A model generated the notes under the pieces. It was not told where the DNA came from, made no database searches, and saw nothing but the letters and a program-made list of their open reading frames with translations. 64,000 nt of DNA, taken from Escherichia coli. Its GTDB lineage: Bacteria > Pseudomonadota > Gammaproteobacteria > Enterobacterales > Enterobacteriaceae. Both the position numbers and the translations under genes were made by a program. Each line of letters opens with the position of its first letter. Position 1 is the stretch's first letter. Of this stretch, positions 1 to 64,000 are shown piece after piece. The stretch lies in NCBI RefSeq assembly GCF_003018255.1, contig NZ_CP027440.1. The stretch is one strand, 5' to 3'.

Positions 1-951
1 GTTTTTAGTGTTGCGACGAACCAGCACGGTTAAGCCCGCCAGCACAGCCAGTGGTAGCATCATGCCTTTATACAGGGTGTGTTGGACATGTTCGGAACGC
101 GCACCAGTAGAAAGATCGTCCAGTTTCGGCAGGTCGAGATTTTCATAAGGCACACCCGTCAGTACCAGAACCTGAGTACCGCCGCCCTCTTTCTCGCCGT
201 ACAGATGCGGATAATATTTCGGCACCGTATGCAGGTAAGTGTCGCCAGATTTCAGCGTCTGACGCGGATAGTGGTATTCGCTGCCCGGCTTCAGCGCCAG
301 ACGTTTTTTCGCCTCCGCCATCAGCTCTTCACGCGTACCAAAAATCACCGCGCCCGCCGGGCACACTTCTACGCAGCCAGGCAGACCGCCTTTATCGAGA
401 CGTTCCACACCTTTCTGGTTGCACAACTCGCACTTATGCAGCGCACCAAACGGGTTGTTGTAGTCGTACTTCGGCACGTTGTATGGGCAGGCGACCATGC
501 AGTAACGGCAGCCGGTGCACACATCTTTGTCGTAATGGACAATGCCGGTTTTCGGATCTTTTTTCAGCGCAGAGACCGGGCACACAGAGACACAGTTCGG
601 ATCGACGCAGTGCATACACTGTTTCTTAATGTACGCGTAGCCATTCTCCTCCTGGTCTTTGTTGACCCCTGTGCCGCTGGTCCACACCTGAATGATGTTA
701 TTGGTATACGGCGACAGTTTGTCGTTGTTCGACCAGGTCTGTTCCCCTTGCGGGTTACGTTCAGGGAAGTTGATATCCTGACACTTGGTGACGCAAGCCT
801 GGCAGCCTACGCACAAGGTCGAGTCGTACAACATCCCCAGCGATCCCGGAATTGGCGGGCGGTTTTCAGCAGCCGCATGACTGACAGACGGCAGCGCGCC
901 CGTCAGCAATGCCCCGCAGGAGGCTGCTTTAATAAAATTACGTCTGTTCAC
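1..951 (-). CDS. hybA: Hydrogenase 2 ferredoxin-type subunit HybA, 5'-proximal part (3' end beyond window start)
   Basis: Reverse-strand reading of 899-951 gives [18 protein letters not shown] from a GTG start; it sits immediately downstream of hybO as in the hybOABC operon. The + strand ORF 79-993 is the antisense shadow. Confidence 0.85.
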
Positions 952-953
952 GG

Positions 954-2072
954 TTATTCTCCCCGTGAGTCAGCGTTATCTTTCTTTTGCTGACGACCCA
1001 GTTCACGCACCGCCATCACGCTGACACCGGCAACCAGCCCAACCACACCGCCGAGCAAACCAATAGCGCCCGCAGAGACGTTGCCGCCTTCTTTAGCGTT
1101 AACGTCCGGTTTCTGTGAACGCGGAGTCTGGTTTTCGACGTTGGCAAGCTGATGGATGCCTTTATGGAAGCCGATACCTTCTTCGTTACAGCCATAGCAC
1201 GGGTGACCAATCGCTACCGGCCACACGCCGCCAACATCGCAGAATTGCAGCGTTGAGCAGTTGCCGTAAGTTTCTGGCCCTTTACAGCCGAGGTGGTACA
1301 GGCACCAGCCTTCGCGGTGACCTTCATCACCGAACTCTTTGGCAAAACGACCAGCATCGAAGTGCGGGCGACGTTCACAGTGTTCGTGAATCAGACGACC
1401 ATAGGCGAAAGTCGGACGGTTTTTGTCATCCAGTTTCGGCGGTTTGCCGTAAGTGATGATGTGCGCAACGGTCGCGAGGAAGTTGTGCGGGTTCGGCGGG
1501 CAGCCAGGAATATTGATAACGGTTTTGCCCGGTAGAACTTCTTGCAGGCTGACTGCGCCAGTTAGGTTAACTCCAGCTGCGGCAACACCGCCCCACGCAG
1601 AGCAGGAACCGATAGCGATAATGGCTGCTGCGCCTTCCGCCGCTTTGCGGATGTGATCCACAATCGGCTCACCGGCAACCATGCAATAAATACCGTTATC
1701 TTTTAATGGGATGGAACCATCCACCACTAACACATACTGCCCTTTGTACTTCTCGAGAGCGTTATGTTTGTTCTCTTCGACCTGATGACCGAAGGCGGCG
1801 GAAAGCACTTCGTGATACTCCAGAGAGATAGTCTCCAGCACGAGGTTTTCTACCGTTGGATGCGTTGCACGAAGCAGAGATTCCGTACAACCGGTGCACT
1901 CCTGCGCGCCAATCCAGATAACTGGCGGACGCTGCGGGTTAGTAACCGATTCGGCCATCTCTGCAGCGGCTTTGCTACTTAACCCCATGGTGGCGGCTAA
2001 TGCTGCACAAAGCTTCATGAAATCACGACGGTTAATGCCGTGAGAATGGATGAGGGTGTTATCTCCAGTCAT
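954..2072 (-). CDS. hybO: Hydrogenase 2 small subunit HybO (372 aa) with twin-arginine signal
   Basis: ORF track 372 aa; N-terminal RRDFMK Tat motif; [NiFe]-hydrogenase small-subunit Cys clusters; recognised as HybO. Confidence 0.95.
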
Positions 2073-2260
2073 TTATAGTTATTCCGTTGCGAAGACCTGG
2101 CATATATTTTGCCTCAATCGCAAAATCAATAATGCGATCGATGCGCCATTTACCACACATTTATTATGGTTATCGATATCATGATACTGCGGCGGGGCGC
2201 TAAAACGAAGGGAAGAAGCATTAGTGTAATTAATTAAAGCAAGATAATACGTATGTTTGA

Positions 2261-2548
2261 TCAATTTTCGAGGCGATAACCGGCCATAAAAAAGCGCAAC
2301 GTAGAACAGGAATTATTCTCACGAAAGAAATCCATTACCATCTCTTTATCCAGTCCATAGCGGCGCGTCAGAATACCCGCTTCCCAGGCGCTAAGCTGGC
2401 GATCTCCGGTCTTTTCGTACATCCGGTGTGAGTAGCCTAATACAAAACCGCGTTTATAATCGGCACAGTATTTTGTCACATTAACCGCACTGTCGGCATG
2501 CGTTGCTTTTAATCCCGCCATTAAGCCTTTACCAAAATGGTTATTCAT
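2261..2548 (-). CDS. yghW: DUF2623 family protein YghW (95 aa)
   Basis: ORF track 95 aa, recognised sequence and position next to the hyb operon. Confidence 0.88.
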
Positions 2549-2666
2549 CGTTCACCTCATTCGCTATATATTGCCGTATATAGCGATATTTTAGGCAAAG
2601 AACGACATTTGCGCACGCTATTTTTTCATGCTTGTTTAAGACGTAATCCTGTAAGAGATAAACCCA

Positions 2667-3554
2667 TCAGGAGAGATATTTATCGAACCATTTCAGCGTC
2701 CTTTGCCAGGCAAGATCGGCGGCAGATTTGTCATAACGGGGCGTGGAATCATTATGGAATCCGTGATTAACCCCCGGATATATATACGCCTCATAGACCT
2801 TATTATTGGCTTTCAACGCCGCCTCGTAAGCAGGCCAGCCCTCGTTGATTCGGGTGTCCAGTTCCGCGTAGTGCAACAGTAAAGGCGCTTCAATCTTCGC
2901 CACATCGGCAGTGGGTGCCTGACGACCATAAAACGGCACCGCGCAGGCCAGTTCCGGGTAAGCGACCGCTGCCGCGTTCGATACGCCACCGCCATAGCAA
3001 AATCCAGTAATACCCACTTTGCCTGTCGCTTGCGGATAGCTTTGCATAAACTCAATCGCGGCAAAGAAATCATTCATCAGTTTGGTTGGATCAACCTGCT
3101 GTTGCAGCTCACGACCTTTATCATCATTACCCGGATAACCTCCAACGGAACTTAAGCCGTCAGGTGCCAGGGCGATATACCCCGCCTTCGCCACTCGCCG
3201 CGTCACATCTTCGATATACGGATTCAGTCCACGATTCTCATGCACCACCACCACGGCTGGCGTTTTGCCGCTCATTTTTGCGGGCTTCACCAGATAACCC
3301 CGTACCTCGCCGTGACCATTTGGCGAGGGATACGTGATGTACTCTGCAACAATTTCCGGGTCGGTAAACTCTACCTGAGTCGCCAGCGCATAATTTGGCT
3401 TGAGCAAATCAAACAGCGCTAATGCCGTCATCCCGCCCACCGCATACTTCGCCGCAAGGTTGAGGAACTCACGTTTCGAGATTTTCCCGTGAGCGTAATA
3501 GTCGTAGTAATCCAGCAACTCTTGTGGGAAATCTTTGGCGGTTAAACGCGGCAT
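2667..3554 (-). CDS. yghX: Dienelactone hydrolase family protein YghX, intact (295 aa from ATG with GAGGAG SD; track ORF extends to 3593)
   Basis: Continuous 308-aa ORF; GFCYGG nucleophile motif and HGF near C-terminus typical of the dienelactone hydrolase fold; start chosen at internal Met preceded by a Shine-Dalgarno sequence. Confidence 0.8.
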   Translation of the reverse strand: MPRLTAKDFPQELLDYYDYYAHGKISKREFLNLAAKYAVGGMTALALFDLLKPNYALATQVEFTDPEIVAEYITYPSPNGHGEVRGYLVKPAKMSGKTPAVVVVHENRGLNPYIEDVTRRVAKAGYIALAPDGLSSVGGYPGNDDKGRELQQQVDPTKLMNDFFAAIEFMQSYPQATGKVGITGFCYGGGVSNAAAVAYPELACAVPFYGRQAPTADVAKIEAPLLLHYAELDTRINEGWPAYEAALKANNKVYEAYIYPGVNHGFHNDSTPRYDKSAADLAWQRTLKWFDKYLS

Positions 3555-3710
3555 CGTTGCACTCCTCAACTGGTGTTTTTTTAAGCAAAGCATAAGCGCG
3601 TGTTTTTGCCCAGTTTTTCGTCACTCTGTGAGCCAGACTACGGGATACGCGCTGGCGAATCGCTAAACTAGAAACATTGTTTCGAAATTGAACGATGGAA
3701 AGGAGAGGTC

Positions 3711-4751
3711 ATGGTCTGGTTAGCGAATCCCGAACGTTACGGGCAGATGCAGTACCGCTATTGCGGAAAAAGTGGTTTACGCCTGCCCGCGTTATCGCTC
3801 GGTTTATGGCACAATTTCGGTCACGTTAACGCGCTGGAATCACAGCGTGCGATCCTGCGTAAAGCGTTTGATTTAGGCATTACGCACTTTGATTTAGCCA
3901 ACAATTACGGGCCGCCTCCAGGAAGCGCAGAAGAAAACTTTGGTCGCCTGCTGCGCGAGGATTTTGCCGCTTATCGCGATGAACTGATTATCTCTACCAA
4001 AGCCGGATACGATATGTGGCCCGGTCCATACGGCTCTGGCGGCTCACGTAAATACCTGCTCGCCAGCCTCGACCAAAGCCTGAAGCGTATGGGGCTTGAG
4101 TATGTCGATATCTTTTACTCTCATCGCGTCGATGAAAATACGCCGATGGAAGAAACCGCCTCTGCGCTGGCTCATGCTGTACAAAGCGGTAAGGCGCTGT
4201 ATGTCGGGATCTCCTCTTACTCGCCAGAGCGGACGCAAAAAATGGTCGAGTTGCTGCGCGAGTGGAAAATTCCGCTGTTAATTCATCAACCTTCGTACAA
4301 TTTACTGAACCGCTGGGTGGATAAAAGCGGCCTGCTGGATACCTTGCAAAATAACGGCGTGGGCTGCATTGCCTTTACTCCACTGGCTCAGGGATTGCTG
4401 ACCGGAAAATATCTCAACGGTATTCCGCAAGATTCACGGATGCATCGTGAAGGGAATAAAGTTCGTGGTCTGACGCCGAAAATGCTCACCGAAGCCAACC
4501 TCAACAGCCTGCGCTTATTGCATGAAATGGCACAGCAGCGTGGACAATCAATGGCGCAAATGGCGTTAAGCTGGTTGCTGAAAGATGAGCGAGTGACGTC
4601 GGTATTGATTGGAGCCAGCCGCGCGGAGCAACTTGAGGAGAACGTGCAGGCGCTGAATAATCTGACATTTAGCACCGAGGAGCTGGCGCAGATTGATCAG
4701 CATATCGCCGATGGAGAGCTGAATCTGTGGCAGGCGTCTTCCGATAAATGA
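3711..4751 (+). CDS. gpr: L-glyceraldehyde 3-phosphate reductase (aldo-keto reductase) Gpr/YghZ, 346 aa
   Basis: ORF track 346 aa; aldo-keto reductase family sequence recognised as YghZ. Confidence 0.92.
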   Translation: MVWLANPERYGQMQYRYCGKSGLRLPALSLGLWHNFGHVNALESQRAILRKAFDLGITHFDLANNYGPPPGSAEENFGRLLREDFAAYRDELIISTKAGYDMWPGPYGSGGSRKYLLASLDQSLKRMGLEYVDIFYSHRVDENTPMEETASALAHAVQSGKALYVGISSYSPERTQKMVELLREWKIPLLIHQPSYNLLNRWVDKSGLLDTLQNNGVGCIAFTPLAQGLLTGKYLNGIPQDSRMHREGNKVRGLTPKMLTEANLNSLRLLHEMAQQRGQSMAQMALSWLLKDERVTSVLIGASRAEQLEENVQALNNLTFSTEELAQIDQHIADGELNLWQASSDK

Positions 4752-4790
4752 CCTGTTAATAACGGGCGCGAGAACCGCGCCCGAATCAGA

Positions 4791-5354
<564 letters not shown>

Positions 5355-5475
5355 TCAACATATACGTTAAACCTTTGTCGCATAATTCTGAGGGTTAGGG
5401 ATCTTCCTGGTTCCCTTATCAACGCATCGAGAGCGTCTACCCTTAAAGGACGTTGAACCTGAAGGGAGAAAAACG

Positions 5476-6360
5476 ATGTCTCATTTAAAAGACCCGACCA
5501 CGCAGTATTACACTGGTGAATATCCCAAACAGAAACAACCGACGCCAGGCATCCAGGCGAAGATGACACCGGTACCGGATTGCGGCGAGAAAACCTATGT
5601 TGGTAGCGGTTGCCTGAAAGATCGTAAAGCACTGGTGACAGGGGGCGATTCCGGAATCGGTCGCGCTGCCGCCATTGCTTACGCGCGTGAAGGGGCTGAC
5701 GTGGCGATCAGTTATCTTCCCGTGGAAGAAGAAGACGCTCAGGATGTGAAAAAGATCATTGAAGAATGCGGACGCAAAGCCGTTCTGCTGCCAGGCGATT
5801 TAAGCGATGAGAAATTCGCCCGTTCGCTGGTTCACGAAGCACACAAGGCGTTAGGCGGGCTGGATATTATGGCGCTGGTAGCCGGGAAACAGGTTGCCAT
5901 TCCTGATATTGCAGACCTCACCAGCGAACAGTTTCAAAAGACCTTTGCCATTAACGTTTTCGCGTTATTCTGGCTAACCCAGGAAGCGATCCCCCTGCTA
6001 CCGAAAGGTGCAAGTATCATCACCACTTCCTCAATCCAGGCATACCAGCCAAGCCCGCATTTACTGGACTATGCGGCTACGAAGGCGGCAATTCTGAACT
6101 ACAGCCGTAGCCTGGCAAAACAGGTCGCGGAGAAAGGTATTCGGGTGAATATTGTCGCGCCAGGCCCGATCTGGACAGCACTGCAAATTTCTGGCGGACA
6201 AACGCAGGATAAGATCCCGCAGTTTGGTCAGAAAACGCCGATGAAGCGTGCGGGGCAACCGGCGGAGCTGGCCCCTGTATATGTTTACCTGGCAAGTCAG
6301 GAGTCGAGCTACGTCACCGCAGAAGTGCACGGTGTCTGCGGCGGCGAGCATTTAGGTTAA
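5476..6360 (+). CDS. yghA: Short-chain dehydrogenase/reductase YghA (294 aa)
   Basis: ORF track 294 aa; [11 protein letters not shown]ossmann motif; recognised as YghA. Confidence 0.9.
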
Positions 6361-6365
6361 AAAAA

Positions 6366-6404
6366 TGCCCGGTTGTGAAAAGCAACCGGGCATCATTTTT
6401 ATTT
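6366..6404. terminator. Bidirectional rho-independent terminator between yghA and exbD
   Basis: Seen in sequence: gcccggttg-tgaaaag-caaccgggc hairpin flanked by an A-run upstream and a T-run downstream. Confidence 0.55.
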
Positions 6405-6824
6405 CGCTTTCGCAGTTTCTTCGCCGACCAGACCTATTTTCAGGTAACCCGCCTGATGCAGCGTATCCATTACCTTCATCAACGTCTCGTAATCGACAGT
6501 TTTATCCGCACGGAAGAAGATGGTGGTGTCTTTCTTGCCTTCGGTTAACGCATTCAACGCCGTAATCATTGTTTCATCGGTGACCGGATCGTTACCAATA
6601 AACATCGAGTTGTCTGCTTTCACCGACAGATAAACCGGTTTTTCCGGGCGCGGCTGCGGCGTGCTGGTAGAAGCAGGCAAATTCACCTTCACATCTACCG
6701 TCGCTAACGGTGCCGCCACCATAAAGATAATCAGCAAAACCAACATCACGTCGATAAACGGCGTCACGTTGATATCATGCATTTCGCCGTTATCGTCGAG
6801 GTTTTCGTTAAGATGCATCGCCAT
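6399..6824 (-). CDS. exbD: TonB-system biopolymer transport protein ExbD (141 aa)
   Basis: ORF track 141 aa; recognised sequence; sits immediately downstream of exbB. Confidence 0.95.
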   Translation of the reverse strand: MAMHLNENLDDNGEMHDINVTPFIDVMLVLLIIFMVAAPLATVDVKVNLPASTSTPQPRPEKPVYLSVKADNSMFIGNDPVTDETMITALNALTEGKKDTTIFFRADKTVDYETLMKVMDTLHQAGYLKIGLVGEETAKAK

Positions 6825-6830
6825 CGGACA

Positions 6831-7565
6831 TTATCCTGCACGTAATTTTTGTGCGACACGAACCGGATGCGCAGCGGCGCTGGCTTCCAGATCCAGGTCA
6901 CGGCTTTGCAGCAACAATACCTGCGCTGCAACATCACCCAGCATCGCTTTAAAGCCGCCAATCTGGCGTGCAAATACGTTATAGATAACGACCGCAGGAA
7001 TCGCTGCCACGAGGCCGATTGCCGTTGCTAACAGAGCTTCTGCAATACCCGGCGCAACGACTGCCAGGTTAGTGGTCTGCGTTTGCGCGATACCAATAAA
7101 GCTGTTCATGATGCCCCAGACCGTACCAAACAGACCAACGAACGGCGAAATCGCGCCGATGGTTGCCAGATAGCCGTTACCACGGCCCATTTGACGACCT
7201 ACTGCGGCGACCCGACGCTCCAGACGGAAGCTGGTACGTTCTTTAATACCTTCGTTATCGTCGCTGCCTTCTGACAGTTCCAGCTCATTCTGCGCTTCAT
7301 TGAGCAAATGCAGGCTCAAGCTTTTGCTACCAAAATCAGCGGCGATATCGTTGGCCTGGTTTAAGGAACGCGCTTCAGCCAGCAGTTGCTGCTCGCGCTT
7401 AAGACGACGCTTCTGATTGAAGAACTCCACGCTCTTACTGAAGAAGATTGCCCAGGTGACTACGGAGGCCAAAATAAGCCCAATCATCACGCACTTAACG
7501 ACAATATCGGCGTGCTGATACATACCCCAGACGGAGAGGTCCGTCTGCATTAAATTATTACCCAC
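6831..7565 (-). CDS. exbB: TonB-system proton channel protein ExbB (244 aa)
   Basis: ORF track 244 aa; recognised sequence; MotA/TolQ/ExbB family. Confidence 0.95.
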   Translation of the reverse strand: MGNNLMQTDLSVWGMYQHADIVVKCVMIGLILASVVTWAIFFSKSVEFFNQKRRLKREQQLLAEARSLNQANDIAADFGSKSLSLHLLNEAQNELELSEGSDDNEGIKERTSFRLERRVAAVGRQMGRGNGYLATIGAISPFVGLFGTVWGIMNSFIGIAQTQTTNLAVVAPGIAEALLATAIGLVAAIPAVVIYNVFARQIGGFKAMLGDVAAQVLLLQSRDLDLEASAAAHPVRVAQKLRAG

Positions 7566-7626
7566 TGTGTATCTCCAGGACGCAAGTCACAAAATCTGTG
7601 CATAATAATATCAAAACGACGTCGAA

Positions 7627-7654
7627 TTGATAGTCGTTCTCATTACTATTTGCA
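7627..7654 (-). promoter_or_regulatory. Putative Fur-box-like AT-rich element in exbB promoter region
   Basis: Partial match to the GATAATGATAATCATTATC consensus upstream of exbB; exbBD is a known Fur-regulated operon; the motif match itself is weak. Confidence 0.3.
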
Positions 7655-7774
7655 TACTGCCGTACCTTTGCTTTCTTTTCCTTGCGTTTACGCAGTAAAA
7701 AAGTAACCAGCACGCCATTTGCGAAAATTTTCTGCTTTATGCCAATTCTTCAGGATGCGCCCGCGAATATTCAT

Positions 7775-7798
7775 GCTAGTTTAGACATCCAGACGTAT
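7775..7798 (+). promoter_or_regulatory. Putative tandem MetJ met boxes upstream of metC
   Basis: Tandem 8-mers agacatcc/agacgtat resembling the AGACGTCT met-box consensus, about 20-40 nt upstream of the metC start; metC is an established MetJ regulon member. Confidence 0.45.
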
Positions 7799-7816
7799 AA
7801 AAACAGGAATCCCGAC

Positions 7817-9004
7817 ATGGCGGACAAAAAGCTTGATACTCAACTGGTGAATGCAGGACGCAGCAAAAAATACACGCTCGGTGCGGTAAATAGCGTGATT
7901 CAGCGCGCGTCTTCGCTGGTCTTTGACAGTGTAGAAGCCAAAAAACACGCGACACGTAATCGCGCCAATGGCGAGTTGTTCTATGGACGGCGTGGAACGT
8001 TAACCCATTTCTCCTTACAACAAGCGATGTGTGAACTGGAAGGTGGCGCAGGCTGTGTGCTATTTCCCTGCGGGGCGGCAGCGGTTGCTAATTCCATTCT
8101 TGCTTTTGTCGAACAGGGCGATCATGTGTTGATGACCAACACCGCCTATGAACCGAGTCAGGATTTCTGTAGCAAAATCCTCAGCAAACTGGGCGTAACG
8201 ACATCGTGGTTTGATCCGCTGATTGGTGCCGATATCGTTAAGCATCTGCAGCCAAACACTAAAATCGTGTTTCTGGAATCGCCAGGTTCCATCACCATGG
8301 AAGTCCACGATGTTCCGGCGATTGTTGCCGCCGTACGCAGTGTGGTCCCGGATGCCATCATTATGATCGACAACACCTGGGCAGCCGGTGTGCTGTTTAA
8401 GGCGCTGGATTTTGGCATCGATGTTTCTATTCAGGCCGCCACCAAATATCTGGTTGGGCATTCAGATGCGATGATTGGCACTGCGGTGTGCAATGCCCGT
8501 TGCTGGGAGCAGCTGCGAGAGAATGCCTATCTGATGGGCCAGATGGTCGATGCCGATACCGCCTATATAACCAGCCGTGGCCTGCGCACATTAGGTGTGC
8601 GTTTGCGCCAACATCATGAAAGCAGTCTGAAAGTGGCTGAATGGCTGGCAGAACATCCCCAAGTAGCGCGAGTTAACCACCCTGCTCTGCCTGGCAGTAA
8701 AGGCCACGAATTCTGGAAACGAGACTTTACAGGCAGCAGCGGGCTATTTTCCTTTGTGCTTAAGAAAAAACTCAATGATGAAGAGCTGGCGAACTATCTG
8801 GATAACTTCAGTTTATTCAGCATGGCCTACTCGTGGGGCGGGTATGAATCGTTGATCCTGGCAAATCAACCAGAACATATCGCCGCCATTCGCCCACAAG
8901 GCAAGATCGATTTTAGCGGGACCTTGATTCGCCTGCATATTGGTCTGGAAGATGTCGACGATCTGATTGCCGATCTGGACGCCGGTTTTGCGCGAATTGT
9001 ATAA
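7817..9004 (+). CDS. metC: Cystathionine beta-lyase MetC (395 aa)
   Basis: Track ORF 7682-9004 starts at an upstream alternative codon; true start placed at [15 protein letters not shown] matching the known MetC N-terminus; PLP-dependent Cys/Met metabolism family. Confidence 0.95.
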
Positions 9005-9143
9005 CATTGCCACTTTTGGACAATTTTGCAGACATTTTATTGTGAAAAGTCTTAAATTGTTGCGTCCGGGATCAAGGCGTCCCGGACGATTCAGGAGTAC
9101 AATAGGCAGATAAAGGCTTAAACGCTGTTCCACAGGAAAGTCC

Positions 9144-9803
9144 ATGGCTGTTATTCAAGATATCATCGCTGCGCTCTGGCAACACGACTTTGCCGCGCTG
9201 GCGGACCCTCATATTGTTAGCGTTGTTTACTTTGTTATGTTTGCCACGCTGTTTTTAGAAAACGGCTTGCTGCCCGCCTCATTTTTGCCAGGCGACAGCT
9301 TGTTGATACTGGCAGGCGCATTGATTGCCCAGGGGGTTATGGATTTTCTGCCTACGATTGCGATTCTGACCGCCGCAGCAAGTCTGGGCTGCTGGCTAAG
9401 TTATATTCAGGGGCGCTGGTTAGGGAATACCAAAACGGTGAAAGGCTGGCTGGCACAGCTTCCTGCTAAATATCACCAGCGCGCCACCTGCATGTTTGAC
9501 CGCCACGGTCTGCTGGCGCTGCTGGCTGGACGTTTTCTTGCATTTGTCCGTACGCTGCTGCCAACCATGGCGGGAATTTCCGGTCTGCCAAACCGCCGCT
9601 TCCAGTTTTTCAACTGGTTAAGCGGATTGCTGTGGGTCAGCGTGGTAACCAGTTTCGGCTATGCCTTAAGTATGATTCCGTTCGTTAAACGCCATGAAGA
9701 TCAGGTAATGACGTTCCTGATGATCCTGCCAATTGCCTTGTTAACCGCTGGCTTGTTGGGCACGCTGTTTGTGGTGATTAAAAAAAAATACTGTAACGCC
9801 TGA
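9144..9803 (+). CDS. yghB: DedA-family inner membrane protein YghB (219 aa)
   Basis: ORF track 219 aa; recognised sequence. Confidence 0.9.
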
Positions 9804-9842
9804 CGATTTTCCCCGTTCCCGGTTGCTGTACCGGGAACGTAT

Positions 9843-10799
9843 TTAATTCCCCTGCATCGCCCGCATTCTTGCCGCATCTTCCCCCGGCGTCACACCGAAG
9901 TAACGTTTAAACTCACGGCTAAATTGCGATGCGCTTTCATAGCCGACGCGCATCGCCGCCGCGCTGGCCTTCATGCCGTCGTGGATGATCATCATCCGCG
10001 CCTTATGCAGACGGTAATTCTTCAAATACTGCAACGGCGAGGTGCTGGTGACAGACTTAAAATTATGGTGGAACGCCGATACGCTCATGTTGGCTTCTGC
10101 CGCCAGTTGCTCGACGCTCAGGTTTTCGGTGTATTTATTCTCAATCCGTTTCAGCACGCGACTAATCAGGCTGAAGTGAGTCTGGCGGCTGACCAGTGCC
10201 AGTAACGCGCCGCCGCAAGGTCCGGTCAGCACGTAGTACAGAATTTCGCGGATGATCTGTTTGCCGAGAATACGCGCATCCAGCGGTCGCTCCATCACAT
10301 CCAGTAACCGCTCTGCCGCGCATAAAATCTCTTCTGATAACGTGGCGGAGTTAATACCGCTGGCTGCCATTGACGGCTGAAAATGTTCATCTTCGCCAAT
10401 GTCCATCAACAGTTCCTGTAACTGCAAAATATCGACATTGAGACGCAACCCTGCCAGCGGCACCTCTGACGTGGCATAGGTTTCGCACTCAAACGGCAAC
10501 GGCACCGTCAGCAGGAGATATTCATTAGCGTCATAACGAAACACGCGTTCATTGATATAACCGATTTTATGTCCGGAAAAGAGAATTATGATGCCAGGCT
10601 CGTACATCACCGGTGTGCGTGCGAAAGGCGTCTCGCCATACAACAAACGCACATCGGGCAACAGCTCTGACAAACTATTTTCTTTATTTTTCAGTTTATT
10701 AACTTTATCCGCCAGCAAGCGGCAAATCTCTTCACGTTTCATATCGCGTAATTTCTTAGGAATAATGCGGCAATTTGATTGTGCGCAATTTTGTAGCAT
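9843..10799 (-). CDS. yqhC: AraC-family transcriptional activator YqhC (318 aa)
   Basis: Track ORF 375 aa; start set at MLQNCAQSN matching known YqhC; C-terminal AraC HTH; divergent from yqhD. Confidence 0.9.
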
Positions 10800-10935
10800 T
10801 TCTCCAGCACTCTGGAGAAATAGGCAAGACATTGGCAGAAATGAGCATTGAGAGGTACGGCGCTGGCGACCACAATGAAAAACATCAGGCAGACCGATCT
10901 CTGCCCTCATATTGACCCAGCAAAGGGAGCAAGTA

Positions 10936-12099
10936 ATGAACAACTTTAATCTGCACACCCCAACCCGCATTCTGTTTGGTAAAGGCGCAATCGCTGGTTT
11001 ACGCGAACAAATTCCTCACGATGCTCGCGTATTGATTACCTACGGCGGCGGCAGCGTGAAAAAAACCGGCGTTCTCGATCAAGTTCTGGATACCCTGAAA
11101 GGCATGGACGTGCTGGAATTTGGCGGTATTGAACCAAACCCGGCTTATGAAACGCTGATGAACGCCGTGAAACTGGTTCGCGAACAAAAAGTGACTTTTC
11201 TGCTGGCGGTTGGCGGCGGTTCTGTACTGGACGGCACCAAATTTATCGCCGCAGCGGCTAACTATCCGGAAAATATCGATCCGTGGCACATTCTGCAAAC
11301 GGGCGGCAAAGAGATTAAAAGCGCCATCCCGATGGGCTGTGTGCTGACGCTGCCAGCAACCGGTTCAGAATCCAACGCAGGCGCGGTGATCTCCCGTAAA
11401 ACCACAGGCGACAAGCAGGCGTTCCATTCTGCCCATGTTCAGCCCGTATTTGCCGTGCTCGATCCGGTTTATACCTACACCCTGCCGTCGCGTCAGGTGG
11501 CTAACGGCGTAGTGGACGCCTTTGTACACACCGTGGAACAGTATGTTACCAAACCGGTTGATGCCAAAATTCAGGACCGTTTCGCAGAAGGCATTTTGCT
11601 GACGCTGATCGAAGATGGTCCGAAAGCCCTGAAAGAGCCAGAAAACTACGATGTGCGCGCCAACGTCATGTGGGCGGCGACTCAGGCGCTGAACGGTTTG
11701 ATCGGCGCTGGCGTACCGCAGGACTGGGCAACGCATATGCTGGGCCACGAACTGACTGCGATGCACGGTCTGGATCACGCGCAAACACTGGCTATCGTCC
11801 TGCCTGCACTGTGGAATGAAAAACGCGATACCAAGCGCGCTAAGCTGCTGCAATATGCTGAACGCGTCTGGAACATCACTGAAGGTTCAGACGATGAGCG
11901 TATTGACGCCGCGATTGCCGCAACCCGCAATTTCTTTGAGCAATTAGGCGTGCCGACCCACCTCTCCGACTACGGTCTGGACGGCAGCTCCATCCCGGCT
12001 TTGCTGAAAAAACTGGAAGAGCACGGCATGACCCAACTGGGCGAAAATCATGACATTACGCTGGATGTCAGCCGCCGTATATACGAAGCCGCCCGCTAA
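10936..12099 (+). CDS. yqhD: NADPH-dependent aldehyde reductase / alcohol dehydrogenase YqhD (387 aa)
   Basis: Start set at [11 protein letters not shown]; iron-containing alcohol dehydrogenase family; recognised sequence. Confidence 0.95.
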
Positions 12100-12203
12100 G
12101 CTTTTTACGCCTCAAACTTTCGTTTTCGGGCATTTCGTCCAGACTTAAGTTCACAACACCTCACCGGAGCCTGCTCCGGTGAGTTCATATAAAGGAGGAA
12201 CGT

Positions 12204-13031
12204 ATGGCTAATCCAACCGTTATTAAGCTACAGGATGGCAATGTCATGCCCCAGCTGGGACTGGGCGTCTGGCAAGCAAGTAATGAGGAAGTAATCACCG
12301 CCATTCAAAAAGCGTTAGAAGTGGGTTATCGCTCGATTGATACCGCCGCGGCCTACAAGAACGAAGAAGGTGTCGGCAAAGCCCTGAAAAATGCCTCAGT
12401 CAACAGAGAAGAGCTGTTCATCACCACTAAGCTGTGGAACGACGACCACAAGCGCCCCCGCGAAGCCCTGCTCGACAGCCTGAAAAAACTCCAGCTTGAT
12501 TATATCGACCTCTATTTAATGCACTGGCCCGTTCCCGCTATCGACCATTATGTCGAAGCATGGAAAGGCATGATCGAATTGCAAAAAGAGGGATTAATCA
12601 AAAGCATCGGCGTGTGCAACTTCCAGATCCATCACCTGCAACGCCTGATTGATGAAACTGGCGTGACGCCTGTTATTAATCAGATCGAACTTCACCCGCT
12701 GATGCAACAACGCCAGCTACATGCCTGGAACGCGACACACAAAATCCAGACCGAATCCTGGAGTCCATTAGCGCAAGGTGGGAAAGGTGTTTTCGATCAG
12801 AAAGTCATTCGCGATCTGGCAGATAAATACGGCAAAACACCTGCGCAGATTGTTATCCGCTGGCATCTGGATAGCGGCCTGGTGGTGATCCCAAAATCGG
12901 TCACACCTTCACGCATTGTCGAAAACTTTGATGTCTGGGATTTCCGTCTCGACAAAGACGAACTTGGCGAAATTGCAAAACTCGATCAGGGCAAGCGTCT
13001 CGGCCCCGATCCTGACCAGTTCGGCGGCTAA
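12204..13031 (+). CDS. dkgA: 2,5-diketo-D-gluconate reductase A / methylglyoxal reductase DkgA (275 aa)
   Basis: ORF track 275 aa; aldo-keto reductase; recognised sequence. Confidence 0.95.
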   Translation: MANPTVIKLQDGNVMPQLGLGVWQASNEEVITAIQKALEVGYRSIDTAAAYKNEEGVGKALKNASVNREELFITTKLWNDDHKRPREALLDSLKKLQLDYIDLYLMHWPVPAIDHYVEAWKGMIELQKEGLIKSIGVCNFQIHHLQRLIDETGVTPVINQIELHPLMQQRQLHAWNATHKIQTESWSPLAQGGKGVFDQKVIRDLADKYGKTPAQIVIRWHLDSGLVVIPKSVTPSRIVENFDVWDFRLDKDELGEIAKLDQGKRLGPDPDQFGG

Positions 13032-13230
13032 CGTGCAAATTCTCCCGGTGGCGGTAATGTTCCGCTACCGGACTTTTCAGAAATCATTTATTCCCCTCGC
13101 GTCCTGCCCATTGTTACTCTTCCTTGTTCAGGAATGCCAAATATAAGGACATCATCATGCAGAGCCGGAAGCTCTTAAAGGAACAACTCATCTACACCCG
13201 GGATAAACGCAACGGAGAGGTGAAAAACAG

Positions 13231-14157
13231 ATGAAAATAATACTTCTGTTTTTAGCAGCCCTGGCAAGTTTTACCGTACACGCGCAGCCTCCTTCACAGA
13301 CCGTAGAACAAACAGTCCGGCAGATTTATCAGAACTATAAATCAGATGCCAGTACGCCTTATTTTGGTGAAACCGGAGAGCGAGCGATAACTTCTGCGCG
13401 TATTCAACAGGCGCTTACCCTGAACGACAATCTTACGCTGCCGGGCAATATTGGCTGGCTGGATTATGATCCGGTTTGTGATTGTCAGGATTTTGGCGAT
13501 CTGGTGTTAGAAAGCGTAGCGATAACCCAACCTGACGCCGATCATGCCGATGCCGTTGTGCGCTTTCGTATCTTTAAAGACGATAAAGAAAAGACCACGC
13601 AGACACTGAAAATGGTGGCGGAAAATGGTCGTTGGGTCATTGACGATATTGTCAGCAATCATGGCAGCGTCTTACAAGCAGTTAATAGCGAGAATGAAAA
13701 AACGCTGGCCGCTATAGCTTCGTTGCAAAAAGAACAGCCGGAAGCCTTTGTTGCCGAACTCTTTGAACATATTGCTGATTATAGCTGGCCGTGGACGTGG
13801 GTGGTTTCCGACTCTTACCGCCAGGCGGTCAATGCCTTCTATAAAACCACCTTCAAGACTACCAACAATCCCGATGAAGATATGCGAATAGAACGGCAAT
13901 TTATTTACGACAATCCGATCTGTTTTGGCGAAGAGTCGCTATTTTCACGCGTTGATGAAATTCGAGTCCTGGAGAAAACCGCCGATTCCGCCCGCATTCA
14001 TGTTCGTTTTACGCTGACCAATGGCAACAATGAAGAGCAAGAACTGGTTTTACAGCGGCGCGAAGGTAAGTGGGAAATCGCTGATTTTATCCGCCCGAAT
14101 AGCGGTAGCCTACTTAAGCAGATTGAGGCAAAAACCGCCGCCAGATTAAAGCAATGA
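13231..14157 (+). CDS. yqhG: DUF3828 periplasmic protein YqhG (308 aa) with signal peptide
   Basis: ORF track 308 aa; N-terminal signal peptide MKIILLFLAALASFTVHA; recognised sequence. Confidence 0.85.
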   Translation: MKIILLFLAALASFTVHAQPPSQTVEQTVRQIYQNYKSDASTPYFGETGERAITSARIQQALTLNDNLTLPGNIGWLDYDPVCDCQDFGDLVLESVAITQPDADHADAVVRFRIFKDDKEKTTQTLKMVAENGRWVIDDIVSNHGSVLQAVNSENEKTLAAIASLQKEQPEAFVAELFEHIADYSWPWTWVVSDSYRQAVNAFYKTTFKTTNNPDEDMRIERQFIYDNPICFGEESLFSRVDEIRVLEKTADSARIHVRFTLTNGNNEEQELVLQRREGKWEIADFIRPNSGSLLKQIEAKTAARLKQ

Positions 14158-14207
14158 GCTGAGTTAAATAACAATTAGCCGGAACAATAAATAAAAGGGA
14201 ACACTAT

Positions 14208-14465
14208 ATGAAAACGATTTTCACCGTGGGAGCTGTTGTTCTGGCAACCTGCTTGCTCAGTGGCTGCGTCAATGAGCAAAAGGTCAATCAGCTGGCGAGC
14301 AATGTGCAAACATTAAATGCCAAAATCGCCCGGCTTGAGCAGGATATGAAAGCATTACGCCCACAAATCTATGCTGCCAAATCCGACGCTAACAGAGCCA
14401 ATACGCGTCTTGATGCTCAGGACTATTTTGATTGCCTGCGCTGCTTGCGTATGTACGCAGAATGA
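14208..14465 (+). CDS. yqhH: Small outer-membrane lipoprotein YqhH (85 aa, Lpp-like)
   Basis: ORF track 85 aa; lipobox LLSGC; coiled-coil Lpp-like sequence. Confidence 0.8.
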
Positions 14466-14475
14466 TAAAAAAATT

Positions 14476-14508
14476 CCCGGCAGCATTCTGTTACCGGGGA
14501 TATTTTTT
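14476..14508. terminator. Probable terminator between yqhH and ygiQ
   Basis: Seen in sequence: cccgg...ccggg hairpin followed by atattttttaa. Confidence 0.4.
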
Positions 14509-16726
14509 AACGTCCAACCGCCGCTTTAGGGCGTTTCTTCGCACCAGCATTCTGCAGGCGAGATTGCGTAGACGACGCTTTTTTTGCCGTAGCAGGCGTC
14601 TGACGCTGGGTCGCCATCGGCGTATGTTTAGTCAACGCCGGACGGGTATTGCGGTTCTGGCGACGAGCCTCACGCATCTCTTCAATGGTTGGCGCAGGCA
14701 CTAAGCAATCGCGACGGCTGCCAATCAGATGCTTTTTGCCCATCGCTTCCAGCGCCTGGCGGATTAACGGCCAGTTTGCCGGATCGTGGTAACGCAACAA
14801 CGCTTTATGCAGGCGACGCTGCTTGTCGCCCTTCGGTACAAAGACGTCTTCACTTTTATAACCAATCTTCGCCAGCGGGTTTTTGCCGGTGTAATACATA
14901 GTGGTCGAGTTAGCCAGCGGCGACGGGTAGAAGTTCTGTACCTGGTCGAGGCGGAAGCGGTGCTTTTTCAGCCACAGCGCCAGATTCACCATATCTTCAT
15001 CGCGCGTACCCGGGTGCGCGGAGATGAAATACGGGATCAGATACTGTTCTTTACCTGCCTGTTTCGAGTAAGTATCGAACAGCTCTTTAAAGCGGTCATA
15101 GCTGCCCATGCCCGGCTTCATCATCTTCGATAACGGCCCTTCTTCGGTATGTTCCGGGGCAATCTTCAGATAACCGCCAACGTGATGGGTCGCCAGCTCT
15201 TTGATATAGCGCGGATCTTCTACGGCGATGTCATAACGCACACCAGAGGCAATCAGGATCTTTTTAATGCCTTTCAGATCGCGCGCACGGCGATAGAGGT
15301 TAATCGTCGGTTCGTGGTTAGTGTCCATATGCGGACAAATATCCGGATAAACGCACGACAAACGACGGCAGGTTTGCTCAGCGCGTGGCGATTTGCAACG
15401 CAACATATACATGTTGGCAGTAGGCCCACCGAGATCGGAAATCACACCCGTAAAACCTGGAACAGTGTCGCGGATCGCTTCGATCTCATTAATAATCGAA
15501 TCTTCGGAACGGCTCTGAATAATGCGCCCTTCGTGCTCGGTAATAGAACAGAAAGAGCAGCCGCCAAAGCAGCCACGCATAATGTTGACCGAGAAACGAA
15601 TCATTTCGTAAGCCGGAATTCGGGCATTACCGTAAGCCGGATGCGGCACGCGCTTGTACGGCAGCGCAAAGACGCTATCCATCTCTTCGGTAGAAAGCGG
15701 AATAGCAGGCGGGTTGATCCATACATAGCGGTCGCCATGTTTTTGCATCAATGCGCGGGCGCAGCCTGGGTTAGTTTCGTGGTGAAGAATGCGCGAAGCA
15801 TGGGCGTACAGCACTTTATCGCCCTTCACTTTCTCGAAAGAAGGCAGCAACACGTAGGTTTTTTCCCACGGTTTCGGGCGCGGCGGCTGCACGGTTACGG
15901 CTTTCGCTTCCTGCTTTTTCGGCGCAACAGGTTTGTTATCCGCGCACGGCAGATCTTCGCCATACGGATGCGGGATCGGGTCGATTTTCCCAGGAGTATC
16001 AAGACGGGTGGAATCCACGCCGCTCCAGCCTGGCAACGCCTCTTTTACGATAATCGCGGTATTACGCACATCGCGGATTTCACTAATCGGCTCGCCCATC
16101 GCCAGACGATGCGCCACTTCCACCAGCGGACGCTCACCGTTACCGAACATCAGCATGTCGGCTTTCGAATCCACCAGCACGGAACGGCGCACGGTATCGG
16201 ACCAGTAATCATAATGCGCGGTACGGCGCAGACTTGCCTCAATACCGCCGAGGATCACCGGTACATCTTTCCACGCCTCTTTACAACGCTGGGTATAAAC
16301 CAGTGTGGCGCGATCCGGTCGCTTACCCGCGACGTTATCCGGCGTGTAGGCATCGTCATGACGTAAACGGCGATCGGCGGTATAGCGGTTGATCATCGAG
16401 TCCATGTTGCCAGCAGTAACACCGAAAAACAGATTCGGTTTACCCAGACGCATAAAGTCGTCTTTGCTGCTCCAGTCCGGTTGGGCAATGATCCCGACAC
16501 GAAAGCCCTGCGCTTCCAGCATACGACCGCAAATCGCCATCCCGAAGCTTGGGTGATCGACATACGCGTCGCCAGTAACCAAAATGATGTCGCAGCTATC
16601 CCAGCCAAGTTGATCCATCTCTTCACGAGACATCGGCAAAAACGGTGCCGGTCCAAAACAGGCGGCCCAGTACTGCGGCCAGGAGAACAGGTCGCGATCC
16701 GGTTGGATCAGGGAGATAGAGCTCAT
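14507..16726 (-). CDS. ygiQ: Radical SAM family protein YgiQ (739 aa)
   Basis: ORF track 739 aa; CxxxCxxC radical SAM cysteine motif (CFGGCSFC); recognised sequence. Confidence 0.92.
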
Positions 16727-16836
16727 TTTGCTTCCAGAAATGATAAAAAAATAATCAAAGGCCGGGGATTATAAGCCGGAACGAAAGAGAAATCGAAAGG
16801 TATTCCATACTCGCCCTCCTCGGGCGAGTATGAAGA

Positions 16837-18249
16837 TTACGGTACCGGATTGACCAACAGTTGCCCTATCGAGCCACGGTCCGCCATTTCCAGCGTCTGA
16901 CTGTTGAAGTAGAACGGGAAGTGCGCCCAGGAAGGCTGACCGAAATAAACCAGCAGCTCCACTTGTCCGTCAACCCAAACGGTATCTTTCCAGCCTCTGT
17001 CTTCCGGGAACGGCATCGCGCCATTCACGTTACGGATCTGGAACATCACGCCTTCAATATGGAACGCTTGCGGCTCGTCCGCGCGTACCGTCCAGCGTTC
17101 CCACGTTCCTTGCTGCGCGGTGACATCAATACGGTTGACGTCCCACAGTTGTCCATTAATACCCGGGTCATCACCCAGACTGATATCGCGACTGCGAATC
17201 GGCGAACCGGCCATGATTTCAGTTGGCAGCAGGCGCATCGGAAGACTGTCTGTGACCAGCGGCAGAAGGCCGGTTGGGCGCAGCGTTAGCACCAGGGTAG
17301 AAACCAGAATGCTGGATGGCTCAAAGAAGCCGCGAATACGATCAACAATGCTCGCCGCTTCACCACAGGTGATCGACACTTCATCACCGTTGCTCATATC
17401 CACCAGAATCTCGCGGCGCTCGCCCGGTGCCAGCGAAAGTTGCTTCACCGATACAGGAGCGGGCAGGAATCCCTGATCGCCAGAAATCACATGTAACGGG
17501 CGACCATCGCTCATCTGTAGTTGATAGCGACGAGAGTTCGACGCGTTCAACAGACGCAAGCGCACCCAGCCACGCGAGACTTCAACGTACGGGCTTTGTA
17601 CACCGTTAACCAGCAGCGTATCACCAACAAAGCCGCCGCTTCCCGGTTCGTTATATTCCGGCGTACCAAAGTTATCCAGCCGTTTATCCTGAATAATGAC
17701 CGGAAAATCATCCACACCATAATGGTTGGGGATAGGCAGCGATTTGCTGACTTCATCTTCCACCAGCCACATTCCGGCAAGGCCGTTATAGACCTGCTGA
17801 GCCGTGCGGTTGGGAGTATTGGCGTGATACCACAGAGTAGCTGCGTTCTGGCGAATGGGCAGTACGGGTGCCCAGTCAGCGTTTGGCGACATCATCCGTG
17901 CCGGACCGCCCATCAGCGGGCCAGGTACCTGTAGCCCGGCCACCGTCATTGAGACATTTTCTGTCAGGCGATTGCTGTAAATAAGCTTAACATCGTCGCC
18001 CTTCCAGACGCGGATAGTCGGCCCCAGGTAACGACCATTGATTCCCCAAACCGATGCGCGTGTCCCTGGCGTAAATGACCAGTGCGCACGTTGTACAGTC
18101 ATAAACAGCGGTTGCCCACGGCGAGATTCAAGCAGCGGCGGAACGGGTAGCGGTTGCTGTTGCCCGGCTGCGCTGGCCTTCAGGGGAACAGCGCCTGCAC
18201 AAAGTGCAATCCCCGATGCCTGAATGAACTGACGCCGACTGAGTGACAT
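16837..18249 (-). CDS. ftsP: Cell division protein FtsP/SufI (470 aa), Tat-exported multicopper-oxidase-like
   Basis: ORF track 470 aa; SRRQFIQASG twin-arginine signal; recognised sequence. Confidence 0.95.
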   Translation of the reverse strand: MSLSRRQFIQASGIALCAGAVPLKASAAGQQQPLPVPPLLESRRGQPLFMTVQRAHWSFTPGTRASVWGINGRYLGPTIRVWKGDDVKLIYSNRLTENVSMTVAGLQVPGPLMGGPARMMSPNADWAPVLPIRQNAATLWYHANTPNRTAQQVYNGLAGMWLVEDEVSKSLPIPNHYGVDDFPVIIQDKRLDNFGTPEYNEPGSGGFVGDTLLVNGVQSPYVEVSRGWVRLRLLNASNSRRYQLQMSDGRPLHVISGDQGFLPAPVSVKQLSLAPGERREILVDMSNGDEVSITCGEAASIVDRIRGFFEPSSILVSTLVLTLRPTGLLPLVTDSLPMRLLPTEIMAGSPIRSRDISLGDDPGINGQLWDVNRIDVTAQQGTWERWTVRADEPQAFHIEGVMFQIRNVNGAMPFPEDRGWKDTVWVDGQVELLVYFGQPSWAHFPFYFNSQTLEMADRGSIGQLLVNPVP

Positions 18250-18323
18250 ATTTGCTCCATGTAAAACTGGCTAAAGTAATACCGTGCAGGAAAGTGTTCC
18301 CCGCAAAAATACAGATTGCCGAC

Positions 18324-19061
18324 TTAAACTTTTCCGGCGGCTTCGCGCTCTGCGACTTCTTTATCGAGCTCAGCGATTTTTTGTTCCATTATCGAACGAC
18401 AATGGGCAGCCAACTCGCGAACCTGATCTTTGCCATACTGACTGACGTCAATTGGCGGCAGCATTTCGACAATCACCAGACCGTTGTGTAGCCGATTAAG
18501 ATTAATCTTATTCGAAGTTGTAGAGACGCACACGGGAATAATCGGGACGCCCGCCGCAATTGCCGCGTGAAATGCCCCGGTCTTGAACGGCAGCAGGCCG
18601 CGACCACGGCTGCGGGTTCCTTCCGGGAACATCCAGATGGAAATACGGCGTTTTTTGAAGTGATTCACGACTTCCGCAATAGTGCCGTGAGCTTTAGTGC
18701 GATTGTTTCTGTCGATCAATAAGTTGCCGGTTAACCAGTACAACTGCCCGAAGAAGGGGATCCACAGCAAGCTCTTTTTCCCTACCGTCACTGTCGGCGG
18801 CTGCACAATGTTCGATGCCGTCACCATGTCATAATTGTTCTGGTGGTTAGCAATATAGATAGCATTTCCGTAGCTTTCAGCATCCGCAGGTTTGCGGCAC
18901 TCAACTTTCAGGCCGAACAGCGGTGCAAGACGGCCAAACATATGCCCAAAGGTGGCCACATGTTTCGGGTTACGCGGGCTGAAAAGGCAGTAAATGGAGC
19001 CGAATACACAGACTAAGATGCTGTAAATCACGGTAATAATAAGACGAAAGATATATAGCAT
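18324..19061 (-). CDS. plsC: 1-acyl-sn-glycerol-3-phosphate acyltransferase PlsC (245 aa)
   Basis: ORF track 245 aa; acyltransferase HxxxxD-type motif (NHQNNYD); recognised sequence. Confidence 0.95.
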   Translation of the reverse strand: MLYIFRLIITVIYSILVCVFGSIYCLFSPRNPKHVATFGHMFGRLAPLFGLKVECRKPADAESYGNAIYIANHQNNYDMVTASNIVQPPTVTVGKKSLLWIPFFGQLYWLTGNLLIDRNNRTKAHGTIAEVVNHFKKRRISIWMFPEGTRSRGRGLLPFKTGAFHAAIAAGVPIIPVCVSTTSNKINLNRLHNGLVIVEMLPPIDVSQYGKDQVRELAAHCRSIMEQKIAELDKEVAEREAAGKV

Positions 19062-19294
19062 AACACCCTCTGAAGGTCTGAGAGACTGGCATTGTACGTC
19101 ACCTGAAATCAGGTTAGGGCATTGTTAAAAGCCGCTCTCTGGAAAAGCGTATTGTTAATCGCAACGCATGAATAAACAACGGTTTCAAGGGAATTTTTAT
19201 CGTTTCCGGGGGTTGAATACGCTGCCGGATGACGACTTAACGTTTCATCCGGCGTTCCTTGCAAGCGGGAGGAAACAGCGCCCTCCCCGGCATA

Positions 19295-21553
19295 TTACTC
19301 TTCGCTATCACCGCTGCTGGCACGGCGAGGAGAGTCGATCTCAACACGATCGATACGCTGCAAACCGCGCATCAACGTACCGCGGCGTCCACGTTCGCCA
19401 GCGACTTTCTGTAGCTCTTCCGGACGCAGTTTAATTTTGCGTTTCCCAACATGAATGGTCAGCGTGCTTTGCGGCGGCAGAACGTACAGTTGCGCAAGAC
19501 CATCCTCGCCACGCGCGGCTTCTGCCGATGGAATGTTGATAATCTTGTTGCCTTTGCCCTTCGACAGCTGCGGCAGATCGCTTACCGGGAACATCAACAT
19601 ACGGCCTGCCTGAGTGATTGCCAGCAGCATATCGGAAGCATCTTCAATCACCACCGGCGGCATAACATGGGCATTTTCCGGTAAGGTGATCAAAGCCTTA
19701 CCTGCACGGTTACGCGCCACCAGATCGTTAAAGGTGCAGACGAAACCGTAACCCGCATCGGAAGCCATCAGCAGTTTCTGATCGTCGCTTTCCATCAGCA
19801 TATGGTCAACGGTCGCTCCAGGCGGCAACGTTAATTTGCCGGTGAGCGGCTCACCCTGACCACGCGCCGACGGCAGCGTAATCGGGTCGATGGCATAGCT
19901 ACGACCGGTGGAATCAACAAACACTACCGGTTGGTTGCTCTTACCTTTCACCGCCGCTTTGAAGCTATCGCCCGCTTTATAATTCAGGCCCGGCGCGTCA
20001 ATATCATGGCCTTTAGCGCTGCGCACCCAGCCCATCTGCGACAGCACAATGGTGACAGGTTCAGACGGCAGCATGTCGTGCTCGCTCATTGCTTTCGCTT
20101 CTTCGCGTTCCTGCAACGGCGAACGACGTTCGTCACCGTAGGCTTGCGCGTCTGCCTGCAGTTCTTTCTTCAGCAGGTTATTCATTTTACGCTCGGAAGC
20201 CAAAATGCCCTGCAACTGGTCGCGCTCTTTTTCCAGCTCACTCTGCTCACCGCGAATCTTCATCTCTTCCAGTTTGGCAAGATGACGCAGTTTCAGTTCG
20301 AGGATCGCTTCCGCCTGGGTTTCAGTAAGGCCAAACCGCGACATCAGCGCCGGTTTCGGTTCATCTTCATTACGAATGATCTCAATCACTTCGTCGATAT
20401 TGAGAAACGCCACCAGCAAACCTTCGAGGATATGCAGGCGCTTGAGGACTTTCTCCAGACGATAGTTCAGTCGGCGGCGCACGGTATCGCGGCGGAACAC
20501 CAGCCATTCGGAGAGGATTTCCAGCAGGTTTTTCACCGCCGGACGACCATCCAGACCGATCATATTGAGGTTAATGCGATAGCTCTTTTCCAGATCGGTG
20601 GTAGCAAAGAGGTGGTTCATCACCTGATCCATATCCACGCGGTTGGAACGCGGCACAATCACCAGACGGGTCGGGTTCTCGTGGTCAGATTCATCGCGCA
20701 GATCGTCAACCATCGGCAGCTTTTTGTTGCGCATTTGCGCAGCAATTTGCTCCAGTACGCGCGCACCTGAAACCTGATGCGGCAATGCGCTGATAACCAC
20801 CGCGCCATCTTCTTTCTTCCAAACCGCGCGCATACGCACTGAACCACGTCCGTTCTCGTAGATTTTACGAATCTCGGCGCGCGAAGTGATAATTTCCGCT
20901 TCAGTCGGATAATCCGGCCCCTGCACGATATCCAGCAGCTGATCGAGCGTGGTTTTCGGCTGGTCGATTAATGCGATTGCCGCCTGAGCCACTTCACGCA
21001 GGTTATGCGGTGGAATATCGGTCGCCATGCCGACGGCAATACCGGTGGTGCCGTTAAGCAAAATGTTTGGCAGACGGGCAGGCAGCATTTTCGGCTCCTG
21101 CAAAGTGCCGTCGAAGTTTGGCACCCAGTCAGCCGTCCCCTGCCCCAGCTCGCTCAATAGCAGCTCGGAATATTTCGACAACCGGGATTCGGTGTAACGC
21201 ATTGCCGCGAACGATTTCGGATCGTCCGGCGCGCCCCAGTTCCCCTGACCATCAACCAGCGGATAACGGTAAGAGAACGGCTGCGCCATCAGGACCATCG
21301 CTTCATAACAGGCACTATCGCCGTGCGGATGGTATTTACCCAGTACGTCACCGACGGTACGGGCCGATTTTTTAAATTTGGCGCTGGCATTCAGGCCCAG
21401 CTCAGACATCGCATACACAATGCGGCGCTGAACAGGTTTCAGACCATCACCAATAAACGGCAACGCACGGTCCATGATCACGTACATGGAGTAGTTTAAG
21501 TAGGCGTTTTCCGTAAATTCATGTAGCGCAAGGCGCTCTGCCATATCGCTCAT
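19295..21553 (-). CDS. parC: DNA topoisomerase IV subunit A ParC (752 aa)
   Basis: ORF track 752 aa; GyrA/ParC family; recognised sequence. Confidence 0.97.
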
Positions 21554-21690
21554 TAATTCTGATTCCTCAACTTATTCGCCAGCCTTCAAAGGGGCAATAT
21601 TGCCGGAGATACTACATTATCTGCCGCGTCGAGTCACAGGAGATCAGCGTGAATAGCGCCGCCGGACGTGCTCCGGCGGCGATAAAGGCA

Positions 21691-23298
21691 TCAATGTGCC
21701 TTGATATACAACTCTTTGCTGTAGACATAATCCTGGGGATTATGCAGCGGAAAACCGCCAACGTAGGGTTTAAGCAGTTTGATTAACGGCTGATAGTAGA
21801 TGGGAATCAGCGGTGCCTGCTGGTTGATGATCACTTCTGCCTGCTGATACAACGCATTACGCTTTGTCGCATCAGTGATCTGCGTGGCCTGGTTTAGTAA
21901 GGCGTCATACTGCGCATTTTTCCAGTGACCGACGTTTTCTTCACTATCGCTTTTGAGCGTGTTCAGGAAGCTGGAGGCATCATTGTACGTCGCATCCCAC
22001 GACTGCCGAGACAGCATAAAATCACCGGCTCGTCGGGCATCAAGATAGGTTTTCCACTCCATTGTGCGCAGCGTCACCTGTGCACCCAGCCATTTTTTCC
22101 ATTCGGAAGACAACGCTATCGCGGTCTTTTCATGCAGATCGTACTTGTTGTAGAACAGCTCAAAGCGTAGCGGATGAGAGGCGTCGTATCCCGCCTGTTT
22201 CAGCAAGGCTTTTGCCATCGCGACACGCTCACTCATTGGCTTTTGCAGTTCATCGAACGTCGTCGCGCTAAAGCCTTTTACCTCTGGCGGCGTCAGCGTG
22301 GTTGCGGGCGTTCTCAACCCCAGTACCTTTTGCGCAATAAGCTGTCGATCAACCGTAAGATATAGCGCCCGACGCACCCGCACATCGTTAAATGGCGGTT
22401 TCTCAAGGTTAAAGTTGTAATATTCGCTGTTCAGACGCGGGATAATTCGTAGCTCGCCAGGCAGTGATTTTTCAATGGCGGGAATTTGCTGCGCCGGAAC
22501 CCAGGTGAGATCGACCTCTCCCGCGCGATAGCGGTTATAGCCGGTGACCGAATTATCCAGCGCCAGATACTCAACCTGTTGCAATACCGTATGTTGCGCA
22601 TCGCGGTACTTTGGATTTTTGCGTGCGGTAATCTTTTCGTTAACTACCCATTTATCAAGCACAAAGGCACCGTTGTAAACCATGTTCTCTGGCTTACTCC
22701 AGCTATCGCCATGTTTAGCGATGACATGATGAGGAACCGGGAACAACGTCGGCCAGGCGAGCATCGTCGTAAACCAAGGAACTGGCTGCTCAAGCGTAAC
22801 TTCAAGAGTACGATCATCCGTCGCTTTGATCCCCAGCGATGTAACATCTGCTTTACCCGCAACAATAGCCGCGGCATTGTTAATGTGCGCCTGTGCCAGA
22901 TAGCCAGCAAAAGGGCTTGCCGTTTTCGGGTCAACCGCACGTTGCCAGCCGAGGACAAAATCCTCTGCCGTCAGAGGCTGACCGTCTGACCACTGCAAAC
23001 CGCTACGCAGATGGAAAATATAGCGCTTGCCGCCGTCAAGTATCTCCCAGCGTTCAGCCTGAGCGGGCTGCACCTGGCCTTCACCGTCCATCCATACCAG
23101 ACCTTCAAACAGATCCAGCACAATCTGCGCGGCAGTATTCTCCTCTACCTTTTGCGGGTCGAGCGTGCCTGGGTCGCTATGATTGTTGTAACGAAAGACT
23201 TGTTGCGGGGCGAGCGGTGTGTTGGCGGGAACGTCAGCAGCGTAGAGAGGAGCCGCACTTACCAGGCTGACCAGCCATAATAAATTTCGCGTATACAT
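21691..23298 (-). CDS. ygiS: Periplasmic oligopeptide-binding-like protein YgiS (535 aa)
   Basis: Track ORF 556 aa; start set at MYTRNLLWLVSLVSAAPLYA (signal peptide) matching known YgiS; ABC substrate-binding family 5. Confidence 0.9.
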   Translation of the reverse strand: MYTRNLLWLVSLVSAAPLYAADVPANTPLAPQQVFRYNNHSDPGTLDPQKVEENTAAQIVLDLFEGLVWMDGEGQVQPAQAERWEILDGGKRYIFHLRSGLQWSDGQPLTAEDFVLGWQRAVDPKTASPFAGYLAQAHINNAAAIVAGKADVTSLGIKATDDRTLEVTLEQPVPWFTTMLAWPTLFPVPHHVIAKHGDSWSKPENMVYNGAFVLDKWVVNEKITARKNPKYRDAQHTVLQQVEYLALDNSVTGYNRYRAGEVDLTWVPAQQIPAIEKSLPGELRIIPRLNSEYYNFNLEKPPFNDVRVRRALYLTVDRQLIAQKVLGLRTPATTLTPPEVKGFSATTFDELQKPMSERVAMAKALLKQAGYDASHPLRFELFYNKYDLHEKTAIALSSEWKKWLGAQVTLRTMEWKTYLDARRAGDFMLSRQSWDATYNDASSFLNTLKSDSEENVGHWKNAQYDALLNQATQITDATKRNALYQQAEVIINQQAPLIPIYYQPLIKLLKPYVGGFPLHNPQDYVYSKELYIKAH

Positions 23299-23406
23299 GG
23301 TATTCCTTACCGGAGAAATTATAAGCCCGACAACAATACGCCTGTGGCATTGTTTGCTCAAACTTATCGCGAGTGATTTGGCTCACACTCCGGTAAAGAT
23401 TCCCCA

Positions 23407-23889
23407 TCACGCCAACGGCACATAAATATCCGTTTCCAGTCGCCGCTCTGTCATCCCTTCGGCAAGATTGGTGTAGTGAAACAGGATCGGGGCTTTGCGC
23501 ATTTTTTCGCCGCTTGCAGGTAGCCAGTGGCGAATGATGCCCCATATCGTGTGTGAAATATCGTCCAGCTCGCCAACATGGCGGGCAACAGCATAACGCC
23601 CACCGGTAAGTTCGCCATTACTCACGCCATAACGATTATCGGGGATCGGTTCGCTAACGCTGCCGCAGATATCAAAGCGAAACGCTTCTGGTGCGGTGGT
23701 GGCTGGGTCGTCCCAGGCGACGCCAAAAGTCTGGCTTTGGTTAACAGGAGAAAGCCCCGTCTCTTTACGCCACATGATAAATTTCGCCACGCTGTAGTTG
23801 AGCAACTCAGGGCTACAGCGGTGCGGCAACATCGCCACAGGGATTGATGGGAAATCGATAATATTTACATCCAGTGTCAGGTTTGTCAT
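23407..23889 (-). CDS. ygiV: GyrI-like domain transcriptional-regulator-related protein YgiV (160 aa)
   Basis: ORF track 160 aa; recognised sequence. Confidence 0.88.
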   Translation of the reverse strand: MTNLTLDVNIIDFPSIPVAMLPHRCSPELLNYSVAKFIMWRKETGLSPVNQSQTFGVAWDDPATTAPEAFRFDICGSVSEPIPDNRYGVSNGELTGGRYAVARHVGELDDISHTIWGIIRHWLPASGEKMRKAPILFHYTNLAEGMTERRLETDIYVPLA

Positions 23890-23941
23890 TTTGCCTCCCT
23901 GCGAAATTATTCCCGGGAACGCGTCCCGGGAGCGGTAACAA

Positions 23942-24334
23942 TTACGGATTTACTTTGCGGATCTGTTTGACGTCAATTTCAACAGAGTTCCAGTCTTTAT
24001 CGACTTCACCCTGAATCTCAACTGTATCTTTCGGCGTCACCGTCACGCCGTTCCAGCGTTTGTGGTCGATATCAACATTGATAGTACCGCTGGCATCTTT
24101 GAACACGTAGAGATCGTCAGAGATGCGTTCAACGATATTGCCGCGCAGGGTTACCCAGGTGTCGTCACGCAGGGATTTTGCGCTTTCTACGGTCGTTACG
24201 CTGCCGTTCGGCCCCTGGAATCCTCCGGCCTGACTTTGCGTTGCCGATGGGCCAGAAAAACCGCCCTGCTCTGCTGCCATCACCGGTGCGCTGCACAGGG
24301 CCATTACTGCGATTACTGCTGCGAATTTTTTCAT
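23942..24334 (-). CDS. ygiW: BOF (OB-fold) periplasmic stress protein YgiW (130 aa)
   Basis: Track ORF 149 aa; start set at MKKFAAVIAVMALCSAPVMA signal peptide matching known YgiW. Confidence 0.88.
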   Translation of the reverse strand: MKKFAAVIAVMALCSAPVMAAEQGGFSGPSATQSQAGGFQGPNGSVTTVESAKSLRDDTWVTLRGNIVERISDDLYVFKDASGTINVDIDHKRWNGVTVTPKDTVEIQGEVDKDWNSVEIDVKQIRKVNP

Positions 24335-24485
24335 GTTTATTACTCCCTTTAATGTCTGTTTCCGAGCATTTAACAAGATAGTCCTTAACAACTTCTTAAG
24401 GGAAAAAAATAAAATTTAATGCTGTACAGAGCGCGTTACAACACGGTTTACTGGCAGCAAATACGGTTATCGCAGGGATGAAAAA

Positions 24486-25145
24486 ATGCGAATTTTACTG
24501 ATAGAAGATGACATGCTGATTGGCGACGGCATCAAAACGGGCCTTAGTAAAATGGGTTTTAGCATCGACTGGTTTACACAAGGTCGTCAGGGAAAAGAGG
24601 CGCTATATAGCGCGCCTTATGATGCGGTGATCCTGGATTTAACCTTACCAGGCATGGATGGTCGCGATATTTTGCGCGAATGGCGAGAAAAAGGTCAGCG
24701 TGAGCCGGTACTGATCCTGACCGCGCGCGATGCGCTGGCGGAACGTGTAGAAGGGCTGCGTCTGGGAGCTGACGATTATCTGTGTAAACCTTTTGCGTTG
24801 ATAGAAGTCGCCGCCAGGCTGGAAGCTCTGATGCGCCGAACCAACGGCCAGGCCAGCAACGAGCTGCGCCACGGCAACGTCATGCTCGACCCCGGCAAAC
24901 GTATCGCCACGCTGGCTGGCGAACCCTTAACGCTGAAACCAAAAGAATTTGCCCTGCTGGAATTACTGATGCGTAACGCTGGTCGGGTACTGCCGCGCAA
25001 ACTGATTGAAGAGAAACTGTATACCTGGGACGAAGAGGTCACCAGTAATGCCGTTGAAGTGCATGTGCATCATCTGCGACGCAAACTCGGCAGTGATTTT
25101 ATTCGTACCGTTCATGGTATTGGCTACACATTAGGTGAGAAATGA
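24486..25145 (+). CDS. qseB: Two-component response regulator QseB (219 aa)
   Basis: ORF track 219 aa; OmpR-family receiver plus winged helix; overlaps qseC start by 4 nt. Confidence 0.95.
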
Positions 25146-26491
25146 AATTTACCCAACGTCTTAGTCTGCGAGTCAGGCTGACGCTAATCTTTTTAATTCT
25201 GGCCTCAGTGACCTGGCTGCTTTCCAGCTTTGTCGCCTGGAAACAAACAACGGATAACGTCGATGAGTTGTTCGACACCCAACTGATGCTGTTTGCCAAA
25301 CGGTTAAGTACGCTCGATCTCAACGAAATCAACGCGGCAGATCGCATGGCACAGACGCCAAATAAATTAAAACACGGTCATGTTGATGACGATGCGCTGA
25401 CCTTTGCCATCTTTACCCACGACGGCAGAATGGTCCTTAACGATGGCGATAACGGAGAAGATATTCCCTATAGCTATCAACGGGAAGGTTTTGCTAACGG
25501 GCAACTGGTCGGTGAAGACGATCCCTGGCGTTTTGTCTGGATGACCTCACCTGATGGCAAATATCGCATCGTTGTTGGTCAGGAATGGGAATACCGCGAA
25601 GACATGGCGCTGGCGATTGTTGCCGGGCAATTGATCCCGTGGCTTGTCGCACTGCCGATTATGTTAATCATCATGATGGTACTACTGGGTCGTGAACTCG
25701 CGCCGCTGAACAAACTGGCGCTGGCACTACGTATGCGTGACCCTGACTCGGAAAAACCACTAAACGCGACGGGCGTACCCAGCGAAGTGCGTCCACTGGT
25801 TGAGTCGTTGAATCAACTGTTCGCCCGCACACATGCGATGATGGTTCGTGAACGACGCTTTACCTCCGACGCAGCTCACGAACTTCGTAGCCCGTTAACG
25901 GCGCTGAAAGTGCAAACCGAAGTTGCGCAGCTCTCTGACGATGATCCGCAGGCGCGGAAAAAAGCGCTGCTTCAATTACATTCCGGAATCGATCGTGCTA
26001 CTCGTCTGGTTGATCAACTGCTCACGCTATCGCGGCTGGACTCACTGGATAACCTTCAGGACGTCGCGGAGATCCCGCTTGAAGATCTCCTGCAATCGTC
26101 GGTGATGGATATTTACCACACGGCGCAGCAGGCGAAAATTGACGTGCGACTGACACTCAAAGCCAACGGCATCAAACGCACCGGACAACCGCTATTGCTA
26201 AGTTTGTTGGTGCGAAATTTGCTGGATAACGCCGTGCGCTACAGTCCACAAGGTAGCGTGGTAGACGTCACGCTGAATGCCGATAATTTCATCGTGAGGG
26301 ATAACGGCCCCGGTGTGACACCAGAGGCATTGGCGCGAATTGGCGAACGCTTCTATCGCCCACCCGGACAAACCGCTACCGGCAGTGGACTTGGGCTATC
26401 GATTGTCCAGCGAATCGCCAAGCTGCATGACATGAATGTTGAATTTGGGAATGCGGAACAAGGTGGATTTGAGGCGAAGGTAAGCTGGTAA
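25142..26491 (+). CDS. qseC: Sensor histidine kinase QseC (449 aa)
   Basis: ORF track 449 aa; HAMP/HisKA/HATPase architecture; recognised sequence. Confidence 0.95.
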
Positions 26492-26496
26492 CTTCT

Positions 26497-26538
26497 CTGT
26501 CTATGAGAGCCGTTAAAACGACTCTCATAGACTTTACT
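26497..26538. terminator. Hairpin (10-bp perfect stem) between convergent qseC and ygiZ
   Basis: Seen in sequence: tctatgagag ... ctctcataga inverted repeat immediately after the qseC stop; no strong T-run. Confidence 0.35.
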
Positions 26539-26869
26539 AATAGCAAAATATAAACCGTCCCCAAAAAAGCCACCAACCACAACCCAGACAAATAACGAGC
26601 GAGAATACATATAGCCAAAACTCGAACATTTCCCGCATAAAGAGTTTTCTTAAGATAAGAATAATAAGTGGTGTCAGAAGAAAAAATGCTGCAATCATTG
26701 CTTGCAATATACGATCTTCGCCTGAAACAGAAGGTATACTGCAAATATTGTCTCCCGACTCAAGCATCCAGTCATACTTATTGAAAGCAAAAAAAGAATC
26801 TATTAACCAATAAGTAAGCATTATATATAATAGTGCTTCAAATATTGATAGTAGTTGTTTTTTTAACAT
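26537..26869 (-). CDS. ygiZ: Small inner-membrane protein YgiZ (110 aa, about 3 TM segments); here the third gene of the hcp module
   Basis: ORF track 110 aa; hydrophobic segments; ATG lies 6 nt after the stop of the upstream 236-aa gene; AT-rich like the insert. Confidence 0.85.
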   Translation of the reverse strand: MLKKQLLSIFEALLYIMLTYWLIDSFFAFNKYDWMLESGDNICSIPSVSGEDRILQAMIAAFFLLTPLIILILRKLFMREMFEFWLYVFSLVICLGCGWWLFWGRFIFCY

Positions 26870-26875
26870 ATCTGA

Positions 26876-27586
26876 TTACTCATTAATCAATTTTTTGATA
26901 TGTTCTCTAATCTCTAACAACCTCATACCATAAGAGATGAATTTATAATCATCTGTATCACGCGCAGGCAAATTATTAATTAAACAAATAAAAAAGCCCA
27001 AATCTCGTTCAACACCACGATTATATCTAATACCAGCCATAATATACTGCTCATTCGTCATATACAGTGTTGCCGAAGAGGGATAATCAAAAAGGACAAG
27101 ATCTCTTAAATAAGTAGCAGCAATTTGAAAGGTAAAATCATCCTCCATTAGGCATGTCGCTAACTCTAACTGATTTCTGGTAGTTAATTCTGAAGGGTCT
27201 AGACCTAGAGTAATCGCTGCGGTTCGTATTTGTATACCCATTGAGCCAAATGATGTTTTATTTTCAGGCATATCTAACAATCCCATCATTCTTTTTGTTT
27301 CATATATCTGAAACTTATAATTTTCAGGCATACCTCCTGACTCAATCCAGGCCACGCCGCCCAGTAACTCTGGACGAATTCCAGCGGCGTATGCATGTTT
27401 AATTATTTTGTCTCTATTATATTGTACATATGCATCTTTATAAGCATTTAAATAATATACTCCTGAACGGCGACGCGAATCATTTTTTCCTAACTTCCAG
27501 AGTAAAACGTCCATTTCATCCCATTTACGGAACTTCGCTTGTGGAATTGTACAATATCTATTTTTTATAGTGAGATCGCTTTTCAT
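26876..27586 (-). CDS. Hypothetical protein (236 aa from ATG; track ORF extends to a TTG at 27613); possible lysozyme-like / lytic-transglycosylase-like T6SS cargo
   Basis: ATG begins 2 nt after the hcp stop; no signal peptide; contains V-x3-E-S-x3-P (VAWIESGGMP) followed by GSMGIQIRTAAITLGL and IRYNRG, reminiscent of SLT-domain motifs (ES...GLMQ...AYNxG). The family assignment is inference only. Confidence 0.6.
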   Translation of the reverse strand: MKSDLTIKNRYCTIPQAKFRKWDEMDVLLWKLGKNDSRRRSGVYYLNAYKDAYVQYNRDKIIKHAYAAGIRPELLGGVAWIESGGMPENYKFQIYETKRMMGLLDMPENKTSFGSMGIQIRTAAITLGLDPSELTTRNQLELATCLMEDDFTFQIAATYLRDLVLFDYPSSATLYMTNEQYIMAGIRYNRGVERDLGFFICLINNLPARDTDDYKFISYGMRLLEIREHIKKLINE

Positions 27587-27588
27587 AT

Positions 27589-28068
27589 TTAAAAAATCCT
27601 TTCTTCCCAACAACTATATGATTCCGTACTCGCGATATGGTGCTTCCATGTTATATTTTTATAATTAAGAACAATGACCTCTTCCGGCTGATTACCCGCA
27701 TGTGTAATTGAGTGTGGATAACATGTCAGAATATTCGATAAATGTGCTCCTTGCAATTCAATTGTGTAAAACCTTTCAATACAACCGCCAGAATTAACTC
27801 TATAAAAATTAAATACAGCTGATAACTCTTCATTTTCAGAAAGAGCGGCATTTAATAAAGGGGAGGATTTATCTATTGGCTTGTAAAATTTTATGGGGTG
27901 ATGCACTACATTATACTCTCGACTTAAAGAATGGTCGAACTGTAAAACAAAAATTTCATCCACATGATTTATTTGATATTTATTACCAATAGATGCATAC
28001 GAACCACAACCCTCAGAGATCAAACCTTGTATTTTCCCTTTAATTGATAAGTATATGATATTTGACAT
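27589..28068 (-). CDS. hcp: Hcp family type VI secretion tube/effector-carrier protein (159 aa), orphan copy
   Basis: 159 aa, typical Hcp size; blocks HPIKFYKPIDKSSPLL and LNYKNITWKH...SYSCWEER align with canonical Hcp motifs (TPFxFTKEIDxSSPxL, ITWTY...SWNER); GGAG Shine-Dalgarno upstream of ATG; no other T6SS structural gene in the window. Confidence 0.85.
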   Translation of the reverse strand: MSNIIYLSIKGKIQGLISEGCGSYASIGNKYQINHVDEIFVLQFDHSLSREYNVVHHPIKFYKPIDKSSPLLNAALSENEELSAVFNFYRVNSGGCIERFYTIELQGAHLSNILTCYPHSITHAGNQPEEVIVLNYKNITWKHHIASTESYSCWEERIF

Positions 28069-28317
28069 ATATATTCTCCATAATCATTTTTTCCGAAAAA
28101 CTCCTGTATCATTTGCATAATACATCTCTCCTGTGGGAGCTTATGGGAAGTTGATTTAAGTATTGTCATTTTCAGAAAATATTTATCCCGCATCGGTGAA
28201 TCAGAGAAAGATCAGACTTTTGCTAAATTCGCAAAAGACTTTGCACATTTTGCTAATTTCACCGTACCGCTCTGTGACGTACTATAGTCGGCAAACGTCT
28301 CACCTTGAGGTTAAAAA

Positions 28318-28899
28318 ATGAGCAACATCCTGATTATCAACGGCGCGAAAAAATTCGCCCACTCCAATGGTCAACTGAACGACACCCTGACCGAAGTCGC
28401 GGATGGCACACTGCGCGACCTCGGGCATGATGTCCGCATTGTTCGCGCCGACAGCGACTACGATGTCAAAGCGGAAGTACAAAACTTTCTCTGGGCTGAT
28501 GTGGTGATCTGGCAGATGCCTGGCTGGTGGATGGGCGCGCCGTGGACAGTGAAAAAATATATTGATGATGTATTCACCGAAGGTCACGGGACTCTGTATG
28601 CCAGCGATGGTCGTACCCGCAAAGATCCATCAAAAAAATACGGTTCCGGCGGCCTGGTACAGGGCAAAAAATATATGCTTTCTCTGACCTGGAACGCACC
28701 AATGGAAGCCTTCACCGAAAAAGATCAGTTCTTCCACGGCGTTGGTGTTGACGGTGTGTACCTGCCGTTCCATAAAGCAAACCAGTTCCTTGGCATGGAA
28801 CCGCTGCCGACATTTATCGCTAATGACGTGATAAAAATGCCTGATGTTCCCCGCTATACTGAAGAATATCGCAAGCATCTTGTGGAAATTTTTGGTTAA
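28318..28899 (+). CDS. mdaB: NADPH:quinone oxidoreductase MdaB (193 aa)
   Basis: ORF track 193 aa; recognised sequence. Confidence 0.95.
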   Translation: MSNILIINGAKKFAHSNGQLNDTLTEVADGTLRDLGHDVRIVRADSDYDVKAEVQNFLWADVVIWQMPGWWMGAPWTVKKYIDDVFTEGHGTLYASDGRTRKDPSKKYGSGGLVQGKKYMLSLTWNAPMEAFTEKDQFFHGVGVDGVYLPFHKANQFLGMEPLPTFIANDVIKMPDVPRYTEEYRKHLVEIFG

Positions 28900-28929
28900 C
28901 TAGAGCTCTGGCTTTAGAAGGAGTTAACC

Positions 28930-29244
28930 ATGATTACAGTAATCGCAGAAATCCGTACTCGTCCTGGTCAACATCACCGTCAGGCAGTGTTGGATCAGTT
29001 TGCTAAAATCGTTCCAACCGTACTGAAAGAAGAAGGTTGCCACGGCTATGCGCCAATGGTGGATTGCGCTGCTGGCGTGAGTTTCCAGTCTATGGCACCG
29101 GATTCTATCGTGATGATTGAGCAGTGGGAAAGCATCGCGCATCTTGAAGCGCATCTGCAAACCCCGCACATGAAAGCATATAGCGAAGCCGTAAAAGGTG
29201 ACGTGCTGGAGATGAATATTCGTATCCTGCAGCCGGGGCTTTGA
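28930..29244 (+). CDS. ygiN: Quinol monooxygenase YgiN (104 aa)
   Basis: ORF track 104 aa; ABM-domain sequence recognised. Confidence 0.93.
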   Translation: MITVIAEIRTRPGQHHRQAVLDQFAKIVPTVLKEEGCHGYAPMVDCAAGVSFQSMAPDSIVMIEQWESIAHLEAHLQTPHMKAYSEAVKGDVLEMNIRILQPGL

Positions 29245-29288
29245 CATTTCTAAAAAGAGGCCGGTGCTGCTACCGGTCTCAGCCCAGA

Positions 29289-30176
29289 TTAGCCATTCTT
29301 TCTTCCCGTTTTCAGTCCTCGATGGAAATCGTTAATTCGCTTAATGGTTTTAACCGCACGCTGCGGCACTGCGGAAGCTACCGACCAGACAATCATTTCC
29401 AGACACAACAATACCGTACCATGTAGCGGCGTTTTCCCTTTTTCATCCCCGCGCGGAACATGAATCACGATACTGGCGTCTTTGCTAAAACGTGAATCCA
29501 GCGCGTTTGTCAGCAAAATAACAGGGATCCCTAGCCGCCTCGCCTCACGAAGCGTTGTCAGCCCTTCCCGGTGCGCTGATTTTTGCGCCATCATGATCAG
29601 AACATCGCCACGTTGAAGCGCGATCAGTTGCTCGGCAAGGCCAATACCCGTACGGTTTAGTGCCGTGGCAGGCAAACCTATGCGGTTGAATAGTCGTGCG
29701 GTATAGTCCGCCAGAATACCCGAAGCGCCAATGCCAAAAATTGCGACTTGCCGTGCCTGCACCAACAACGCTACAGCTTGCGCAAGCGCGTGGCGGTTTT
29801 CAGGCTCTGACAGGACATTACAGGTATACAAATGCCCTTCAAGAACAAAGTCGATTGCGGTGTTAACATCGCTCGTCAAGTTACTCACCGTCGTAGACAT
29901 CTTTTCGCTGGAACTAAGGGCTGGACCAAGCCACTGTTCCAGAGTGCGTTTCAGATCACGCAGCCCGGCAAACCCCAGGGCCTGTATAGCCCTGATAACT
30001 GTGGCATCGGAAGTGTTCAACGTGGCCGCAATTTCCATCGCCGTTTGCTCGAGTACCACTTCACGATGCTCATTAATGTAGCTGGCGACAACTCTTAACC
30101 CAGGCGTTAACTGACTCGCGCGAGTGCGAAAACGCTCACCAAAAATATCAACCCGCACTTTATCTTTCTGGATCAT
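29289..30176 (-). CDS. RpiR/MurR-family transcriptional regulator (HTH_6 plus SIS domain), 295 aa
   Basis: N-terminal RpiR-type HTH (TSDATVIRAIQALGFAGLRDLK) and C-terminal SIS domain; the start ATG overlaps the stop of the upstream substrate-binding gene in an ATGA arrangement. Confidence 0.82.
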   Translation of the reverse strand: MIQKDKVRVDIFGERFRTRASQLTPGLRVVASYINEHREVVLEQTAMEIAATLNTSDATVIRAIQALGFAGLRDLKRTLEQWLGPALSSSEKMSTTVSNLTSDVNTAIDFVLEGHLYTCNVLSEPENRHALAQAVALLVQARQVAIFGIGASGILADYTARLFNRIGLPATALNRTGIGLAEQLIALQRGDVLIMMAQKSAHREGLTTLREARRLGIPVILLTNALDSRFSKDASIVIHVPRGDEKGKTPLHGTVLLCLEMIVWSVASAVPQRAVKTIKRINDFHRGLKTGRKNG

Positions 30177-31120
30177 TTAGCCTCCGGTAGAGGTCGCCCT
30201 GCAATTTGTGATTGTATCTGCGCAGCCATCAGCCCCAGAGATGCAAAGGAGTTAGAAATTGCCTCTTCACGAGAAATCAGCACATAACGCCCGGAACGAC
30301 AGGCAGTCAGAAACTGACACCATCCCGGCATGACTTTTTCCATTGCTGCCAGCTCATCCTGAGGTTTACCACCGGTGTCACCGCGCCAGGTTGCAAAAAC
30401 AAAATCGGCATCCAGTTCAGGTAAACGCTCCGCGCTCACATCCATTCGCCCACCTTCAGGAATGCTCTCAATCAGCGGCGGAAAACGAAAACCCGCATCG
30501 CGTAATACCCGCCCCAGCGAATGATAGCTATGCATCACATTAATTTTTCCCTGGTTTGCCTGAATCACCGATACCGTTATTTTTTGGCTGTCCAGCGTCG
30601 CCTTCAGCGCATTGATTTGTGCCTGATAGCGGCGTTCAAGTATCGCCAGCTGCGACTGCGTTCCTGTAAGTCCTGCCAGCTTGCGATAGATTTCTGGCGC
30701 ACCCCCTTTGAGATGATCAATGCTCACCGTGGGCGCAATTTTTTCAAGTTGTTCAATGGGCGTATTACGGGTCGGTTCTGTGATGATCAGGTCAGGCTTT
30801 GCCGCCACAATCGCTTCAATATCAATATCAGCGGTACCAATAAAGGCGATCGATGAATTATCAAAGTCGACACCTGTCAATAACGCGCCAGATCGAATGA
30901 AATGGCTACCGTCAGGCCGAGTTCGCCCGTGGCTGGCGACAGGAGGTACACCGAGCTCAATCAGAGGAATAGTGATATCAAGATCGTGTAAAGAGACAAT
31001 TCTCTTTGGATGAGCAGGAACAGTGACTTTGCGCCCTAAATCATCAGTAAATACCTGAACAGGTTCTGTTGCACGGGAAAAAAATGACAACAGTATCAGC
31101 AGAGAAAAAAATAAACGCAT
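30173..31120 (-). CDS. Periplasmic iron-siderophore/cobalamin-type ABC substrate-binding protein (FecB/FhuD-like), about 315 aa
   Basis: Start set at MRLFFSLLILLSFFSRA signal peptide with GGGAG Shine-Dalgarno (track ORF extends to 31183); class III binding-protein-like sequence; operon context with FecCD permeases. Confidence 0.82.
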   Translation of the reverse strand: MRLFFSLLILLSFFSRATEPVQVFTDDLGRKVTVPAHPKRIVSLHDLDITIPLIELGVPPVASHGRTRPDGSHFIRSGALLTGVDFDNSSIAFIGTADIDIEAIVAAKPDLIITEPTRNTPIEQLEKIAPTVSIDHLKGGAPEIYRKLAGLTGTQSQLAILERRYQAQINALKATLDSQKITVSVIQANQGKINVMHSYHSLGRVLRDAGFRFPPLIESIPEGGRMDVSAERLPELDADFVFATWRGDTGGKPQDELAAMEKVMPGWCQFLTACRSGRYVLISREEAISNSFASLGLMAAQIQSQIAGRPLPEAK

Positions 31121-31130
31121 ATAACTCCCG

Positions 31131-32180
31131 TTAAAAACTGTTCCTGCGCTGCCAGAGCAGTAGCAAAAAAAATGGTCCACCAATCAGTGAGATAATGATT
31201 CCGGCAGGCAGTTGCAAAGGCAAAAAAGCCAAACGACCAATGCTATCCGCCAGAATAACTAACAACGCCCCCGATACCGCGCTCCCCAGCAGTAATGTCG
31301 TCTGCCCGCCACGTAGAATAAAACGTGATATATGGGGTGCTATCAATCCGACAAAACCGATGTTACCAACACACGAAACGCAGACGGCTGTCAGGATTAT
31401 TGGTGCGGCGACACGTAACAACGCCAGACGAGAACTATTCACCCCTAACCCGGTTGCAACCTGATGACCAAGCAGAGCGATATCCGCCGTCCTGGCGGTG
31501 AACAGCAATAAAAGAGCGGCTGGCAACATCCAACAGGCTGAAATACCGACTAACATCCAGTTAGCTGCATGCAGGCTTCCCGATAACCACATCAATGCAG
31601 TTTGTACATCTCGAACATCTGCAGTGGTCATAAATACACCGATACCGGCGGCGAAAAACCAGGAAACACCAATACCAATCAGAACAAATCGCGGGCGGGA
31701 AATATCGCGCGCACAAAAAATCACGATTAAAGCCACCAACAAGCCACCAGCAAGACCAGCCACTGGACGCCAGAACATTCCCAGCATTGGAAACTGGAAA
31801 ATCAGCCACAGCACCGCCACGCTACATCCTTCTTTGACGCCGATTAAACCAGGATCGGCAAGGCCGTTACGCGCAATGGATTGCATCGCGGCCCCCGCCA
31901 TACCTAACATGGCTCCGCATAGCAATGCCATGATGACTCTCGGCAAGCGAATATCCTGCACAATATAACGTGCGTCTGTGCTTACGTTTTCTGGAGCAAA
32001 CAACGCTCGTCCTACTTCCGATGCCGGGACAGAAAAAGAACCCTGCATCAGACCGAATATCAGTATTCCAACCGCAAACAGAAACAGCCCACCAAGCAAC
32101 AGCAGATTTTTAGGGCGTACCAGTGTCGAAAACTTACCAACACGTAGTGGGCGTAGCCCGACGTTCATTATCCGACTCAT
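31131..32180 (-). CDS. FecCD-family ABC permease (349 aa)
   Basis: Polytopic membrane protein; FecCD/BtuC-type sequence; start overlaps the upstream permease stop. Confidence 0.85.
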   Translation of the reverse strand: MSRIMNVGLRPLRVGKFSTLVRPKNLLLLGGLFLFAVGILIFGLMQGSFSVPASEVGRALFAPENVSTDARYIVQDIRLPRVIMALLCGAMLGMAGAAMQSIARNGLADPGLIGVKEGCSVAVLWLIFQFPMLGMFWRPVAGLAGGLLVALIVIFCARDISRPRFVLIGIGVSWFFAAGIGVFMTTADVRDVQTALMWLSGSLHAANWMLVGISACWMLPAALLLLFTARTADIALLGHQVATGLGVNSSRLALLRVAAPIILTAVCVSCVGNIGFVGLIAPHISRFILRGGQTTLLLGSAVSGALLVILADSIGRLAFLPLQLPAGIIISLIGGPFFLLLLWQRRNSF

Positions 32181-33160
32181 TTGAACATCCTCGTCGCCAT
32201 AATGACAAAAACAGGCGCACCAACTAACGCCGTCATGACACCGGTCGCTAACTCATGGGGCGTGAAAAGCGTCCGGGCAATAATATCTGCCAGTAATAAC
32301 AAAAGTGCGCCGACACAAGCTGAAAGAGGGAGCAGAACGCGCAGATCCGCTGATACCAGACGCCGGACAATCTGCGGTACCAACAGGCCGACAAAACCAA
32401 TGGGGCCAGCAATCGATACGGCTGCGCCACAGAGCAACGCGATCGCAAGCAGGGTAAATGTTCGCGTGCGGAGTACAGAGACGCCCAGCCCCTGCGCCAT
32501 GCGATCGCCCAGTGCCAACATGTTAAGGTAGGGTGCAAGGTAAAGGGCTAACACAAATCCCCCCAGAGAAAACCAGGCGGACGTACCCAGCGTCGCCCAA
32601 TCCTGCCCCGCTAAATCACCTGCTAGCCATGTCCGCATCGCCAGCAGTGTTTGTTCGTCAAGAATCAGGATTGCAGCCGTTATTGAGGACACGAACGCCG
32701 ATAGCGCCACGCCGCATAAAGTAACTTTCATTGGCGTTACCCCTGAACGCCCTGCGGAGGAAAGCAGCAATATCAACAGGAACAATAACGCGCCCCCCGT
32801 AGATGCCAGCAGTGGGCGTCCAACCGGAAAGGCCAGTCCAAGCGCACTGGCGGCAACGACAGCAAGAGCGGCTCCGGCATTTAAGCCTAAAATATGTGGC
32901 TCCCCCAATGGGTTACGAATGACAGCCTGCAACAAAGCACCAGCAACACCAAGAGAAGCACCGGTAAGCAATGCTGCCGCTAAACGCGGCAAACGGAGTC
33001 TTACAATTACGTTGTGATCGAAGTTTTGCGGATCAAAATGAAGAAATGCCTGCAACACCGTTTGTGGTGCAATAAATCGGGCACCAATCCCTGGATATAC
33101 CACGCATCCCACCAGCAGTAAGGCGAGGAAAATTACAGTAACCAGCCCTGTGCGCATCAT
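32177..33160 (-). CDS. FecCD-family ABC permease (327 aa)
   Basis: Polytopic membrane protein paralogous to the adjacent permease; start overlaps the ATPase stop. Confidence 0.85.
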   Translation of the reverse strand: MMRTGLVTVIFLALLLVGCVVYPGIGARFIAPQTVLQAFLHFDPQNFDHNVIVRLRLPRLAAALLTGASLGVAGALLQAVIRNPLGEPHILGLNAGAALAVVAASALGLAFPVGRPLLASTGGALLFLLILLLSSAGRSGVTPMKVTLCGVALSAFVSSITAAILILDEQTLLAMRTWLAGDLAGQDWATLGTSAWFSLGGFVLALYLAPYLNMLALGDRMAQGLGVSVLRTRTFTLLAIALLCGAAVSIAGPIGFVGLLVPQIVRRLVSADLRVLLPLSACVGALLLLLADIIARTLFTPHELATGVMTALVGAPVFVIMATRMFK

Positions 33161-33966
33161 ACTTTTTCTACACCACGAAACGGCATGAAGAACGGCTTTC
33201 CCGTCAGAGGATTTATTGATGCGTGAACATCAACGTCAAAGACAGCTTTTACCAGCTCAGGCGTGCAATGCTCCCCCTCATTCAACACACGCACCACTTT
33301 CCCCTGGCGTAAAAATATCAACGTATCGCCATAATTGACGGCAAAATTCAGATCATGCAACACCACGACGACTGTACGCCCGTGATGACGCGTTAAATCA
33401 TGTAATAACTCAAGAATTTCAACCTGATAACGTAAATCAAGCCAGGTTGTGGGTTCATCCAGCAGGATATAAGGCGTCTTTTGCGCCAACACCATCGCAA
33501 TCCAGCAACGCTGGCGCTGCCCACCAGAGAGTTTTTCAACAGGTAAATGTGCAAACTCCTGCGTACCGGTTAATTTCAGGGCCTCTTCCACCGCCTGCTC
33601 ATCGGCGTCGCTCCATTGACGTATGAAATTTTGCCAGGGAAAACGCCCACGCGACACCAGTTCATAAACGGTTAAGCCCTCCGGCAATAATGGCGACTGC
33701 GGCAAGATCCCAAGTCTACGGGATAACGCTTTCGTTGGTTGCTCGTGAATCGCTTTGCCATCAAGCAATATCGAACCGCCCATAGGTTGCAAGATACGTG
33801 CAATGGTGCTGAGCAACGTCGACTTTCCACAGCCGTTTGCCCCAACCAGAACGGTCATTTTTTCTGTGGGAACGGAGAAAGAAACACCATCAACAATGAT
33901 CTTCTTGTGATACCCGGCAGAAACATTGTCGAGGATCAGCCCCTGCCCTTTTGCGTTATGTGCCAC
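33157..33966 (-). CDS. ABC transporter ATP-binding protein (FecE/FhuC-like), 269 aa
   Basis: Walker A GANGCGKST, ABC signature LSGGQRQR, Walker B ILLDEPT; GTG start. Confidence 0.88.
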   Translation of the reverse strand: MAHNAKGQGLILDNVSAGYHKKIIVDGVSFSVPTEKMTVLVGANGCGKSTLLSTIARILQPMGGSILLDGKAIHEQPTKALSRRLGILPQSPLLPEGLTVYELVSRGRFPWQNFIRQWSDADEQAVEEALKLTGTQEFAHLPVEKLSGGQRQRCWIAMVLAQKTPYILLDEPTTWLDLRYQVEILELLHDLTRHHGRTVVVVLHDLNFAVNYGDTLIFLRQGKVVRVLNEGEHCTPELVKAVFDVDVHASINPLTGKPFFMPFRGVEKV

Positions 33967-34220
33967 GTGTACGCCAACTTAATCAAAGACAAACAAAAAT
34001 AAAACTCATTCTCCTTTGAGAGTTTGACGCCACAAAATGTAGTAGTCAAGCAGTTAAAAGCCACACAAAAACAAGGTAAATAACAGGTAAAATATTTTTA
34101 TACATAAAAATAAAAACATTAAATATCAATAAATTAAAAGCAATCAAATTGTATAAGCCTTTCATAAAAACACATGTAGCAATTTTTTGTTATTTCTCAT
34201 TTACTACTACATTACTGCGT

Positions 34221-34240
34221 GATTGAATGATTCTCAATTA
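34221..34240 (+). promoter_or_regulatory. Putative Fur-box-like element upstream of the TonB-dependent receptor gene
   Basis: gattgaatgattctcaatta partially matches the Fur consensus, about 100 nt upstream of the receptor start within an AT-rich divergent promoter region; weak. Confidence 0.3.
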
Positions 34241-34339
34241 CATATCCGATGGCGAAATAACAAACGGATAGTGCTTAGTGAGCAATAAGAAACAATTTTC
34301 ACTCGCGACAATCCGCGAGTTTTTGGGATAACAGACTAA

Positions 34340-36481
34340 ATGGCTATGTTCACACCTTCATTCTCAGGACTCAAAGGTCGGGCGCTCTTTTCACTGCTTT
34401 TTGCGGCACCGATGATTCATGCAACAGACTCTGTAACGACCAAAGATGGCGAAACAATCACTGTTACAGCAGATGCAAATACCGCAACTGAGGCAACCGA
34501 TGGTTATCAACCTCTGAGCACCTCCACGGCGACATTAACCGATATGCCGATGCTGGATATCCCGCAGGTGGTCAATACGGTTAGCGATCAGGTTCTGGAA
34601 AACCAGAATGCGACGACGCTGGATGAGGCGCTTTATAACGTCAGTAACGTGGTACAGACCAATACATTAGGCGGGACTCAGGATGCTTTTGTACGCCGTG
34701 GGTTTGGCGCAAACCGGGATGGCTCCATCATGACCAACGGTCTGCGAACCGTACTTCCTCGCAGTTTCAACGCCGCCACAGAACGTGTGGAAGTGCTAAA
34801 AGGCCCGGCCTCCACGCTGTATGGCATTCTCGATCCTGGCGGACTGATTAACGTCGTGACCAAGCGCCCGGAAAAAACATTCCATGGTTCGGTTTCAGCC
34901 ACCTCCTCCAGTTTTGGTGGCGGCACTGGGCAACTTGATATCACAGGTCCCATTGAAGGCACTCAGCTGGCGTATCGCCTTACCGGGGAAGTGCAGGATG
35001 AAGATTACTGGCGAAACTTCGGTAAAGAGCGCAGTACATTTATTGCCCCGTCACTCACCTGGTTTGGTGATAATGCAACAGTAACCATGCTCTATTCCCA
35101 TCGGGACTATAAAACTCCGTTCGATCGTGGAACGATTTTCGACCTTACGACGAAACAGCCCGTAAACGTTGATCGAAAAATACGTTTTGACGAACCGTTT
35201 AATATTACAGATGGTCAGTCCGATCTGGCGCAACTCAACGCAGAATATCATCTCAATAGCCAGTGGACAGCGCGCTTTGATTACAGCTACAGCCAGGATA
35301 AATACAGCGATAATCAGGCGCGTGTTACCGCGTATGATGCAACGACAGGAACACTGACACGGCGTGTTGATGCAACTCAGGGATCTACCCAGCGTATGCA
35401 TGCTACTCGTGCGGATCTGCAAGGGAATGTTGATATTGCCGGATTCTATAATGAGATTCTGGGTGGGGTGTCATATGAATATTATGATCTTCTGCGTACA
35501 GATATGATTCGCTGTAAAAAAGCTAAAGATTTCAATATCTACAACCCTGTTTATGGTAATACCAGCAAATGTACAACGGTTTCGGCGTCGGACAGTGATC
35601 AGACGATCAAACAGGAGAGCTACTCAGCGTATGCACAGGACGCACTCTATCTGACCGATAACTGGATTGCCGTCGCCGGGATCCGCTATCAGTATTACAC
35701 GCAGTATGCGGGTAAAGGCCGTCCTTTTAATGTCAATACTGACAGCCGCGATGAACAATGGACTCCCAAACTGGGGTTGGTCTACAAACTGACGCCATCG
35801 GTATCCTTATTTGCCAATTATTCGCAAACATTTATGCCGCAGTCGTCAATTGCCAGCTACATTGGCGATCTTCCACCGGAATCATCTAATGCTTACGAAG
35901 TCGGGGCAAAATTCGAGCTATTCGATGGTATCACCGCAGATATTGCGCTGTTTGATATCCATAAACGTAATGTGTTGTATACCGAAAGTGTTGGTGATGA
36001 AACCATTGCCAAAACGGCAGGCCGTGTTCGTTCAAGAGGGGTAGAAGTCGACCTTGCGGGAGCATTAACTGAAAACATTAATATCATTGCCAGCTACGGC
36101 TATACCGATGCTAAGGTTCTGGAAGATCCTGATTATGCAGGTAAACCATTGCCGAATGTTCCTCGTCATACCGGTTCGCTATTCCTGACCTATGACATTC
36201 ATAACATGCCTGGCAATAACACACTGACGTTTGGCGGTGGTGGACATGGCGTAAGCCGTCGTTCGGCAACCAATGGGGCTGACTATTATCTGCCAGGCTA
36301 TTTTGTTGCCGATGCCTTCGCCGCATACAAAATGAAATTGCAGTATCCGGTCACACTGCAATTAAACGTCAAAAACCTGTTTGATAAAACGTATTACACC
36401 TCTTCCATCGCCACAAATAATCTGGGGAATCAGATTGGCGATCCGCGTGAAGTGCAATTCACGGTGAAAATGGAATTTTGA
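34340..36481 (+). CDS. TonB-dependent outer-membrane siderophore-type receptor (713 aa)
   Basis: Signal peptide, TonB-box-like ETITVTA, plug and barrel sequence blocks, C-terminal aromatic residue (..VKMEF); divergent from the ABC importer operon (arrangement resembles fit-type iron uptake loci; symbol not assigned). Confidence 0.9.
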   Translation: MAMFTPSFSGLKGRALFSLLFAAPMIHATDSVTTKDGETITVTADANTATEATDGYQPLSTSTATLTDMPMLDIPQVVNTVSDQVLENQNATTLDEALYNVSNVVQTNTLGGTQDAFVRRGFGANRDGSIMTNGLRTVLPRSFNAATERVEVLKGPASTLYGILDPGGLINVVTKRPEKTFHGSVSATSSSFGGGTGQLDITGPIEGTQLAYRLTGEVQDEDYWRNFGKERSTFIAPSLTWFGDNATVTMLYSHRDYKTPFDRGTIFDLTTKQPVNVDRKIRFDEPFNITDGQSDLAQLNAEYHLNSQWTARFDYSYSQDKYSDNQARVTAYDATTGTLTRRVDATQGSTQRMHATRADLQGNVDIAGFYNEILGGVSYEYYDLLRTDMIRCKKAKDFNIYNPVYGNTSKCTTVSASDSDQTIKQESYSAYAQDALYLTDNWIAVAGIRYQYYTQYAGKGRPFNVNTDSRDEQWTPKLGLVYKLTPSVSLFANYSQTFMPQSSIASYIGDLPPESSNAYEVGAKFELFDGITADIALFDIHKRNVLYTESVGDETIAKTAGRVRSRGVEVDLAGALTENINIIASYGYTDAKVLEDPDYAGKPLPNVPRHTGSLFLTYDIHNMPGNNTLTFGGGGHGVSRRSATNGADYYLPGYFVADAFAAYKMKLQYPVTLQLNVKNLFDKTYYTSSIATNNLGNQIGDPREVQFTVKMEF

Positions 36482-36483
36482 TC

Positions 36484-36509
36484 AAAAAAGCCCGGTATGT
36501 TTACCGGGC
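36484..36509. terminator. Bidirectional terminator between receptor gene and GPH symporter gene
   Basis: Seen in sequence: A-run, then gcccggta-tgtt-taccgggc hairpin (T-run on the minus strand). Confidence 0.5.
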
Positions 36510-36588
36510 TGAGACTGATGACAAACTCCAAATTGTCTGATGCGCTACGCCCATCAGATCTACCATAGAAATTCAATATATTAAATTT

Positions 36589-37920
36589 TCATATATTTTT
36601 AGGCTGTAAACACACCTTAATCTGTTCGTAATATTCATTATTAATCAGATAAAATCTCATGATGAGTCCGGTAATCAGGTTAAGTATCGCGGGAATGATC
36701 GTCATTAACAGGCAGATCCCCCACAACGCCTGTGGTGTTTGTTCTACGCCAGGTTGATAGTCCATAAACGCTAAAGCGATTCCGATAAACCCTCCCGCCA
36801 GTCCCATACCAAACTTTTGAAAAAAGAGAATCCCGCCAAATGCCAGTCCAGAAACACGTTGCCCCGTTTTCATTTCACCATAATCCACTGACTCAGCAAT
36901 GGATGCCCAATAAATGGGAAGCTGAATATCAGTCAGAAAGGTCACCACAATATAAAATGTAAAAGCTAACACTATAGAATTTGGTTGCACGAAATACATC
37001 GCACCACCCACCACGAACGCCAGTAATTGGGTATAACGAAATATTTTTATTTTGTCGTAGAGTCGAGTAAGCCAGGTGCAAGCGATCATAGCCAGAACAG
37101 AGGCGATCACGCCTGAAGTTAAAAACGGTGAAATTAAAGCATCCCCACCATTCAGGTAATATTTTGCATAATATGCAGCGACAGAGTTACGAATAATCCC
37201 GCCAAACATAATGATCGCAATTACAGCGCCCAAAATGAGCCATTGATCATTTTTGATCAGTAACCGAAACTGCGCGGCCATACCGAGACTGGGTTTTGGA
37301 TGGTAGATGCGCTCTCTCACGCTAAAAAAACAATACAGGCATAAACACGTTGCCAGAATTCCCATTGCCCCCATTGCTATTTGATAACCCAGTTGTACGT
37401 TATTCTTCCCAAGATACATTGCAGATAAAGGAACAATAATTGTTACGGCGAACATGGCAATTTTTGTCATAACAAAACGATAACCATTGGCGCTCAATCG
37501 CTCTTGTGGATCATCCGTGATAACGCTGATTAATGAAACATAAGGAATAGCGATTAACGTATAGGTCAAGGTAAGTAACACATAGGTAGCCCAAGCCCAT
37601 AAAAGCTTAACTGAATAATCGGTATTAGGTGTGGTGAACATCAACCAAATGCTTATCCCAAACGGTATTGACATAAAAAGCAACCACGGCCGATATTTTC
37701 CCCAACGTGTATTCGTTCTGTCTGTCATTGTTCCCACAACTGGATCAATCACAGCATCAAGGATACGTACAGAAAATAACAGAATACCTAAGTCGACGGG
37801 TTTCAGACCAAATACATCCGTGTAAAAATAAGTGATGATCATGGCCAAAGACATCATTACTATCGCGATAGCCATATCACCAGCACCAAAACCTATCTTT
37901 TCATTTATTGTAAGTTTCAT
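36589..37920 (-). CDS. MFS/GPH-family glycoside-pentoside-hexuronide:cation symporter (about 443 aa)
   Basis: 12-TM-like hydrophobic profile with MelB/GPH-like N-terminal region (GFGAGDMA, DxxxDPxxG-like DAVIDPVVGTMTDR); start set at the ATG for MKLTINEK. Confidence 0.8.
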   Translation of the reverse strand: MKLTINEKIGFGAGDMAIAIVMMSLAMIITYFYTDVFGLKPVDLGILLFSVRILDAVIDPVVGTMTDRTNTRWGKYRPWLLFMSIPFGISIWLMFTTPNTDYSVKLLWAWATYVLLTLTYTLIAIPYVSLISVITDDPQERLSANGYRFVMTKIAMFAVTIIVPLSAMYLGKNNVQLGYQIAMGAMGILATCLCLYCFFSVRERIYHPKPSLGMAAQFRLLIKNDQWLILGAVIAIIMFGGIIRNSVAAYYAKYYLNGGDALISPFLTSGVIASVLAMIACTWLTRLYDKIKIFRYTQLLAFVVGGAMYFVQPNSIVLAFTFYIVVTFLTDIQLPIYWASIAESVDYGEMKTGQRVSGLAFGGILFFQKFGMGLAGGFIGIALAFMDYQPGVEQTPQALWGICLLMTIIPAILNLITGLIMRFYLINNEYYEQIKVCLQPKNI

Positions 37921-38206
37921 ACACAGCACTCATTGATTACGTGAACTTATATTAAAAACAAATATATCTGAACTCATTCAGCACATAACTTTACGAGTGA
38001 GCATAAATGCATTGGTTGATACCACAACAAACCATTGAGTCAATATTGAGCAACATCACATAAAAACCAATTTCACTTAATCTCATGATTTATATATTTA
38101 ATTGTGGTTTTTTCTGTTTTATGTCACAGATAGTGAACAAGCACCATGCGTAATAAAAGTTAAAGAATGTAGAGTTGGTATCAACCACTTGAAATGAGGC
38201 TTTGTC

Positions 38207-38959
38207 ATGATAAAAATTTATAAAGCCAGTAAAGGTCAGCTAAAGCATCGTGAAATCTTTGATGAAATAAAGAAAAAAGTAGATAACGGTGAATGGAAAG
38301 AAGGCAAAGCCATACCGACAGAAAGGGAATTGTCAGAATATTATTTAAGTAGCAGAACAACTATTCGAAAGGCAATAGAAAGTCTTAAACAACGCGGCTA
38401 CCTGCATAGTGTCCACGGGCAAGGAACATTTGTATTGCCTTCTCGTAGTAGAGAAAATCATTTATTGCATAGTTTTACCGACGATATTAAAGCTCGAGGT
38501 GGTATACCAGCACAGAATATTCTTGAGATAGGCTATGTTCCTGTCAGTGATGTTATCAGAAAAAATCTCGACCTGGATATCCATATCCAAACCGTATTCT
38601 GTATAAAACGCGTTCGCTATATGGGAAGTACCCCCCTGGGTATTCAGACATCATGGCTTGCATTAAATGACAGGCAAGAAATAACCCAAGAAGATCTGCT
38701 GGCGACGGGTTCGCTCTATATTTTACTGGAAGAAAAACTCGCTATTAAACCTTTAGAAGCAACAGAAATTATCTCTGCCCGGCTTCCCTCGCCCCTTGAG
38801 CGTCAATTACTGGAACTGACTGCCGATGATGTCGTATTAAGTTGTACCCGCGTCACGTTATCCGTGGAACGCAAACCAATGGAGTATGTAGAGATGGTGT
38901 ATCCCGCAAGCCGGTACTCCTACAAAGCACGAATTACAAAAGACAGTTTTAGCGTGTAA
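38207..38959 (+). CDS. GntR/HutC-family transcriptional regulator with UTRA effector domain (250 aa)
   Basis: N-terminal GntR winged HTH (PTERELSEYYLSSRTTIRKAIESL) and a C-terminal domain of UTRA length. Confidence 0.85.
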   Translation: MIKIYKASKGQLKHREIFDEIKKKVDNGEWKEGKAIPTERELSEYYLSSRTTIRKAIESLKQRGYLHSVHGQGTFVLPSRSRENHLLHSFTDDIKARGGIPAQNILEIGYVPVSDVIRKNLDLDIHIQTVFCIKRVRYMGSTPLGIQTSWLALNDRQEITQEDLLATGSLYILLEEKLAIKPLEATEIISARLPSPLERQLLELTADDVVLSCTRVTLSVERKPMEYVEMVYPASRYSYKARITKDSFSV

Positions 38960-38972
38960 CAGAGAGAATATT

Positions 38973-40049
38973 GTGAACAAAATAGAACAAGCTGTAATTT
39001 ATAACAAAATATTAGGTTCTTTAGCCTGCGCAGGTATGGGCGATGCATTAGGCGCAGCGACTGAACTCTACAGCATTGATGAAATAAAAGCTCAATGGGG
39101 AGGTTTTTTAAATGCCTTTGTTTCTCCTCCTGCCGATACATTCGCTGGCTCATTAAATGGTATTGCGGGACTTATCACCGACGATTCCAGCCAAATGTAT
39201 GTGTTTTCAGAAGGGTTAATTGAGGCTGGATTTGATAACTTCACCAATAATGACTGGTTAGCTTGTCTTCTGCGTTGGGCCGATATGCAGCCCTACGCAA
39301 ATTATAAAGGCCCCACAACAGAACAAATCGTCAAGGCACTAAAAGAAGGTAGACCAACAAACACCATTGGGCGTATTGGAACATCTTCTCGTCAGGCACC
39401 CAATGTCGGCACCACGAATGGAGCAGGAATGCGTGTAGCCCCTGCAGGATTGATCTGGCCAGGCAAGAAAGAAAAAGCGTGTCACCTGGCGCTAATAACT
39501 TGCCTACCTTCGCATGACACCAATATTGCGATTGCCAGCGCTTGCGCCATCGCTGCGGCGACATCACAAGCTATGTTACCAGAAGCTTCGCTCACATCAT
39601 TACTGGACGCCGCAATCTGGGGAGCGAATTACGGCGAACGCCTGGCCAAACAATATGCACGATGTGTCGCAGGGCCATCTATCGCCATGCGCATCCAACT
39701 TGCAGCGGACATCGCCAGACGAGCCAATGACCTGGAGTCTTGTCTGCGAGAAATGGAAGGTTTGGTTGGTAACTCTGTTGCCGCCCATGAATCCATTCCT
39801 GCGGCAATCGGTCTATTGCTGTACTGCAAAGGAGAACCCTGGGAAACCATTCATGCCTGCGCCAATATTGGCAATGACACCGATAGCATCGCTACGATGG
39901 CAGGCGCAATTGCAGGGGCATGGCGCGGTTTTGATGCGCTCCCTGAAGATAAATATGCCTTTTTCCGCGCCGTAAATAATAAAGATTTCGATATTGAAGC
40001 GATCGCATCGGGTCTGACATTGCTTGCATTAGAGGCACAGGAGAAATAA
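38973..40049 (+). CDS. ADP-ribosylglycohydrolase (ARH/DraG) family protein (358 aa)
   Basis: N-terminal GSLACAGMGDALGAATE and C-terminal NIGNDTDSIATMAGAIAGAW blocks match the two conserved ARH-family metal-binding regions. Confidence 0.8.
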   Translation: MNKIEQAVIYNKILGSLACAGMGDALGAATELYSIDEIKAQWGGFLNAFVSPPADTFAGSLNGIAGLITDDSSQMYVFSEGLIEAGFDNFTNNDWLACLLRWADMQPYANYKGPTTEQIVKALKEGRPTNTIGRIGTSSRQAPNVGTTNGAGMRVAPAGLIWPGKKEKACHLALITCLPSHDTNIAIASACAIAAATSQAMLPEASLTSLLDAAIWGANYGERLAKQYARCVAGPSIAMRIQLAADIARRANDLESCLREMEGLVGNSVAAHESIPAAIGLLLYCKGEPWETIHACANIGNDTDSIATMAGAIAGAWRGFDALPEDKYAFFRAVNNKDFDIEAIASGLTLLALEAQEK

Positions 40050-41047
40050 TGAACATGCCAGCCCGTACTCCTGTTATGCCATTAGCGCAAACTCGTGAGG
40101 AGATAAATGCTACGGCGGCATCGTTACGCCATTTGGCAGCTATCTGGGGTGAATGTTTTTCTACTTTTCAGCTCGATAAACGTGCTGTTGAACGCGTCTG
40201 TATAGTGGGATCGGGCGACTCCTGGACGGTGGCACTATGTGCCGCCGCCTGGCTGGGGAAATACACACATCTGTTTTGTTACGCATTGCAAACGTGGGAT
40301 TTTCTTCAGACTGATTTAACCCGTTATCAGAAAGAAACGTTAATCATTATTCTCAGTGCAAGTGGCAGACCATCAATGACCGTTGACGCCCTCTGCCACG
40401 CAGTATGCTCAAACGCGCAAGTGCTGGGTGTGACGAATTGCCCTGGAACACCATTTTGCGCAATAACAGAAAACATGCTCTATACATGGGCGAATAAGCA
40501 GGGTATTCCAACGCAAAGTAGTAGCGTCACACTTTATGCCCTCCTGCGCTTAGCGCAAAAATTATGTCCAGGCTTAACACCACTGCAGATTGAAGATGAT
40601 TTGGAAGGGAAATTTAGCCAGATTAATCAGCACTGGCAGCAAAAGAAGCGCCATTTTTACCAACAAAAAGAGATAACGTTTCTTGGGAGTGGCTTAAGTT
40701 GGGGACTGGCAATATCGGGGAGCAATTTACTTTCTTGCGGCCCACAGATTCGTGCGACAGCCCTTCCACTGGAAGAATTTTATCATTCATTACGCTTACA
40801 TCAGGCTGGTGTCGGTCAGCATTATATTTTACTACCAGCCACATCCTGCGAGTCCCCATTTTACCTTGCAACCCAAAAAGCAATTGTTGAACAGGGAGCG
40901 ACAGCAGAATTAATCAGTTTTATACCTGACGCCAGTGAGTCCAACAATTTATTTCTGGTCATGCAGTGGTTATATGAAATGTGCTGGAATTTAAGTTGTG
41001 ATTATGTCGACGCAGGCGGGCAACGCGTTAGCCATAGGGAGAAATAA
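40049..41047 (+). CDS. Double-SIS-domain sugar-phosphate isomerase/deglycase-like protein (FrlB/AgaS-like), 332 aa
   Basis: Two SIS-like segments (VCIVGSGDSW...IIILSASGRPSMTVDA and ITFLGSGLSWGLA...); its start overlaps the ARH stop by 1 nt (TAATG). Confidence 0.72.
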   Translation: MNMPARTPVMPLAQTREEINATAASLRHLAAIWGECFSTFQLDKRAVERVCIVGSGDSWTVALCAAAWLGKYTHLFCYALQTWDFLQTDLTRYQKETLIIILSASGRPSMTVDALCHAVCSNAQVLGVTNCPGTPFCAITENMLYTWANKQGIPTQSSSVTLYALLRLAQKLCPGLTPLQIEDDLEGKFSQINQHWQQKKRHFYQQKEITFLGSGLSWGLAISGSNLLSCGPQIRATALPLEEFYHSLRLHQAGVGQHYILLPATSCESPFYLATQKAIVEQGATAELISFIPDASESNNLFLVMQWLYEMCWNLSCDYVDAGGQRVSHREK

Positions 41048-41051
41048 GACT

Positions 41052-41966
41052 ATGAAGAAATTTGATGTCGCCGCTTTAGGCAGTGGAAATATAGATATTT
41101 TTTTATCTATCCCGTCACTCCCCACTCGTGGCGGTAAAGTTGTCGGGACACGTCTGGGTGAACAAGCTGGCGGCACAGTCGCCAACAGTGCCTGTGCGAT
41201 GGGACAACTGGGTCTCAATGTGGTATCTGTTTCATGTGTGGGCAATGATCATTCAGCCTCGATCATTCTTGATGGATTTAAAAAATATCATGTAAATTGT
41301 GATTTCGTTCAGGTAATTCCGGAATTGATTGCCAATACCGCGATTATCTTTATTGATGAATTAGGTGAAAAAACGTTGGTTTACTCGCCTGGTAGTGATC
41401 ATGAGTGGGATAAAGAAAAAGCCCTGCAGGCAATTGCGCAAAGCCGTTATTTTTATACGATGCCAGCAGATATCGAGAAATTTCGTATGCTGGCCGAATA
41501 TTCCCGTAGCCAGATGACAAAAGTTGTCGTTGATATTGAGCCTCATATCATTGCAACACCTGAACACCTTGCCAGAATTTTACACCTTGCTGATATTGCG
41601 ATATTTAATTATGACGGTTTTATTCGTGGCTATGCAACAGAGCCAGATTTTACACTTCTGCATGATATACAAGACGAGTATCAACTTGACGCTGTCGTGG
41701 TTACGCTGGATGTTAGGGGAGTAATTGCAGTCAAAGGCAATGAGCAAGTAAAAATAGGTAGTTATACAATTCCCGTTATTGATACCACAGGCGCTGGAGA
41801 TACTTTTAATGGTGCATTTGTTTATAGCTTAATAAAAAATATGCCCTTAATTGAAGCACTAAAATTTGCTTCTGCCACAGCAGCAATAAATATTACTGCA
41901 TTAGGTGCCAGAGGTCATCTGCCGACACCATCGGAGGTTAATCTTTTTCTTTCACAACACGACTAA
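41052..41966 (+). CDS. PfkB-family carbohydrate kinase (ribokinase-like), about 304 aa
   Basis: PfkB signature DTTGAGDTFNGAF near the C-terminus and a glycine-rich N-terminal lid; start set at MKKFDVAALGSG, 5 nt after the SIS stop. Confidence 0.85.
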   Translation: MKKFDVAALGSGNIDIFLSIPSLPTRGGKVVGTRLGEQAGGTVANSACAMGQLGLNVVSVSCVGNDHSASIILDGFKKYHVNCDFVQVIPELIANTAIIFIDELGEKTLVYSPGSDHEWDKEKALQAIAQSRYFYTMPADIEKFRMLAEYSRSQMTKVVVDIEPHIIATPEHLARILHLADIAIFNYDGFIRGYATEPDFTLLHDIQDEYQLDAVVVTLDVRGVIAVKGNEQVKIGSYTIPVIDTTGAGDTFNGAFVYSLIKNMPLIEALKFASATAAINITALGARGHLPTPSEVNLFLSQHD

Positions 41967-41993
41967 AATCATATATATACAAAGGTAAATATC

Positions 41994-43118
41994 ATGAAAA
42001 TAAGATATGCCGCTATTTTTCTGGCATTACCGCTGTTATGCACAACAGCGCAGGCAAACAGTTTTCTTCATTATGCTGGGGAGTTTAACTTCCGGACGGG
42101 AGAAAAGCAGAACAATGTCACAATCGCGGGGCTATCAGCCATCACATTTGATGCAAAAAAAAATATTTTCTATGCTATTAACGATAGCAGAAACAATAAT
42201 AAAGAAGGAGATGCCAGTCTTTATACACTAAAAATACAGGTATCATCCAGGGGCATTGAGCAAGTGAATTTTCTCAACCAGCGTCCACTGCTTGATGCAA
42301 AACAGCAACCTTTCGTGACCAATACGGTGGATGCCGAAGGTCTGGCCCTGACACACAATGGTAAATCATTACTCTGGAGTTCGGAGTTAGGTGCTCCACT
42401 GCGTCTGAGCACTCTCGATGGCGTAATGGAGAAAGATTTTACGTCTTTATTTCCTGCTCGCTTTAATATTAGTTCTGACAAAGAGAGCAGCAATGGTATT
42501 CGCAGCGGCAACGCCTGGGAGGGCCTGACAGTTACACCAGATGGAAAATCACTTTTTATCGCCGTTGAAAGCAGCCTTAAACAGGATGGGCCTATTGCAA
42601 GTCCAATAAATTCAGGCACATCACGCTTACTGCAATTTTCTATAGATGCAGACGGTCGACCTTCAAAGCAATTGCATGAATATCTCTATATTACTGATCC
42701 TGTTCCGCAAGTGAGTAAGTTCGGTATTAATGATAATGGCGTATCCGAGGTCATGGCGCTGAATGATCACCAATTGTTGGTCATCGAACGTTCCGGCAGA
42801 AACGTCAGTGCTGGGTTCAATGACTGGGATTACTCTGTCAGAGTTTATATGGTCGATTTAACTGCTGCCAGCGATATCAAGAATATTGACAGTCTGCAAG
42901 ATTGGTCCAATAAATCCACGTTACAACCCGTCAGTAAAAAATTATTAATTGATTTTGCTGATTACACTTCCTCTGCGGATTGTATTGAAGGGGTAACCTT
43001 CGGTCCTCTGATTGATGGGCATACATCGTTAATATTTGTATCTGATAATAATTTCCAGCCCCATCAACAGACGAAATTTTATCTATTCATTGATAAGGAA
43101 AACAAACTTAAAATTTAA
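41994..43118 (+). CDS. Secreted beta-propeller phytase-like / esterase-like protein (374 aa) with signal peptide
   Basis: Signal peptide MKIRYAAIFLALPLLCTTAQA; repeated EGLxxTxDGKSLFIAxE and IEGVT blocks resembling beta-propeller phytase-like proteins; family assignment is tentative. Confidence 0.5.
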   Translation: MKIRYAAIFLALPLLCTTAQANSFLHYAGEFNFRTGEKQNNVTIAGLSAITFDAKKNIFYAINDSRNNNKEGDASLYTLKIQVSSRGIEQVNFLNQRPLLDAKQQPFVTNTVDAEGLALTHNGKSLLWSSELGAPLRLSTLDGVMEKDFTSLFPARFNISSDKESSNGIRSGNAWEGLTVTPDGKSLFIAVESSLKQDGPIASPINSGTSRLLQFSIDADGRPSKQLHEYLYITDPVPQVSKFGINDNGVSEVMALNDHQLLVIERSGRNVSAGFNDWDYSVRVYMVDLTAASDIKNIDSLQDWSNKSTLQPVSKKLLIDFADYTSSADCIEGVTFGPLIDGHTSLIFVSDNNFQPHQQTKFYLFIDKENKLKI

Positions 43119-43213
43119 AGTCAAACTATAGATACAAAAACATTCTAATACATGGAATCATCAGATGGTGTATTCGATCACCAAAAATATATTTTATTCT
43201 GAAAGGGAATATT

Positions 43214-43948
43214 ATGAATTCTTATCTTAAAATATCACTTGCAGGAATAACAATGTTATCCTGCCTGTCACCTACACTAGTCTGTGCAGAACAGCCGCAT
43301 GGATTTATTGATTATCGCCATGAGTATCTTGATGATACTCGCACCCACGCGGACCGCGTTGAATTTGGTACATTTTTTAGTAATGGTATCGGTTTGATGG
43401 GAGAATTACGCTATAACACCGATGAAGGTGATAAAGATAAGTGGGACCCCTCACAATTTGGCAATAACGGAACAGGATTATCTGTTGTTTACCGCTTTAA
43501 GCCGCTGGATGACAAAAAATTCTGGTTAGAACCCATGTTCTGGCTTGATACCACGCAATATTGGTCAACTTACGAATATGGTCTTTCTGCGGGTTATGAC
43601 TTCAGCAAAGAATGGAAAGTTTCAGGTCGGTTTCGTTATGACATGGATAAAGCCACCGATAAATCCAAAGGTTATGGCAACGATGATCGTAATAACCGCC
43701 GTTACGATGTGTGGATCGACTATCGACCACAAAAAACCAACTTCCAATATCAGTTAAACCTGGTCTATTACAATAATGGTTATTTAACCTGGAATGATGG
43801 CCATAAAAACTATACCGCATCATTTAAAGTAGGGTACAAAATGGGATCGTGGATACCCTATATGAGTATTGCGGATTATAAAGGTGTGGATAAAACATCA
43901 AGTAATCGCCAAATCCGCTGGCGCTGGGGTCTGACTTATACTTTCTAA
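43214..43948 (+). CDS. KdgM/NanC-family small outer-membrane porin (244 aa)
   Basis: Signal peptide, about 220-aa mature protein with alternating amphipathic beta-strand pattern rich in Y/W/R/D, C-terminal ...WGLTYTF aromatic terminus; resembles oligogalacturonate/sialic-acid-specific porins. Confidence 0.7.
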   Translation: MNSYLKISLAGITMLSCLSPTLVCAEQPHGFIDYRHEYLDDTRTHADRVEFGTFFSNGIGLMGELRYNTDEGDKDKWDPSQFGNNGTGLSVVYRFKPLDDKKFWLEPMFWLDTTQYWSTYEYGLSAGYDFSKEWKVSGRFRYDMDKATDKSKGYGNDDRNNRRYDVWIDYRPQKTNFQYQLNLVYYNNGYLTWNDGHKNYTASFKVGYKMGSWIPYMSIADYKGVDKTSSNRQIRWRWGLTYTF

Positions 43949-43961
43949 TCTGGAATAAAAA

Positions 43962-44831
43962 ATGAATAATAAATTTAAAATCATTCTCTGGATGATGCTC
44001 TCTGCTCTGCCTGCTTTATCTTACGCACAGGTAAAAAATATAGTTACTGGCGAATATAGTGCGGTCAGTAAAATTATCACAGAAAAGGAAACTCTCTATC
44101 CATCCGATAAGATATTATTGGTTTTTGACATTGATAACACGTTATTAACGAGTGGCACTCGCATTGGCGGTGATATCTGGTATCAATGGCAAACCGATAA
44201 ATTGCCTTTAAAGCCGGATGACTCGCAAAAAGTTCCTTGCCTGTATGAAAATACAATCAGTATGCTTTACGAACTTAGCCCTATGCAGCTTACCGAGCCA
44301 CAGTTACCGACAATGTTAAAACAGTGGCAACAAAAGCATACCGCTTTTGCTCTGACATCCCGTGCACCGGATACTCTCTTTCCGACATTGCGGGAATTAA
44401 AGCGAAACGGCATTGATTTTTCGTCTTCCGCACTCAGGAAGAAAGAGGATACTTTGCCACCCTTTGAAAAAGGGAAACTCAAACGGTCATGGCTGTACAG
44501 CCAGGGGGTATTTTTTTCTTCCGGGCAAGATAAAGGCGTAATTCTCGATTATATGCTGGATAAAATGGGGAACAAATATGACGCGATTGTTTTTATCGAT
44601 GACGGGCAAGCAAACATTCATGCGATGACGAAGATGTTCTCTAAGGATAAATGGTCCTCTACGGATTTTACCATTATTCACTATACCAGAGTGGAGGATG
44701 AGCTTATTAAACAACAAGGTGCAGTAATAACAACTGCACAAGCAGAAAAAATGGCTACGGACTGGAAAACTCTGGCTGGTTCGCTGGCAACACTATTTCC
44801 AGATCGTAATAAACTGTGCCCAATAAAATAA
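43962..44831 (+). CDS. Secreted HAD-superfamily hydrolase/phosphatase-like protein (289 aa)
   Basis: Signal peptide MNNKFKIILWMMLSALPALSYA; HAD motif I DxDxT (VFDIDNTLL) and later FIDDGQAN aspartate motif. Confidence 0.6.
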   Translation: MNNKFKIILWMMLSALPALSYAQVKNIVTGEYSAVSKIITEKETLYPSDKILLVFDIDNTLLTSGTRIGGDIWYQWQTDKLPLKPDDSQKVPCLYENTISMLYELSPMQLTEPQLPTMLKQWQQKHTAFALTSRAPDTLFPTLRELKRNGIDFSSSALRKKEDTLPPFEKGKLKRSWLYSQGVFFSSGQDKGVILDYMLDKMGNKYDAIVFIDDGQANIHAMTKMFSKDKWSSTDFTIIHYTRVEDELIKQQGAVITTAQAEKMATDWKTLAGSLATLFPDRNKLCPIK

Positions 44832-44839
44832 TCAACGAC

Positions 44840-44868
44840 AACCCGGCAAAACACATGTTTGCCGGGTT
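44840..44868. terminator. Hairpin between the island's last gene and parE
   Basis: Seen in sequence: aacccggcaaa-acacatg-tttgccgggtt, 11-bp perfect stem; no strong T-run. Confidence 0.4.
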
Positions 44869-44875
44869 AAGATTA

Positions 44876-46771
<1,896 letters not shown>

Positions 46772-46796
46772 TTAAGTTAGCAATTCGAGTTGATCG

Positions 46797-47378
46797 TCAG
46801 AGATGGTGCAGACCAAGAAAATCGACGATCGGGTTGAAATAATCTTCGAAGCCCGTGAATGCGTGGTTGCCGCCTTCTATGACAGTCTGGCGGCAGGAAG
46901 CGTAGTACGCCACCGCCTGGCGGTAATCCAGCACTTCATCTCCCGTCTGTTGCAGCAGCCAGATCAAATCCGGCGCTTCCAGCGGGTCAATCTGCATGAC
47001 TTTGAGATCGTAAATATGGCGTGACTCTAGCACATATTGCTGCCCGGTGTAGGGGTTCTCGTTCTGACCGAGATAGTCCGTCAGCAGTTCAAACGGGCGC
47101 ACCGCCGGGTTTACCACCACTGCGGGCAGCATAAAACATTGCGACAACCAGGTGGCGTAATATCCCCCCAGTGACGAACCGACAATACCCAGCGAATCGC
47201 CGCCATGTTCCAGGACAATGGATTCCAGCAGTTCTGCCGCATCGGAAGGATACGGCGGCAACTGCGGGATGATCATCTCAACGTCAGGGTGATGTTCCGC
47301 AAGCCAGTTTTTTAACAAGCTCGCTTTTGCAGAGCGCGGCGAGCTGTTGAAACCGTGTAAATAAAGAAGCGTAGACAT
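46797..47378 (-). CDS. yqiA: Esterase YqiA (193 aa)
   Basis: ORF track 193 aa; GSSLGG serine-hydrolase motif; recognised sequence. Confidence 0.9.
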
Positions 47379-48205
47379 CAGTAGCCTTCTGAAGCGGTAT
47401 CAGGTTGGAAACGTGTGTCCGCCAGGCGATGCACCTCGGTGGTCAGCGTGCCATCAGCATGTAACTCGAGAGTACGCCAGCCGGGCGCGATGGTGTCCAG
47501 CGTAAAGTTGGAACAGTGCGGCTTAAACTGCACACAGGTCGACGGCGTTGCCAGCAAGCGGCGACCGTTCCAGTCGAGATCCAGCTCCTGATGAATATGA
47601 CCGCACAGCAAGTATTTGACGTGCGGAAACTTCGCCAGCACGGTATCCAGTTCGCCCGCGTTACGCAGGCTGTGTTGATCAAGCCAACTACAACCCGCAG
47701 GTAGCGGATGATGATGCAGCAGCAGCAACGTATGGCGTTCTGGCGCATCGGCCAGTTTACGTTCCAGCCACTCAAGCTGAAACTCGCTCAGCTCACCGTG
47801 CGGCACGCCAAACACCTGGCTATCCAGCAACAGGATTTGCCATTGCTCACCAATAAACACCCGCTTCGCCGGGGAGATACCCGCATCCTGTAACGCGCTG
47901 TACATCGCGGGCTGGAAATCGTGGTTGCCCGGCAGCCAGACGCAGGGCGCACGAAAACTTGCGATGCCTTCAGCGAAATGCTGATAGGCCGCAGAGGATT
48001 GATCCTGCGCTAAATCACCTGTCGCGACAATCAGGTCGAATTCGTGCTGGTGTGGACGAATCGCCTCCAGCACCGCCTGGTAGCTTTCCCAGGTGTTTAC
48101 CCCTAACAGGGCTTCGTGCTTTTGTGCAAACAGGTGAGTGTCGGTAATTTGTAAAATCCTGACTCTGGCCTCACCAGCCAGAGGAAGGGTTAACAGGCTT
48201 TCCAA
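47378..48205 (-). CDS. cpdA: 3',5'-cyclic AMP phosphodiesterase CpdA (275 aa)
   Basis: ORF track 275 aa; metallophosphoesterase motifs (GDLAQD, GNHD); recognised sequence. Confidence 0.93.
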
Positions 48206-48229
48206 ATGGTGTCCTTAGGTTTCACGACG

Positions 48230-48652
48230 CTAGTAAACCGGAATCGCCATCGCTCCATGTGCTAAACAGTATCGCAACCAGTCCGCTAAAAACTGGTTAA
48301 TTTGATGCTTTTCGTCGCGTTGATGCAACTTTTTATTAGGATAATCATACCGCGCTTTGAAGCGAAAAATCTGCTGGCTTGAACACACTTCAGCCACCAT
48401 CGCGTCATGATACAGACGCACCGTCATTGACGGAAGGCTCCAGTAACTGATCGCGGGCGCAGTCTGTTCTATTGTCACCAGGGTAGTGTATCGGGTCGAT
48501 TCCACAATCGTCAGCCGATATTGTGCGTTTGCCACCTGATAGCTTACAGTTTCGCCGGGTGCGTCATTGCGCGGTAACAAACGGCGCAATTGTGAAAAGT
48601 TCATCTCGCACAGGCGCATCATTTCAGGAAAGTCAGGTGTGTAACGCTTCAT
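48230..48652 (-). CDS. yqiB: DUF1249 protein YqiB (140 aa)
   Basis: ORF track 140 aa; recognised sequence and conserved position between cpdA and nudF. Confidence 0.88.
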
Positions 48653-49282
48653 TTATGCCCACTCATTTTTTAACGCTTGATGATGCAGCTGCAGCCATTG
48701 CAAAGCGATGACCGACGCTGCGTTGTCGATTTTCCCCTCTTCTACCCACTGGTATGCCTGTTCCCGGCTTACCACATGAACGCGAATATCTTCGTTTTCA
48801 TCAGCCAGACCGTGAATACCGCTTGCGGTCGTGGCGTCCACTTCGCCCACCATAATTGACGAACGCTCACTGGTGCCCCCCGGGCTTGCCAGGAAACTTA
48901 ACACCGGTTTGGTCCGTTTGACTATCAGTCCCGCCTCTTCAATCGCTTCGCGACGGGCAACATCTTCCACACTTTCACCCTCTTCAATCATCCCGGCAAC
49001 CATCTCCAGTAGCCAGGGGGTTTCGCTAGTGTCGTACGCGGCAATTCGAATCTGCTCAATCAGCACAACTTCATCACGCACTGGGTCAAAGGGTAGCAAG
49101 ACTGCGGCGTGACCGCGCTCAAAAATTTCCCGCCGTACCTCATGACTCATTTGCCCGTTGAATAGACGATGACGAAATCTATAAAGATCTAATGAAAAAA
49201 AGCCGCGATAAAGTGTTTCTCGTGCAATAATTTCTACATCGTTTTTGCCAAATGTAACGGGCAGGTTGTCTGGCTTAAGCAT
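48653..49282 (-). CDS. nudF: ADP-ribose pyrophosphatase NudF (209 aa)
   Basis: ORF track 209 aa; Nudix box ([22 protein letters not shown]); recognised sequence. Confidence 0.93.
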
Positions 49283-49486
49283 TGTTAATGTCCTGGCACT
49301 AATAGTGAATTAAATGTGAATTTCAGCGACGTTTGACTGCCGTTTGAGCAGTCATGTGTTAAATTGAGGCACATTAACGCCCTATGGCACGTAACGCCAA
49401 CCTTTTGCGGTAGCGGCTTCTGCTAGAATCCGCAATAATTTTACAGTTTGATCGCGCTAAATACTGCTTCACCACAAGGAATGCAA

Positions 49487-50968
49487 ATGAAGAAATTGCT
49501 CCCCATTCTTATCGGCCTGAGCCTTTCTGGTTTCAGTTCGTTGAGCCAGGCCGAGAACCTGATGCAAGTTTATCAGCAAGCACGCCTTAGTAACCCGGAA
49601 TTGCGTAAGTCTGCCGCCGATCGTGATGCTGCCTTTGAAAAAATTAATGAAGCGCGCAGTCCATTACTGCCACAGCTAGGTTTAGGTGCAGATTACACCT
49701 ATAGCAACGGCTACCGCGACGCGAACGGCATCAACTCTAACGCGACCAGTGCGTCCCTGCAGTTAACTCAATCCATTTTTGATATGTCGAAATGGCGTGC
49801 GTTAACGCTGCAGGAAAAAGCAGCTGGGATTCAGGACGTCACGTATCAGACCGATCAACAAACCTTGATCCTCAACACCGCGACCGCTTATTTCAACGTG
49901 TTGAATGCTATTGACGTTCTTTCCTATACACAGGCGCAAAAAGAAGCGATCTACCGTCAATTAGATCAAACCACCCAACGTTTTAACGTGGGCCTGGTAG
50001 CGATCACTGACGTGCAGAACGCCCGCGCACAGTACGATACCGTGCTGGCGAACGAAGTGACCGCACGTAATAACCTTGATAACGCGGTAGAGCAGCTGCG
50101 CCAGATCACCGGTAACTACTATCCAGAACTGGCGGCGCTGAATGTCGAAAACTTTAAAACCGACAAACCACAGCCGGTTAACACGCTGCTGAAAGAAGCC
50201 GAAAAACGCAACCTGTCGCTGTTACAGGCGCGCTTGAGCCAGGACCTGGCGCGCGAGCAAATTCGCCAGGCGCAGGATGGTCACTTACCGACTCTGGATT
50301 TAACGGCTTCTACCGGGATTTCTGACACCTCTTATAGCGGTTCGAAAACCCGTGGTGCCGCTGGTACCCAGTATGACGACAGCAATATGGGCCAGAACAA
50401 AGTTGGCCTGAGCTTCTCGCTGCCGATTTATCAGGGCGGAATGGTTAACTCGCAGGTGAAACAGGCCCAGTACAACTTTGTTGGTGCCAGCGAGCAACTG
50501 GAAAGCGCGCATCGTAGCGTCGTGCAAACCGTACGTTCCTCCTTCAACAACATTAATGCTTCTATCAGTAGCATTAACGCCTACAAACAAGCCGTAGTTT
50601 CCGCTCAAAGCTCATTAGACGCGATGGAAGCGGGTTACTCGGTCGGTACGCGTACCATTGTTGATGTGTTGGATGCGACCACCACGCTGTACAACGCCAA
50701 GCAAGAGCTGGCGAATGCGCGTTATAACTACCTGATTAACCAGTTGAATATTAAATCAGCTCTGGGTACGTTGAACGAGCAGGATCTTCTGGCACTGAAC
50801 AATGCGCTGAGCAAACCGGTTTCCACTAATCCGGAAAACGTTGCCCCGCAAACGCCGGAACAGAATGCTATTGCTGATGGTTATGCGCCTGATAGCCCGG
50901 CACCCGTCGTTCAGCAAACATCCGCACGCACTACCACCAGTAACGGTCATAACCCTTTCCGTAACTGA
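49487..50968 (+). CDS. tolC: Outer membrane channel TolC (493 aa)
   Basis: Track ORF starts at an upstream alternative codon; true start set at MKKLLPILIGLSLSGFSSLSQA signal peptide; recognised sequence. Confidence 0.97.
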   Translation: MKKLLPILIGLSLSGFSSLSQAENLMQVYQQARLSNPELRKSAADRDAAFEKINEARSPLLPQLGLGADYTYSNGYRDANGINSNATSASLQLTQSIFDMSKWRALTLQEKAAGIQDVTYQTDQQTLILNTATAYFNVLNAIDVLSYTQAQKEAIYRQLDQTTQRFNVGLVAITDVQNARAQYDTVLANEVTARNNLDNAVEQLRQITGNYYPELAALNVENFKTDKPQPVNTLLKEAEKRNLSLLQARLSQDLAREQIRQAQDGHLPTLDLTASTGISDTSYSGSKTRGAAGTQYDDSNMGQNKVGLSFSLPIYQGGMVNSQVKQAQYNFVGASEQLESAHRSVVQTVRSSFNNINASISSINAYKQAVVSAQSSLDAMEAGYSVGTRTIVDVLDATTTLYNAKQELANARYNYLINQLNIKSALGTLNEQDLLALNNALSKPVSTNPENVAPQTPEQNAIADGYAPDSPAPVVQQTSARTTTSNGHNPFRN

Positions 50969-51115
50969 TGACGACGACGGGGCTTCGGCCCCGTCTGAAC
51001 GTAAGGCAACGTAAAGATACGGGTTATCTGCCGCATTCTTCCCCCTTCTCGCTTCAATTTCGACCAGCCATCCTCTATTCTGATGGGTATTTACCACTGG
51101 TCCCGGAAGACAAAA

Positions 51116-51787
51116 ATGAAACGGACAAAATCCATACGCCACGCATCGTTCCGCAAAAACTGGAGCGCACGCCATCTGACACCAGTCGCTCTCGCGGTTG
51201 CCACTGTTTTTATGCTGGCTGGCTGTGAAAAGAGTGATGAAACAGTGTCTCTCTATCAAAATGCTGACGACTGTTCAGCTGCAAACCCAGGCAAAAGCGC
51301 CGAATGTACCACCGCGTACAACAATGCGCTGAAAGAAGCCGAACGTACTGCGCCGAAATACGCCACTCGTGAAGACTGTATTGCTGAATTTGGCGAAGGT
51401 CAGTGCCAGCAGGCACCAGCCCAGGCTGGCATGGCACCGGAAAACCAGGCGCAGGCCCAGCAATCCAGCGGGAGTTTCTGGATGCCGCTGATGGCCGGTT
51501 ACATGATGGGTCGTCTGATGGGCGGCGGTGCGGGATTTGCACAGCAGCCGCTGTTCTCCTCGAAAAACCCAGCCAGCCCGGCTTACGGTAAATATACCGA
51601 CGCGACGGGTAAAAACTATGGCGCAGCCCAGCCAGGCCGCACCATGACCGTACCGAAGACAGCCATGGCACCAAAACCGGCGACCACCACTACCGTTACC
51701 CGTGGCGGTTTTGGTGAATCTGTTGCCAAACAAAGCACTATGCAGCGTAGCGCAACCGGCACCTCTTCTCGTTCAATGGGTGGCTGA
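51116..51787 (+). CDS. ygiB: DUF1190 lipoprotein-like protein YgiB (223 aa)
   Basis: Start set at [12 protein letters not shown]; lipobox LAGC; recognised sequence. Confidence 0.88.
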
Positions 51788-51792
51788 TACCG

Positions 51793-52953
51793 ATGGAAAG
51801 AGTCAGTATTACCGAGCGCCCGGACTGGCGTGAGAAAGCCCACGAATACGGTTTCAATTTTCACACCATGTACGGCGAGCCGTACTGGTGTGAAGATGCT
51901 TACTACAAGTTGACCCTCGCCCAGGTTGAAAAGCTGGAAGAAGTCACCGCCGAACTGCACCAGATGTGCCTGAAAGTGGTGGAAAAAGTGATCGCCAGCG
52001 ATGAGCTGATGACCAAATTCCGCATTCCAAAACACACCTGGAGTTTTGTGCGCCAGTCATGGCTGACGCACCAGCCATCGCTTTATTCGCGTCTTGATCT
52101 GGCATGGGATGGCACTGGTGAACCTAAGCTGCTGGAAAATAACGCCGATACGCCAACGTCACTATACGAGGCGGCGTTCTTTCAGTGGATCTGGCTGGAA
52201 GATCAGCTTAACGCCGGTAACTTGCCGGAGGGCAGCGACCAGTTTAACAGTTTGCAAGAAAAGCTGATCGATCGCTTCGTTGAGCTGCGTGAACAGTATG
52301 GCTTCCAGTTGCTGCATCTCACCTGCTGTCGCGACACGGTGGAAGATCGCGGAACCATTCAGTATTTGCAGGACTGCGCGACGGAAGCTGAAATCGCTAC
52401 CGAGTTCCTCTACATCGACGATATCGGGTTAGGTGAAAAAGGTCAGTTCACGGATTTACAGGATCAGGTGATTTCCAACCTGTTCAAGCTGTATCCGTGG
52501 GAATTTATGTTGCGTGAGATGTTCTCCACCAAGCTGGAGGATGCAGGCGTACGCTGGCTGGAACCGGCGTGGAAGAGCATTATCTCCAACAAAGCGCTTC
52601 TACCGCTACTGTGGGAGATGTTCCCGAAACACCCGAACCTGCTGCCCGCTTATTTTGCGGAAGATAATCATCCGCAAATGGAAAAATATGTGGTTAAACC
52701 GATCTTCTCCCGTGAAGGCGCAAACGTGTCGATCATTGAGAACGGCAAAACCATTGAAGCAGCGGAAGGTCCGTATGGCGAAGAAGGGATGATTGTTCAG
52801 CAATTCCACCCGTTACCGAAATTCGGCGACAGCTATATGCTGATTGGTAGCTGGCTGGTGAACGATCAACCTGCCGGAATTGGCATTCGTGAAGACCGTG
52901 CATTGATCACCCAGGATATGTCTCGGTTTTATCCGCATATTTTTGTTGAGTAA
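51793..52953 (+). CDS. ygiC: Glutathionylspermidine-synthase-like ATP-grasp protein YgiC (386 aa)
   Basis: ORF track 386 aa; recognised sequence. Confidence 0.9.
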
Positions 52954-53437
52954 TACAGCTTAATATTGCCCCGATAAGCGGGGCAATCTCTTATAATCCA
53001 CCATTCATAATTCCCATCAATATATAAACACATACATATCCAACCTTTATTTAACATTAATACTCAATTTAATGTTAAATCGTCATATGCAAGCGATATT
53101 GTAATTAAAGTAAGTGAATACATCACAACATAACTATTTGATATTATTTAAATACTTTACTTTCATTTCACCAGATTTAAATTTAATAATTCAAAAACAA
53201 TGTTGCAGGGATCACACTACACAGTATTGAACATTGTGATTGATATATTGCCCCCCTACTATCCATTAAACATAAATATTTGTTTCACCGAATAACAACA
53301 TATTTAAAAGAAACACAAAAGCATTCTCACTCTTTATTGAATTAATATTTATATTCACGTAACGAATTTATTAGCACCCTCTCAACAGTCGATATTCATC
53401 ATTATTATATATTTGCGTTATATAAGGAGATATATCC

Positions 53438-55234
53438 ATGTTTGATAAATATAGAAAAACACTCGTAGCCGGAACTGTGGCGATAACCCTGGGTTTGTCA
53501 GCATCGGGGGTGATGGCTGCGGGTTTTAAACCAGCGCCGCCTGCCGGGCAACTGGGTGCGGTCATTGTCGATCCCTACGGCAATGCACCACTGACCGCTT
53601 TGGTTGACTTAGATAGCCATGTTATTTCTGACGTCAAAGTTACCGTCCATGGGAAGGGCGAAAAAGGCGTAGAAATCAGCTATCCCGTGGGTCAGGAATC
53701 ACTAAAAACTTACGATGGTGTACCGATTTTTGGTCTTTATCAGAAATTTGCTAACAAAGTGACCGTTGAGTGGAAAGAAAACGGCAAGGTCATGAAAGAT
53801 GATTATGTGGTGCACACTTCGGCCATCGTCAATAATTACATGGATAACCGCTCTATATCCGATTTACAACAGACCAAAGTTATTAAAGTCGCACCGGGTT
53901 TTGAAGATCGCCTCTATCTGGTTAATACCCACACCTTTACCGCCCAAGGTTCCGATCTCCACTGGCATGGTGAGAAAGATAAAAATGCCGGTATCCTTGA
54001 TGCGGGTCCGGCAACTGGCGCACTCCCTTTTGATATCGCGCCCTTTACTTTCATCGTCGATACCGAAGGTGAATACCGCTGGTGGCTGGATCAAGACACT
54101 TTCTACGATGGTCGTGACCGCGATATCAACAAGCGTGGTTATCTGATGGGTATCCGCGAAACGCCACGCGGCACCTTTACCGCTGTACAAGGTCAGCACT
54201 GGTACGAGTTCGACATGATGGGGCAGGTGCTCGAAGATCACAAACTACCGCGCGGATTTGCTGACGCCACTCATGAGTCCATTGAGACGCCAAATGGCAC
54301 GGTACTGTTGCGCGTAGGTAAGAGTAACTATCGTCGCGATGACGGCGTACACGTCACCACCATTCGTGACCATATCCTCGAAGTTGATAAATCTGGTCGC
54401 GTTGTCGATGTATGGGATCTGACCAAGATCCTCGATCCGAAACGCGATGCACTGCTCGGCGCGCTGGATGCAGGTGCAGTTTGCGTTAACGTTGACCTTG
54501 CCCATGCAGGACAACAGGCAAAACTGGAACCAGATACACCGTTCGGCGACGCGCTGGGTGTAGGGCCAGGCCGCAACTGGGCGCACGTGAACTCTATCGC
54601 CTATGACGCAAAAGATGACTCTATCATCCTCTCCTCTCGCCACCAGGGTGTTGTGAAAATTGGTCGTGATAAGCAAGTGAAATGGATCCTTGCGCCCTCT
54701 AAAGGTTGGGAAAAACCGCTGGCCAGCAAGCTGCTGAAACCGGTTGATGCTAACGGTAAGCCAATTACCTGTAACGAAAATGGCCTGTGCGAAAACTCAG
54801 ACTTCGACTTTACCTACACCCAGCATACCGCCTGGATTTCCAGCAAAGGAACGCTCACCATTTTTGATAATGGCGATGGGCGTCATCTGGAACAACCTGC
54901 CTTACCAACCATGAAATACTCCCGCTTTGTGGAATATAAGATTGATGAGAAGAAAGGCACCGTTCAGCAAGTGTGGGAATACGGTAAAGAACGTGGCTAC
55001 GATTTCTATAGCCCGATTACCTCCATCATTGAATATCAAGCCGACCGTAACACCATGTTTGGCTTCGGTGGTTCTATTCATTTGTTCGATGTCGGGCAGC
55101 CAACCGTCGGTAAGTTGAACGAAATCGATTACAAAACCAAAGAAGTGAAAGTGGAAATCGACGTGCTGTCAGATAAACCCAATCAGACTCACTATCGTGC
55201 ACTGTTAGTCCGTCCACAACAGATGTTCAAATAA
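53438..55234 (+). CDS. assT: Periplasmic aryl-sulfate sulfotransferase AssT (598 aa)
   Basis: 598 aa with signal peptide; recognised as arylsulfotransferase family; followed by a dedicated DsbA-like/DsbB-like pair as in the established assT-dsbL-dsbI operon. Confidence 0.85.
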   Translation: MFDKYRKTLVAGTVAITLGLSASGVMAAGFKPAPPAGQLGAVIVDPYGNAPLTALVDLDSHVISDVKVTVHGKGEKGVEISYPVGQESLKTYDGVPIFGLYQKFANKVTVEWKENGKVMKDDYVVHTSAIVNNYMDNRSISDLQQTKVIKVAPGFEDRLYLVNTHTFTAQGSDLHWHGEKDKNAGILDAGPATGALPFDIAPFTFIVDTEGEYRWWLDQDTFYDGRDRDINKRGYLMGIRETPRGTFTAVQGQHWYEFDMMGQVLEDHKLPRGFADATHESIETPNGTVLLRVGKSNYRRDDGVHVTTIRDHILEVDKSGRVVDVWDLTKILDPKRDALLGALDAGAVCVNVDLAHAGQQAKLEPDTPFGDALGVGPGRNWAHVNSIAYDAKDDSIILSSRHQGVVKIGRDKQVKWILAPSKGWEKPLASKLLKPVDANGKPITCNENGLCENSDFDFTYTQHTAWISSKGTLTIFDNGDGRHLEQPALPTMKYSRFVEYKIDEKKGTVQQVWEYGKERGYDFYSPITSIIEYQADRNTMFGFGGSIHLFDVGQPTVGKLNEIDYKTKEVKVEIDVLSDKPNQTHYRALLVRPQQMFK

Positions 55235-55251
55235 TTAAGAAGGGAATAAAA

Positions 55252-55920
55252 ATGTCGAAATTAGGGATCTCATCACTATTTAAAACCATACTGCTTACCG
55301 CAGCTTTGGCTGTTTCATTTACCGCTTCTGCATTTACCGAAGGCACGGATTACATGGTTCTGGAAAAACCTATTCCGAATGCCGACAAAACGCTGATTAA
55401 GGTATTCAGCTACGCCTGCCCGTTCTGTTACAAGTACGACAAAGCGGTTACCGGTCCGGTATCGGAAAAAGTGAAAGATATCGTTGCTTTCACGCCGTTC
55501 CATCTGGAAACCAAAGGTGAATACGGCAAACAAGCAAGCGAAGTCTTTGCGGTCTTGATCAATAAAGATAAAGCAGCAGGCATTTCCTTATTTGATGCTA
55601 ACTCTCAGTTTAAGAAAGCCAAGTTTGCCTACTACGCGGCTTATCACGACAAAAAAGAACGCTGGTCTGACGGTAAAGATCCGGCTGCTTTTATCAAAAC
55701 CGGTCTGGATGCCGCAGGTATGAGCTTGGCGGATTTTGAAGCTGCACTGAAAGAACCAGCGGTTCAAGAAACACTGGAAAAATGGAAAGCCTCTTATGAT
55801 GTCGCCAAAATCCAGGGGGTTCCAGCCTATGTCGTTAATGGTAAGTACTTGATCTACACCAAGAGCATCAAATCCATCGACGCGATGGCAGACCTTATCC
55901 GTGAGTTAGCAAGCAAATAA
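55252..55920 (+). CDS. dsbL: Periplasmic thiol:disulfide oxidoreductase DsbL (DsbA paralog), 222 aa
   Basis: Signal peptide and thioredoxin-fold active site CPFC; position between assT and the dsbB-like gene. Confidence 0.85.
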
Positions 55921-55934
55921 CAGGGAAACAGGCT

Positions 55935-64000: not shown

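Follow-up and report, generated by a model that had tools for sequence, protein, structure and literature searches.

The Escherichia coli fit locus: a siderophore-type importer with an RpiR-family repressor and candidate operator boxes

We identify positions 29289-36481 of the window, i.e. the whole 64,000-nucleotide stretch of E. coli DNA that was analysed, as the already known E. coli fit locus, which consists of fitA and the operon fitBCDE-fitR. The initial annotation had stated that the locus resembles fit-type loci; this was too cautious, as the locus is fit itself and the link to the regulator was published in 2008 (PMC2593036). Indeed, both fit and FitR were described between 2006 and 2008 by Ouyang and Isaacson (2006, 2008; the latter paper is PMC2593036). 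The locus itself adds nothing new, and the interest lies in what Fit carries and what FitR senses. The explanation that we consider probable is that fit encodes an importer under dual repression by Fur and FitR, and that FitR acts at ACTACTACA boxes and is relieved by an effector. The genes, their intergenic region, and two hairpins are as follows.

29261-29276, minus strand: terminator-like hairpin directly 3' of the fitR stop
29289-30176, minus strand: fitR, RpiR/MurR-family repressor with HTH_6 and SIS domains; last gene of the operon
30173-31120, minus strand: fitE, siderophore-binding protein of the periplasm; its stop codon overlaps with the start of fitR
31131-32180, minus strand: fitD, FecCD-family permease; RefSeq start at 32168, longest ORF start at 32180 overlapping the fitC stop
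32177-33160, minus strand: fitC, FecCD-family permease
33157-33966, minus strand: fitB, ABC ATPase with a GTG start and FecE as best match; first gene of the operon
33967-34339: fitA-fitB intergenic region, 373 bp
34340-36481, plus strand: fitA, TonB-dependent siderophore receptor lacking an N-terminal signalling domain
36489-36510: GC-rich hairpin where the fitA and MFS genes converge; probably terminates transcription in both directions

The gene for a TonB-dependent siderophore receptor (plus strand) is divergent from a five-gene operon for an ATPase, two FecCD permeases, a binding protein, and an RpiR regulator (minus strand), and this is the layout described for fit in PMC2593036. All six gene calls agree with the RefSeq annotation, and the genes and domains bear out the initial description, in which the importer is of the siderophore type and its operon ends with an RpiR/SIS regulator gene; the pairing with an RpiR protein, which had been called atypical, is unusual among E. 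coli iron systems. The hairpin at 36489-36510 was listed for the minus strand, and on the plus strand it is preceded by an A-run. Of 5426 complete E. coli genomes, 1870 have the full fit locus. The locus shows 100% DNA identity to E. coli chromosomes, including NZ_AP045067.1. The receptor promoter was found once in nearly all fit-positive E. coli genomes (1872 places in 1870 genomes, with at most two in any genome) and was absent from all fit-negative E. coli genomes searched. fitA serves as a marker for extraintestinal and adherent-invasive E. coli.

A Pfam-type domain search of FitA returned a Plug domain (residues 72-168) and a TonB_dep_Rec barrel (residues 240-680) and no other domain, and FitA scored 375.7 bits with TIGR01783 (cut-off 223.5), consistent with a siderophore receptor. 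A TonB-box-like ETITVTA is located at residues 38-44. Neither an STN signalling domain in FitA nor sigma/anti-sigma genes in the locus were found when sought, i.e. FitA does not have the make-up of a FecA-type transducer. The solved structures nearest to FitA are FoxA, FetA, and FhuA (E ~1e-48), while FitE residues 19-315 match PDB 3BE5/3BE6 over the full length (E=1.9e-194), the protein named Ec-FitE in PMC10553834. The permeases, ATPase, and binding protein match Fec/Fhu/Fep models, and equivalog cut-offs were reached by no Fit protein. Based on family membership, FitA would carry a chelate through the outer membrane via TonB-ExbBD, FitE would bind it in the periplasm, and FitC and FitD, powered by FitB, would bring it into the cytoplasm. 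Fit reportedly does not have enterobactin as its substrate, and iron limitation induces expression of fitA in K. pneumoniae (PMC5907654); the initial annotation, in agreement with this source, had assigned no substrate to fit-type loci. Among ~80 loci from 17 genera, no accessory genes beyond the fit genes are conserved, and the best explanation is that fit is a stand-alone system for the import of a ferric chelate not produced by the cell.

fitE and fitR share four nucleotides, ATGA, at 30173-30176, which is the overlap of stop and start that had been noted initially. Specifically, fitE ends in ...GAG GCT AAA TGA, while fitR starts with ATG ATC CAG in the +1 register and has a GGAGG 4 nt upstream of its ATG. 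The overlap suggests that the two genes may be translationally coupled. Because fitE and fitR are adjacent in 54 of the 57 loci carrying both, their pairing is not due to chance; 39 of these 54 pairs have an NTGA overlap and 15 have gaps of -1 to +15 nt. In L040 and L043, a 3-kb insert separates the two genes, and for L049 it was not possible to place a start of fitR.

FitR has been described as an HTH and SIS domain autorepressor that acts on fitA and fitB independently of Fur; in EMSA, FitR shifted a fitA-fitB intergenic fragment, and excess FitR represses fit while knockout of fitR causes derepression (PMC2593036). [quoted passage not shown] As fitR is itself the last gene of fitBCDE-fitR, FitR represses its own synthesis.

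FitR comprises an N-terminal HTH_6 domain (PF01418, E=1.9e-9, residues 15-81) and a C-terminal SIS domain (PF01380, E=1.3e-13, residues 138-247). The AlphaFold model of FitR has a pLDDT of 92.6 with the HTH helices at high confidence, and a Foldseek search with this model returned RccR, NanR, and MurR as top matches followed by SIS isomerases. These nearest solved relatives all bind phosphosugars, i.e. KDPG, ManNAc-6P, and MurNAc-6P, and RccR holds the phosphate by four serines, S139, S183, S185, and S188 (PMC11014249). With the SIS fold of FitR being confident, and with S152 as well as R165, which aligns with RccR R152, being kept, it could be argued that Fit carries a metallophore that is glycosylated or derived from a sugar, that this is phosphorylated after uptake, and that the SIS domain senses the sugar phosphate, as in NanR, MurR, and RccR. 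However, in the alignment FitR has S152, A197, K199, and H202 at the four serine positions, i.e. only one serine is kept, and the three replacements are invariant in a 10-sequence alignment of FitR orthologues; in the wider FitR subfamily, AYGRxYxE is found where SxSGx[ST] is usual. Moreover, the ~80 loci from 17 genera show no conserved kinase, PTS, sugar-catabolic, or biosynthetic genes next to fit. A sugar-type SIS/kinase island does lie beside fitA here, but it is complete in 404 genomes compared to 1870 for fit and is not beside fit in other Escherichia loci. Because only one of four phosphate serines is present in FitR and there are no conserved sugar or biosynthetic neighbours, the suggestion in the initial annotation of a sugar-like ligand or catabolite is not supported by the sequences, and we regard sensing of a sugar phosphate derived from such a cargo as quite improbable. 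Since the pocket lacks the usual phosphate serines, there is no need to assume that the effector is a sugar phosphate; the family label "sugar-phosphate sensor" should not steer the choice of candidate ligands for FitR.

Because repression by FitR is modest and no inducer of FitR has been reported in the literature, we also considered that FitR has a feedback role without any specific effector, in which it would be a ligand-independent brake on overshoot of receptor and importer after relief from Fur. The degraded canonical SIS ligand cradle would be in line with such a role, and fitR as the last gene of its operon is the classic layout for negative autoregulation. Yet, in a second type of locus fitR is transcribed divergently and lies outside the transporter operon, and the former-ligand-site residues S152, R161, R165, Q198, H202, R203, E204, and H252 are invariant in the 10-sequence orthologue alignment, which points to a retained binding function. 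A purely ligand-independent brake is, therefore, unlikely in our opinion.

By comparing ~85 loci, we derived a candidate operator for FitR, which we infer to be a pair of inverted ACTACTACA boxes over both -35 hexamers. Assignments of the operator, the Fur boxes, and the leader hairpin were not found in the published descriptions of fit that were consulted. The elements in the intergenic region are as follows.

33995-34013, minus strand: putative Fur box of fitB, matching GATAATGATAATCATTATC at 13/19 positions; downstream of the predicted -10
34021-34026, minus strand: predicted fitB -10, CAAACT
34038-34050, minus strand: fitB-side box reading CTTGACTACTACA, i.e. -35-like TTGACT plus ACTACTACA (34038-34046); candidate FitR site
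34175-34180, plus strand: inverted half-site TGTAGC, located 28 nt upstream of the fitA-side box
34200-34211, plus strand: fitA-side box TTTACTACTACA, i.e. -35-like TTTACT plus ACTACTACA (34203-34211); candidate FitR operator
34220-34228, plus strand: predicted extended -10, TG-n-TTGAAT, overlapping the Fur-like box
34223-34241, plus strand: putative Fur box of fitA, TTGAATGATTCTCAATTAC, 11/19
34301-34324, plus strand: hairpin in the fitA leader, ACTCGCG-ACAATC-CGCGAGT and then TTTT; located 15 nt upstream of the ATG

The fitA-side and fitB-side boxes are inverted and 165 bp apart. Among 50 full-locus intergenic regions, the fitA-side box is invariant in all 50 and the fitB-side box in 49, both boxes are present in 49, and TTGAATGATT[C/A]TCA, at the predicted fitA -10 and the overlapping Fur-like box, is found in all 50. 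The ACTACTACA 9-mer has two copies in the 64-kb window, both in the fitA-fitB intergenic region, and 140 copies in 1.55 Mb of related loci, where ~12 would be expected by our estimate for a random 9-mer on both strands. The upstream TGTAG half-site is present in 33 of the 50 full-locus intergenic regions, and of 70 receptor-side promoters, 51 have TGTAG at an offset of -28 or -27. The spacing of the boxes has modes of 124, ~166, ~178, and ~188 bp, which agree only loosely with helical phasing and stem from a small number of independent lineages.

Because the ACTACTACA box and the -35 hexamer overlap, part of the conservation of the box is explained by promoter function alone, and a promoter scan flagged neither the fitA nor the fitB promoter. 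Thus, the boxes might be kept only because they belong to sigma-70 promoters or are bound by a different factor, with FitR binding elsewhere in the intergenic region; the fusion of the box to a -35-like hexamer at both promoters agrees with this, as does the lack of a FitR footprint in the literature. Arguing against it, bases beside a -35 hexamer are not normally invariant, many receptor-side promoters have the inverted TGTAG half-site upstream, and the box accompanies FitR relatives even where the DNA has 60-70% GC and where the receptor genes are unrelated. Moreover, L094 keeps an inverted copy 124 bp upstream without any divergent gene that it could serve. We judge it to have little likelihood that FitR binds outside the boxes, and favour FitR binding at the boxes.

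In a scan with the Fur consensus, the best sites at the two promoters were those at 33995-34013 (only 13/19) and 34223-34241 (only 11/19), and sites of such quality are frequent in the window, with 24 matches at 13/19 and 134 at 12/19. However, both promoter sites are conserved across genera; the fitB Fur-like box is a conserved block in an alignment of 15 genera-level loci, and a 70% GC genome has a better Fur-like box at the same position. A hairpin is present at -39 to -47 in most distinct fitA leaders with stems that vary between genera, and the best leader hairpin is more stable than the shuffle mean in 44 of 46 (mean dG -9.7 versus -5.9 for shuffles).

The ACTACTACA box also adjoins FitR relatives (38-69% identity) that lie next to other TonB receptors, some of them in genomes with a GC content of 60-70%. 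In 20 of 22 loci of the second type, the fitA-type box precedes a different receptor, and Pantoea, Serratia, and Erwinia have this receptor promoter module before a receptor that is 35-39% identical to FitA and lies beside FitR orthologues. In the DNA of 60-70% GC, the box recurs beside TonB receptors and FitR relatives of 38-45% identity and is present in L094, L088, and L090. At 45% overall identity, the FitR recognition helix SDATVIRxxQALGF is identical at 12 of 14 positions. L084, with a FitR relative of 52% identity, has no box and no receptor nearby. Regulator and operator, thus, accompany at least two receptor types in distant bacteria.

In our working model, the divergent fitA and fitB promoters are subject to two independent repressors, Fur-Fe2+ and FitR, as published. 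In each promoter, a -35-like TT(T/G)ACT would be fused to an invariant ACTACTACA box, and FitR would bind these boxes and block the -35 region. By analogy with tetrameric relatives in the RpiR family, FitR may bridge both boxes; RccR is tetrameric with an assembly likened to that of MurR (PMC11014249), and S. pneumoniae NanR is in a dimer-tetramer equilibrium. Fur would bind the conserved AT-rich boxes, which lie over the -10 of fitA and downstream of that of fitB. Less certainly, the SIS-like domain of FitR would bind a small cytoplasmic molecule, relieving repression, and the likeliest effector would be the imported compound or its product. Full expression of fit would then require iron starvation together with substrate. 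The analysis yields defined candidate operator bases for mutation.

More tentatively, and with doubt outweighing confidence, we speculate that FitR is the founder of a widespread, unrecognised class of one-component SIS-fold repressors specific to TonB receptor genes that act at paired inverted ACTACTACA boxes, possibly by DNA looping, and in which a remodelled SIS pocket senses an imported metal chelate or a non-phosphosugar product. This class would range from Enterobacterales to a 70%-GC genome, presumed to be that of a betaproteobacterium, and high-GC metagenome contigs. If so, uptake would be gated by iron starvation and the presence of substrate, and fur-null cells with a PfitA reporter would allow the Fit substrate to be screened for directly.

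Compared to fit as described by Ouyang and Isaacson, the genes, their order, and the divergent promoter region all match, as does FitE with its solved structure, and in this comparison with the published description no difference was found besides the strain, which is 100% identical to NZ_AP045067.1 rather than i484. Fhu, Fec, and Fep of E. coli K-12 also consist of a TonB receptor, a cluster-A binding protein, FecCD-type permeases, and an ATPase and are Fur-controlled; fit differs in that its proteins fall below every equivalog cut-off and FitA is closest to FoxA, FetA, and FhuA. Among RpiR/MurR sensors, P. aeruginosa RccR (KDPG), V. vulnificus NanR (ManNAc-6P), and E. coli MurR (MurNAc-6P) share with FitR the two-domain architecture, the fold, and repression of promoters adjoining their own gene, and the RccR and MurR tetramers could bridge two sites. 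However, they share only 15-24% sequence identity with FitR, FitR retains just one of the four serines that hold the phosphate, and instead of sugar catabolism genes FitR controls those of a siderophore-type ABC importer and a TonB receptor. Substrate-inducible siderophore uptake with local regulators is exemplified by FecIR for ferric citrate and by the AraC-type PchR, YbtA, and AlcR. Of these systems, the 2008 study mentions only fec (PMC2593036). As in fit, these systems combine Fur-repressed uptake with a second, system-specific regulator in the locus. Their regulators are all activators, FecIR including an ECF sigma factor signalled via the N-terminal domain of the receptor and the others being of the AraC type, whereas the receptor of fit is without a signalling domain and FitR, from another protein family, is a repressor located in the cytoplasm.

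Open reading frames, annotation and family scans bore out the arrangement described in the initial annotation at 29289-36481, namely a TonB-dependent receptor and an ABC importer followed by an RpiR-type regulator with an ATGA overlap. The locus is the published fit system, in which fitA encodes the receptor, fitB-E the importer and fitR the regulator, and the fitA-fitB gap holds a bidirectional promoter (Ouyang and Isaacson, PMC2593036).

Components of the fit locus (genes from open reading frames and annotation)
29261-29276, terminator-like hairpin after fitR
29289-30176, minus strand, fitR, RpiR/MurR regulator
30173-31120, minus strand, fitE, periplasmic binding protein
31131-32168/32180, minus strand, fitD, FecCD permease
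32177-33160, minus strand, fitC, FecCD permease
33157-33966, minus strand, fitB, ABC ATPase, GTG start
34340-36481, plus strand, fitA, TonB-dependent receptor, divergent across a 373-bp gap

The fitE stop and the fitR start share the ATGA at 30173-30176, with a GGAGG 4 nt 5' of the ATG; a 4-nt overlap also joins the ATPase and permease genes and, with the longest ORF, the two permease genes. In the family scan, the fitR product contained HTH_6 and SIS domains, FitA contained Plug and barrel domains, scored above the TIGR01783 cut-off and lacked a signalling domain, and the remaining four Fit proteins matched Fec/Fhu/Fep models, none at any equivalog cut-off. FitE matches PDB 3BE5/3BE6 (E=1.9e-194), an entry named Ec-FitE in a later paper (PMC10553834). 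By DNA comparison, 29000-36700 is 100% identical to the E. coli chromosome NZ_AP045067.1, and of 5426 complete E. coli genomes 1870 carry the whole fit locus, consistent with fitA as a reported marker of B2 and adherent-invasive strains.

[quoted passage not shown] We extracted 50 intergenic regions and aligned 15 diverse ones, which revealed sharply conserved blocks within otherwise free sequence.

Conserved blocks in the fitA-fitB intergenic region (33967-34339)
34175-34180, fitA side, TGTAGC
34200-34211, fitA side, TTTACTACTACA
34220-34228, fitA side, TG-n-TTGAAT
34223-34241, fitA side, TTGAATGATTCTCAATTAC
34050-34038, minus strand, fitB side, CTTGACTACTACA
34026-34021, minus strand, fitB side, CAAACT
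34013-33995, minus strand, fitB side, GAGAATGAGTTTTATTTTT

We suggest that TT(T/G)ACT would serve as the -35 hexamer, 17 nt from the -10 hexamer, which would be extended on the fitA side, that the AT-rich blocks may be Fur boxes (matches of 11/19 and 13/19), and that the invariant and otherwise unexplained ACTACTACA (the box) would be the FitR site. A sigma-70 scan yielded no promoter call between fitA and fitB, and the proposed promoters score 8/12 (fitA, plus the extended -10 TG) and 7/12 (fitB); it is because of their conservation that we propose them, and their positions, like the assignment of each block to a protein, are to be read as proposed.

A FitR alignment was scanned against one genome per species, yielding 80 loci in which the six Fit proteins were placed by tblastn. 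Two main layouts were recovered. Layout 1, with fitA divergent from fitBCDE-fitR, occurs in Escherichia, Enterobacter, Kosakonia, Phytobacter, Citrobacter, Klebsiella, Raoultella and Kluyvera, as well as in some Erwinia and Pantoea. Among the 57 loci with both fitE and fitR, the two genes are adjacent in 54 (NTGA overlap in 39, gap of -1 to +15 nt in 15); L049 has no candidate fitR start, and in L040 and L043 three extra genes separate the pair, encoding two PstS-like proteins and a 379-aa membrane protein that had no NCBIfam match and looks PepSY-like from its sequence. Two tandem PstS-like (PBP_like_2) genes lie between fitE and fitR in three lineages (L043 6926-9992; L040; L094 13904-15840; L085 6010-7946); neither of those in L094 has a visible signal peptide, and such genes are missing from the E. 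coli fit locus.

In layout 2 (Pantoea, Serratia, Erwinia and Rahnella; L038, L047, L052-L080, e.g. L067 6271-10870), a FitR orthologue of 66-69% identity is divergent from another receptor, 35-39% identical to FitA, after which comes a gene for a ferrichrome/ferrioxamine-type binding protein; permease and ATPase are both absent. This receptor and fitA have nearly identical promoters, and in 20 of 22 layout-2 loci the receptor-side module, from the box to the Fur-like block, lies 5' of the layout-2 receptor. Judged by these sequences, a second module under predicted FitR control exists. Further afield, LT907988.1 (70% GC), which we take to be Orrella dioscoreae, has a FitR relative of 45% identity at the end of a co-directional fitA-B-C-D-E operon that also holds two PstS-like genes, and relatives of 42% identity (63% GC contig) and 38-40% identity (60% GC contig) each adjoin the N-terminus of a TonB-dependent receptor. 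The relative P0139 (36% identity) belongs to an unrelated peptide/sugar ABC locus, P0123 (52% identity) has neither receptor nor box, and L089 and L091, with distant relatives, are short contigs whose context was uninformative in the box and neighbour family scans. Beyond the fit and layout genes, no biosynthetic, accessory, kinase or sugar-catabolic gene recurred across genera in the neighbour search. Decayed variants also occur: Tatumella (L046, L048, L049) has kept fitBCDE-fitR and both boxes and lost fitA, while Erwinia typographi (L076) has kept fitR and the receptor promoter, which appears to drive an unannotated 388-aa ORF of about the size of the layout-2 binding protein.

Counts, conservation and co-occurrence with FitR relatives lead us to infer that the box is a FitR site. 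The intergenic region holds the only two copies of the 9-mer in the 64-kb window; the related loci (1.55 Mb) hold 140, vs ~12 expected by our own estimate if a 9-mer is random and both strands are counted. Of 50 full loci, 49 have both boxes. The box also precedes the receptors on the 63% and 60% GC contigs, and in the 70% GC locus TTTACTACTACA precedes fitA, with an inverted TGTAGTAGT 124 bp upstream of the fitA box and no divergent gene. At 45% overall identity the FitR recognition helix is still almost unchanged. Of 70 promoters, 51 carry an inverted TGTAG half-site 27-28 nt 5' of their receptor-side box. Box-to-box spacings cluster at 164-166, 178-181 and 183-189 bp, alongside the 124 bp of the 70% GC locus, which is only suggestive of helical phasing. 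RccR is tetrameric and its assembly has been compared to that of MurR (PMC11014249), and S. pneumoniae NanR is in a dimer-tetramer equilibrium; because of these precedents it is plausible that FitR bridges both boxes, with phasing as weak evidence. Among E. coli genomes, the 50-mer of the receptor promoter was found only in the 1870 fit-positive ones, nearly always as a single copy (1872 places, at most two per genome), and this search made no second promoter of the fitA type apparent. On a 63% GC metagenome contig (L088 1864-2384), a third ACTACTACA box lies just 3' of the FitR-like gene and precedes a gene for an Rrf2-family (RirA/IscR-like) regulator, a possible sign of a connection with another iron-responsive regulator.

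The fitA leader contains a terminator-like hairpin, ACTCGCG-ACAATC-CGCGAGT followed by TTTT (34301-34324), 15 nt 5' of the start codon. Distinct leaders have a hairpin in a similar place, mostly -39 to -47, usually followed by a U-rich tail, and the best hairpin was more stable than the shuffle mean in 44 of 46 leaders. This signal was seen only by the position-anchored search: whole-leader fold z-scores were not significant, and RNAalifold on a MAFFT alignment of fitA leaders found no structure because the stems, which vary in sequence among genera, are too divergent to align. Layout-2 leaders were too variable for comparison. The hairpin could act as an attenuator, give rise to a short leader RNA or have a stabilising role.

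Between fitA and parE lies a low-GC (0.40-0.44) island (36589-45100) with genes for an MFS transporter, a GntR regulator, an ADP-ribosylglycohydrolase, a SIS protein, a carbohydrate kinase, a phytase-like esterase, a porin and a DUF2608 protein. The island is complete in only 404 of the 5426 E. coli genomes vs 1870 for fit, and we reject a link between the two because their distributions differ; nor is the island linked with fit in the comparison loci. Elsewhere in the window, exbB and exbD, the energy-transducing TonB partners that FitA would need, lie at ~6400-7565, 27 kb from fit, probably by coincidental chromosomal proximity. Two genes, one hypothetical and one an orphan of the Hcp family (type VI secretion), lie between ygiZ and mdaB in a 39% GC stretch (26876-28068), and ygiC and ygiD are separated by an inserted aryl-sulfate sulfotransferase gene that has its own DsbL/DsbI pair (~49750-52920).

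The initial annotation had also proposed a sugar-like ligand. In an AlphaFold model of FitR built from a 54-sequence alignment (pLDDT 92.6), the closest solved folds were RccR, NanR and MurR; because these bind KDPG, ManNAc-6P and MurNAc-6P, respectively, a phosphosugar effector is a fair family-level prior. The three share a phosphate cradle of four conserved Ser/Thr residues, which in RccR are S139, S183, S185 and S188 (PMC11014249). In the HMMER alignment FitR has S152, A197, K199 and H202 at these positions, with MMAQKSAHREG, invariant in a 10-sequence orthologue alignment, in place of I-S-Q-S-G-R-S-K-D, and the wider subfamily has AYGRxYxE there. By this alignment FitR has lost the phosphate cradle. 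Its other pocket residues (R161, R165, Q198, H202, R203, E204 and H252) are invariant and, therefore, FitR still likely binds some ligand; the inducer would be the imported compound or a product thereof. A sugar-like cargo is unsupported and improbable because three of the four cradle residues are replaced, no conserved sugar genes accompany the locus and the island is distributed independently. The Fit substrate was given as unknown, with enterobactin excluded, in a 2018 paper (PMC5907654), and our literature searches on the substrate and on RpiR-siderophore links yielded nothing further. Interest remains in the substrate and the FitR effector; the candidate operator and the comparative set offer concrete experimental handles on both. 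We conclude that the original observation read a known locus correctly, and that the unusual pairing of an importer with an RpiR regulator is real, though already described for the fit system in 2008.

Follow-up and report, generated by a model that had tools for sequence, protein, structure and literature searches.

A 64-kb window of Escherichia coli DNA, meaning the whole stretch that was analysed, contains an accessory island that we read as a self-contained scavenging system, repressed by a GntR regulator, for an extracellular ribosyl conjugate derived from a nucleotide, in which a PfkB-type kinase would act before an ADP-ribosylglycohydrolase (ARH) family enzyme. We put the probability of this reading at about one half. 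If it is correct, some 7% of E. coli strains hold a complete uptake and breakdown route for a ribose-linked, nucleoside-like compound, in an island built around an ARH-like enzyme.

We infer every biochemical step of the route, the order of the steps and the substrate class. A KdgM-type porin is proposed to admit the phosphorylated precursor through the outer membrane into the periplasm, where a phytase-like propeller and a HAD phosphatase would remove its phosphates. The resulting neutral riboside would be imported by a GPH symporter and phosphorylated on the ribose 5-OH by the PfkB riboside kinase. The ARH is then proposed to hydrolyse the C1 ribosyl bond at its two-metal site, yielding ribose-5-phosphate and the aglycone; finally, a GlmS-like SIS protein might isomerise the pentose phosphate, or process another phosphosugar.

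An Eight-Gene Accessory Island

The island spans positions 36511-44870 of the window (8.36 kb), between a TonB-dependent siderophore receptor gene and parE; its boundaries were set by alignment with the island-free E. coli strain L002. Its G+C content is about 40-45%, as against about 50-55% in the flanks, and neither an integrase nor flanking direct repeats were seen at the island. A G+C-rich hairpin (44838..44866) lies between the last island gene and the convergent parE, while a second hairpin (36487-36510), a possible terminator of the symporter gene, lies at the opposite end.

The five open reading frames described in the initial annotation (symporter, GntR/UTRA regulator, ARH, SIS protein and PfkB kinase) are intact at the positions given there, in agreement with RefSeq. 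As a unit, however, that set was incomplete: three envelope genes (41994-44831) follow it, and both halves of the island are directly observed in an identical set of 405 out of 5426 complete E. coli genomes (about 7%). The island is thus eight genes gained or lost jointly as a single unit. The tight packing noted earlier was also found, with a 1-nt overlap between the ARH and SIS genes (TAATG) and a 4-nt gap separating the SIS stop from the PfkB start; the gap from the GntR gene to the ARH gene is 13 nt, and a Shine-Dalgarno-like sequence precedes each start.

These genes are not chance open reading frames, because the RefSeq annotation contains the same genes as the list of frames, dN/dS is between 0.00 and 0.32 for all eight genes when two E. 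coli alleles are compared (about 4% apart, with 8/8 genes intact and equal in length), and orthologous gene sets exist in Enterobacter, Kosakonia, Providencia and Vibrio.

No island protein reached the cut-off of a curated NCBIfam equivalog, public databases give the proteins generic names only, and a full-text literature search found no paper describing the island. The suggestion of an undescribed catabolic locus therefore stands, and a catabolic or scavenging role, without a characterised counterpart, is supported.

Genomic Context and Probable Substrate Class

Among 56 related ARH loci from many phyla, the ARH adjoins a PfkB kinase in 50 and is frequently found near nucleoside-type (Bmp) ABC transporters, GntR regulators and nucleoside hydrolases. 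Among solved structures, those nearest to the Bmp protein are receptors for nucleosides, PnrA being one. Orthologous or related loci also encode UshA (739 bits; cut-off, 600), an adenosine deaminase scoring above the TIGR01430 cut-off, the Tsx channel and Rih-type nucleoside hydrolases. The initial annotation had overlooked this nucleoside and nucleotide context, but the ribosyl conjugate that it suggested, more precisely a nucleoside-like one, is in our judgement the likeliest class of substrate. The loci from Firmicutes and Chloroflexi are distant, with 35-50% identity to the E. coli ARH, and may serve other substrates.

The ARH-Family Enzyme

The cytoplasmic ARH-family (PF03747) glycohydrolase (38973..40049, plus strand; no signal peptide) shows the highest conservation of all the island proteins. 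The alignment directly reveals all the catalytic and metal-binding residues of ARH3: E31 corresponds to ARH3 E41, T69/D70/D71 to T76/D77/D78, H181 to H182, and D302/D304/S305 to D314/D316/T317. The AF2 model has a pLDDT of 95 and its fold matches, best first, MJ1187 (TM 0.74/0.87), ARH3 and DraG. With the catalytic and metal ligands and the His182 counterpart kept, and the fold confidently predicted, the enzyme looks active. MJ1187, ARH3 and DraG share its fold and two-metal catalytic residues, but only 20-26% identity, and MJ1187 is the closest solved structure.

Membership of this family, together with the intact active site, would also suit a non-catabolic function, whereby the ARH reverses ADP-ribosylation of a protein or a small molecule (as do DraG, Tri1 and ARH3) or the locus tunes a nucleotide-sugar pool, a role already suggested for yegTUV with respect to ADP-glucose and glycogen; in vitro, the paralogous regulator YegW is responsive to ADP-glucose, and it has an effect on glycogen (PMC10819704). 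However, the genomic context of the island ARH is catabolic import, not protein modification. A residue alignment gave no equivalent in the island ARH for the adenine-stacking Tyr149 of ARH3, no ADP-ribosyltransferase gene lies nearby, and defence-system models returned no matches. Moreover, import would account for the porin, the two secreted phosphoesterases and the symporter, whereas intracellular regulation would not, and the family-wide association is with nucleoside ABC importers and nucleoside hydrolases. We regard a non-catabolic function as improbable.

Several natural fusions involve the ARH. A ribulose-phosphate-epimerase-ARH protein (P0221) links it to pentose phosphate metabolism; PfkB-ARH polypeptides (P0258, P0312, P0298 and P0236) and a GntR/UTRA-ARH protein (P0216) were also found.

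The PfkB Kinase and the Proposed Order of the Steps

The kinase gene occupies 41052..41966 on the plus strand (304 aa); 41052, the RefSeq start, is the real one, and 40998, the start of the longest open reading frame, is not. The product is ribokinase-like, with the RbsK residues D16, G41, G42, N46 and D255 kept, and Asn14 also kept in the E. coli protein. The ribokinase signature itself is directly seen to be missing: Lys43 of RbsK is replaced by Thr, and Glu143 is not retained, the residue in its place being Pro or Ala according to the alignment used. Ribokinases are described as conserving both residues strictly and as filling the nucleobase pocket with them (PMC7797080). Because both are replaced, ribosides rather than ribose appear to be the substrate, and we propose, from these residues, that the enzyme is a riboside 5-kinase rather than a ribokinase.

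The initial annotation had placed cleavage before phosphorylation. In that classical order, the ARH would free ribose from the imported riboside, a divergent ribokinase would make ribose-5-phosphate and the SIS protein would isomerise it. The solved structures nearest to the kinase are indeed true ribokinases (4x8f, 1e-31; E. coli RbsK, 3e-29), which, given the retention of Asn14, makes free ribose a possible substrate; Asp16, Asn46 and Asp255 point the same way, as does the fact that ribokinase is the best NCBIfam match, although at 148 bits the score is half the curated cut-off of 300. Bacteroidetes ribose-utilisation loci likewise pair ARHs with ribokinases. On the other hand, Lys43 and Glu143 are both replaced in the ARH-partner kinases; ten related loci encode, beside the partner kinase, a further one that does bear Lys43 and Glu143 and would be superfluous in the classical scheme; and E. 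coli already possesses rbsK. The classical order is therefore probably wrong, and we consider it an unlikely but not negligible alternative.

The proposed order, kinase before ARH, follows from this residue logic and from analogy with pseudouridine catabolism (PsuK/PUKI and PsuG), which we propose as the mechanistic template. There, an open-pocket PfkB kinase phosphorylates the riboside and a glycosidase then frees ribose-5-phosphate and the base (PMC7797080). The components differ, however: PsuG belongs to the unrelated YeiN/PsuG family and cleaves a C-glycoside, and the island kinase scores about 23 bits against the pseudouridine kinase model (cut-off, 540).

The SIS Protein

The phosphosugar-binding SIS protein (40049..41047, plus strand) resembles the isomerase module of GlmS. 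Pfam sees one SIS domain in it, whereas the family profile aligns across the whole two-domain (double-SIS) GlmS isomerase module (1moq, 1.8e-20), covering the two SIS halves, with lower scores for NagB-II and FrlB-like structures. Its invariant features are the phosphate loops GSGDS and SxSGRPS and the ring-opening histidine H246 (equivalent to H504). The position of Glu488 is occupied by Cys in gamma-proteobacteria, Glu in Chloroflexi and Ala in Nitrospirillum, so that the GlmS general base is absent from the E. coli protein. The protein is also the fastest-evolving of the set, and its gene, found in 10 of the 56 related loci as against 50 for the kinase, lies outside the conserved core. With the general base gone, such fast evolution and absence from most related loci, what it does can only be guessed at; of our assignments, that of an isomerase acting on the pentose phosphate product is the weakest.

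The regulator, SIS protein and kinase had been likened to those of the fructoselysine locus frlABCDR, where a GntR regulator likewise accompanies a PfkB kinase and a double-SIS protein of the GlmS/FrlB fold class. In an Amadori pathway of this type, the ARH would first remove a ribosyl or glycosyl group, the kinase would act on a ketoamine and the SIS protein would be a deglycase. Formally the trio is the same, the SIS protein falls within the GlmS/FrlB/NagB-II structural family, and four distant ARH loci include TrpF-like genes, whose family performs the Amadori rearrangement of phosphoribosylamine. The scores nevertheless fall far below the curated cut-offs (SIS protein, 19 bits versus 430 for FrlB; kinase, 45 versus 247 for FrlD), and membership of the frl group is not supported. 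The SIS gene is missing from 46/56 related loci, with the ARH and the kinase retained, the E. coli SIS protein lacks the general-base Glu, and the neighbours are nucleoside and nucleotide genes rather than amino-acid transporters or asparaginase-type genes. The frl locus, for its part, has no ARH, and its transporter is of another class, FrlA being an amino-acid-type permease. An Amadori pathway is the least probable of the alternatives, with a very small chance of being right.

The Symporter and the Envelope Module

The glycoside:cation symporter of the GPH family (MFS_2) is encoded on the minus strand at 36589..37920 (443 aa, RefSeq start 37920; the longest open reading frame is 36589-37929). 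It passes the TIGR00792 GPH model (348 bits; cut-off, 231) and scores under the cut-offs of the YagG, UidB and MelB models. Loci of Vibrio, Burkholderiales and Rhizobium have a Bmp-type nucleoside ABC transporter instead.

All three proteins encoded downstream of the kinase, on the plus strand, have signal peptides. The first is a secreted, phytase-like (PF13449) five-bladed beta-propeller (41994..43118), proposed to be a periplasmic phosphoesterase acting on the extracellular precursor; structure comparison found no close solved relative, and the folds that it matches best are not those of phosphatases. The second is a small outer-membrane porin of the KdgM family (43214..43948; PF06178 at 3.6e-30), which has orthologues in the loci of Enterobacter, Kosakonia, Providencia and Vibrio; in three of these loci it accompanies a Tsx nucleoside channel or substitutes for one. 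The third, a secreted DUF2608/HAD-superfamily phosphatase (43962..44831; PF11019 at 5.8e-60, with weak HAD matches), has the motif I sequence DIDNT at residues 56-60 and a signal peptide ending in SYA. Providencia, Kosakonia and Vibrio encode an UshA-type 5'-nucleotidase where the E. coli island has this phosphatase.

Related Systems

Nearest to the island are two uncharacterised loci, yegW-yegTUV and Salmonella STM4065-67. Like the island, yegW-yegTUV of E. coli K-12 (the GgaR regulon) comprises a GntR/UTRA repressor, a sugar/nucleoside-type MFS importer, an ARH and a PfkB kinase, YegV, that likewise lacks the ribokinase residues (Cys43, Tyr143). yegTUV is reported to form a single transcript repressed by YegW (PMC10819704). 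At 32% identity for the ARH, 22% for the kinase and 26% for the regulator (YegW/GgaR), these are distant paralogues; the yegTUV transporter is of the NHS rather than the GPH family, and this core gene set has, unlike the island, no SIS protein and no envelope module. The likeness is one of analogy, not annotation.

In Salmonella Typhimurium, the STM4065-STM4067 operon pairs a PfkB kinase (STM4066) with an ARH-family protein (STM4067), as in the island. We take STM4065 to be a permease of the Na+:galactoside (GPH) family and STM4068 a GntR regulator; SIS or envelope genes are not known there. STM4066 acts as an aminoimidazole-riboside (AIRs) kinase, and mutation of STM4067 leads to attenuation in the pig intestine (PMC3161100). 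We count the activity of STM4066 in favour of a riboside kinase in the island. The island kinase matches the STM4066 structure (1tyy) at 1e-14, more weakly than true ribokinases, so the two kinases are not orthologues.

The Rus loci of Bacteroidetes, in which nucleoside hydrolases, ADP-ribosylglycohydrolases, glycosidases and ribokinase-family kinases scavenge conjugated ribose (bioRxiv 10.1101/574913), share with the island the concept of ribose-releasing enzymes, kinase, permease and regulator. They differ in being SusC/SusD-based polysaccharide-utilisation-type loci with true ribokinases and with RusR or LacI as regulators; the island has none of these parts.

Regulation

The GntR/HutC-subfamily regulator with a UTRA effector domain (38207..38959, plus strand) matches HutC, PhnF and TreR-type models, each under its cut-off, and presumably represses both divergent units. 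The 277-bp divergent spacer contains two TGGT-N4-ACCA palindromes, a motif that occurs 5 times in the 64-kb window against 0.99 expected. The first candidate operator, TGGTTGATACCA (38013..38024), falls within the divergent promoter, some 90 nt upstream of the start of the symporter gene, and the second, TGGTATCAACCA (38176..38187), lies 31 nt (start to start) upstream of the regulator start codon. Conservation of the pair is directly observed, at equal distances, in Enterobacter, Providencia and Kosakonia, and TGGTACGTACCA is found upstream of the GntR gene in the Vibrio, Burkholderiales and Rhizobium loci.

An Eight-Gene Accessory Island Next to parE

The window is E. coli chromosome. At about 33-47 kb, the genes of a siderophore ABC transporter are followed by one for a TonB-dependent receptor (34340-36481), by the island, and then by parE (44876-46768, minus strand). 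The initial annotation had singled out five open reading frames as a candidate undescribed catabolic pathway, and all five are present: a GPH-family symporter gene (36589-37920) on the minus strand and, on the plus strand, genes for a GntR/UTRA regulator (38207-38959), an ADP-ribosylglycohydrolase-like (ARH) protein (38973-40049), a double-SIS protein (40049-41047) and a PfkB kinase, whose real start is at 41052. The tight packing claimed for them was also borne out, as the ARH and SIS genes overlap in the sequence TAATG and the SIS-kinase gap is 4 nt; a Shine-Dalgarno-like sequence precedes the start codon of each of the five genes. The unit is larger than first reported, with three further same-strand genes downstream of the kinase, encoding a secreted phytase-like protein (41994-43118; PF13449, 2.8e-67), a KdgM-family porin (43214-43948) and a secreted DUF2608 protein (43962-44831) that bears the HAD phosphatase motif DIDNT and for which sequence search finds no solved relatives. 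An additional 153-aa reading frame (39514-39975, plus strand), lying in another frame within the ARH gene and without RefSeq annotation, was taken as spurious.

Comparison with an island-free strain placed the borders at 36511 and 44870, with a G+C-rich hairpin at each. Of 5426 complete E. coli genomes, 405 carry the first 5.7 kb of the island, and the count for the last 2.9 kb is also 405, so the eight genes form a single 8.36-kb presence/absence unit. The G+C content is 36-45% across most of the island, rising to about 50% where ARH and SIS are encoded; the flanks have 50-55%. In two island alleles that differ by about 4%, none of the eight reading frames is disrupted or changed in length, and dN/dS values are 0.00-0.32; judged from sequence, selection is maintaining the island genes.

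When signs of a mobile-element origin were looked for, no integrase, transposase or direct repeats were found at the island ends. The sole match in a search of plasmids was a 4.8-Mb record, evidently a chromosome, and none of the six island proteins tested matched a PADLOC anti-phage defence model.

Between ygiN and parE lies a hotspot for indels, and its two cargoes, the siderophore ABC/receptor locus (30000-36500 of the window) and the island, are independent of each other: one strain (L002) has the siderophore locus without the island, an O113:H21 strain (L090) has the island without the siderophore locus, and the window has both. In some strains, IS4, an IS5-like element (ISKpn26 family) and IS1 lie inside the island (E. 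coli matches H3, H21 and H26), meaning that it is occasionally being inactivated. The core gene nudF, for ADP-ribose diphosphatase, is about four genes past parE in the annotation of locus L001; its adjacency is probably coincidental, because island-free strains share the same arrangement.

Comparison with Known Systems

No island protein reaches the curated-model cut-off of a characterized enzyme or regulator family; the symporter alone passes a curated cut-off, and only that of the general GPH family model. The names in public databases are equally generic ('ADP-ribosylglycohydrolase family', 'SIS domain-containing', 'carbohydrate kinase family', 'esterase-like activity of phytase family', 'MFS transporter'). 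A full-text literature search returned nothing describing this locus or an ARH-kinase catabolic pathway, the relevant literature being limited to papers on yegTUV, STM4067 and Bacteroides Rus. The assignment to a well-characterized pathway that we looked for in family models, database names and literature was thus not found, and the proposal of an undescribed catabolic pathway stands.

In its logic, the island comes closest to yegW-yegTUV of E. coli K-12 and STM4065-67 of Salmonella. Each of these combines an ARH and a PfkB kinase with an importer and a regulator, as the island does. Identities to the island proteins are 32% for YegU, 22% for YegV and 26% for YegW. The island belongs to this ARH-PfkB-transporter-GntR type of locus: the four parts are present and adjacent, and a non-ribokinase signature is common to its kinase and YegV. 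Repression of yegTUV by YegW and a response of YegW to ADP-glucose have been reported (PMC10819704). Salmonella mutated in STM4067 shows attenuation in the pig intestine (PMC3161100). The ribose-utilization loci of Bacteroidetes embody the same idea, but with different parts (bioRxiv 10.1101/574913).

The locus had also been likened to those for Amadori compounds, such as frl. This analogy fails. The FrlB model (NF008481, fructoselysine-6-phosphate deglycase) gives the SIS protein 19.2 bits against a cut-off of 430; the FrlD model (NF007321, fructoselysine 6-kinase) gives the kinase 45.1 bits against 247, with ribokinase models scoring three times higher; and the SIS protein, whose family profile favors the GlmS isomerase domain, has Cys at the general-base position (Glu488 in GlmS). 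What the island shares with frl is only the generic trio of protein families.

The ARH Protein

The catalytic and metal-binding residues of ARH3 are invariant in the 15 family members aligned. In the island protein, Glu31 corresponds to Glu41 of ARH3, Thr69-Asp70-Asp71 to Thr76-Asp77-Asp78, and Asp302/Asp304/Ser305 to Asp314/Asp316/Thr317, while His181 aligns with His182. The AlphaFold (AF2) model (pLDDT 95) is closest to MJ1187 (TM 0.74/0.87), then to ARH3 (TM 0.70-0.74) and then to DraG. From its residues and modeled fold, the enzyme looks catalytically competent. It lacks a signal peptide and, of all the island proteins, is conserved best (78% identity to Enterobacter).

Judged by residues and model scores, an ADP-ribose-specific activity of the ARH1, ARH3, DraG or Tri1 kind is unlikely. 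The adenine-stacking Tyr149 of ARH3 has no equivalent, its position being a one-residue deletion flanked by Thr, and the DraG and Tri1 models score 40.9 bits (cut-off 337) and 22 bits (cut-off 490), respectively.

Natural fusions in this ARH subfamily are ARH-ARH, GntR/UTRA-ARH, ribulose-phosphate-3-epimerase-ARH and PfkB-ARH (proteins P0180, P0216, P0221, P0258 and P0312). Of these, the joining of a regulator to an enzyme in GntR/UTRA-ARH is unusual and may reflect an error in gene calling.

The PfkB Kinase

The nearest solved structures to the kinase are ribokinases, and it retains Asp16, Gly41-Gly42, Asn46 and the catalytic Asp255. Lys43, on the other hand, is replaced by Thr, and Glu143 by Pro or Ala, depending on the alignment. 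Both residues are strictly conserved in ribokinases, where they fill the space taken by the nucleobase in nucleoside-type PfkB kinases, as described with the structure of pseudouridine kinase (PMC7797080); the residue list is also given in PMC9604405. With these two replacements and a score of 147.9 bits on the ribokinase model TIGR02152 (cut-off 299.65), assignment as a ribokinase was rejected.

We surveyed positions 43 and 143 in 74 kinases, encoded next to ARH genes or taken from K-12. Only 10 of the 74 carry Lys43 and Glu143, and most of these (e.g., in L012, L014 and L030) are a second kinase beside a partner kinase with Thr43 and Tyr143. On the ribokinase model, the second kinases sampled score 237-251 bits, compared with 118-129 bits for the partner kinases. 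The same scavenging system could operate in the opposite order, with hydrolysis preceding a divergent ribokinase, as the structural neighbors of the kinase might suggest; yet a partner kinase that did no more than phosphorylate ribose would not readily account for loci that keep both kinds of kinase, and we regard this order as rather unlikely.

The loci with a Lys43/Glu143 kinase are L012, L013, L014, L020, L025, L027, L030, L043, L049 and L051; in most of them, the ARH-partner kinase (Thr43, Tyr143) directly adjoins the kinase with the ribokinase signature.

The link between kinase and ARH is further supported by natural fusions of an N-terminal PfkB domain to a C-terminal ARH domain (P0258, P0312, P0298 and P0236). 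The Salmonella kinase STM4066, encoded beside an ARH gene, phosphorylates aminoimidazole riboside (PMC3161100). The structure of this AIRs kinase (1tyy) is absent from the matches of YegV in a PDB search, implying that the two kinases are not orthologues.

Related Loci in Other Genomes

Homologues 50-80% identical to the ARH occur in Enterobacter, Kosakonia, Providencia, Klebsiella, Yersinia, Vibrio and many Burkholderiales, with more distant ones in Rhizobiales, Chloroflexi, Actinobacteria and Clostridia. A profile search (E up to 1e-30) returned 333 clusters at 50% identity, and a pattern scan of 100,044 species-representative genomes found 252 relatives; stand-alone ARH relatives are distributed over Proteobacteria, Chloroflexi, Actinobacteria and Firmicutes.

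Eighty genome loci were fetched, and their neighborhoods were scored with the island proteins and the proteins of three reference loci. Neighbors within 7 kb were counted in the 56 loci with at least 4 kb on each side of the ARH gene. A PfkB kinase was found in 50 of the 56, a Bmp-type ABC transporter in 32, inosine-uridine-type nucleoside hydrolases (up to four copies) in 30, a GntR regulator in 28, a phytase-like protein in 13 and an SIS protein in 10, the SIS gene being missing from most related loci. Among solved structures, those nearest to the Bmp binding protein are of nucleoside receptors, PnrA/TmpC for example.

The close enterobacterial and Vibrio loci share the E. coli core (GntR, ARH, SIS, kinase, phytase-like protein and KdgM porin), with either a GPH symporter or a Bmp ABC system as importer and, in some cases, an added Tsx nucleoside channel. 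In close loci, a UshA-type 5'-nucleotidase/UDP-sugar hydrolase (739 bits, above cut-off) replaces the HAD phosphatase, and the Providencia and Kosakonia loci add an adenosine deaminase (above the TIGR01430 cut-off). Such substitutions, as predicted from the encoded families, are those expected if a nucleoside-like riboside reaches the cell exterior in phosphorylated form, as a nucleotide.

The Vibrio bivalvicida locus (L003, 12485-19062) directly abuts a Tn7-like tnsABCDE set, and the Providencia locus (L006/L007, about 15500-19083) lies against RadC, DUF932 and antirestriction genes of the kind that integrative elements typically carry; these neighbors hint at how such loci move. Among the distant ARH loci, L021, L022, L033 and L038 contain TrpF-like (phosphoribosylanthranilate-isomerase-like) genes, while L062, L066, L069 and L083 contain genes resembling ribose-1,5-bisphosphate isomerase (eIF2B-family sugar-1-phosphate isomerases). 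L083, from Erysipelotrichaceae, also has a BtpA/SgcQ-family gene, and five tandem ARH paralogues lie there between a Bmp ABC transporter and a PfkB kinase.

A Predicted Route for Nucleotide-Derived Ribosides

In the substrates of ARH enzymes, the ribose has a substituent at C1 and, as part of ADP, a phosphate at its 5-position. If the kinase converted a riboside to the 5-phosphoriboside, its product would match this form, and the pseudouridine kinase/glycosidase pair offers an analogy, so that the kinase would act first and the ARH second. We favor, with a probability of about 0.5 for the mechanism as a whole, a system in which a nucleotide-derived riboside would be imported, probably phosphorylated, and then cleaved. 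The ribosyl conjugate envisaged in the initial annotation is strengthened as a candidate substrate and sharpened to a nucleotide-derived riboside; the order given there, cleavage before phosphorylation, probably has to be reversed. If the kinase does act before the ARH, ribosides would be cleaved in a way that is new, and the ARH fold would gain a new biochemical role beyond ADP-ribosylation signaling.

It is a long shot, though one that would fit every enzyme of the extended family, that the kinase-ARH pair is an unrecognized two-step route for alpha- or O-linked ribosides resistant to ordinary nucleoside hydrolases, with ribosyl-adenosine-type disaccharide nucleosides as candidate substrates. 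These might be what dephosphorylation leaves of poly(ADP-ribose), of phosphoribosyl-AMP, or of TIR-domain immune nucleotides that contain ribose-ribose bonds. Trimming in the periplasm would fall to UshA, phytase-like and HAD enzymes. The kinase would phosphorylate the distal ribose, and hydrolysis of the ribose-ribose bond by the ARH3-like enzyme would release ribose-5-phosphate and adenosine, the latter being finished by adenosine deaminase or Rih-type hydrolases. Were this so, no earlier catabolic pathway would compare with it in breaking down ADP-ribose polymers or signals: it would be the first, through which gut and plant-associated bacteria could consume or quench host molecules derived from ADP-ribose. 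To the readings other than these and the hydrolysis-first order we give little weight.

Pairs of a stand-alone ARH and a PfkB kinase are widespread, and none has an assigned substrate, K-12 yegTUV and STM4065-67 included. The island is an unusually complete version, with a porin, two secreted phosphoesterases, an importer, a regulator with recognizable operators, a kinase, a hydrolase and an isomerase (all predicted roles). Because of this completeness, and because the host is genetically tractable and natural presence/absence strains exist, the question of what bacterial ARH-kinase pairs consume becomes directly testable.

The SIS Protein

The SIS protein is the least certain part of the island. 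A profile built from 12 orthologues aligns across the complete two-domain isomerase module of GlmS (1moq, 1.8e-20), with NagB-II-type deaminases and FrlB-like proteins matching lower; the GlmS model itself gives 39 bits against a cut-off of 418. The phosphate-binding loops (GSGDS and SxSGRPS) and the ring-opening His246 (His504 in GlmS) are invariant. At the position of the GlmS general base Glu488, all gamma-proteobacterial members have Cys, those of Chloroflexi Glu, and those of Nitrospirillum/Azospirillum Ala. The protein is also the fastest-evolving of the set, with 48% identity to Enterobacter as opposed to the 78% of the ARH.

In every locus that has it, the SIS gene directly precedes the kinase gene and lies downstream of the ARH gene, to which it is directly adjacent except in the Chloroflexi loci. 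The existence of a ribulose-phosphate-3-epimerase-ARH fusion (P0221) suggests that the pathway may feed the pentose phosphate pathway. Our guess for the SIS protein, a ribose-5-phosphate/ribulose-5-phosphate-type isomerase, would fit such a link.

Candidate Operators

The 277-bp spacer between the divergent symporter and regulator genes contains two TGGT-N4-ACCA palindromes, at 38013 and 38176, the latter beginning 31 nt upstream of the regulator's start codon (start to start). Five such sites occur in the window, against 0.99 expected. The pair is kept at identical distances in Enterobacter, Providencia and Kosakonia, and most of the loci examined from Vibrio, Burkholderiales and Rhizobium have one or two copies of TGGTACGTACCA at the GntR gene or a short distance upstream. 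As a motif, TGGT-N4-ACCA is of the classic shape of HutC-subfamily operators. This shape, the placement of paired candidate operators in a shared spacer and their conservation across genera argue that the GntR regulator would control both the symporter gene and its own operon.

An Rfam search of 36400-45000 (E up to 1) gave no riboswitch match, and CRP-like sites were not above chance. Scans for sigma-70 promoters and terminators were at or below shuffle expectation, with no convincing internal terminator. Together with the gene junctions and the conserved operator pair, the latter result is indirect evidence that the genes may be co-transcribed and repressed by the GntR regulator.

The 95-nt spacer upstream of the KdgM-type porin gene contains the inverted repeat TGGTGTATTCGATCACCA (43166-43183), which has the half-sites of the TGGT-N4-ACCA operators but a 10-nt spacer; either it matches by chance or it is a further operator, the third, of atypical form. 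Two more exact TGGT-N4-ACCA matches lie outside the island, at 46804-46815 (36 nt upstream of the parE start) and at 34650-34661 (within the receptor gene); both are probably due to chance.
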